NCBI RefSeq assembly: GCF_029504745.1
Contig: NZ_JAQFIQ010000025.1
Coordinates: forward strand, 3,932-35,931
DNA: 32,000 bases
Source of the DNA: Breznakia sp. PF5-3
Lineage (GTDB): Bacteria; Bacillota_I; Bacilli_A; Erysipelotrichales; Erysipelotrichaceae
Reading direction: 5' to 3'
Shown one piece after another: positions 1 to 32,000 of the stretch. Under the pieces are notes generated by a model, which saw nothing but the letters and a program-made list of their open reading frames with translations, was not told the origin of the DNA and ran no database searches. A program made the translations under genes and the position numbers. Within the stretch, counting starts at the first letter, position 1, and every line of letters begins with the position of its first letter.

Positions 1-666
1 AGTATGTGTTGTACTAAGCAACCTTGAAGAAATACTTGTTCCATCAACTGTTAAATTCTTAATTGTTAATGAACCTGTTCCTGCACCATTAACATTTATT
101 GATCCTGCGTTCCATACACAACCATTTCCATCGATTGTAACATTTACATTTGGCATTGTGATTGTAATAGGACCTGATACAAATCCAGAAGCCAATGTAT
201 ATACATCACCTTCTGCAGCAGTACTTAATGCGCTTTGCAATTCGCTAACATTACTTACTGTTTGAGAAATTCTTGGTGCTTTTGCTAAAGATTTTGCAGC
301 ACCTACACTTGGTTCACCTTGTGCGCCCTTTGTCTCTTCTTTTACTGTAACGACTCTTTCTTTTGTTACAACATCACCATCCACAGGATGGATTGCTTCA
401 TACGTGATTGTATACGTATTTTCTACTGAGACATCAAATCCTCCATCGTCCTTAATAGACACGTCCACAGCTTCTCCATTTTCGTCCACCGCGCTAACAC
501 CATCTAGCAAGTTAAATGTCTCATCAAATTGATTAACGCTCACATCTTCAGCTATAATACTTAATTTTTCCTCTAGTACCTCTGCATTCACTATCATTTT
601 TTGGATTGGTATCAATCCCACAAATAGCACTAGCAAAGCAATAAAAGCTTTAATTGATTTTTTCAT
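1..666 (-). CDS. Secreted surface protein, N-terminal part only (gene runs off the window start): signal peptide, Ig-like domain, start of a right-handed beta-helix (pectate-lyase-like) region
   Basis: Hand translation of the minus strand from ATG at 664-666 gives MKKSIKAFIALLVLFVGLIPIQKMIVNAE (signal-peptide-like). It continues with ...NTYTITYEAIHPVDGDVVTKERVVTV (Ig-like) and then SELQSALSTAAEGDVYTLASGF...VTIDGNG...LTIKNLTVDG (beta-helix-type repeats). The frame stays open to position 1. Confidence 0.6.
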   Translation of the reverse strand, partial: MKKSIKAFIALLVLFVGLIPIQKMIVNAEVLEEKLSIIAEDVSVNQFDETFNLLDGVSAVDENGEAVDVSIKDDGGFDVSVENTYTITYEAIHPVDGDVVTKERVVTVKEETKGAQGEPSVGAAKSLAKAPRISQTVSNVSELQSALSTAAEGDVYTLASGFVSGPITITMPNVNVTIDGNGCVWNAGSINVNGAGTGSLTIKNLTVDGTSISSRLLSTTHT

Positions 667-952
667 TTTGGTCGCCCCCCATCATATCAATTTAAATCTT
701 GTTTCATTGTTTATATAATATATGCTTTTACTTACTATTACTATATCACCTTATTTCCTTCCTAATATATCTTGTTATCAACAGATAGAAAAATGTTACC
801 AATCAAGGTTAAAATTATTCCCTCTATAGTATAGACTTTTTAGGAATTAAATTCGTTCATGAAAATTTCATTTTTTTCATATAAATTATTTATATTGTTT
901 AACATTCCTTAATTTCACTCGTAAAAATCCGTAGATATAGCTCGTTTTTCAG

Positions 953-1001
953 ACAAAAATAAGTGAGAAATAGCATCTTTTTAAAATACTACTTCTCACT
1001 T
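953..1001 (-). terminator. Rho-independent terminator of the glycyl radical enzyme operon
   Basis: Minus-strand hairpin AAGTGAGAAGTAGTATTT / TAAAA loop / AGATGCTATTTCTCACTT (18 bp including G-U pairs), followed by ATTTTTGT. It starts 4 nt after the activase stop codon (1006-1008). Confidence 0.8.
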
Positions 1002-1005
1002 TACA

Positions 1006-1893
1006 TCATCCACCTACTTTTAATTCGATGTCATATGCTTTTGCAATATCAATGTATGGAAATAAGTCCTCTTTGTTTAATGTGTTTTCATTCCAAGGAT
1101 ATGGTTTTATCATTCTTTCATACTTACTTTTCCCCAACAAATGATATGGGAGAAAATTAACTTTTTTAATTCCTATCGTTTGCGCATACTTCAATATCGC
1201 TTCCAATGTTTTAGGATCATAGTTAAATTCTGTAATCACTGGAACTCGCAATATAACTTTACGAGGATCAATAGTTTCTAAGTTTTTAAATACAATAGAT
1301 AAATCTCCTCCGCATATTTCACGATACATATTTTTATCAATATGTTTTAAATCAAATAAGTATAAATCAATATAAGGATCAATTTCTTCAATATAAGAAT
1401 TTGAGAAATTCCCACAAGTTTCAATTGCCACGTGAAGATTCTTGTGTTTAAACTCTTTCACTAAAGCCAATAAACTTTTAAATTGAGTAAATGGTTCTCC
1501 ACCAGATATCGTTACTCCTCCATCGCTAGCTTCATAATAGTCAATATCTTTCATAACTTCTTCTACTACATCCGCATAAGACATTGCTTTTCCTGATATC
1601 TCCAAAGCCCCAGTTGGACAATTATCTACGCAAACCTGAAGATTCTTACATTTGCTATCATCATAGTGGAATTCATCATCTACAAAAGTAATTGCTTTGC
1701 TTGGACAACTGTATTCGCAAGTACGACATTTGATACATTTTTTCTTATCATACAATAAAATTGGATTAGGATCTTGTGATTCAGGATTTGCACACCATGG
1801 ACAATGCAATGGACATCCTTTTAAAAATACTACCGTTCTTATTCCAGGTCCATCATGCGTCGCAAACCTTTCAATATTAAATACATTAATCAT
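1006..1893 (-). CDS. Glycyl radical enzyme activating enzyme (radical SAM, with two auxiliary ferredoxin-like 4Fe-4S motifs)
   Basis: 295-aa ORF. It has the GCPLHCPWCANPE CX3CX2C radical-SAM motif, auxiliary Cys motifs CIKCRTCEYSCP and CKNLQVCVDNCP, and ISGGEPF. Its start overlaps the stop of the upstream enzyme gene by 8 nt. Confidence 0.9.
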   Translation of the reverse strand: MINVFNIERFATHDGPGIRTVVFLKGCPLHCPWCANPESQDPNPILLYDKKKCIKCRTCEYSCPSKAITFVDDEFHYDDSKCKNLQVCVDNCPTGALEISGKAMSYADVVEEVMKDIDYYEASDGGVTISGGEPFTQFKSLLALVKEFKHKNLHVAIETCGNFSNSYIEEIDPYIDLYLFDLKHIDKNMYREICGGDLSIVFKNLETIDPRKVILRVPVITEFNYDPKTLEAILKYAQTIGIKKVNFLPYHLLGKSKYERMIKPYPWNENTLNKEDLFPYIDIAKAYDIELKVGG

Positions 1894-4150
1894 ACAATTC
1901 TCGACTTAATAATTCTTCTTGAATATCTTTGGTAAGATTCACAAAGACCGCACTATATCCTGCTACTCGGACAATTAAATCCGGATAATTATCTGGATGC
2001 TTTTGTGCATCCTCTAAAATGCCATGATCCACAACTGTAACCATCAATTGACAACCACCCTTTTTAAAATATGTATCAAATAAAATCTTAATCTTTTCTC
2101 GATCTTCATTAAACATTCGTGGTGTGAATTTAATATTTTGTACACTTCCACCATGATATTTTGCCTTAAATGTTGCCAAAGAATTTAGTGTTGCAGTAGG
2201 TCCACTTTTAGCTGCACCACCTTGTGGATTATTCGCAGGATTCATAAATACTCCTCGTAAGCGCCCATCTAAAGATGCATCTGTTTTATGACCCCAATCA
2301 GTATTCGTTTGGTTATTACTAATTACAATTAAATAATATCCCATGCCTTTATCAATCCCTCTTTGACGAATACCATTCGCAACATACTCAAAAAGATCAT
2401 TCGCTAAAGCATCACAAGCTTTATGATCATTTCCATATTTTGGTGCATTCAATAAATCTTTCCTTAGTTTTGCATGACCTTCAAAATTAACCAAGGCAGC
2501 ATCATGCAATTCTTTCAGTGTGTATTTTTCCTGTTCAAATACCAATGTTTTAATTGCATAAAGAGCATCGCTTGTATTGATGTTGCCATACGTTTCATTG
2601 GTTCCCCCAAGAATCAAAACACCACCATCCAAAAGCGCTTTTCCTCGTTCTATACAATCATCCATCAAAATACTTGTAAATAAGAAAGATACTTCTTTGT
2701 TCATTACATCATACGAATGATATTGAGCTTCGATACTTAAATCAAAGTAATAATCTAATACTTTCTTATATTCACTATATAAATCATCAAAGCGTACATA
2801 GGATTCTAATGGTTTCACTGCAAAAGGAACTTTCCGCTTTCCATCCATGGAATCAATTCCATCATTTAATGTAATATTAAAAATTTTCAATAAATTCAAT
2901 AACGTATTTGGTGTTCCTACACTTTTTGCTGTAATTACAAATTCACCACAGCCAAATGGAACATATTGTTCTGCTGTTTTACGATCTACGCGCATTGCAT
3001 ATTCTACGGCAGGAACATTTACTTCATCATTATATAAGGTAGGATATGTAGCTCCACTACCAATACAATCATATGCCATATCTAAAATATCTTGTGGTGT
3101 TTCTTCATAAATACGAAGTGTAAACTGAGGTTCAACATAACGTGTATCTTTACATACTCGTAAGCATAAACGAGTAAACATATCTGCTGCTTCAACATGT
3201 TCTCTTCCTCGTCCACCAACAATGATTCTACCATTTACGGTTGTTCTTCGATTTTCAATCATTTTCCATAAAGAACGTACATACCGATAAGCATCTTCTT
3301 CACTAAGGCGTCCTTCATCCAAGTCACGTTTTAAATATGGACCTAATACATCGTCCATACGTCCATAATTTATGACTCCTGCAACCATTGCATAAATCCA
3401 AAACAACTGCAATGCTTGATGGAATGTTTTAGGTGTATGATCACGAATATAAAGTAAATCATTTTCCATTAGTTTTAAATCTGCTAGACGTGCAGCATCA
3501 ACATCTTGTTTTGCTTCATGAACAAGTTCAACTTGTTTATCGATTACAACTTTTAAAAGCTTTAAACTTTCTATTGAACTTTGCATAAATGCATTTTGTG
3601 GTTTTGAAGAAATTAAATCAATTAATCCTGGGATTCCATACTTCATAAGTTTTTTATAATCTAACATCATTCCACTTAATCTTGCGGTTGCCATAAAAGG
3701 ATAATCACAATCAATAAACCTACCCGTTGTTGTATCATTTAACACGTCTCGGCAATAGATTGCTTTCACATCATGGTCTTGCCAATATTCATACAACGCA
3801 TCAACACGTTGTCTTTCTTCTTCACTTGTTAATTCATCTTTAAATTTTCTTAATTTATGAAACACACAATAATGACCAACACCACCAATACTTGTAACAC
3901 TACCAAATCCTATTGGTAAAAAATCAAGTCTTCCTGCAAGCAAATCATCTTCTTCAATAGATCTAAACAACACAGGAAAAATTGTTTTTAAACAGTTTAT
4001 CTCTCGCTCTGCTTTATCTAAACCAGCGCTATCTTGATGTGCTTTTGTGTATGCTTCCATAATGGCTAATTGTTCACTTGGTGTTTTTTCACTAGGAATT
4101 TGAACACTCACCTCAACATTTTGTTCGCCATCAATATTAATTTTTGCCAT
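1886..4150 (-). CDS. Glycyl radical enzyme of the dehydratase/lyase (Cys-x-Glu) class, substrate unknown
   Basis: C-terminal glycyl radical loop VRVAGYSAVFVNL and catalytic Cys loop FGCGEF (GCxE type, not the CC of pyruvate formate-lyase). I prefer the ATG at 4150 (MAKINIDG...) to the GTG at 4177 offered by the ORF track, because the GTG would overlap the upstream gene by 26 nt and has no SD. Confidence 0.88.
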   Translation of the reverse strand: MAKINIDGEQNVEVSVQIPSEKTPSEQLAIMEAYTKAHQDSAGLDKAEREINCLKTIFPVLFRSIEEDDLLAGRLDFLPIGFGSVTSIGGVGHYCVFHKLRKFKDELTSEEERQRVDALYEYWQDHDVKAIYCRDVLNDTTTGRFIDCDYPFMATARLSGMMLDYKKLMKYGIPGLIDLISSKPQNAFMQSSIESLKLLKVVIDKQVELVHEAKQDVDAARLADLKLMENDLLYIRDHTPKTFHQALQLFWIYAMVAGVINYGRMDDVLGPYLKRDLDEGRLSEEDAYRYVRSLWKMIENRRTTVNGRIIVGGRGREHVEAADMFTRLCLRVCKDTRYVEPQFTLRIYEETPQDILDMAYDCIGSGATYPTLYNDEVNVPAVEYAMRVDRKTAEQYVPFGCGEFVITAKSVGTPNTLLNLLKIFNITLNDGIDSMDGKRKVPFAVKPLESYVRFDDLYSEYKKVLDYYFDLSIEAQYHSYDVMNKEVSFLFTSILMDDCIERGKALLDGGVLILGGTNETYGNINTSDALYAIKTLVFEQEKYTLKELHDAALVNFEGHAKLRKDLLNAPKYGNDHKACDALANDLFEYVANGIRQRGIDKGMGYYLIVISNNQTNTDWGHKTDASLDGRLRGVFMNPANNPQGGAAKSGPTATLNSLATFKAKYHGGSVQNIKFTPRMFNEDREKIKILFDTYFKKGGCQLMVTVVDHGILEDAQKHPDNYPDLIVRVAGYSAVFVNLTKDIQEELLSRELYD

Positions 4151-4151
4151 C

Positions 4152-4901
4152 TTAATGCTTTGCTTTCTCTGCCTCACGCCAATTGTCTTGATAACCTCCT
4201 AGCAAGTCTACAAAACGTTTCGCTGTTAAATGAGGCCTTGTGATAGCACTACCAACAACCACACTATGTGCTCCTAAGAAAATACACTTCATTGCATCCT
4301 CTGGAGTATAGATATGTCCTTCCATCATCACATATGCATCATCTTTAAAATCACGGCACATCTTAGCAAATTCCCGCATATCTGGTTCTTCAATGTGTTG
4401 TGTTTCTGGAGTATATCCATATAATGTAGGAGCAATGATATCCGCTCCATTTTCAATTGCTCTTAATGCTTCTTCATAATTGGATACATCCGCAAAAATA
4501 ATAGCTTCTGGAATTTCTTTTTTTACTTCTTTAATCAAATCCCAAGCTTGAGTTCCTTCATGTGTCTTTTGATTTGTACAATCCAAAGCAATGATTTCAG
4601 CTCCTGCTTCCCAAACCTGTTTTGCTGATTGTAAAGTTGGCGTAATAAACACTTCTGTATCATCATGCCATATTTTATATAAACCAATTAAAGGTAAATC
4701 TACCTTTTCTTTGATTGCTTTTATCTGTTCTGGAGAATTTGCGCGAATCCCAACAGCTCCTGCCCATTTTGCAGCTTCTGCCATCTTTACCACAATATCA
4801 TCCGTATAGATTGGATCATCATGTTGAACCTGACATGATACGATTAAACCACCTTTAAAACTTTCTAAAATTGCTTTTTTTCTTGCATCTGTTGTTTTCA
4901 T
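4152..4901 (-). CDS. NanE-like protein (putative N-acylhexosamine-6-phosphate 2-epimerase family, ribulose-phosphate-binding barrel)
   Basis: 249 aa with the motif series GGLIVSCQ, GAVGIRAN, LPLIGLYK, FITPT, IIALDCT and VVVGSAITRP, typical of NanE-type barrels. AAGGAGG RBS. ATGA start/stop overlap with the DeoR gene (4898-4901). Confidence 0.7.
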   Translation of the reverse strand: MKTTDARKKAILESFKGGLIVSCQVQHDDPIYTDDIVVKMAEAAKWAGAVGIRANSPEQIKAIKEKVDLPLIGLYKIWHDDTEVFITPTLQSAKQVWEAGAEIIALDCTNQKTHEGTQAWDLIKEVKKEIPEAIIFADVSNYEEALRAIENGADIIAPTLYGYTPETQHIEEPDMREFAKMCRDFKDDAYVMMEGHIYTPEDAMKCIFLGAHSVVVGSAITRPHLTAKRFVDLLGGYQDNWREAEKAKH

Positions 4902-5668
4902 TTCTTTTCCTCCTTACAGATTTTTACTTTTTTATTCTTTTTTATATGTTTTGGATATTCATCAACATATACTTCATCAAAATCTTCAAGATACGCAAAG
5001 GTATACATTGCTTTCATCTCAAACTTTGTATGATCTACCATTGCATATTTTCGTTTACTACGTTCCATAACATTTTTCTTAACCAATCCATTATCAATTT
5101 CAACATTATAAAATTCACCTGTATCCAAATCAAATCCATTGGCACTTATAAAACATCGATCAAAGTGAAGCTTTTTGATTTCTTCAATCGTAATGCTTCC
5201 CCAATTCATATCGTATTTTTCATTGTACTCACCACCCAAGACTAAAATCTTGGCAATTGCTCCACGAAGGTGACGAACAACATAATGAGAATTGGTAACA
5301 ATTGTAATCTTACGATTCATCAAATATGGGGCTAAATAAGCAGTCGTCGTCCCTGAATCAACAAATATACATTCATTCTCTTCAACGACTTGACTAGCAC
5401 ATCGTGCAATGCAATCCTTCTCTTTTTGATTAAGTTTTTCCTTTTCATCTACGGTAACTTCACTAAAGGATGTAATTGTTTCACTGAAGTTATGGGGTAA
5501 TGCCCCACCACGTTCACGTTCAATCTTTCCATCTTTTTCAAGCTTTCGTAAATCTCTTTGAACTGTCGATAAAGAAACATTTAACTCTTTCGACAGCGTA
5601 CTTACACTAATCGATTGATTACTTCCCAATCGTTTAATGATATAGGCTAATCGTTCTTTGGCTAACAT
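4898..5668 (-). CDS. DeoR-family transcriptional regulator
   Basis: N-terminal winged HTH (ISVSTLSKELNVSLSTVQRDLRKLEKDG) and C-terminal DeoR sugar-phosphate-sensor domain (IFVDSGTT, CFISANG). I chose the start at 5668 (GAGGAG 6 nt upstream). The ATG at 5674 abuts the SD directly and would only work on a leaderless mRNA. Confidence 0.85.
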   Translation of the reverse strand: MLAKERLAYIIKRLGSNQSISVSTLSKELNVSLSTVQRDLRKLEKDGKIERERGGALPHNFSETITSFSEVTVDEKEKLNQKEKDCIARCASQVVEENECIFVDSGTTTAYLAPYLMNRKITIVTNSHYVVRHLRGAIAKILVLGGEYNEKYDMNWGSITIEEIKKLHFDRCFISANGFDLDTGEFYNVEIDNGLVKKNVMERSKRKYAMVDHTKFEMKAMYTFAYLEDFDEVYVDEYPKHIKKNKKVKICKEEKK

Positions 5669-5680
5669 AAACATCTCCTC

Positions 5681-5709
5681 ATATATACTATACCTTTATA
5701 GGATGTCAA
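5681..5709 (-). promoter_or_regulatory. Candidate sigma-A promoter of the DeoR/GRE operon
   Basis: Minus strand TTGACA (5704-5709), a 16-17 nt spacer, then TATATA/ATATAT (5681-5687). The predicted transcription start falls at about 5672-5677, on top of the first ATG. Confidence 0.4.
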
Positions 5710-5714
5710 ATGCA

Positions 5715-5750
5715 AGTCATTATTAGTCATATTGAGTCATATTAAGTCAT
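5715..5750. repeat. Four direct AGTCAT hexamers at exact 10-bp spacing (candidate DeoR operator array)
   Basis: AGTCAT occurs at 5715-5720, 5725-5730, 5735-5740 and 5745-5750 (AGTCATTATT AGTCATATTG AGTCATATTA AGTCATGTTT). The array lies between the divergent promoters and starts 5 nt upstream of the minus-strand -35. Confidence 0.75.
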
Positions 5751-5786
5751 GTTTTGATTTTGATTTATAAATTCCTTCAAAATACA

Positions 5787-5815
5787 TTGACACCTAGCCC
5801 TCTCTATGATAAATT
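5787..5815 (+). promoter_or_regulatory. Sigma-A promoter (extended -10) for the T-box leader and ABC importer operon
   Basis: TTGACA (5787-5792), a 17-nt spacer, TAAATT (5810-5815), with TG at 5807-5808 giving TGaTAAATT. Confidence 0.65.
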
Positions 5816-5821
5816 TTAATA

Positions 5822-6089
5822 AACCATTGATTGGGAGATAAAACAAAAATAAGTGCTTATAGAGAGTTGGCCATAGGTGGAAGGCTAATAGAGATGCTGT
5901 TTTGTAAATGGACCCATGAGGGCTAGATGAAAGCTGTAATAGTTAGTATTCAAGACGTTCACCTACGTTACAGGGTTAAGAATGTGATAGCATTTGAAAG
6001 TTGGACTTTTTAGTCAAACAAGGTGGCACCGCATGTGTTTATATACACTTGTCCTTGATGTCTTTTATAGACGAGGACAAGTGTTTTTT
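5822..6089 (+). promoter_or_regulatory. T-box riboswitch leader, specifier UGG (tRNA-Trp)
   Basis: - Stem I elements: GAGATA on the 5' side of the specifier loop, AG bulge AGAGAG (5861-5866), distal loop GGTGGAA.
- The 3' side of the specifier loop reads GTAAA-TGG-A, with TGG at 5909-5911.
- T-box core AACAAGGTGGCACCGC (6017-6032). Its UGGC bulge would pair with a G73-CCA acceptor end.
- Terminator CACTTGTCCT...AGGACAAGTG plus a T-run (6046-6089) overlaps the antiterminator 3' arm. Confidence 0.85.
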
Positions 6090-6140
6090 ATTTCACTTCA
6101 CCAAAATGCATCATCAAACATATATAAGGAGGAAAAGAAA

Positions 6141-7115
6141 ATGAAAAAATTATTATGTTTGGGTTTAAGCATGTTATTTGTTTTTAGTTTAGTTGGTTGT
6201 GGTAATGATGACAGTGGCGATGATAAAGCGTTTAAGGTTGGTATCGTACAAATTGTTGAGCATCCTTCATTGGACACGATTCGTGAAGCAACAGAAAAAC
6301 AATTAAAAACATATGATGGAAAAATCGAAGTATTATACGAAAATGCTGGTGGAGATCAAAGTATGTTAAATACCATCTGCCAACAATTTAAAGAGCAAGA
6401 CGTAGATGTGATTATTGCAATTGCTACACCAAGTGCTCAAGCTGCAGCAAACTTCTCAGATGAAATTCCAGTGGTTTTCTCAGCAGTAAGTGATCCAGTT
6501 GGTGCTGGTTTAGTTAAAGATTTAGAAAAACTAGATGGAAACATCACTGGAACAAGTGATGAAATCCAAGTTGACTTAATTATGGACTTAGCAATCGAAA
6601 TGTACCCAGAAACTAAATCCGTAGGGTTCTTATATAACTCTGGAGAAGCAAATTCAGCTTCTAACCTTGATAAATTGAAAGCATATGCAAAAGATAATAA
6701 TCTTAGTGTTGTTGAAGGCCCTTTTACAAACACGAGTGAAATTCAAGCATCAACACAATCACTCATTGATAAAGCAGATATTATTTTTGCACCAAATGAT
6801 AATAGCGTAGCAAGTGCAATGGATGTCGTATCAAGTCTTACAAAAGATTCAAAAACACCATTGTTTGTAGGAGCTGATTCAATGGTTGGAGACGGTGGTT
6901 TAGCAACCGTAGGTATCAACTATGAAGAACTTGGGAAAGAAACAGGAAACATGGTTATACAAATTTTGGATGGAACTTCACCAAGTGATATTCCAGTAAA
7001 AGTTTTTAAAGAAGACTTAAATGTTTATATTAATACTAGTGTTGCTGAAGCAATTGGCTTTGGTTCAATCGATACACTAAAAGAAAATCACAAGGATGTT
7101 GTTGAAATAAAATAG
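6141..7115 (+). CDS. ABC transporter substrate-binding lipoprotein (COG2984 / ABC_sub_bind type; predicted tryptophan importer component)
   Basis: AAGGAGG at 6126-6132, then ATG at 6141. Lipoprotein signal MKKLLCLGLSMLFVFSLVGC with an LVGC lipobox. The ORF-track start at 5994 lies inside the T-box leader and terminator, so I rejected it. Confidence 0.85.
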   Translation: MKKLLCLGLSMLFVFSLVGCGNDDSGDDKAFKVGIVQIVEHPSLDTIREATEKQLKTYDGKIEVLYENAGGDQSMLNTICQQFKEQDVDVIIAIATPSAQAAANFSDEIPVVFSAVSDPVGAGLVKDLEKLDGNITGTSDEIQVDLIMDLAIEMYPETKSVGFLYNSGEANSASNLDKLKAYAKDNNLSVVEGPFTNTSEIQASTQSLIDKADIIFAPNDNSVASAMDVVSSLTKDSKTPLFVGADSMVGDGGLATVGINYEELGKETGNMVIQILDGTSPSDIPVKVFKEDLNVYINTSVAEAIGFGSIDTLKENHKDVVEIK

Positions 7116-7127
7116 AAAGAGGTTTAT

Positions 7128-8066
7128 ATGAGTCTTAATACAATATTGGGAGCAACGGAACTAGGTTTGATCTTTGCGATCATGTCCCTAGGAATTTACA
7201 TTACTTTTAAAATCTTAAACTTTCCTGACTTAACGGTTGACGGAAGCTTTACTTTGGGCTGTGTGGTGAGTGGCATCTTTGCCATTAACCACCACCCCTT
7301 TCTAGGAATCCTTTTTGCAACGCTTGCAGGTTGTTTTGCAGGAATGATGACAGGCTTTCTTCACACCAAAATGAAAGTTCAATACATCTTAGCTGGAATC
7401 ATCACAATGACAGGACTATATTCCATAAACTTGAAAATTGGAGGTTCTAAACCTAATTTCTCATTATATGGATTTGAGACTATTTTTTCTCACTTTAGAA
7501 ATTTTTTATCATCTACATTACATATTTCTAATGAAGTCATTTTAAAAAATCATAAACTTATTCTATTATTATTAATTTTAATCATCGTTACCACGTTACT
7601 TTATTTGTTCTTTAAGACTCAAAGTGGACTTGCTATTCGTGCCACAGGAAATAACGAAGAAATGGTTCGTGCTTCTTCTATCAATACCGATGCAATGAAG
7701 ATTGCTGGATTAGCGTTGGCAAATGCATTTGTAGGATTATGCGCCTCTATTTATACCCAACACCAAATGTTTTATGATATATCGCAAGGGATTGGGATGA
7801 TGGTAGTCGGTTTAACAAGCATTATTGTTGGCGAGAGTATCTTTGGGAAACGTACGCTTTTAAATAGTTTTATTTCGTTATCACTAGGAGCTATTTTATA
7901 TCGTTTACTCCTATCTTATGCTTTATCTTTGGGAATGGATCCAAACGATTGGAAATTGCTTTGTGCTTCTTTAGTAGCAATCGTGATTTCTTTTCCAACC
8001 GTTAAAACCTATATTCAAAAACGCCAAAAGCGAGCAAAAGCAAAAGGAGGTTCTAAATCATGTTAG
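7128..8066 (+). CDS. ABC transporter permease (COG4120 type)
   Basis: 312 aa and multi-TM. The N-terminal FPDLTVDGSFTLG motif is typical of this permease family. AAAGAGG RBS. Confidence 0.85.
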   Translation: MSLNTILGATELGLIFAIMSLGIYITFKILNFPDLTVDGSFTLGCVVSGIFAINHHPFLGILFATLAGCFAGMMTGFLHTKMKVQYILAGIITMTGLYSINLKIGGSKPNFSLYGFETIFSHFRNFLSSTLHISNEVILKNHKLILLLLILIIVTTLLYLFFKTQSGLAIRATGNNEEMVRASSINTDAMKIAGLALANAFVGLCASIYTQHQMFYDISQGIGMMVVGLTSIIVGESIFGKRTLLNSFISLSLGAILYRLLLSYALSLGMDPNDWKLLCASLVAIVISFPTVKTYIQKRQKRAKAKGGSKSC

Positions 8067-8869
8067 ATGTAGAAAACCTAAGTATTACATTTCATGCTGG
8101 AACAGTAAATGAGAAAAAAGCATTAGATAATGTTTCACTACATTTAGATGATGGTGATTTTATAACTATCATTGGTAGTAATGGTGCTGGTAAAAGCACA
8201 TTACTAAACTGCATTAGTGGAACTTATGAGAATGATGAAGGCTATATTGTTTTAGATGGTAAAGAAATCCAGTTTATGAAAGAACACAAACGCGCCAAGA
8301 TGATTGGACGATTATTTCAAGACCCATTAAAAGGAAGCGCCCCCGATATGACAATTGAAGAAAATCTTGGGCTCGCTTATCGACGTGGAAACAGTAAGAA
8401 TAATCTCTATGAACGTTTCTTAAAAATTGGCTTAACAAAAGATGAAAAAGAATTTATGAAAGAGAAGATTAGTCAACTAGACCTTGGTTTAGAAGAACGT
8501 TTATCAACAAAGGTTGGATTGTTATCAGGTGGACAGCGTCAAGCATTAACCTTGATGATGTCAACAATCAATACACCTACCTTATTATTGCTTGATGAAC
8601 ATACAGCTGCACTAGATCCTAAAACAGCAAAAAAAGTAATGGAAATAACAGACCATATTGTACAAGATAATAAAATTACTACCATCATGATTACGCATAA
8701 TATCCAACAAGCTCTAGCATATGGAAACCGAATGGTGGTTATGAGTGAAGGTAAGATTTTGATGGAGTTCAATAAAGAAGAAAAAGAAAAATTAAGTGTT
8801 GAAGAAGTGATGAAAATATATCACAACAAAAGTACACAAGATCTTTCTGATAAAATGATTTTAGATTAA
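8060..8869 (+). CDS. ABC transporter ATP-binding protein (COG1101 type)
   Basis: Walker A GSNGAGKST, signature LSGGQRQ, Walker B LLLLDEHTAALD, H-loop ITHN. It overlaps the permease gene by 7 nt and has an AAGGAGG RBS. Confidence 0.9.
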   Translation: MLDVENLSITFHAGTVNEKKALDNVSLHLDDGDFITIIGSNGAGKSTLLNCISGTYENDEGYIVLDGKEIQFMKEHKRAKMIGRLFQDPLKGSAPDMTIEENLGLAYRRGNSKNNLYERFLKIGLTKDEKEFMKEKISQLDLGLEERLSTKVGLLSGGQRQALTLMMSTINTPTLLLLDEHTAALDPKTAKKVMEITDHIVQDNKITTIMITHNIQQALAYGNRMVVMSEGKILMEFNKEEKEKLSVEEVMKIYHNKSTQDLSDKMILD

Positions 8870-8882
8870 TTTTTAACCATAT

Positions 8883-8917
8883 AACGTAAATGAAAATTCA
8901 TTTACGTTTTTATTTTT
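8883..8917 (+). terminator. Rho-independent terminator of the importer operon
   Basis: Hairpin AACGTAAATGA / TCATTTACGTT followed by TTTATTTTT, 14 nt after the stop codon. Confidence 0.75.
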
Positions 8918-8971
8918 CTTCATTTATTGTTCACATAATCCCAGTACTTTTTAAGTAATGGAGGAAATTAC

Positions 8972-10471
8972 ATGTATATAATAAAAAATGCGATTCGCAA
9001 TATCTGGCGAACGAAAGGAAAAAACATATTGATTGTAATCATTGTTTTTATCATTGGACTATCATGTTGTATTGCTTTATCAATCAAACAAGCAGCTCAA
9101 AACGCACGCGATACTGGGTTAGATAAGTTAAACATTACAGCAACTATCCAATTCGATCGACAACAAATGATGCAAGAGATGCAACCACCTGAAGAAAGTG
9201 ATGATAGCAGTGCAGAAGACATGCGCGAAAAAATGCGCGATGCAATGGCAAATCAAAACTTAAGTTTAAAAGAATTACAAACCTATGCTAAAGCAGACAG
9301 TGTAAAAGACTTTTATTACACTTCAACAATTTCAATGAACGGAAATGATAATCTTCAAGCGATTAATTCCAACAATTCTATAGTTACCGAGAGTGGTCCT
9401 AGTGGTGAGAGAGAAAGTATTTTCTCCAATAGCGATTTTATGTTAATCGGATATTCTTCTTATGATGCAATGAGTGATTTTAATGATGAAACAAAAACTA
9501 TCAAAGAAGGTGCTTTATTTTCAATGAACAATAAGAATGAAGCTATCATATCTGAAGATTTAGCTACTTATAATTCAATAAAATTAAACGATACCATCAC
9601 TTTGGTAAACCCAAACAATACGAAAGATACACATACTTTAAAAGTTGTTGGTATCTATACAAGTACATCAGAAAATGGACCAATGATGAGTGATCCAGCA
9701 AATCAGATTTATACAAACATAGAAACTACAAATACGATTATTAATGCATCAAGTTTGCTACAAGCAAACATTGATGATGCTACTGAATTAAACGAACAGA
9801 TTAGTGGAACTTATGTATTCAAGGATATAAAAGCTTATGAAGCATTTGAAAAAGAAGCAAAAGCTTTAGGTTTGAGTGATGAATATACCATCGAAAGTAA
9901 TGATGTTGCTCTATATGAACAATCCCTTCAACCCTTAGAAAACCTTGCAAATTATGCAAATACATTCTTATATATTATTTTAGTAGTTGGTGGAATCATC
10001 CTAATTGTTTTCAATTTACTTCGCATCAAAGAACGTAAATATGAAATTGGAGTATTGAGTGCAATTGGTATGAATCGTAAAAAAGTATCTTTTCAATTCA
10101 TCACTGAATTATTTATCATTACAATGTTCTCAATGCTTTTAGCGATTGGTATAGGAAGTGTTACAAGTGTTCCTATCACCAACTCTTTATTAGCAAACGA
10201 AATAACCAATGACACAATGGAAGCACAGATGCCAGAAGACATGCAAGGTGGTGGAAGAAGTATGCCACAACAAAGTGAAACGCTAAGACAAGGTGGACCA
10301 CAAATGGAAAACAATACAAATTATATTCAAGAAGTATCTAGTGCCACTGACTTTTCAGTTATTATAAAACTCTTTGCATTAACAATCATATTAACAATCT
10401 TATCTAGTGGGATTGCAACCCTTACCATTCTACGCTATGACCCACTTAAGATTTTATCAAATAGAGAATAG
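8972..10471 (+). CDS. MacB/FtsX-type ABC transporter permease (4 TM, large extracytoplasmic domain)
   Basis: 499 aa. N-terminal TM (ILIVIIVFIIGLSCCIALSI), an extracytoplasmic domain of about 290 aa, then three C-terminal TMs (FtsX-domain pattern). GGAGG RBS. Confidence 0.8.
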   Translation: MYIIKNAIRNIWRTKGKNILIVIIVFIIGLSCCIALSIKQAAQNARDTGLDKLNITATIQFDRQQMMQEMQPPEESDDSSAEDMREKMRDAMANQNLSLKELQTYAKADSVKDFYYTSTISMNGNDNLQAINSNNSIVTESGPSGERESIFSNSDFMLIGYSSYDAMSDFNDETKTIKEGALFSMNNKNEAIISEDLATYNSIKLNDTITLVNPNNTKDTHTLKVVGIYTSTSENGPMMSDPANQIYTNIETTNTIINASSLLQANIDDATELNEQISGTYVFKDIKAYEAFEKEAKALGLSDEYTIESNDVALYEQSLQPLENLANYANTFLYIILVVGGIILIVFNLLRIKERKYEIGVLSAIGMNRKKVSFQFITELFIITMFSMLLAIGIGSVTSVPITNSLLANEITNDTMEAQMPEDMQGGGRSMPQQSETLRQGGPQMENNTNYIQEVSSATDFSVIIKLFALTIILTILSSGIATLTILRYDPLKILSNRE

Positions 10472-10480
10472 GAGATCCTT

Positions 10481-11116
10481 ATGAATCAATTAGAACTTAA
10501 AAATGTTTGTTTTTCTTATACAGAAGGAAAACCGGTCTTACAGAATATCAACTTAAACTTTCAAAATGGTAAACTATATGCAATAACTGGTAAATCAGGT
10601 GCAGGGAAAACAACCTTACTTTCCATTCTTTCACTCCTTACCAAACCTAGTAGTGGTGAAATATTGTTCAATGAACAAAACATTAAAGATATGGATCCAT
10701 ATGAATATCGCAGTAAACAAATTGGGGTTATTTTTCAAGCATACAACTTATTACCACAATTAACAGCGATCGAAAATGTAGAGTTATCAATGGATATTGC
10801 GAATATGAAGAACATTGATAAAGCAAGTCATGCCCAAGCATTACTTGAAAAAGTTGGTCTTAGCGAGGATGAAATTCACCGTCCCATATTAAAATTATCA
10901 GGGGGACAACAGCAAAGAGTAGCTATTGCAAGAGCCCTCTCTTATGATCCTACTGTAATCCTTGCAGATGAACCCACTGGGAACCTTGATAATGATACTG
11001 AAAATGATATTCTTAGTATCTTTAAGCAACTAGCCTATGAAGAAAATAAATGTATCATCATTGTTACACATTCAAATAAAGTAGCCAATGTTGCTGATTA
11101 TTTGTATCGTTTATAG
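10481..11116 (+). CDS. ABC transporter ATP-binding protein (MacB/LolD-like)
   Basis: Walker A GKSGAGKTT, Q-loop, signature LSGGQQQRVAIARAL, Walker B ILADEPTGNLD, H-loop VTHS. Confidence 0.9.
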   Translation: MNQLELKNVCFSYTEGKPVLQNINLNFQNGKLYAITGKSGAGKTTLLSILSLLTKPSSGEILFNEQNIKDMDPYEYRSKQIGVIFQAYNLLPQLTAIENVELSMDIANMKNIDKASHAQALLEKVGLSEDEIHRPILKLSGGQQQRVAIARALSYDPTVILADEPTGNLDNDTENDILSIFKQLAYEENKCIIIVTHSNKVANVADYLYRL

Positions 11117-11120
11117 TATG

Positions 11121-11156
11121 AAAAAGTAGCTATTATAATTATAATAGCTACTTTTT
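11121..11156. terminator. Bidirectional rho-independent terminator between convergent genes
   Basis: Perfect 16-bp stem AAAAAGTAGCTATTAT / ATAATAGCTACTTTTT with loop AATT. The A-tract and T-tract arms let it work on both strands. Confidence 0.8.
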
Positions 11157-11218
11157 GTTACCTAGCTTTTTACTTTTTCGAAGTTTTCATTTTATTCGAC
11201 CCACATACAGGTAAGTAA

Positions 11219-11758
11219 TTACTCATTAACTTCCATCAAATTATGATTTAAATCCTTAATTTTCTTTTTTACCCCCCAAAAGCAAGGTGTACTAAGCTTA
11301 ATTGACCTCCCATCTTGGAATTGAAGAATTGACACATGATAAGAGTTCATTCTTGAAAACAATCCATTACCACTATACCTAATATGATTTTTCGCATTTA
11401 AGTTAGAACGTTTTTCATCAATATGAGCTAGTTTATTATACGAATATCTCTTTTTTATCAATAATCGTTTATATACCAGTCCTCTTTCATACAACTCAAG
11501 TCTTGTCATTGCTTTATTGATTAACCATAATCCTGTTACTCCAAAAATCACAAGCGGTACATATCTTCCTATTTCATAAAAATCTGAACCTTCATCAACA
11601 AAGTTTATGTTCATTACTACAAACACACCTAGTGCTATAAATCCTACTGCCAACAATAATAATAAAATTCTACGTGACTTTACTTGATCAATTAAATATC
11701 CATATTCATTGTCTTGTACCTTCTTATCGTAGTCTCTTAATGGTGAATATACTTTCAT
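11219..11758 (-). CDS. Hypothetical membrane protein: two TM helices plus a C-terminal cytoplasmic domain (possibly bacterial PH-like, YdbS/YdbT style)
   Basis: 179 aa. TM segments ILLLLLAVGFIALGVFVVM and YVPLVIFGVTGLWLINKA. The start is 2 nt after the upstream stop, suggesting translational coupling. I recognised no catalytic motif. Confidence 0.55.
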   Translation of the reverse strand: MKVYSPLRDYDKKVQDNEYGYLIDQVKSRRILLLLLAVGFIALGVFVVMNINFVDEGSDFYEIGRYVPLVIFGVTGLWLINKAMTRLELYERGLVYKRLLIKKRYSYNKLAHIDEKRSNLNAKNHIRYSGNGLFSRMNSYHVSILQFQDGRSIKLSTPCFWGVKKKIKDLNHNLMEVNE

Positions 11759-11760
11759 AT

Positions 11761-12462
11761 TTACACCTCATAAAATCTTGGTGGAATTACACTAAGATTT
11801 GGCATTCTATTTTCTTTTAAATCCTCTGTAAGTAAGCAAGGGATTATTCGTTGTTTAGGAATAAATGTTTTTGGTAACATTTTCTGACTAACTGTATTTA
11901 CAGTTACCCACATATCTATACCTTCATTTATTGATTCTGGTAATTTATATGTAAAATATCCTTTTTGACTACGAATTCCTTCAGCAATCTTCCTCATATC
12001 TCTTGGCACATTTGTTCCATATACAACTTCATGTATTTCTCTTGCTTTTTGATCTATCCATTCAATGTCATAACCACGTGTTCTATCCAGCACTACTAAT
12101 GCCACATATCCTGTAGTTGCATCTCCTGGCGCAAACAATGCGTTAGATGCTTGAACAATCCCTGTATACACGATTGGCGCATTTTCATAAGTATTTCTCC
12201 ATTTATCTTTTCCAAGCCTTGGCGCTTTCCCTGCAACTTCCATAAAGAACTCACTGTCACTATCTCTAGGTACACTTCGATATCTATCTAGTTTAGATAC
12301 ATCAATTTGATTTGCTTCATCAAACGAATCCTTTTTTTCTTGTTTTTTATATATAGCCTGTAAATATTCTTCAACATCATATCCCTGATCTCTCATTTCT
12401 TCTAACTGCTCAACACTTAAACTTTCCATATTCTTTTTCATTTGTTTATCAAATAATCCCAT
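11761..12462 (-). CDS. Hypothetical protein, unknown function (acidic helical N-terminus plus a C-terminal domain of about 170 aa)
   Basis: I chose the start at 12462 (MGLFDKQ...) because of the strong RBS AGAAGGAGGAATAAAATG; the ORF-track start at 12522 has none. No motif recognised. Confidence 0.6.
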   Translation of the reverse strand: MGLFDKQMKKNMESLSVEQLEEMRDQGYDVEEYLQAIYKKQEKKDSFDEANQIDVSKLDRYRSVPRDSDSEFFMEVAGKAPRLGKDKWRNTYENAPIVYTGIVQASNALFAPGDATTGYVALVVLDRTRGYDIEWIDQKAREIHEVVYGTNVPRDMRKIAEGIRSQKGYFTYKLPESINEGIDMWVTVNTVSQKMLPKTFIPKQRIIPCLLTEDLKENRMPNLSVIPPRFYEV

Positions 12463-12505
12463 TTTATTCCTCCTTCTATTTAACTTAAATAATCTTTTTT
12501 TGCTA

Positions 12506-12534
12506 TTACTAGAGTTAGACAATATTTATATCAA
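12506..12534 (-). promoter_or_regulatory. Candidate promoter for the two hypothetical genes
   Basis: Minus strand TTGATA (12529-12534), a 17-nt spacer, TAGTAA (12506-12511). Confidence 0.35.
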
Positions 12535-12692
12535 AAATCTAGCTTTTTCATTTGTAATAGTACACATCGCTAATATTTTATTGTTATTAAGGATATTTAG
12601 AAATTTAAGAAGTATCTAAACTCTTTTCAGCAACCCTTTCTTTTTCTCCAATAAAAGAAAGGATGGAATGGCAACACTTTTGTAGACAAATT

Positions 12693-13484
12693 TTATAAGG
12701 TCATGTTTTGTCTATATTCCACAGGACTTTGATAACCTAAAGTTGAATGCACTCGCTTATTGTTGAACCAATATACGTATGCGGATAATTCTTGTTCCAA
12801 ATTCAGCAATGATGCAAACGTTCTTTCGCGGACGAATTCAGTTTTGATTATTTTGAAATGTGCTTCTGCAACTGCATTGTCGTATGGATTTCCTTTCCTA
12901 CTTAAGGATCTGTCAATTCCAAATGTTTCTAATACATTATCGATTAAATAATTATCAAATTCATTACCTCTATCCGTGTGGAAAATATTGTATTCAAATA
13001 GATTTCCTTTGATGCTTAAAAATGCTTGTTTCACAAGTTTTGCATCTTTATATTTCCCACAACTATAACCAACAATCTCCCGGTTATACAAATCGATAAC
13101 TACACAAATGTAATTCCATTGGTTATTCACCCTAACGTACGTTAAATCACTTACTATGACTTCTTTTGGGTTTCTGTTATCAAATTCTCGATTTACTTTA
13201 TTTTCTATTTTTGCTTCATTAACAGTTGTCTTATGTACTTTATATTTCTTCACTGTATATACCGATACAAGTCCATTTTGACGCATAATCCGTGCAATTC
13301 TCCTTCTCGAGATACAAATACCTTGTTTCGCTAATGAATGCTTGATTTTCCGTGTTCCATAGACTTTCTGATTATCATTAAATATTCTAACTACAATATC
13401 ATTGTAATTATCAACCTTTGCAACCTTATCTTGGTATTTATAATATCCAGATCTCGAAATATTTAATGCCTTACACATTTTCAC
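12693..13484 (-). CDS. IS3-family transposase OrfB (rve/DDE integrase core)
   Basis: DDE triad context VIVSDLTYVRV, FHTDRGNEF, NAVAEAHFKIIKTE. The N-terminal NISRSGYYKY is typical of OrfB. It has no independent ATG/RBS and is normally made as an OrfAB fusion. Confidence 0.85.
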   Translation of the reverse strand: MKMCKALNISRSGYYKYQDKVAKVDNYNDIVVRIFNDNQKVYGTRKIKHSLAKQGICISRRRIARIMRQNGLVSVYTVKKYKVHKTTVNEAKIENKVNREFDNRNPKEVIVSDLTYVRVNNQWNYICVVIDLYNREIVGYSCGKYKDAKLVKQAFLSIKGNLFEYNIFHTDRGNEFDNYLIDNVLETFGIDRSLSRKGNPYDNAVAEAHFKIIKTEFVRERTFASLLNLEQELSAYVYWFNNKRVHSTLGYQSPVEYRQNMTL

Positions 13485-13550
13485 AACTGAATACTTGTGT
13501 GCATTTGCTCTGATTACTTTTATTTAGGACGTAATCAGAGCCGCTTGCTT

Positions 13551-13823
13551 CTAGGTGCCCTTGGGGTATAAAATGTCGTTCTCCATTTCAAGCTGTTTAT
13601 TTCTTTTTCTTAAAGCAATCAATTCTTTTTCTTCTGGAGTAAGGTTATCTTTTGCTTTGAATGATCCTGCTGTATCTGCCTGTTTAATCCATTTCGTTAA
13701 TGCTGAAGGGGTTAAATCATATTCTCTAATAATTTCGGACTTGGGTTTTCCACTTTGGTATAAATTTACCATTTGCTGTTTAAATTCACTTGTAAATACT
13801 CTACGTTCTCTTCTTGTTGTCAT
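13551..13823 (-). CDS. IS3-family transposase OrfA (HTH DNA-binding)
   Basis: 90 aa, FTSEFKQQMVNLYQSGKPKSEIIREYDLTPSALTKWIKQ (HTH) followed by a leucine-zipper-like LRKRNKQLEMENDIL. It ends at TAG 13551-13553. Confidence 0.85.
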   Translation of the reverse strand: MTTRRERRVFTSEFKQQMVNLYQSGKPKSEIIREYDLTPSALTKWIKQADTAGSFKAKDNLTPEEKELIALRKRNKQLEMENDILYPKGT

Positions 13824-14354
13824 TTTCTTTTCCTCGCTCTTCTATTTTACCATGACAACCTTATCTTTTCTGTCTACTTTATTGTAGCCTATCCAGGATT
13901 TGATGCACTAACTTTGTTGCTTTTTGATTCATCCTTTACCTCCGCGCTTAATAGCCACATATTATTTTTATGACATATCGCACATACTATAATAGTTGTT
14001 TTAATCGTCAATAAGGTTTCATAAAAGTGAATGGATCAACAAGAAAATTAATCAACTATATTTCTATATTGGCGAATATAAGATATGGTTTAGATACAAA
14101 ACATAGCAAATTAACCACGACAAAAAGAAACACTGGAGTTAGATATAAGCTAAATGCAACAACCTATTGTTTTTAGTTTAATAATCAAGAATTCTTATTT
14201 ATTATATTATTTATGTTTTATTTTTGTCTTGATTTCAGTATAATAATACTATAGTTTTAGGTATGGAAGAGATCCTTTGGACTTTTACTTTACAAAAAAC
14301 GAAACTTGAATAACTAAGACGTTGCATTCTTAACGAAGTGACAGTGGAGGTACT

Positions 14355-14972
14355 ATGAAAAAAACTAATATGAAACGTTTTACGCTTTTAGCACTTTTCA
14401 TCGCAATTGAAATTGCTGTAAGTGTCATCCCCTTTTTGGGATTTATCCCTTTGGGATTTATCAATGCTACAACATTGCATATTCCAGTAATTGTAGCTGC
14501 GATTCTTTTAGGAAAAAAAGAAGGAGCAATTGTAGGATTCGTCTTTGGACTAATTTCGCTTATTAAGCATACATTAGAACCTAGTGTATCCAGCTTTATC
14601 TTTTCTCCTTTTATTACGATTGGTGGAACAAGTGGAAACTTTGCCAGCTTATTGATTGCCATTGTACCACGTACATTGATTGGTTTCCTATCTGGATTTC
14701 TATATGAAATATTATCAAAAAGAAAGATAAATGATGTAATATCTATTAGCATTAGTGCGGTTGTTGGTTCTCTTACCAACACTATTTTAGTACTTGGAGG
14801 TATCGTTGTTTTCTTTGGTAGAGCATATGCTGATGCCATAGCGATTCCATATAATACCCTTTTAACCTTTATCATGGGGATTGTAACTTCCAGTGGTATT
14901 ATAGAAGCAATTGTAGCTGCTATAATTGCGGTAGCAATATGTAAAGCGGGGAAAAGAGTTCTTTCTTTATAA
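14355..14972 (+). CDS. panT: ECF transporter S-component, probably pantothenate-specific (PanT)
   Basis: 205-aa polytopic membrane protein with the S-component pattern (IAIEIAVSVIPFLGFIP...TTLHIPVIVAAILLG). GGAGG RBS. It sits immediately upstream of coaBC and coaX; the specificity call rests on that context only. Confidence 0.65.
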   Translation: MKKTNMKRFTLLALFIAIEIAVSVIPFLGFIPLGFINATTLHIPVIVAAILLGKKEGAIVGFVFGLISLIKHTLEPSVSSFIFSPFITIGGTSGNFASLLIAIVPRTLIGFLSGFLYEILSKRKINDVISISISAVVGSLTNTILVLGGIVVFFGRAYADAIAIPYNTLLTFIMGIVTSSGIIEAIVAAIIAVAICKAGKRVLSL

Positions 14973-14981
14973 GGAGTTTAT

Positions 14982-16154
14982 ATGAAAAAAACAATCGTTA
15001 TCGGTGTTACAAGCAGTATCGCTACATATAAAGCGGTACAACTTGTTAGTGACCTGTTGAAATTAGATTATGATGTAGAAGTTATCATGAGTAAAAATGC
15101 ATGCGAATTTATTCAACCATTAACTTTTTCATCACTTACCAAACATAAGACATATGTAGATACTTTTGATCGTGAAGTTGATTATCAAGTAGAACACATT
15201 TCATTAGCAAAAAAAGCAGATGTATTTATGATTGTTCCTGCTACTGCCAATGTGATTGCCAAAGTTGCTCATGGGATATGTGATGATATGCTAACAACCA
15301 CTTTCTTGGCTGCTGAATGTCCTAAAATCATTGCACCTGCAATGAATACAAGAATGCTTAGCAATCCAATTACACAAGACAATCTAAAACGTTGTAAGGA
15401 TTATGGAATGCAAATCGTAGAACCCGAGAATGGGCTCTTGGCTTGTGGTGATCAAGGAGCAGGAAAATTAGCTAAGATTGATGATTTAATTGAGTATATT
15501 GATATGGCAGCCTATAGTGAAAAACCACTGATAGGAAAAAAGGTATTAATAAGTGCTGGTCCAACCGTTGAAAAAATCGATCCTGTTCGTTATATCTCTA
15601 ATCACTCAAGTGGTAAAATGGGATATGCACTAGCTAGAGCAGCAAGAAACATGGGAGCAAATGTAACCCTTGTTAGTGGACCTGTAAATATAAAAAAGCC
15701 AAACGCCATAAACGTCATTGATATTAGCAGTGCCGAAGAAATGGCACAAACAATAAAAGCAAATTATGATGATAGTGATTATGTAATTATGGCAGCAGCT
15801 GTTGCCGACTTCACACCCACACATATGGAAAGTGAAAAAATCAAAAAGAAAGATGCTGTGAATTCATTAGAATTGAAAGCTAGTGAAGACATTCTAAAGT
15901 ATCTTGGAAAGCATAAAAAACATCAGAAACTTTGTGGTTTTGCCATGGAGACAACAAATGTTCTTAAACATGCAAAAGATAAGTTTAAGCAAAAAAATTG
16001 TGATTTGCTCGTTGTAAATGATTTAAACGAACATGGAGCAGGATTTAAAGTTGACACAAATAGAGTCACGCTAATTGATAAACATGATGTTCAAGAATTA
16101 ACACTGATGAGTAAAGAACAATTAGCGTATACTATTTTGAATAAATTAATATGA
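14982..16154 (+). CDS. coaBC: Bifunctional phosphopantothenoylcysteine decarboxylase / phosphopantothenate-cysteine ligase
   Basis: N-terminal flavoprotein domain (IVIGVTSSIATYKAVQLV, VPATANVIAKVAHGICDDMLT) and C-terminal CoaB domain (ISAGPTVEKIDPVRYISNHSSGKMG). Confidence 0.92.
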   Translation: MKKTIVIGVTSSIATYKAVQLVSDLLKLDYDVEVIMSKNACEFIQPLTFSSLTKHKTYVDTFDREVDYQVEHISLAKKADVFMIVPATANVIAKVAHGICDDMLTTTFLAAECPKIIAPAMNTRMLSNPITQDNLKRCKDYGMQIVEPENGLLACGDQGAGKLAKIDDLIEYIDMAAYSEKPLIGKKVLISAGPTVEKIDPVRYISNHSSGKMGYALARAARNMGANVTLVSGPVNIKKPNAINVIDISSAEEMAQTIKANYDDSDYVIMAAAVADFTPTHMESEKIKKKDAVNSLELKASEDILKYLGKHKKHQKLCGFAMETTNVLKHAKDKFKQKNCDLLVVNDLNEHGAGFKVDTNRVTLIDKHDVQELTLMSKEQLAYTILNKLI

Positions 16155-16171
16155 TATTGAGGTGAAAGTGA

Positions 16172-16942
16172 ATGTTAGTAGTTGTAGATATAGGGAATAC
16201 AAATATTACGATTGGATTGTTCAGGGGCGATGATCTCATCGCAAACTATCGTTTGACCACACTTGCTAAGCGTACAAGCGACGAGTATGGATTTTTGATT
16301 ACCAGCTTTTTAAATAATGAGCACATTAAACCAAGTGATGTTCAGGATGTAATCATTGCAAGTGTCGTTCCAAAAATTATGTACTCTTTTAATAATTCAA
16401 TTCGAAAGTATTTTAAAAAAGAACCAATCATTGTTGGTCCAGGAATTAAGACTGGTATTTCAATTAGGATTGATAATCCACGTGATTTAGGTGCTGATCG
16501 TTTAGTTGATGCAGTGGCCGCTTACTATATCCACAAGGGGAATGTCCTAGTTATTGATTTTGGTACAGCTACAACATTTGATTATATCAATGAAAAAGGA
16601 GAGTTTGTTGGTGGAGTAACAAGTCCTGGAATTGAAATTGGAGCACAAGCAATGGCTGCAAAAGCAGCGAAGCTTCCAGAGATTGAAATCAAGGCAAGTC
16701 CAGGAGTGCTAGCTACCAATACAATCGATAGTATGCAAGCTGGTGTATATTTTGGTTACATTGGCCATACGGAATATATTATAAAAAAATTTAAAGAAAC
16801 AGTTTCTAGTGATTTAAAAGTTGTTGCTACCGGTGGGCTAGGTAGAATTATTGCAGAAAATACAGAGATGATTGACGTGTATGATCAGGATCTGACATTT
16901 AAAGGATTAAAGATGATTTATGATCGAACAAAAAAAGGTTAA
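16172..16942 (+). CDS. coaX: Type III pantothenate kinase
   Basis: MLVVVDIGNTNITIGLF, DFGTATTFD and VVATGG motifs of the CoaX/ASKHA fold. Confidence 0.9.
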   Translation: MLVVVDIGNTNITIGLFRGDDLIANYRLTTLAKRTSDEYGFLITSFLNNEHIKPSDVQDVIIASVVPKIMYSFNNSIRKYFKKEPIIVGPGIKTGISIRIDNPRDLGADRLVDAVAAYYIHKGNVLVIDFGTATTFDYINEKGEFVGGVTSPGIEIGAQAMAAKAAKLPEIEIKASPGVLATNTIDSMQAGVYFGYIGHTEYIIKKFKETVSSDLKVVATGGLGRIIAENTEMIDVYDQDLTFKGLKMIYDRTKKG

Positions 16943-17636
16943 TCATTTACATAGTTCCCGTACCGATTTAGAAAAACGGGGATATATTGAACATTACGAC
17001 ACTAGTGGTACTTCAAAAGCTTTAAAACCAAATTTAGAATTATTACACGACAAAACTGCAGTAAACCGCTCACTTGGCGCAAAAATGCTCGTGTATCGTT
17101 TATACAAACACGAAGTTATTGAAGCTTTACTTTTACAACTAGACCGTGAAAAAGCACTCTATACGCGCTTAGAAATTTGCAATACACTATCTCATGGAGA
17201 TGCAAATTGTGCAAAATTAATGATTAAATATCTAGGGAAAATAGGAAAAAACCAATATCATTGTCTACCAAAGAAGATATCAAAGAAAAAAAGTTTTCCT
17301 TTACCTCGTGATATTATAGCCCGTACACTAGGCAGGATGGATAAGACAACAACGCGAATACTGTTGAATGCACTCCCTACCTGCTCTATCACACAAGCAC
17401 GCGAGTTAATCGATGCTATCGGGTACCAATATTTCCACCAAAAAACAAATAAACGACAAATTTTTAATAAATTATATTCATATTACCAAGATTGTGATGA
17501 TGACATCATTCGTTGGAAAATCATCTGTGTCTTTGGTTGGCTAAAACCTTACAGTACAGATATTTTACAATCTATTCCAGATACTGAAGGTATCTTATAT
17601 GAAGAAGCACAAAAAGGCTTACAAAGTAAAAACTAG
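16920..17636 (+). CDS. Hypothetical alpha-helical repeat (HEAT-like) protein
   Basis: 238-aa ORF whose only ATG overlaps the coaX 3' end by 23 nt. It shows a repeated helical pattern (VIEALLLQLD..., IIARTLGRMD..., ARELIDAIGY). The RBS is weak. Confidence 0.5.
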   Translation: MIEQKKVNHLHSSRTDLEKRGYIEHYDTSGTSKALKPNLELLHDKTAVNRSLGAKMLVYRLYKHEVIEALLLQLDREKALYTRLEICNTLSHGDANCAKLMIKYLGKIGKNQYHCLPKKISKKKSFPLPRDIIARTLGRMDKTTTRILLNALPTCSITQARELIDAIGYQYFHQKTNKRQIFNKLYSYYQDCDDDIIRWKIICVFGWLKPYSTDILQSIPDTEGILYEEAQKGLQSKN

Positions 17637-17644
17637 GTTAATTA

Positions 17645-18265
17645 TGAAGTGCACCCCGTTATTTGGACAACCAAGTAATGGAGGTGCATTTTATTATGGT
17701 AAAGTTAACAAGGGATCAAAAAACAAGCATTTATGAAGAACGAAAAAATGGAGCACAGATGTTTCAGAATTTCATATCGCAGCAGGAAAACTTTATTTAT
17801 CCCCCATTTTAGATATGCATAATCGAGAGATTGTATCCTATAACATATCTAATAGTCCAAATTTTAAACAAACGCAAGAAATGCTTGATAAGGCCTTTTC
17901 TAAGTATGAAAAGCTTGATGGTTTATTATTTCAATCGGATCAAGGTTGGCAATATCAAATGTATCAGTATCATAAAGCATTGGCAGATAGAGAAATCATT
18001 CAATCAATGTCGCGTAAAGGGAATTGTCTGGATAATTCACCAATGGAAAATTTCTTTGGAGTAATGAAAAGAGAAATGTTTCATGGACATGAGTTTGAGT
18101 TTAATACATTAGAAGAATTAGAAGTCGCAATGGAAGAGTATATTGATTATTATAATAATCAAAGAATAATAACAAAATTAAAAGGATTAACTCCTGTGCA
18201 ACACAGAAATCAATCCTTAATGATTTAATCGTTAATACAGTGTCCAACTAATTGGGTTCACTTCA
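17645..18265 (+). mobile_element. Internally deleted, non-autonomous IS3-family element (621 bp) retaining both inverted repeats and a 3-bp target duplication
   Basis: The left end TGAAGTGCACCCCGTTATTTGGACA matches the reverse complement of the right end, TGAAGTGAACCCAATTAGTTGGACA, at 21 of 25 positions. TTA flanks it at 17642-17644 and 18266-18268. It carries only about 20 codons of the OrfA N-terminus (from ATG 17696) joined to the OrfB C-terminal half. Confidence 0.8.
17759..18228 (+). pseudogene. Truncated IS3-family transposase OrfB fragment
   Basis: The frame reads TDVSEFHIAAGKLYLSPILDMHNREIVSY...FQSDQGWQY...CLDNSPMENFFGVMKRE. All three DDE residue contexts are present, but the OrfB N-terminal region, most of OrfA and the frameshift window are missing. 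Confidence 0.8.
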
Positions 18266-18291
18266 TTATATAATTATATATTACCTAGTTT

Positions 18292-19143
18292 TTATTTTAC
18301 AAATTCCTTTATCGTATCTAAGCGATCCATTGTATCTTTATATCCTAATTCGAACCATCCCTTTAATTTTTCTTGATCTTGCGTATAACGAGTAATTCCA
18401 TGATCTTCACTAGGACGTAACACCAATGCTTTACCCTCTTTTTCTAATTCAAGTACCTTATTCCATTGTTTTTCATAATTTAGATGACGTTTTTTTAAAC
18501 CTTCTGCAACATATGGAAATTTACGATACTTCCATTTTGCCAATAAAATCTGCCATCCTGGCGCAGGTTTGCGAACATACCCTTCTTCTTTAGTAGAAAT
18601 GAAAATATGTTTTTCATTTCCAGCACGAATGCTTTGCTCAATTGAAATCATATCAATTAACCCCGCATCCATGTACAATCCATTATTATATTTATAAGGT
18701 TTCGTTAATAACAACAAAGCACAACTTGCTTTTACAAGGGTTTGATTATGGTCAAGGTGTGTTTTATCATAATACTCTACTTTTCCAGTTGCGAAATTAT
18801 ATACACCAATGTCTAGCTTTGTACTACTTTTATAAAACGTATCAAAATCAAGTGGTGCACGTGATTCTAAAAAACGAAAAGTAGCTTCAATTCCAAAAAG
18901 TCCCCCTTCTTTAAAGAGTGGTCTCCATCCCACGGCATCCTTTTGGGCACCAGCTTCAATTCCTGTAACTGCTAAACGCTCTGGTTGACGAGAAACATAG
19001 GGAAGTAAATTTTCAGCACCAGCACTAATTCCTACACTATAAGGTAAATATATTTCTTGATCAAGAAATGCTTTTAATACACCACTTGTATATGCTGCCT
19101 TTGTTCCCCCACCTTCACATATCAATCCTACTTTTTGATTCAT
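18292..19143 (-). CDS. Patatin-like phospholipase
   Basis: Oxyanion motif CEGGGTKAAY, nucleophile GISAG (GxSxG), catalytic Asp in MDAGLID. I chose the start at 19143 (MNQKVGL...) because AGGAGGC lies 7 nt upstream; that RBS sits inside the cls 3' end. Confidence 0.85.
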   Translation of the reverse strand: MNQKVGLICEGGGTKAAYTSGVLKAFLDQEIYLPYSVGISAGAENLLPYVSRQPERLAVTGIEAGAQKDAVGWRPLFKEGGLFGIEATFRFLESRAPLDFDTFYKSSTKLDIGVYNFATGKVEYYDKTHLDHNQTLVKASCALLLLTKPYKYNNGLYMDAGLIDMISIEQSIRAGNEKHIFISTKEEGYVRKPAPGWQILLAKWKYRKFPYVAEGLKKRHLNYEKQWNKVLELEKEGKALVLRPSEDHGITRYTQDQEKLKGWFELGYKDTMDRLDTIKEFVK

Positions 19144-19159
19144 TCTATAAGCCTCCTGT

Positions 19160-20695
19160 TTACATAAGTGGTGCAAGAATATTTAACAATGCCCTTACAA
19201 TACGAATTGGTAATCGCACTTTCTTGCACATTTCATACGTTATTTCTTTACTAACCTTTAAAGTTTGTAAATAATCTTCTTTAATATCTTTGATTGCTTT
19301 ACTTCGATACATCCAAACACCACATTCATAATGTAAATAGTAAGAGCGGAAATCCATGTTTGTTGTTCCTACAATCGCATATTTATCATCTGCTACAAAG
19401 TTCTTTGCATGAATAAAACCTGGAGTATATTCATATATCTTAACCCCATTCTTGGTTAAATCTTCATAGTTATACCTTGTCAATTGAAAGACATACCATT
19501 TATCTGGAATATGTGGTACTAAAATTCGCACATCAACACCATTCTTTGCTGCAAGGATTAAACTTGTTTTCATCTCTTCATCAATAACTAGATAAGGCGT
19601 TGTAATATACACATAATCATCCGCATTGTTAATCATGTTGATGTGTGTATATTCTCCTACTTTTTGATCATCTGTTGGTGTATCAGAAAAGGGTTGCACT
19701 AAACCATCATCAGGATAATCTTTGAAGTAATCAGGATCTACTCGATAGTTTGCATATACATCTTTATCTTCTTCATCAAAATTCCAAAACTGAAGAAACA
19801 TCAGTGTAAAACTCCAAACTGCCTCTCCTTCTAGCATGATTCCCCCATCTTTCCAATGACCAAAACGTTCAATTCGATTGATGTATTCATCTGCTAAGTT
19901 TACTCCTCCAGACATTCCTACTTTACCATCTACAATAAAGATTTTACGATGATCACGATTGTTCATCTGTACTGCTAATCTCGCATGAATTGGATTAAAT
20001 ACTTTAGTCTTGATTCCTTTGGCATTTAATAAGCGATCATAATAATTGGGAAGCTTAGATGCACAACCAAAATCATCATACATAAGGCGTACATCAACAC
20101 CTTCTTTTACTTTTCGCTCTAAAATTTCTAAAATCGTGTTCCACATGTATCCTTCATCAATGATAAAATACTCTAAGAAAATAAAATCTTTTGCTTCATT
20201 GAGCTTATCAATCATAGCTGCAAAATTATCTTCCCCAGTTGCAAAGAAAGTCGTTTTGGTTTTCCCATAAGGAGGAAAAGCACTTGCATTCCAAATATAA
20301 TTAATTTGCTTATAAGCACCAGAATCATTGCTTGCTAAATCAGCATAATAATTTTGATTCACTTCAATATATTGAAGCATTTCTTCATGTAAATCATGAT
20401 CACGAACTCTGAGTGCTTTGGGAACTTGTTTCGCTCCAAAGATAAGATATAATAACCAACCAAAAATTGGTACCCCAATAATTACAACTGCCCATGACAA
20501 TTTATAAGAAGGGTTATCACTACGATTTATAACATAAATACCAACAATTAAAGAAAGGATATTAAAAAACATATATGCATTGATTGAAAACATACTTAAA
20601 ACATAAACTCCTAATAGCATGATTGCCAATTGCGCCATAATTAAGAAGCCTACAATAACTAATTTATTTGTTAAAAGTCGTAGCAATCGCTTCAT
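19160..20695 (-). CDS. cls: Cardiolipin synthase (ClsA type)
   Basis: Two N-terminal TM helices and two HKD motifs (HRKIFIVDGKVGMSGGVNLADEY and HAKNFVADDKYAIVGTTNMDFRS). GGGAGG RBS. Confidence 0.92.
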   Translation of the reverse strand: MKRLLRLLTNKLVIVGFLIMAQLAIMLLGVYVLSMFSINAYMFFNILSLIVGIYVINRSDNPSYKLSWAVVIIGVPIFGWLLYLIFGAKQVPKALRVRDHDLHEEMLQYIEVNQNYYADLASNDSGAYKQINYIWNASAFPPYGKTKTTFFATGEDNFAAMIDKLNEAKDFIFLEYFIIDEGYMWNTILEILERKVKEGVDVRLMYDDFGCASKLPNYYDRLLNAKGIKTKVFNPIHARLAVQMNNRDHRKIFIVDGKVGMSGGVNLADEYINRIERFGHWKDGGIMLEGEAVWSFTLMFLQFWNFDEEDKDVYANYRVDPDYFKDYPDDGLVQPFSDTPTDDQKVGEYTHINMINNADDYVYITTPYLVIDEEMKTSLILAAKNGVDVRILVPHIPDKWYVFQLTRYNYEDLTKNGVKIYEYTPGFIHAKNFVADDKYAIVGTTNMDFRSYYLHYECGVWMYRSKAIKDIKEDYLQTLKVSKEITYEMCKKVRLPIRIVRALLNILAPLM

Positions 20696-20712
20696 ATATC
20701 CTCCCTAATGTT

Positions 20713-21666
20713 TTATTTCTTTTTCTTCATATAATCAATTAGTATATCATATATAGTATCAATTACAAACTCCTCTATATGTTCATCTTTTGGTGTTCCC
20801 ACATCACTTACCATAAAATAATCCTTTTCATAAGTACCACTACTAATCATCATCGCCCGTGGAAAGCCTTCAATAACTGTATTGTTTTTATCATTATCAT
20901 TTATATGACGTGTTTTTAAACTTGTTTCACCTTTATAAGTCTTTGTAAGTTCTTTTCCAATTGATTTTGTATTACGATCACAAAATAACTCAATTGTATT
21001 TCCAGAACCTATACAATATAAAGAAATTAAACTTAAATTCAATTTATTATGCTCTTGAAGATATTTTGTTATTTGGGGATTCCCTAATGCAGTTGATGGT
21101 TTGTTACCATCACTAAAAATAAACATAACTTCTTTTCTACGGTTTTCTGGAAGGTTTTCAGCCAACTGTACAGCAAGTGCAATGGCACTACTATTATTAA
21201 CATAATTATGCTTATTTCCAAACCCATGCAAAATAAACCAAATCAATACTCCCAAATACAAAAAACAAAGGGGATAAAAAATATTTAATACATCTTTGCT
21301 TATAAAAGATGGAAAAAGATATACAAATGCTAATAAAAAACCATATCCTATAAACATTGGTAAATATGTAGGTAAAAATAATTTACGCATATTAAAATAT
21401 CCATCATGTGGATATATTTTATTTTTAAACCAAAGTACCCTTGCAGGTGTATTATAAGGAATCACATAAGCATACTTTGCCTGCTTTGGTTGTCCAATGT
21501 AAATATTCTCTAATTTAGAAAACTTTGAGCGTTCTGAAGTTATCTCACTCTTATATCCTAAGGCATGAAATTCATCTGTAATTGCTGTTTGAAATTGTTG
21601 TTTTTCTTTTTTTGAAAATCGTTTTCCAAATGTATTCAAATACTTCTCTTTAAGTTTGTTGTCCAT
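20713..21666 (-). CDS. Hypothetical membrane protein (soluble N- and C-terminal parts interrupted by a hydrophobic TM block at about residues 95-150)
   Basis: 317-aa ORF, 17 nt upstream of cls on the same strand. By eye, NNSSAIALAVQLAENL...VMFIFSDGNKPSTALG resembles the DNASG...F.GEE.GL.GS core of M28 metallopeptidases, but with the metal ligands substituted. This is speculative. Confidence 0.5.
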   Translation of the reverse strand: MDNKLKEKYLNTFGKRFSKKEKQQFQTAITDEFHALGYKSEITSERSKFSKLENIYIGQPKQAKYAYVIPYNTPARVLWFKNKIYPHDGYFNMRKLFLPTYLPMFIGYGFLLAFVYLFPSFISKDVLNIFYPLCFLYLGVLIWFILHGFGNKHNYVNNSSAIALAVQLAENLPENRRKEVMFIFSDGNKPSTALGNPQITKYLQEHNKLNLSLISLYCIGSGNTIELFCDRNTKSIGKELTKTYKGETSLKTRHINDNDKNNTVIEGFPRAMMISSGTYEKDYFMVSDVGTPKDEHIEEFVIDTIYDILIDYMKKKK

Positions 21667-21782
21667 AAAAATACCTCAATGTAACTATTATACAATAAAT
21701 AACTAAAATTAAAAATATTCACCACTGTTATGAAATAAATGTTGCACTAATTTTCATTAAATGTAATTTTTTACATTTTTTG

Positions 21783-21811
21783 TTGACATGTTGTTTCATT
21801 AGTCGTATTAT
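21783..21811 (+). promoter_or_regulatory. Sigma-A promoter of the arginine operon leader
   Basis: TTGACA (21783-21788), a 17-nt spacer, TATTAT (21806-21811). Confidence 0.65.
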
Positions 21812-21825
21812 ATAACCAATACAAA

Positions 21826-22052
21826 AAACGTTGACTAGGAGAGTATACTTATTATTTGTATCCAGCGAGATGTTACAGAGTGGAAGTACATCATATAAAT
21901 ATAAGTAGAAACGCACCTACGAGTTCTTGTGGGAATTTAGTATCACAAGACGCATCATCTGCGTTACAGATAGAGTGGCTATTTTTAGCAACTAGAGTGG
22001 TACCACGTGTGGATAACAAGCGTCTCTGGATATTTCCAGATGACGCTTTTTT
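21826..22052 (+). promoter_or_regulatory. T-box riboswitch leader, specifier CGC (tRNA-Arg)
   Basis: - Stem I: AGAGTA on the 5' side of the specifier loop, helix TACTTAT/ATAAGTA (21845-21851 / 21901-21907), AG bulge AGCGAGA, distal loop AGAGTGGAA.
- The 3' side of the specifier loop reads GAAA-CGC-A, with CGC at 21912-21914.
- T-box core AGAGTGGTACCACG (21994-22007). Its UGGU bulge would pair with an A73-CCA end.
- Terminator GCGTC.CTGGA TATT TCCAG..GACGC plus TTTTTT (22019-22052). Confidence 0.85.
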
Positions 22053-22091
22053 ATATCTTGTCAACCAAAAGGTAAAAAAGGAGAACTACTT

Positions 22092-23309
22092 ATGAAAAAA
22101 GAAATAAAAAAGATTGTACTAGCTTATTCTGGTGGATTGGATACATCAGTGATGATCCAATGGTTAAAAGAAAATTATGATAATCCTGAAATCATTGCTG
22201 TTTCTGGCGATGTTGGGCAAGCGGATGAATTGGAAGGATTAGAAGAAAAAGCACTAAAGACAGGTGCTAGCAAATTCTATGCTTTGGATTTAAAAGATGA
22301 ATTTGTGGAAGACTTTATCTTCCCTTGTTTAAAAGCAAATGCTGTATACGAAAACGTATATTTATTAGGAACTGCTTTTGCTCGTCCACTTATTGGAAAA
22401 GGATTGGTTGATGTTGCACTTAAAGAAGGTGCCGATGCAATCTGTCATGGATGTACAGGAAAAGGAAATGATCAAGTACGTTTCGAATTAGCAATCAAAG
22501 CCTTTGCTCCTGAAATGGAAATCATTGCCCCTTGGAGAACTTGGGAATTAAAATCAAGAGAAGATGAAATTGCATATGCTGAGAAACACAATATTCCATT
22601 AAAAATAAACAGAGAAACAAACTATTCTAAAGATAAAAATATTTGGCATTTATCGCATGAAGGGTTGGATTTGGAAGACCCAATGAACGAACCGAAATAT
22701 GATCAAATCTTAGAAATGGGAGTTACTCCAGAAAAAGCACCTGATGTTCCTACGTATATTACGATAGAGTTTGAAAAAGGAATCCCTGTTGCTTTAGATG
22801 GAAAAAAGATGAAAGCACAAGAATTGTTACTTGCTTTAAATAAAGTTGGTGGTGAAAACGGTGTTGGTATCATCGATATGGTAGAAAATCGGTTAGTTGG
22901 TATGAAATCAAGAGGGGTTTATGAAACACCTGGAGGAACGATTCTTTATAAAGCACACGAACTATTAGAAAGCATTACACTTGATAAAGAAACACAGCAC
23001 TACAAGCAACAAATAGCAATCAAGTTTGGTGAAATCTTATACAATGGATTGTGGTTTACACCATTAAGAGAAGCATTGAGTGCTTTTGTAGATAAAACTA
23101 GCGAAACGGTAAATGGAAGTGTCAAACTAAAGTTATATAAAGGAAATATCACAAGTGCAGGAATCTCTAGTCCTGATACCTTGTATTCAGAACAAATTGC
23201 ATCTTTTGGTGAAGATGATTCCTACGATCAAAATGATTCAGCAGGATTTATTAATTTATTTGGTTTACCAATCAAGGTAAAAGCCATGATGGACGCAAAA
23301 AAGAAATAA
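22092..23309 (+). CDS. argG: Argininosuccinate synthase
   Basis: [17 protein letters not shown]-binding motif and full-length conservation ([13 protein letters not shown]). AAGGAG RBS. Confidence 0.95.
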
Positions 23310-23310
23310 C

Positions 23311-23739
23311 ATGATTCGTTTAGCAACAATTGAAGATTATTCACAAATGTTTGCATTATGGAAAAATACCATCGGTATGGGAATACGTTCACTTGATGAT
23401 TCTAAAGCAGGAATCCAAAAGTTCATGAAACGCAATCCAAAGACAAACTTTGTGGCTGTAGAAGATGGAACTATCATTGGTACTATCTTATGTGGACACG
23501 ATGGACGACGTGCTTATATCTACCACATGGTAATAAAAGAAGCATATCGTCAACAAGGAATTGCTAAACAATTGGTCGATCAAGTAATTGATGCATTACA
23601 AAAAGAAGATATCTACAAAGTAGCTTTAGTCACATATAAAACAAACAAACTTGGAAATGCCTTTTGGGAAACCATCGGCTTTCAAAAAAGAGAAGACTTA
23701 AATTATCGAAACTTATCACTAAATATAGAAAATGTATAA
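23311..23739 (+). CDS. GNAT-family N-acetyltransferase, single domain (142 aa)
   Basis: Acetyl-CoA-binding motif YRQQGIAKQLV (R/Q-x-x-G-x-G/A) preceded by GHDGRRAYIYHMVI. The ATG lies 1 nt after the argG stop and has no obvious SD, suggesting termination-reinitiation coupling. Confidence 0.8.
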   Translation: MIRLATIEDYSQMFALWKNTIGMGIRSLDDSKAGIQKFMKRNPKTNFVAVEDGTIIGTILCGHDGRRAYIYHMVIKEAYRQQGIAKQLVDQVIDALQKEDIYKVALVTYKTNKLGNAFWETIGFQKREDLNYRNLSLNIENV

Positions 23740-23752
23740 AAAGGAGAAGCTT

Positions 23753-25129
23753 ATGAAATTATGGGGTGCAAGATTTACAAAAGAAAGCAATCAAAAATTA
23801 AATGACTTTAATTCCTCTATTGGAATTGATTCTTTGATGTATAAACAAGATATCAAAGGTAGTATTGCACATGTTACGATGCTGAAAAAACAATCGATTA
23901 TCCCTGCTGTGGATGCAGATTTAATTGTTAAAACATTAAAGCAAATCGAAGAGGATATCGATAATCATACTTTAGACATTGATATGGAAGCTGAAGATAT
24001 CCATATGTTTATCGAACAAGAATTAACAAATCGCATTGGTGATGCTGGCAAAAAACTTCATACTGCACGTAGTCGTAATGATCAAGTAGCCTTGGATTTC
24101 AGAATGTACAGCATTGATAAAAGCCAAGAAATCATATCTTTATTGAATCAATTGATTGAGACCCTATGTCATAAAGCAGAACTTAATTTAGATGCAATTA
24201 TGCCTGGATACACGCACTTACAAAGAGCACAGCCAATTACTTTTGCTCATCATCTAATGGCATATGTTGAAATGTTCAAACGGGATAGTGAAAGAATTAA
24301 GCAATCTGTGGAAAGAACAAAAGTATCTCCACTTGGTTGTGGAGCCCTTGCTACCACAACATATCCAATCGATCGTGAACTAACAAAAGAATTGCTTGGT
24401 TTCAACGAAGTCGCTTTAAACAGTTTGGATGGTGTAAGTGATCGTGATTTCGCCATTGAATTAGCAAGCAATATTTCAATTGCTATGATGCATCTTTCTA
24501 GATTTAGTGAAGAAATTGTCTTATGGAGTTCATGGGAGTTTAAATTCATTGAACTTGATGATGCATTCGCTACAGGTTCAAGCATCATGCCTCAGAAAAA
24601 AAATCCCGATATCTGTGAATTGATAAGAGGAAAAACAGGCAGAACATATGGTAATTTAAATAATTTACTTACGATGATGAAAGGACTATCCCTTGCATAT
24701 AATAAAGATATGCAAGAGGATAAAGAAGCCCTTTTTGATAGCATTGAAACAATCATCGTATGTTTAGAAACGATTATCCCTATGATTGATACATGTAATG
24801 TCTTAAAGGATAATATGCGCTCTGCTGCTGCTAAAGGATTTATTAATGCAACTGATTGTGCAGATTACCTTACCAAAAAAGGAATGCCATTTAGAGATGC
24901 ATATGGAGTAATTGGAAAACTTGTAAACTATGCAATTACCAACGATAAAGTATTAGAGTCTTTAACTTTAGAAGAATATCAAGAAGCAAGTAATTTATTT
25001 GAAGAAGATATTTATAAAGCAATTGCTTTAGATACTTGTGTAAATAATAGAAGTGTTGTTGGAGGTCCAGCCCCACAAACAGTAAAACAACATATTGATT
25101 TTGTATTACAAAAACTTAAGGAGGAGTAA
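23753..25129 (+). CDS. argH: Argininosuccinate lyase
   Basis: MKLWGARF... N-terminus, the signature GSSIMPQKKNPD, and AAAGGAGA RBS. The ORF-track start at 23732 overlaps the GNAT gene and lacks an RBS. Confidence 0.95.
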   Translation: MKLWGARFTKESNQKLNDFNSSIGIDSLMYKQDIKGSIAHVTMLKKQSIIPAVDADLIVKTLKQIEEDIDNHTLDIDMEAEDIHMFIEQELTNRIGDAGKKLHTARSRNDQVALDFRMYSIDKSQEIISLLNQLIETLCHKAELNLDAIMPGYTHLQRAQPITFAHHLMAYVEMFKRDSERIKQSVERTKVSPLGCGALATTTYPIDRELTKELLGFNEVALNSLDGVSDRDFAIELASNISIAMMHLSRFSEEIVLWSSWEFKFIELDDAFATGSSIMPQKKNPDICELIRGKTGRTYGNLNNLLTMMKGLSLAYNKDMQEDKEALFDSIETIIVCLETIIPMIDTCNVLKDNMRSAAAKGFINATDCADYLTKKGMPFRDAYGVIGKLVNYAITNDKVLESLTLEEYQEASNLFEEDIYKAIALDTCVNNRSVVGGPAPQTVKQHIDFVLQKLKEE

Positions 25130-25130
25130 G

Positions 25131-26171
25131 ATGAAAAAACTTAAAGTTGGAATCATTGGTGCCAGTGGTTATGCAGGAGCAGAATTACTACGCTTGTTAC
25201 TTACTCATCCAATGGTAGAAATCAGTGGTATTTATTCTCGTAGCTATCAAGGAAAACAAATAAGCGATTTGTACCCTGGATTTCAAAATATCACAAACTT
25301 AGTATTCAGCGATGAAGATTTACTTATTCAAAATAGTGATATTGTATTTGCATCATTACCTCATGGTATCAGTGAACAATATGCAAAGAAATGTCATGAA
25401 CAACATAAAAAATTTATTGACTTAGGTGCTGATTTCCGGCTTTATGATGAAGCTGATTACAAAACATGGTATAAGCTTTCTTATCATCAACCAGAATTGC
25501 ATAAAGAAAGCGTCTATGGATTATCAGAAATATATAAAGATGCAATCAAGAATGCTTCTATTATTGGAAATCCTGGATGTTATCCTACATCTATAGCCTT
25601 TGCATTATATCCTATTTTAAAACATGGTATTCAACAAGATAATCATTTTATCATTGATGCAAAATCAGGAGTTACAGGTGCAGGTAAAGAACCCTCTGAA
25701 ACAACTCATTTCGCTAATGTGAATGAAGGGTTTCACCCTTATAAAGTTGCTGAGCATCGGCATACTCCAGAAATTGAACAAACCTTAAGTGCAATGGCAA
25801 ACACAAATATTTCAGTAACTTTTGTACCTCATTTGTTACCAATTGATAGAGGAATTATATCAACTGTATATATAAGGATAGGAAAAGAACAAACATTAGA
25901 ACAATTGCATACTCTTTATTCCAATGTATATCAAGCACACAAATTCATTCGTGTATTACCTTTGAATAAAACAACAAATTTAAAATATGTACAATATAGC
26001 AATTACTGTGATTTAAGTCTTCATCTTGATACACGTAGCAATACACTAATCGTTGTGGCTGCAATTGATAATATGGTAAAAGGTGCAGCAGGACAAGCAA
26101 TCCAAAATATGAATATAATGTATGATTTAGAAGAAGATATGGGGCTTACATTCATTCCCCCATCTTTCTAG
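25131..26171 (+). CDS. argC: N-acetyl-gamma-glutamyl-phosphate reductase
   Basis: KVGIIGASGYAGAELLRLL Rossmann motif, active-site GCYPTS, AAGGAGGAG RBS before ATG 25131. Confidence 0.93.
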   Translation: MKKLKVGIIGASGYAGAELLRLLLTHPMVEISGIYSRSYQGKQISDLYPGFQNITNLVFSDEDLLIQNSDIVFASLPHGISEQYAKKCHEQHKKFIDLGADFRLYDEADYKTWYKLSYHQPELHKESVYGLSEIYKDAIKNASIIGNPGCYPTSIAFALYPILKHGIQQDNHFIIDAKSGVTGAGKEPSETTHFANVNEGFHPYKVAEHRHTPEIEQTLSAMANTNISVTFVPHLLPIDRGIISTVYIRIGKEQTLEQLHTLYSNVYQAHKFIRVLPLNKTTNLKYVQYSNYCDLSLHLDTRSNTLIVVAAIDNMVKGAAGQAIQNMNIMYDLEEDMGLTFIPPSF

Positions 26172-26182
26172 AAAGGAACATC

Positions 26183-27400
26183 ATGGAAATACAAAACAAC
26201 CAAGGTATCTGTACACCAAAAGGATTTTATGCAAATGGAATTCATTGTGGGATACGCAAAAATAAAACTAAAAAAGATCTTTCATTGGTTTACAGTGATA
26301 CGATGTGTATAGCAGCTAGTTGTTATACATTAAATAAAGTTCAAGGTGCTCCAATCAAAGTCACAAAAGAACATCTAAAAGATCATCAAGCACAAGCAAT
26401 TATCATCAACAGTGGAAATGCAAATACATGTAATAGCAATGGTTTGGAAATTGCGAATCAAATGTGTGAGCTTACCGCAAATGCTTTACAGATTAAAAAA
26501 GAAGATATTATTGTCGCTAGTACTGGAGTGATTGGTGAGAAACTATCTATTAATCCCATTAAAAATCATATCGTTGAACTAGCAGAAGGTTTATCTAAAG
26601 ATAAAGCACTTGCTGCCTGTGAAGGAATCATGACAACCGATACATATCCTAAGCAGTTTAATACAAGTTTTGAAATTGATGGGCATACATGTCACATTGG
26701 TGCGATGGCTAAGGGAAGTGGAATGATTCACCCGAATATGGCTACCCTTTTGTCCTTCATTACAAGTGATGTTGATATCACTGCAGATATGCTCGATGAA
26801 CTTATTCATGAAGTATGTAATGATACCTTAAATATGATTAGTATCGATGGTGATACTTCTACAAACGATATGTTGAGTATTTTATGTAATGGAAAAGCAT
26901 TGAATCCACAAATTCGCGAAAAGAATGAAAACTATGCTATTTTTAAAAATGCGCTTTTAAAAATCTGCGAACAAATCTCAAGAACTATTGCCAAAGATGG
27001 TGAAGGTGCTACCAAACTATTAATATGTAATGTTACTCACGCTAAGGATACACCATCTGCAAAAGCAATTGCTAAAAGTGTTATTCATAGTTCATTAGTA
27101 AAAAGTGCCATGTTTGGTTGTGATGCAAACTGGGGTAGAGTCTTATGTGCCATTGGATATAGTGATGCAACTTATAATGCAGAAGTAATTGATGTTGCTT
27201 TTGAAAGTGCAAAAGGATGGATTGATGTTTGCAAACAATCACAAGGACTTTTGGTGGATGAAGATAAAGCATTAGAAATATTAAAAGAAGATGAGATTAC
27301 AATCCATGTGAACATGCACGATGGTGATAAACAAGCTACCAGTTGGGGATGTGATCTAACATATGAGTATGTGAAAATTAACGGCGAATACCGTACATAA
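26183..27400 (+). CDS. argJ: Bifunctional ornithine acetyltransferase / N-acetylglutamate synthase
   Basis: Autoprocessing site KGSGMIHPNMATLLSFITSD (the ATL/T nucleophile motif) and a C-terminal YVKINGEYRT. Confidence 0.93.
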   Translation: MEIQNNQGICTPKGFYANGIHCGIRKNKTKKDLSLVYSDTMCIAASCYTLNKVQGAPIKVTKEHLKDHQAQAIIINSGNANTCNSNGLEIANQMCELTANALQIKKEDIIVASTGVIGEKLSINPIKNHIVELAEGLSKDKALAACEGIMTTDTYPKQFNTSFEIDGHTCHIGAMAKGSGMIHPNMATLLSFITSDVDITADMLDELIHEVCNDTLNMISIDGDTSTNDMLSILCNGKALNPQIREKNENYAIFKNALLKICEQISRTIAKDGEGATKLLICNVTHAKDTPSAKAIAKSVIHSSLVKSAMFGCDANWGRVLCAIGYSDATYNAEVIDVAFESAKGWIDVCKQSQGLLVDEDKALEILKEDEITIHVNMHDGDKQATSWGCDLTYEYVKINGEYRT

Positions 27401-27412
27401 GAGGTGATAGAA

Positions 27413-28288
27413 ATGATGAAAGATGCAATTAAAGAAGCTGAGATATTATCTCAAGCACTCCCATATATTCAAAAATACAGTAATAAGATTATTGTCGTAA
27501 AATATGGTGGTAACGCCATGAAAAACGAAGAGTTAAAACAGAATGTTATGACCGATATCGTATTATTATCTGAAATAGGAATTCGTGTCGTTTTAGTTCA
27601 TGGTGGTGGACCTGCTATCAATATCATGTTGGATAAAGTTGGGATAGAGCCAAAATTCATTGATGGGTTACGCTATACAGGAAAAGAAACAATGGATGTT
27701 GTACAAATGGTATTAACTGGTCAAGTAAATAAGGAATTGGTTTCCATATTAAATGGAAAAGGTGCCAAAGCTGTTGGGGTAAGTGGAACAGATGCAAATT
27801 TAATTTTAGCGAAAAAACACCACACTCCACAAGATTTAGGTTTTGTAGGTGAAGTTGAATCTATTCAAAGCGATCTTATTTATGACCTCTTAGATCAAGG
27901 CTATATTCCTGTTATTGCATCCGTAGGATGTGATTCAGAAGGACAAGCTTACAATATCAACGCTGATATTGCAGCATCGAGTATTGCACAAAAATTAGAA
28001 GCTGAAAATATGGTATTAGTCAGTGATGTTCCGGGAATCTTGAAAGATCCTAAAGATGAAACTAGTTTATATTCAAAAATTTATTACGATCAGATTGACG
28101 AATTGATTCAAAGCGATTATATTAGTGGTGGGATGATACCTAAGGTGAACTGTATTAAAACAGCTTTATCTGGAGGGGTAAAAAAGTCATGTATCATCGA
28201 TGGACGCATTCCACATTCATTACTAATTGAGATTTTATCTAAACAAGGAATCGGAACTCTGTTTCGAGAAAGGAAGAAATATGAATAA
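27413..28288 (+). CDS. argB: Acetylglutamate kinase
   Basis: IVVKYGGNAM, VLVHGGGP and NINAD motifs. I prefer ATG 27413 (AAGAGG 8 nt upstream) to the GTG at 27404. Confidence 0.92.
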   Translation: MMKDAIKEAEILSQALPYIQKYSNKIIVVKYGGNAMKNEELKQNVMTDIVLLSEIGIRVVLVHGGGPAINIMLDKVGIEPKFIDGLRYTGKETMDVVQMVLTGQVNKELVSILNGKGAKAVGVSGTDANLILAKKHHTPQDLGFVGEVESIQSDLIYDLLDQGYIPVIASVGCDSEGQAYNINADIAASSIAQKLEAENMVLVSDVPGILKDPKDETSLYSKIYYDQIDELIQSDYISGGMIPKVNCIKTALSGGVKKSCIIDGRIPHSLLIEILSKQGIGTLFRERKKYE

Positions 28289-29465
28289 TACAATTAAAAT
28301 GAAAGATACTTTGTATATCGCTAACACATATAATCGCTACCCTGTGTATGCAAAATATGGAAATGGCTGTTTAATCATTGATGATGAAGGAAAGGAATAT
28401 TTGGATTTTACAAGTGGAATTGGTGTAACTGGCTTAGGGCATAGTTTTGAGCCTTGGGTAGAAGCTACAACTAAACAATTAAAAGATATTGAACATGTAT
28501 CTAATCTATTTTACTCAAAACCATGTATTGAAGTAGCTGAAAAGCTATGTAAGAAAACTGATATGAAACGCATTTTCTTTGCGAATTCAGGTGCAGAAGC
28601 CAATGAAGGAGCAATCAAAGTTGCAAGAAAATATGCATTTGATTTATATAAAGGGAATCGCAATGAAATCATTACCCTTAAAAATTCATTTCATGGAAGA
28701 ACAATAACAACTCTCTCTGCTACAGGACAAGATTCTTTTCATCATAGCTTTGGTCCATTTGTAGAAGGTTTTAGCTACGTGTCTGCTGATAATTTTGAAG
28801 ATTTGAAAAACCACATAACTAATAAAACGCTTGCCATCATGGTGGAAGTAGTTCAAGGAGAAGGCGGTGTTGTACCACTTGCTAAATCTTATTTACACGC
28901 AATTCAGGATATTTGTGACCATCAAGATATTCTACTCATTGTTGATGAAGTACAAACTGGTATTGGGCGTTGTGGTTCTCTATTTGCATATATGCAATAT
29001 GGATTACGTCCTGATATTGTAACTTGTGCTAAAGGATTAGGTAATGGACTACCGATTGGTGCTGTTCTTATGGGGGATAAATGCGCTGATGTTCTAGAAT
29101 TTGGCGATCATGGTTCTACCTTTGGTGGTAACCCTGTTGCTTGTGCAGGTGCAAATGTTGTCTTAGACTATATGAATGATAAACTATACGCACATGTCAA
29201 TCAAATGGGAAGTATTCTATGTACAAAGCTTTTAAACTTGAAACATGTAAAAGCCGTAGATGGTCTTGGATTGATGTTAGGCGTTGTATTAGATGAGCAC
29301 ATCGATGTTAAAGAAGTGGTAGAAGCATGTATTGATGAAGGCCTTTTGCTCTTAACCGCAAAAAACAAACTACGGTTTTTACCACCCTTAATTATAGAAG
29401 AAGATGATGTTCAAAAAGCAATAGCTATATTAGATAAAGTGTTAATGAAGTTAGGAGATAAATAA
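28281..29465 (+). CDS. argD: Acetylornithine aminotransferase
   Basis: Class-III PLP aminotransferase motifs NSGAEANEGAIK, DEVQTGIGRCG and the PLP lysine in CAKGLGNG. ATG 28281 overlaps the argB stop by 8 nt. Confidence 0.92.
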   Translation: MNNTIKMKDTLYIANTYNRYPVYAKYGNGCLIIDDEGKEYLDFTSGIGVTGLGHSFEPWVEATTKQLKDIEHVSNLFYSKPCIEVAEKLCKKTDMKRIFFANSGAEANEGAIKVARKYAFDLYKGNRNEIITLKNSFHGRTITTLSATGQDSFHHSFGPFVEGFSYVSADNFEDLKNHITNKTLAIMVEVVQGEGGVVPLAKSYLHAIQDICDHQDILLIVDEVQTGIGRCGSLFAYMQYGLRPDIVTCAKGLGNGLPIGAVLMGDKCADVLEFGDHGSTFGGNPVACAGANVVLDYMNDKLYAHVNQMGSILCTKLLNLKHVKAVDGLGLMLGVVLDEHIDVKEVVEACIDEGLLLLTAKNKLRFLPPLIIEEDDVQKAIAILDKVLMKLGDK

Positions 29466-30370
29466 TGAAGCATTTATTAAAAATGAGTGATCTTTCCAAA
29501 GTTGAACTTTATGAACTTTTGGATTTAGCAGATCAGTTAAAAGCAGAAGTAAAAGCTGGTGATTTTAAGCCCTATTTGAAAAATAAAACTTTAGGACTTA
29601 TTTTTCAAAAATCCAGCACAAGAACAAGAGTTTCATTTGAAGTTGGAATGCAACAATTAGGAGGATATCCATTATTCTTAAATGCCAATGATATGCAAAT
29701 TGGCAGAGGTGAACCAATTAAGGATACGGCTCGTGTTCTATCTAGATATCTAGATGGAATTATGATTCGTACATATGGACAAAACGAAGTAGAAGACTTC
29801 GCCCAATATGGAAGCATCCCTATTATCAATGGATTAACAGACTATGCACACCCTTGCCAAATATTAGCAGATTTGATGACCATTCGTGAATATAAAGGAA
29901 AACTTGAAGGTTTGAAAATAGCTTATATTGGTGATGGTAATAACATGGCAAATTCTTTAATTGTAGGTGCTTTACTTGCTGGTATGAAGATTAGTGTAGC
30001 ATGTCCTAAAGGTTATGAACCTGCTGAGGATATCCTTGCCAAAGAAACCAACAACCCCGATTTTGAACTTGTTGAAGACCCAAAAAAAGCTGCTGTGAAT
30101 GCAGATGTAGTCATCACTGATGTATGGGCAAGTATGGGAGACGAAGATGAGAGCAGTGTTCGTGCTGAAGTATTCGGTGGTGTTTATCAAGTAAATGATA
30201 AAATCATGGAACTAGCAAATAACGATGCAATGGTTCTCCATTGTTTACCTGCTCACCGTGAAGAAGAAATTAGTGAGAAGGTATTCGAAGCTCATGCAGA
30301 TGAAATCTTTGATGAAGCAGAAAATCGTTTACATGCTCAAAAAGCTGTATTAGTAAAATTATTAGGATAA
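29465..30370 (+). CDS. argF: Ornithine carbamoyltransferase
   Basis: STRTR carbamoyl-phosphate motif, HPCQ and HCLPA motifs. The ATG overlaps the argD stop by 1 nt. Confidence 0.93.
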   Translation: MKHLLKMSDLSKVELYELLDLADQLKAEVKAGDFKPYLKNKTLGLIFQKSSTRTRVSFEVGMQQLGGYPLFLNANDMQIGRGEPIKDTARVLSRYLDGIMIRTYGQNEVEDFAQYGSIPIINGLTDYAHPCQILADLMTIREYKGKLEGLKIAYIGDGNNMANSLIVGALLAGMKISVACPKGYEPAEDILAKETNNPDFELVEDPKKAAVNADVVITDVWASMGDEDESSVRAEVFGGVYQVNDKIMELANNDAMVLHCLPAHREEEISEKVFEAHADEIFDEAENRLHAQKAVLVKLLG

Positions 30371-30394
30371 ATACCACATTTGTGGTATTTTTTA
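30371..30394. terminator. Terminator shared by argF (+) and the convergent hydrolase gene (-)
   Basis: ATACCAC ATTT GTGGTAT followed by TTTTTTATTTT, immediately after the argF stop. The T-run overlaps the stop codon of the minus-strand gene. Confidence 0.7.
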
Positions 30395-31780
30395 TTTTCG
30401 CTTCCTAATTACATATATTACCAATCCTAAAATCCCCGTAAGTAAAGAACCTATGATTATATAAACGAATGCGTTACTTTGTTCTTTCACTTTCTCTTTT
30501 GGTTTTTCTATAGCAGGCTCTTCATTTTCTTGTTTTTGGGATATAAGCCATGCATAAAACGATTTTCCATCTTTATTTTTAGGAATATTATTTGTTATCC
30601 ATACCCATGCCTCATGTGGTTCATACGTTACTCCATCTACAATGTTATCCACAAACTCAGTATAGATAACATTTCCACCCAATGCATATAATGCTTCATA
30701 TGTATTGCGCGAAGTTGCTACAGAAATTACATTATCCGTTTCTGTATGAAACATCCAAATAGGAATATCCACTACTTGGGATAATTTATCGTTCGAAACT
30801 TCATACGCTGCACAAATAGGAAAAGCTGCTGCAAATAGCTCTGGTTTTGCCAATATCGTTTCCCATGTCTGATACCCTCCCATAGAATATCCTCCTATAT
30901 ACACACGGTTTTTATCAATATTATCATGTTGATCACGGTATTCTTCTATAAGCTGTAACAAAGCGTCTGTATGATTATTTCCATCTAGAAAAATATCTCC
31001 CAGTGTCAAATCAACCCAAAAATCAGGACATTGAGGTGCTAATACATAAGGATTATCCAATTGCTTTTGGACATCACTACCAACAAAACTGACAGCTCCC
31101 TTATCAGCAAGAATTTGTGACACATTATTATCTCCACCTTTTCCTGCTCCATGCAACCAAATAATGAGTGGATGCTTTTTACCATCGTCCTTAGGTTGAT
31201 AATCGCGATATTGCAAACCAGAAGTACTTTTCCCTGTGGTAAATTTATCTGCTTGCGAATTTACAATGTCTCCTTGTTCATATTCAAAATTGATTTCATC
31301 GCCAGCCACTGTTTTAATACTGTTGTTTTGATAAAGGTTATACGACATTTCCTTTTCAATATAAGCATATGAGGCTTGTTCCCACCAAAGAGAATATGTA
31401 ATTTCTACATCTTTTCCTTTTTGTAGTTCTAAAATAATATACTTCCCTTCTTTTTTTGCCATTCCCGTACGTGTATTACTCACATAGATATTCGTTAATG
31501 AAATTGCTGAAGATTCTACAATATCATTATTTACTACATTTTGTATTTCTATATCAAAAGTATTAATATTGATACTATCTGCTATTACACTTTCTGGACA
31601 TTTTATAATAATTTTGGTAATTTGCGCCCCATAGTCAAACACTTCCTCCTCCAAAATAAACGTTGCTTTCTTAGATTTGGCATCTATTGTTTCTTCTGGT
31701 AGAGAAATAATCATCGTTAAAACACTTAAAAATATTAAAATCACTCTTTTATGCATGTATAAACTCGCTTTCATTTTCAT
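30392..31780 (-). CDS. Secreted alpha/beta-hydrolase (esterase / COG4099-like predicted peptidase) with an N-terminal beta-sandwich domain and a C-terminal TM anchor
   Basis: Signal-like N-terminus, HPLIIWLHGAGKGG oxyanion region, nucleophile elbow GGYSMGG, candidate Asp (HTETDNV) and His (YEPHEAW). The C-terminal hydrophobic helix FVYIIIGSLLTGILGLVIYVI is followed by RKRK. The start is ambiguous (31780, 31774 or 31756) and none has a good SD. Confidence 0.7.
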   Translation of the reverse strand: MKMKASLYMHKRVILIFLSVLTMIISLPEETIDAKSKKATFILEEEVFDYGAQITKIIIKCPESVIADSININTFDIEIQNVVNNDIVESSAISLTNIYVSNTRTGMAKKEGKYIILELQKGKDVEITYSLWWEQASYAYIEKEMSYNLYQNNSIKTVAGDEINFEYEQGDIVNSQADKFTTGKSTSGLQYRDYQPKDDGKKHPLIIWLHGAGKGGDNNVSQILADKGAVSFVGSDVQKQLDNPYVLAPQCPDFWVDLTLGDIFLDGNNHTDALLQLIEEYRDQHDNIDKNRVYIGGYSMGGYQTWETILAKPELFAAAFPICAAYEVSNDKLSQVVDIPIWMFHTETDNVISVATSRNTYEALYALGGNVIYTEFVDNIVDGVTYEPHEAWVWITNNIPKNKDGKSFYAWLISQKQENEEPAIEKPKEKVKEQSNAFVYIIIGSLLTGILGLVIYVIRKRK

Positions 31781-31798
31781 ATAATTCTTATATATTTT

Positions 31799-31827
31799 AA
31801 TATACAGTTGATATACAATACATGCAA
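31799..31827 (-). promoter_or_regulatory. Candidate sigma-A promoter of the hydrolase gene
   Basis: Minus strand TTGCAT (31822-31827), a 17-nt spacer, TATATT (31799-31804). Confidence 0.5.
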
Positions 31828-31916
31828 ATTTTTTTGTATTATTTGAATCTTTTCTTATTAAATTTTAAGAAAAAATAGAAACCTCTTTCAATCGTTCCTT
31901 ATCTTGGTCAATTTGC

Positions 31917-31945
31917 AGAGAAAGTTCCTTATTAGAGAAAGTTCC
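31917..31945. repeat. Two perfect 12-nt direct repeats AGAGAAAGTTCC separated by 5 nt
   Basis: The repeats lie at 31917-31928 and 31934-31945. An inverted partial copy GAACTTT lies at 31956-31962. Confidence 0.7.
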
Positions 31946-32000
31946 CTTTTTAAAAGAACTTTTTACTACAAAGTATTTTAAAAAATGAAAAAACAATATA

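Follow-up and report, generated by a model that had tools for sequence, protein, structure and literature searches.

Breznakia sp. PF5-3 carries a four-gene operon in which a glycyl radical enzyme (GRE) of an uncharacterised subfamily is encoded together with its activase, a NanE-like protein and a DeoR-family regulator. The operon is real and widely conserved in gut Firmicutes and the sequence of the GRE marks it as an orphan within the Cys-x-Glu class. We think this enzyme is best read as carrying out a radical β-elimination on a sugar of the hexose-6-phosphate type that the epimerase provides, and we put at roughly 40% the probability that the cassette is a DeoR-repressed catabolic (or salvage) unit for a hexose-type sugar bearing a 6-phosphate.

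All four genes lie on the minus strand of the window, by which we mean the whole 32,000-nucleotide stretch analysed, and Pfam and NCBIfam domain calls agree with the assignment of each. The regulator gene (4898–5668, in an ORF that extends to 5674) is followed by those for the NanE-subfamily (β/α)8 barrel (4152–4901; 249 aa), the GRE (1886–4150; 754 aa counted from its ATG) and the activase, a radical SAM GRE-activating enzyme with a ferredoxin-like insert (1006–1893; 295 aa). A preliminary description of this DNA had reported four tightly coupled genes, and direct reading of the junctions bore this out: the regulator and NanE-like genes share an ATGA overlap (4901–4898) and the GRE and activase genes, which are translationally coupled, overlap by 8 nt (1893–1886), both as described. 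The NanE-like stop codon and the GRE start had been placed 2 nt apart; the gap is in fact 1 nt (TAA at 4154–4152, ATG at 4150). A strong terminator assigned to 953–1001 was recovered as an intrinsic-terminator-like hairpin on the minus strand at 1001–961, 5 nt past the activase stop, with a 19-pair stem and then the T-run ATTTTTG; it folds at −22.5 kcal/mol (z = −6.7), and none of 200 shuffled sequences folded as well. The operon had also been described as free of microcompartment, aldehyde dehydrogenase, PTS and kinase genes, and none was found in the whole window.

The GRE contains the PF02901 and PF01228 domains, and the two loop motifs described for it could be located: a RVAGYS glycine loop (G731) and a GCGE cysteine loop (C401/E403) with one Cys and then x-Glu, in contrast to the Cys-Cys loop of pyruvate formate-lyase (PFL). 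Characterised Cys-x-Glu GREs are all 1,2-eliminases or ring-opening isomerases that act via a ketyl radical (PMC13450708). A 754-aa database record, 100% identical to the protein, is annotated 'pyruvate formate lyase family protein'. In keeping with the suggestion that the enzyme matches no known GRE, it missed the cutoff of every curated equivalog model by a wide margin (TIGR01774, 297 bits vs cutoff 678; TIGR01255, the PFL model, 91 bits vs 994), its best related solved structure scored 218 bits, and its identity to any solved or characterised GRE is only ~26%, PflD and YbiW included (26–27%). A June 2026 review of GREs names only YbiW and PflD as acting on sugar phosphates. The polar residues common to these two enzymes are nearly all absent here (His156, the QxESN loop, the R311/S312/K317 insertion, R383, K708, H711, Q713 and N715 are not kept), which agrees with the doubt already voiced about a plain PflD/YbiW function. 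The general-acid His of glycerol dehydratase, PflD and YbiW is replaced by Gly160, so the leaving-group chemistry of the GRE may differ from that of known enzymes. The AlphaFold2 model of the GRE had a pLDDT of 93.7 and a pTM of 0.93. Its activase scored 318 bits against TIGR02494 (cutoff 174) and contains Radical_SAM, Fer4_12 and Fer4_7 domains. The earlier label of a three-cluster enzyme is only partly right for this copy: C27/31/34 form an intact CX3CX2C motif and C53/56/59/63 an intact first ferredoxin motif, but the second ferredoxin motif has three Cys only (82/88/92), since position 85, a Cys in 59 of the 63 members of the family, is Leu in the window copy.

The NanE-like protein (PF04131; database annotation 'N-acetylmannosamine-6-phosphate 2-epimerase') passes the NanE family cutoffs (PRK01130, 251 bits vs cutoff 189), and structure comparison returned NanE structures as its closest folds. 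Residues Q24, R53, K76, D138, E194, R222 and Y163 align with the active-site residues named for S. aureus NanE (PMC8482478), and all those required for C2 epimerisation in mutagenesis of that enzyme are kept. Whereas the published NanE signature has a basic residue after the catalytic Lys, the NanE-like protein has Ile or Val, within the motif GL[YW]K[IV]WH[DE]DT, and it has lost three basic residues that canonical NanE conserves. GRE-linked copies are 66–100% identical to one another and 39–42% identical to canonical NanE, and have a conserved C-terminal tail (GGYQDNWR.AE.A.H). By these signatures the proteins found beside the GRE constitute a separate, highly conserved NanE subfamily, which we predict to be a sugar-6-phosphate 2-epimerase.

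At least 80 species have orthologues of the GRE (58–83% identity); most are gut Erysipelotrichales, and the others include Lachnospiraceae, Listeria, Lacticaseibacillus and Coriobacteriia. In 48 of the 76 orthologous loci a NanE-like gene lies on the same strand as the GRE and within four genes of it. The gene is present, always on the GRE strand, in 32 of the 45 loci with full flanks; it is not a chance neighbour. The pairing extends across phyla, in several gene orders, is kept in a branch whose GRE is only 53% identical to that of the window, and was recovered in Faecalibacillus and Clostridium vincentii by a reverse search with the NanE-like protein. The NanE-like gene is absent from a Lachnospiraceae variant, where a fructose-type PTS takes its place, and from a handful of further loci. 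The preliminary description knew of no GRE with such a partner, and among the papers searched likewise none joins a GRE with NanE. Among 324 flanking proteins the only recurrent families are HAD sugar phosphatases and PTS parts which, together with the DeoR regulator, support the phosphorylated-sugar context proposed in the preliminary description. Mannose-6-phosphate isomerase (PMI) is encoded in about six loci, and a few have DeoC, FSA or a true PflD cluster nearby. Distant GRE relatives (36–40% identity) are found in one case beside a ROK kinase, RpiB and an RPE-family epimerase, and in another beside a sugar transporter and a GFO/IDH/MocA oxidoreductase.

Presence of the NanE-like gene followed the type of PTS. 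It was found in none of the eight loci with a fructose-type PTS and in all six with a mannose-type PTS, both kinds occurring within Lachnospiraceae. Among full-flank loci, a fructose PTS accompanied 0 of 32 with the NanE-like gene and 6 of 13 without it, a split with a hypergeometric p of ~2e-4 as calculated by hand, uncorrected for relatedness and based on a small number of partly related genomes. This pattern fits an epimerase that is required only when the 'wrong' epimer is imported. The nearest relatives of the fructose-type PTS are the mannosylglycerate and fructose-like systems.

The regulator contains HTH_DeoR and DeoRC domains and reached the cutoff of no equivalog model, its best matches being GlpR, AgaR and SrlR. 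A GAGGAG ribosome-binding site (5680–5675) directly adjoins the ATG at 5674 and is separated by 6 nt from the one at 5668, which is the more likely start because the spacing fits better. Of the promoter previously placed near 5700, the consensus scan listed nothing on the minus strand, but a predicted promoter-like element is visible by eye on that strand at 5715–5687 (−35 TTGCAT at 5715–5710, 17-nt spacer, −10 TATAGT at 5692–5687). Immediately upstream, on the same strand, are four direct ATGACT repeats with a 10-bp period (5750–5715), which the preliminary description does not mention. Across 1.4 Mb of related loci the pattern ATGA[ACT]T-N4-ATGA[ACT]T matched 59 times, compared with 3–6 in shuffles, and 46 of the 59 matches were on the same strand and no more than 250 bp upstream of GRE, fructose-type PTS, NanE-like or DeoR starts. 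In 30 of the 76 loci the operon has a tandem ATGAWT repeat of 10-bp period in its upstream region, and the repeat precedes whichever gene leads the locus, be it PTS, NanE-like or GRE. This repeat is a new cis-element, and the ATGACT copies in the window are probably the operator for DeoR.

From the gene identities, catalytic motifs, conserved partnership and conserved repeat, we infer the following order of steps. The sugar would be phosphorylated at uptake, either by a PTS encoded beside the cassette, as some genomes have, or by a housekeeping system, the latter necessarily so for this window. The NanE-like enzyme would enolise the open-chain aldose-6-phosphate at C2, using Lys76, an oxyanion hole of Gln24/Arg53, and Glu194, and would convert a gluco-type epimer into the manno-type epimer accepted by the GRE. 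The activase, with S-adenosylmethionine, would generate a radical on Gly731 that moves to Cys401; Cys401 would remove a hydrogen from one of the substrate's carbinol carbons and Glu403 the hydroxyl proton, giving a ketyl radical. Ejection of the neighbouring hydroxyl, ring oxygen or acetamido group would yield a deoxy-keto sugar phosphate, to be handled by aldolases or phosphatases encoded nearby or elsewhere. DeoR would occupy the tandem ATGAWT repeats over the promoter until released by a sugar phosphate.

Several lines of evidence favour a hexose-6-phosphate substrate: the GRE and activase hallmarks, the Cys-x-Glu reaction class, the epimerase residues of the NanE-like protein and its standing as a dedicated partner, its dependence on the type of PTS, the conserved repeat ahead of the leading gene, a manno-type theme (PMI loci and the affinities of the PTS) and a sugar-phosphate theme (HAD and PTS flanks, distant GRE relatives among sugar genes). 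Against it, simple, non-radical routes already exist for Glc-6-P, Man-6-P and GlcNAc-6-P, and seven full-flank loci have neither a NanE-like gene nor a PTS. Because most orthologous loci, the Breznakia window included, contain no transporter, kinase or downstream enzyme genes, the pathway cannot be closed from sequence. Also against it, PflD, its activase and FSA adjoin the cassette in two genomes, and FSA is found at four loci in all, pointing to anhydro-sugar chemistry. The small, partly related set of genomes behind the PTS association and the Gly160 of the GRE, where known enzymes have their general-acid His, likewise count against it.

Under that possible but doubtful alternative, the GRE would act as PflD and YbiW do, ring-opening an anhydro-sugar 6-phosphate (of 1,5-anhydroglucitol, 1,5-anhydromannitol or 1,5-anhydrofructose) to a 1-deoxy-ketose phosphate, which an FSA-type aldolase would split into triose phosphate and hydroxyacetone. 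NanE-type enolisation of the anhydro-sugar substrate is impossible; the NanE-like protein would act on a carbonyl intermediate or product, for example 3-epimerising or enolising 1-deoxy-ketose-6-P or acting on anhydrofructose-6-P. In L007 and L031 the cassette has as back-to-back neighbours a PflD orthologue (sharing 57% and 54% identity with the E. coli enzyme), the activase of that orthologue and an FSA aldolase (~45% identical to FsaA), with FSA also in L027 and L077, and this adjacency possibly signals a link to anhydro-sugar metabolism. The accessory set resembles the E. coli ybiV-ybiW-ybiY-fsaA and gldA-fsaB-ptsA-frwCB-pflDC-frwD-yijO loci, having in common with them a fructose-type PTS (43% identical to FrwC), a Cof-type HAD phosphatase, an AraC regulator and an Fe-alcohol dehydrogenase. 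GFO/IDH/MocA oxidoreductases, the family of the known anhydrofructose reductase, recur near the loci, and the GRE relative that adjoins the RPE-family sugar-phosphate epimerase is 40% identical. However, because a true PflD is already there, such a role would be redundant in L007 and L031; the low identity to PflD and YbiW and the loss of their common polar residues also argue against it. Furthermore, the lack of a NanE-like gene at fructose-type PTS loci is left unexplained, and 1-deoxy-fructose-6-P is out of register with the NanE active site, which suits an aldehyde at C1, five carbons away from the phosphate.

It is unlikely that the NanE-like protein is a true GlcNAc-6-P/ManNAc-6-P epimerase feeding a GRE that acts on ManNAc-6-P as a new C-N (acetamide-releasing) or C-O eliminase. 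Its passing of the NanE cutoffs and its Y163, which stacks on the acetamide methyl, would fit, as would a GH94 phosphorylase gene directly after the NanE-like gene in Faecalibacillus and GH18 and glucosaminidase genes near some loci, yet the residue change after the catalytic Lys and the three lost basic residues speak against it, and none of nagA, nagB, nanA and nanK accompanies the cassette. The GH18 protein contains LysM domains and presumably resembles a spore-cortex enzyme. Carbon-nitrogen hydrolases and an amidase in a few flanks would also fit, but the hydrolases are on the opposite strand and in two genera only, and a cheap hydrolytic pathway for such sugars already exists. In five loci (L007, L031, L044, L051 and L075) a canonical NanE gene is found no more than 10 kb from the cassette, which would fit too; but since both types coexist in the same loci, they arguably have different substrates.

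Less probable still is a detoxification module, in which the GRE would destroy a non-metabolisable sugar-phosphate analogue that builds up following non-specific PTS uptake and the product would be dephosphorylated and discarded. The scarcity of dedicated transporters and downstream pathways, the HAD phosphatase as commonest accessory gene and the precedent of 1,5-anhydroglucitol-6-P, a toxic dead-end metabolite in other systems (PMC12441222), fit this idea, which overlaps the other readings rather than displacing them. However, dedicated PTS genes behind the putative operator in 14 loci fit nutrient use, and an oxygen-sensitive enzyme that is costly and has an epimerase dedicated to it would be unusual for repair. 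That an ordinary PFL or glycerol dehydratase sits by chance beside an unrelated sialic-acid gene, as the public annotations might imply, is very improbable and contradicted by the conservation data, given the missing Cys-Cys, the failed equivalogs, the translational coupling, the pairing across phyla, the distinct NanE subfamily and the upstream repeat.

An uncharacterised radical enzyme that is sensitive to oxygen is thus encoded here with a sugar-phosphate epimerase and a repressor of its own, and the operon therefore probably represents an undescribed anaerobic route for the breakdown of a phosphorylated sugar.

The four minus-strand genes that the preliminary description assigned to this cassette are all present. 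ORF calling placed the activase at 1006–1893, the glycyl radical enzyme (GRE) at 1886–4150, the NanE-like protein at 4152–4901 and the DeoR regulator at 4898–5674, the last more probably starting at 5668 because a GAGGAG ribosome-binding site (5680–5675) abuts the first ATG. Read directly, the junctions comprise an ATGA stop/start overlap between deoR and the NanE-like gene (4901–4898) and an 8-nt overlap between the GRE and activase genes (1893–1886), both as previously claimed; the spacing between the NanE-like stop and the GRE ATG (4150), which had been put at 2 nt, is a 1-nt gap. The strong terminator proposed downstream corresponds to a hairpin of 19 pairs followed by a T-run 3' of the activase stop codon (-22.5 kcal/mol; z = -6.7 relative to shuffled sequences). 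A promoter had also been placed near 5700, and upstream of deoR a -35 element (TTGCAT), a 17-nt spacer and a -10 element (TATAGT) can be read by eye, but a consensus scan did not list this pair. As had been reported for the operon, there is no PTS, kinase, microcompartment or aldehyde dehydrogenase gene, and we found none anywhere in the window, the remainder of which contains an ABC transporter, IS fragments, and genes for coenzyme A and arginine biosynthesis.

The ABC transporter is of the PF04392 type (binding protein, permease and ATPase; 5994–8869) and adjoins the cassette divergently. In one other Erysipelotrichaceae genome (locus L012, 6408–9088) a transporter of this type also lies beside the cassette, on the same strand. 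We considered it as a functional partner and set it aside, treating it as synteny, as it recurs in L012 only and lacks the repeat found upstream of the cassette; its position probably reflects synteny and not function. Elsewhere in the window there are two IS3-type integrase-core (rve) ORFs, at 12693–13484 (minus strand) and 17815–18228 (plus strand; a truncated fragment), and positions 1–667 (minus strand) are the 5' portion of a gene that continues past the window edge and encodes a secreted protein bearing a signal peptide.

The GRE is a 100% match to a Breznakia sp. PF5-3 protein and contains a PFL-like domain (PF02901, E = 2.8e-118) and a glycine-radical domain (PF01228, E = 9.6e-26). Judged by its domains and motifs, it is a Cys-x-Glu member of the PFL-like GRE superfamily with its own activase. 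The GCGE (C401/E403) and RVAGYS (G731) motifs are invariant across 70 aligned relatives, and E403, the Glu of the Cys-x-Glu loop, is invariant in both the GRE family and the wider clade. This motif on the Cys loop defines the 1,2-eliminase/ring-opening isomerase class (PMC13450708), and the presence of C401-G-E403, together with a score below the PFL equivalog cutoff, agrees with the earlier assignment to that class and not to PFL. The enzyme scored 297 bits against the PFL2/glycerol-dehydratase subfamily model (cutoff 678) and 90–263 bits against the equivalog models for HypD, CutC, HpfG/HpsG, PflD, decarboxylases and PFL (cutoffs of ~1000 or more), including 209 bits against the PflD equivalog NF007437 (cutoff 1109). 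The closest solved GREs (the unnamed 9RCO, CutC, glycerol dehydratase, HypD, YbiW and PflD) gave 190–218 bits at ~25–27% identity. Since every equivalog model was missed and no solved or characterised GRE exceeded 218 bits, the description of the enzyme as an orphan, distinct from each of the characterised enzymes, stands. The top sequence match, PDB 9RCO, was discarded as a functional lead, its source being a protease-resistance study that gives no function.

Two groups of characterised enzymes merit closer comparison. PflD and YbiW are the C–O lyases of 1,5-anhydromannitol-6-P and 1,5-anhydroglucitol-6-P in 'anhydroglycolysis' (Ma et al. 2024, summarised in PMC13450708 and PMC12441222), and a June 2026 review of characterised GREs lists these two as the only sugar-phosphate GREs. 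In common with their systems, the cassette has a dedicated activase and a GRE of ~750–810 aa whose Cys loop carries Cys-x-Glu, and in some genomes it is found alongside PTS uptake genes (of fructose type in some loci), a Cof-type HAD phosphatase, an AraC regulator and FSA; the window GRE, too, is probably a sugar-6-phosphate enzyme. However, it is only 26–27% identical to PflD and YbiW and falls far below the NF007437 cutoff, and among the polar residues that PflD and YbiW have in common, which we used as a proxy for substrate contacts, His156, the QxESN loop, R311/S312/K317, R383, K708, H711, Q713 and N715 are absent or replaced. In addition, the constant partner here is a NanE-like epimerase and not an FSA aldolase, and the regulatory features are a DeoR protein and ATGAWT repeats. 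The doubt expressed earlier that the GRE merely does the work of PflD or YbiW is upheld.

With the GRE 1,2-eliminases (glycerol/propanediol dehydratases, HypD, CutC and IslA/HpsG/HpfG), the enzyme shares the Cys-x-Glu loop, the glycine loop, an activase with a ferredoxin-like insert and a confidently predicted fold (AlphaFold2 pLDDT 93.7), at bit scores (190–218) similar to those for PflD and YbiW. It differs from them in reaching no equivalog model, in the lack of microcompartment and aldehyde dehydrogenase genes in the window, and at the active site. Gly160, in the first barrel strand, aligns with the general-acid His (His164 of glycerol dehydratase, corresponding to PflD His156 and YbiW His165) and is invariant in 74 family members and in 36/40 of the wider clade. 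In the alignment the enzyme also lacks the six residues of an active-site loop, ESNGHS in glycerol dehydratase. Clade-specific residues that are near-invariant in the family and wider clade are R157, R308, R316, E519 and N612, and N613, N640, H666 and Q671 are kept in most members of both.

The activase passes TIGR02494 (318 bits; cutoff 174) and carries the radical-SAM triad and one complete ferredoxin motif. Its earlier designation as a three-cluster activase holds in part: CX3CX2C and the first ferredoxin motif are intact, but Leu85 (1639–1641) occupies the second Cys position of the second ferredoxin-type motif, a position that is Cys in 59/63 relatives, leaving the ferredoxin-like insert with 7 auxiliary-cluster Cys as compared with the 8 of two auxiliary [4Fe-4S] clusters. 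Leu85 could be a natural variant, the mark of a weakened activase or a sequencing error.

Orthologues of the GRE, at 58–83% identity, occur in at least 80 species-level genomes, most of them from Erysipelotrichales (Thomasclavelia, Faecalitalea, Faecalicoccus, Holdemanella, Longicatena, Dubosiella, Absicoccus, Floccifex and Solobacterium) and others from Lacrimispora, Hungatella, Peptacetobacter, Listeria immobilis, Lacticaseibacillus baoqingensis and several Coriobacteriia. Among 50%-identity cluster representatives, the next relatives are found at 53% and 46% identity, followed by ~750-aa GREs at 30–40%; among the matches listed, ~130 of the 150 representatives outscore every solved or characterised GRE, none of which exceeds 218 bits with the window enzyme as query.

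To assess conservation of the partnership, ORFs were called in all loci, clustered and mapped around the GRE, a neighbour being a gene within four genes of it, and counts were made for all 76 orthologous loci and for the 45 with full flanks (at least 5–6 kb on either side). The activase neighbours the GRE in 63/76 loci (39/45 with full flanks), the DeoR regulator in 50/76 (32/45) and the NanE-like gene in 48/76 (32/45), always on the same strand. A reverse search agrees: Faecalibacillus and Clostridium vincentii have GRE cassettes that include a NanE-like protein with 84% identity to that of the window. Moreover, in a locus whose GRE has diverged to 53% identity with the window enzyme, a NanE-like gene immediately precedes it. 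The NanE-like gene is thus a real partner of the GRE orthologues, as had been proposed. Gene order varies, with GRE-AE-DeoR-NanE the commonest arrangement and DeoR-NanE-GRE-AE (that of the window) and NanE-GRE-AE also found (AE, activase), and for this reason the neighbourhood data argue for selection on the partnership over merely inherited synteny. A mirror-tree comparison of pairwise identities gave r = 0.85 for the GRE and activase and r = 0.46 for the GRE and NanE-like protein, the latter being uninformative because the epimerase is nearly invariant. The statement that no GRE had been described with a NanE-like partner also fits our full-text literature search, which returned no paper describing one.

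Individual loci yielded further observations. In Thomasclavelia ramosa (L001), the cassette directly follows conjugation/type IV secretion genes (TraG, TrbL, PrgI and a CHAP lysozyme; 1–9675), and the HAD phosphatase gene of that cassette is split by a DDE transposase (15231–17622); together these features suggest that it travels on or beside an integrative conjugative element. Two contigs labelled Segatella copri and Bacteroidaceae (L021 and L033) contain the cassette, with 74% identity to the enzyme of Firmicutes, reflecting either mis-binning or recent transfer into Bacteroidota. Hungatella sp. UBA4396 has, a few kb upstream of its PTS-DeoR-GRE-AE unit, another GRE (L022, 269–5300) that shares 50% identity with the window enzyme and is accompanied by EIIA, EIIBC and activase genes of its own; the two GREs may be paralogues that differ in sugar specificity. 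One apparently conserved opposite-strand neighbour (cluster c21) was rejected, as by eye its composition looks like that of an antisense ORF artefact in some high-GC loci.

The NanE-like protein passed both family models, PF04131 (172.6 bits; cutoff 27) and PRK01130 (251 bits; cutoff 189), and NanE structures are the closest to its predicted fold (TM-score 0.75–0.79 query-normalised, 0.82–0.86 target-normalised). The catalytic/binding residues of Staphylococcus aureus NanE are Gln11, Arg40, Lys63, Asp124, Glu180 and Arg208, with Tyr149 (PMC8482478). In our alignment Q24, R53, K76, D138, E194, R222 and Y163 are kept, and every residue that mutagenesis found to be required for epimerisation in the S. 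aureus enzyme (PMC8482478) is retained. Together with the fold and the VG[SG]AxTR motif, the six catalytic/binding residues are what the protein has in common with the NanE structures 1YXY, 4UTT, 6VVA and 5ZKN. The GRE-linked copies are 66–100% identical to one another and 39–42% identical to canonical NanE, represented here by the solved structures and by the ordinary NanE that five of these loci encode as a second copy. After the catalytic Lys the GRE-linked copies have GL[YW]K[IV]WH[DE]DT where canonical NanE has GI[IV]K[KR]xY, so that K-x-x-Y becomes K-[IV]-W-H, and the residue following Lys is Ile/Val in 50/50 GRE-linked copies as against Lys/Arg in canonical NanE. The window protein, which reads L-P-L-I-G-L-Y-K-I, accordingly departs from the published NanE signature x-P-x-I-G-I-x-K-[basic] (PMC8482478). 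Three conserved Arg/Lys of canonical NanE are missing as well. On these alignments, the GRE-linked proteins are a NanE subfamily of their own with catalytic residues intact.

The GRE-linked copies also carry a conserved C-terminal tail, GGYQDNWR.AE.A.H, which in the window protein is GGYQDNWREAEKAKH (C-terminal 15 residues; 4152–4196) and is absent from canonical NanE. Its Y, W, R, E and final H are invariant in close relatives, and the DNWR core is kept in the locus of the 53%-identity GRE branch (L095). The tail is predicted as a low-confidence helix only; it could be a lid or docking element. An aldolase role for the NanE-like protein was considered on account of weak BLAST similarity to FSA (E ~1e-4; 22–26% over 100–190 residues) and dropped, because this similarity is probably generic to TIM barrels.

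The regulator contains PF08220 (N-terminal HTH_DeoR) and PF00455 (DeoRC sensor), an architecture that it shares with GlpR, AgaR, SrlR and FruR/LacR-type repressors, but it reaches no equivalog cutoff. Four ATGACT hexamers with exact 10-bp spacing (5750–5715, minus strand) lie just upstream of the operon's -35 element and touch it. DeoR-family operators are commonly laid out in this way, with direct repeats in tandem over the promoter, one helical turn apart. In 1.4 Mb of related loci, ATGA[ACT]T-N4-ATGA[ACT]T matched 59 times, as compared with 3–6 times in shuffled sequence, and 46/59 matches fall within the 250 bp preceding the unit's first gene, on its strand, be that gene the GRE, a fructose-type PTS, the NanE-like gene or deoR. 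The phased repeat (ATGAWT) was found in 30/76 related loci and is probably the operator of the DeoR regulator. That it also precedes the fructose-type PTS of the Lachnospiraceae variant shows this PTS to be part of the same regulated unit.

A Pfam census of 324 proteins flanking the GRE in 69 dereplicated loci identified only HAD phosphatases (~10) and PTS components (~13 loci) as recurrent. The type of PTS tracks the presence of the epimerase: 8/8 loci with fructose-type EIIABC are without the NanE-like gene and 6/6 loci with a mannose-type PTS have it, and both arrangements occur within Lachnospiraceae. The fructose-type PTS is 43% identical to E. coli FrwC, with mannosylglycerate/fructose-like models the nearest; it is present in 8/76 loci and FSA in four, and neither is in the window. 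Other flanking genes specify a FucO-like dehydrogenase (eight loci), mannose-6-P isomerase (about six loci, and a PMI-ROK fusion in the 53% branch), GFO/IDH/MocA oxidoreductases (four loci), a DeoC aldolase with an RmlD-like reductase (three loci), a split transketolase (one locus) and, in Faecalibacillus, a GH94 phosphorylase. Carbon-nitrogen hydrolases near the cassette prompted the idea of acetamide release, which was abandoned as they lie on the opposite strand and in two genera only. Among relatives at 36–40% identity, that in L093 is flanked by GH38, RpiB, lyxose isomerase, an RPE-family epimerase and a ROK kinase, that in L096 by an AraC regulator, an MFS_2 transporter and a GFO/IDH/MocA oxidoreductase, and that in L097 by an AraC regulator and activase only; the large ~750-aa GRE clade that these three loci sample appears to be uncharacterised as a whole.

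The cassette, then, comprises a Cys-x-Glu GRE with its activase, a dedicated NanE-type enzyme with intact catalytic residues and a DeoR regulator with a conserved phased repeat, and GRE loci are recurrently linked to PTS uptake and sugar phosphatases; the finding reported in the preliminary description is real, and its cautious interpretation is supported. Cys-x-Glu GREs abstract a hydrogen from a carbinol carbon, whereupon the Glu deprotonates the hydroxyl and a neighbouring leaving group is expelled (PMC13450708), and NanE enolises an open-chain aldose-6-phosphate at C2 (PMC8482478). Our favoured reading, at somewhat less than even odds, is that the NanE-like epimerase acts before the GRE. 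A gluco-type aldose-6-phosphate would be imported by a mannose-type or housekeeping PTS, the epimerase would turn it into the manno-type epimer, and the GRE would consume that epimer; loci with a fructose-type PTS would import the right epimer and have no need of the epimerase. The boldest reading, to which we give a probability of roughly one in three, is that the GRE catalyses a ketyl-radical elimination new to the superfamily on an open-chain or pyranose aldose-6-phosphate (a manno-hexose or N-acylhexosamine phosphate) supplied on demand by a dedicated NanE-derived epimerase of changed specificity, constituting a third route of the 'radical glycolysis' type.

Foremost among the alternatives is that the cassette is an anhydro-sugar variant of the PflD/YbiW pathway. 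In loci L007 (15366–19167) and L031 (12037–15837), a PflD orthologue (57% and 54% identical to E. coli PflD, respectively), its activase and an FSA aldolase lie back-to-back with the cassette, with an ordinary NanE just beyond (L007 20095–20766; L031 16778–17443), and the E. coli ybiW and pflD loci contain the same kinds of accessory gene (a Cof-type HAD phosphatase, fructose-type PTS, AraC regulator, FSA and GldA). This alternative accounts for both the PflD/FSA adjacency and the accessory gene set, but it leaves the mutual exclusivity of fructose-type PTS and epimerase, and the missing PflD/YbiW residues, unexplained, and we regard it as rather unlikely. An N-acetylhexosamine-phosphate route, which would be a special case of our favoured reading with a defined substrate, seems improbable; Y163, the Tyr that in NanE contacts the acetamide methyl group, is retained, and nanA, nanK, nagA and nagB were seen neither in the window nor among the recurrent flanking families. 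A detoxification role, which overlaps all of the other readings, is less probable again. Finally, a chance neighbourhood or an already known function is effectively excluded.

What is new here is an orphan GRE subfamily, within a known superfamily, that is abundant in gut Firmicutes and has a partner unreported for GREs. GRE chemistry ranks among the most consequential in the anaerobic metabolism of the gut microbiome, and includes the formation of trimethylamine, hydrogen sulfide and p-cresol and the use of hydroxyproline and anhydro-sugars. Whole GRE clades are still without experimental validation, according to the June 2026 review, and the cassette, with four compact and highly conserved genes, offers a good entry point. 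Its carriers include prominent gut Erysipelotrichales (Thomasclavelia ramosa, Faecalibacillus, Holdemanella, Faecalitalea, Longicatena and Dubosiella), and one Faecalibacillus NanE-like sequence is indexed in 1718 blocks of an assembly collection. It also provides several handles: the epimerase lends itself to aerobic screening, the repressor with its likely operator offers a means of finding the inducer, and the PTS variants narrow the range of substrates. Identifying the substrate would extend the reaction repertoire of GREs, give a function to a NanE subfamily now annotated as sialic-acid epimerase and reveal a nutrient niche of the bacteria that carry it. If the GRE does catalyse a new reaction, the cassette would provide the first characterised representative of the large, sugar-linked clade of ~750-aa GREs.
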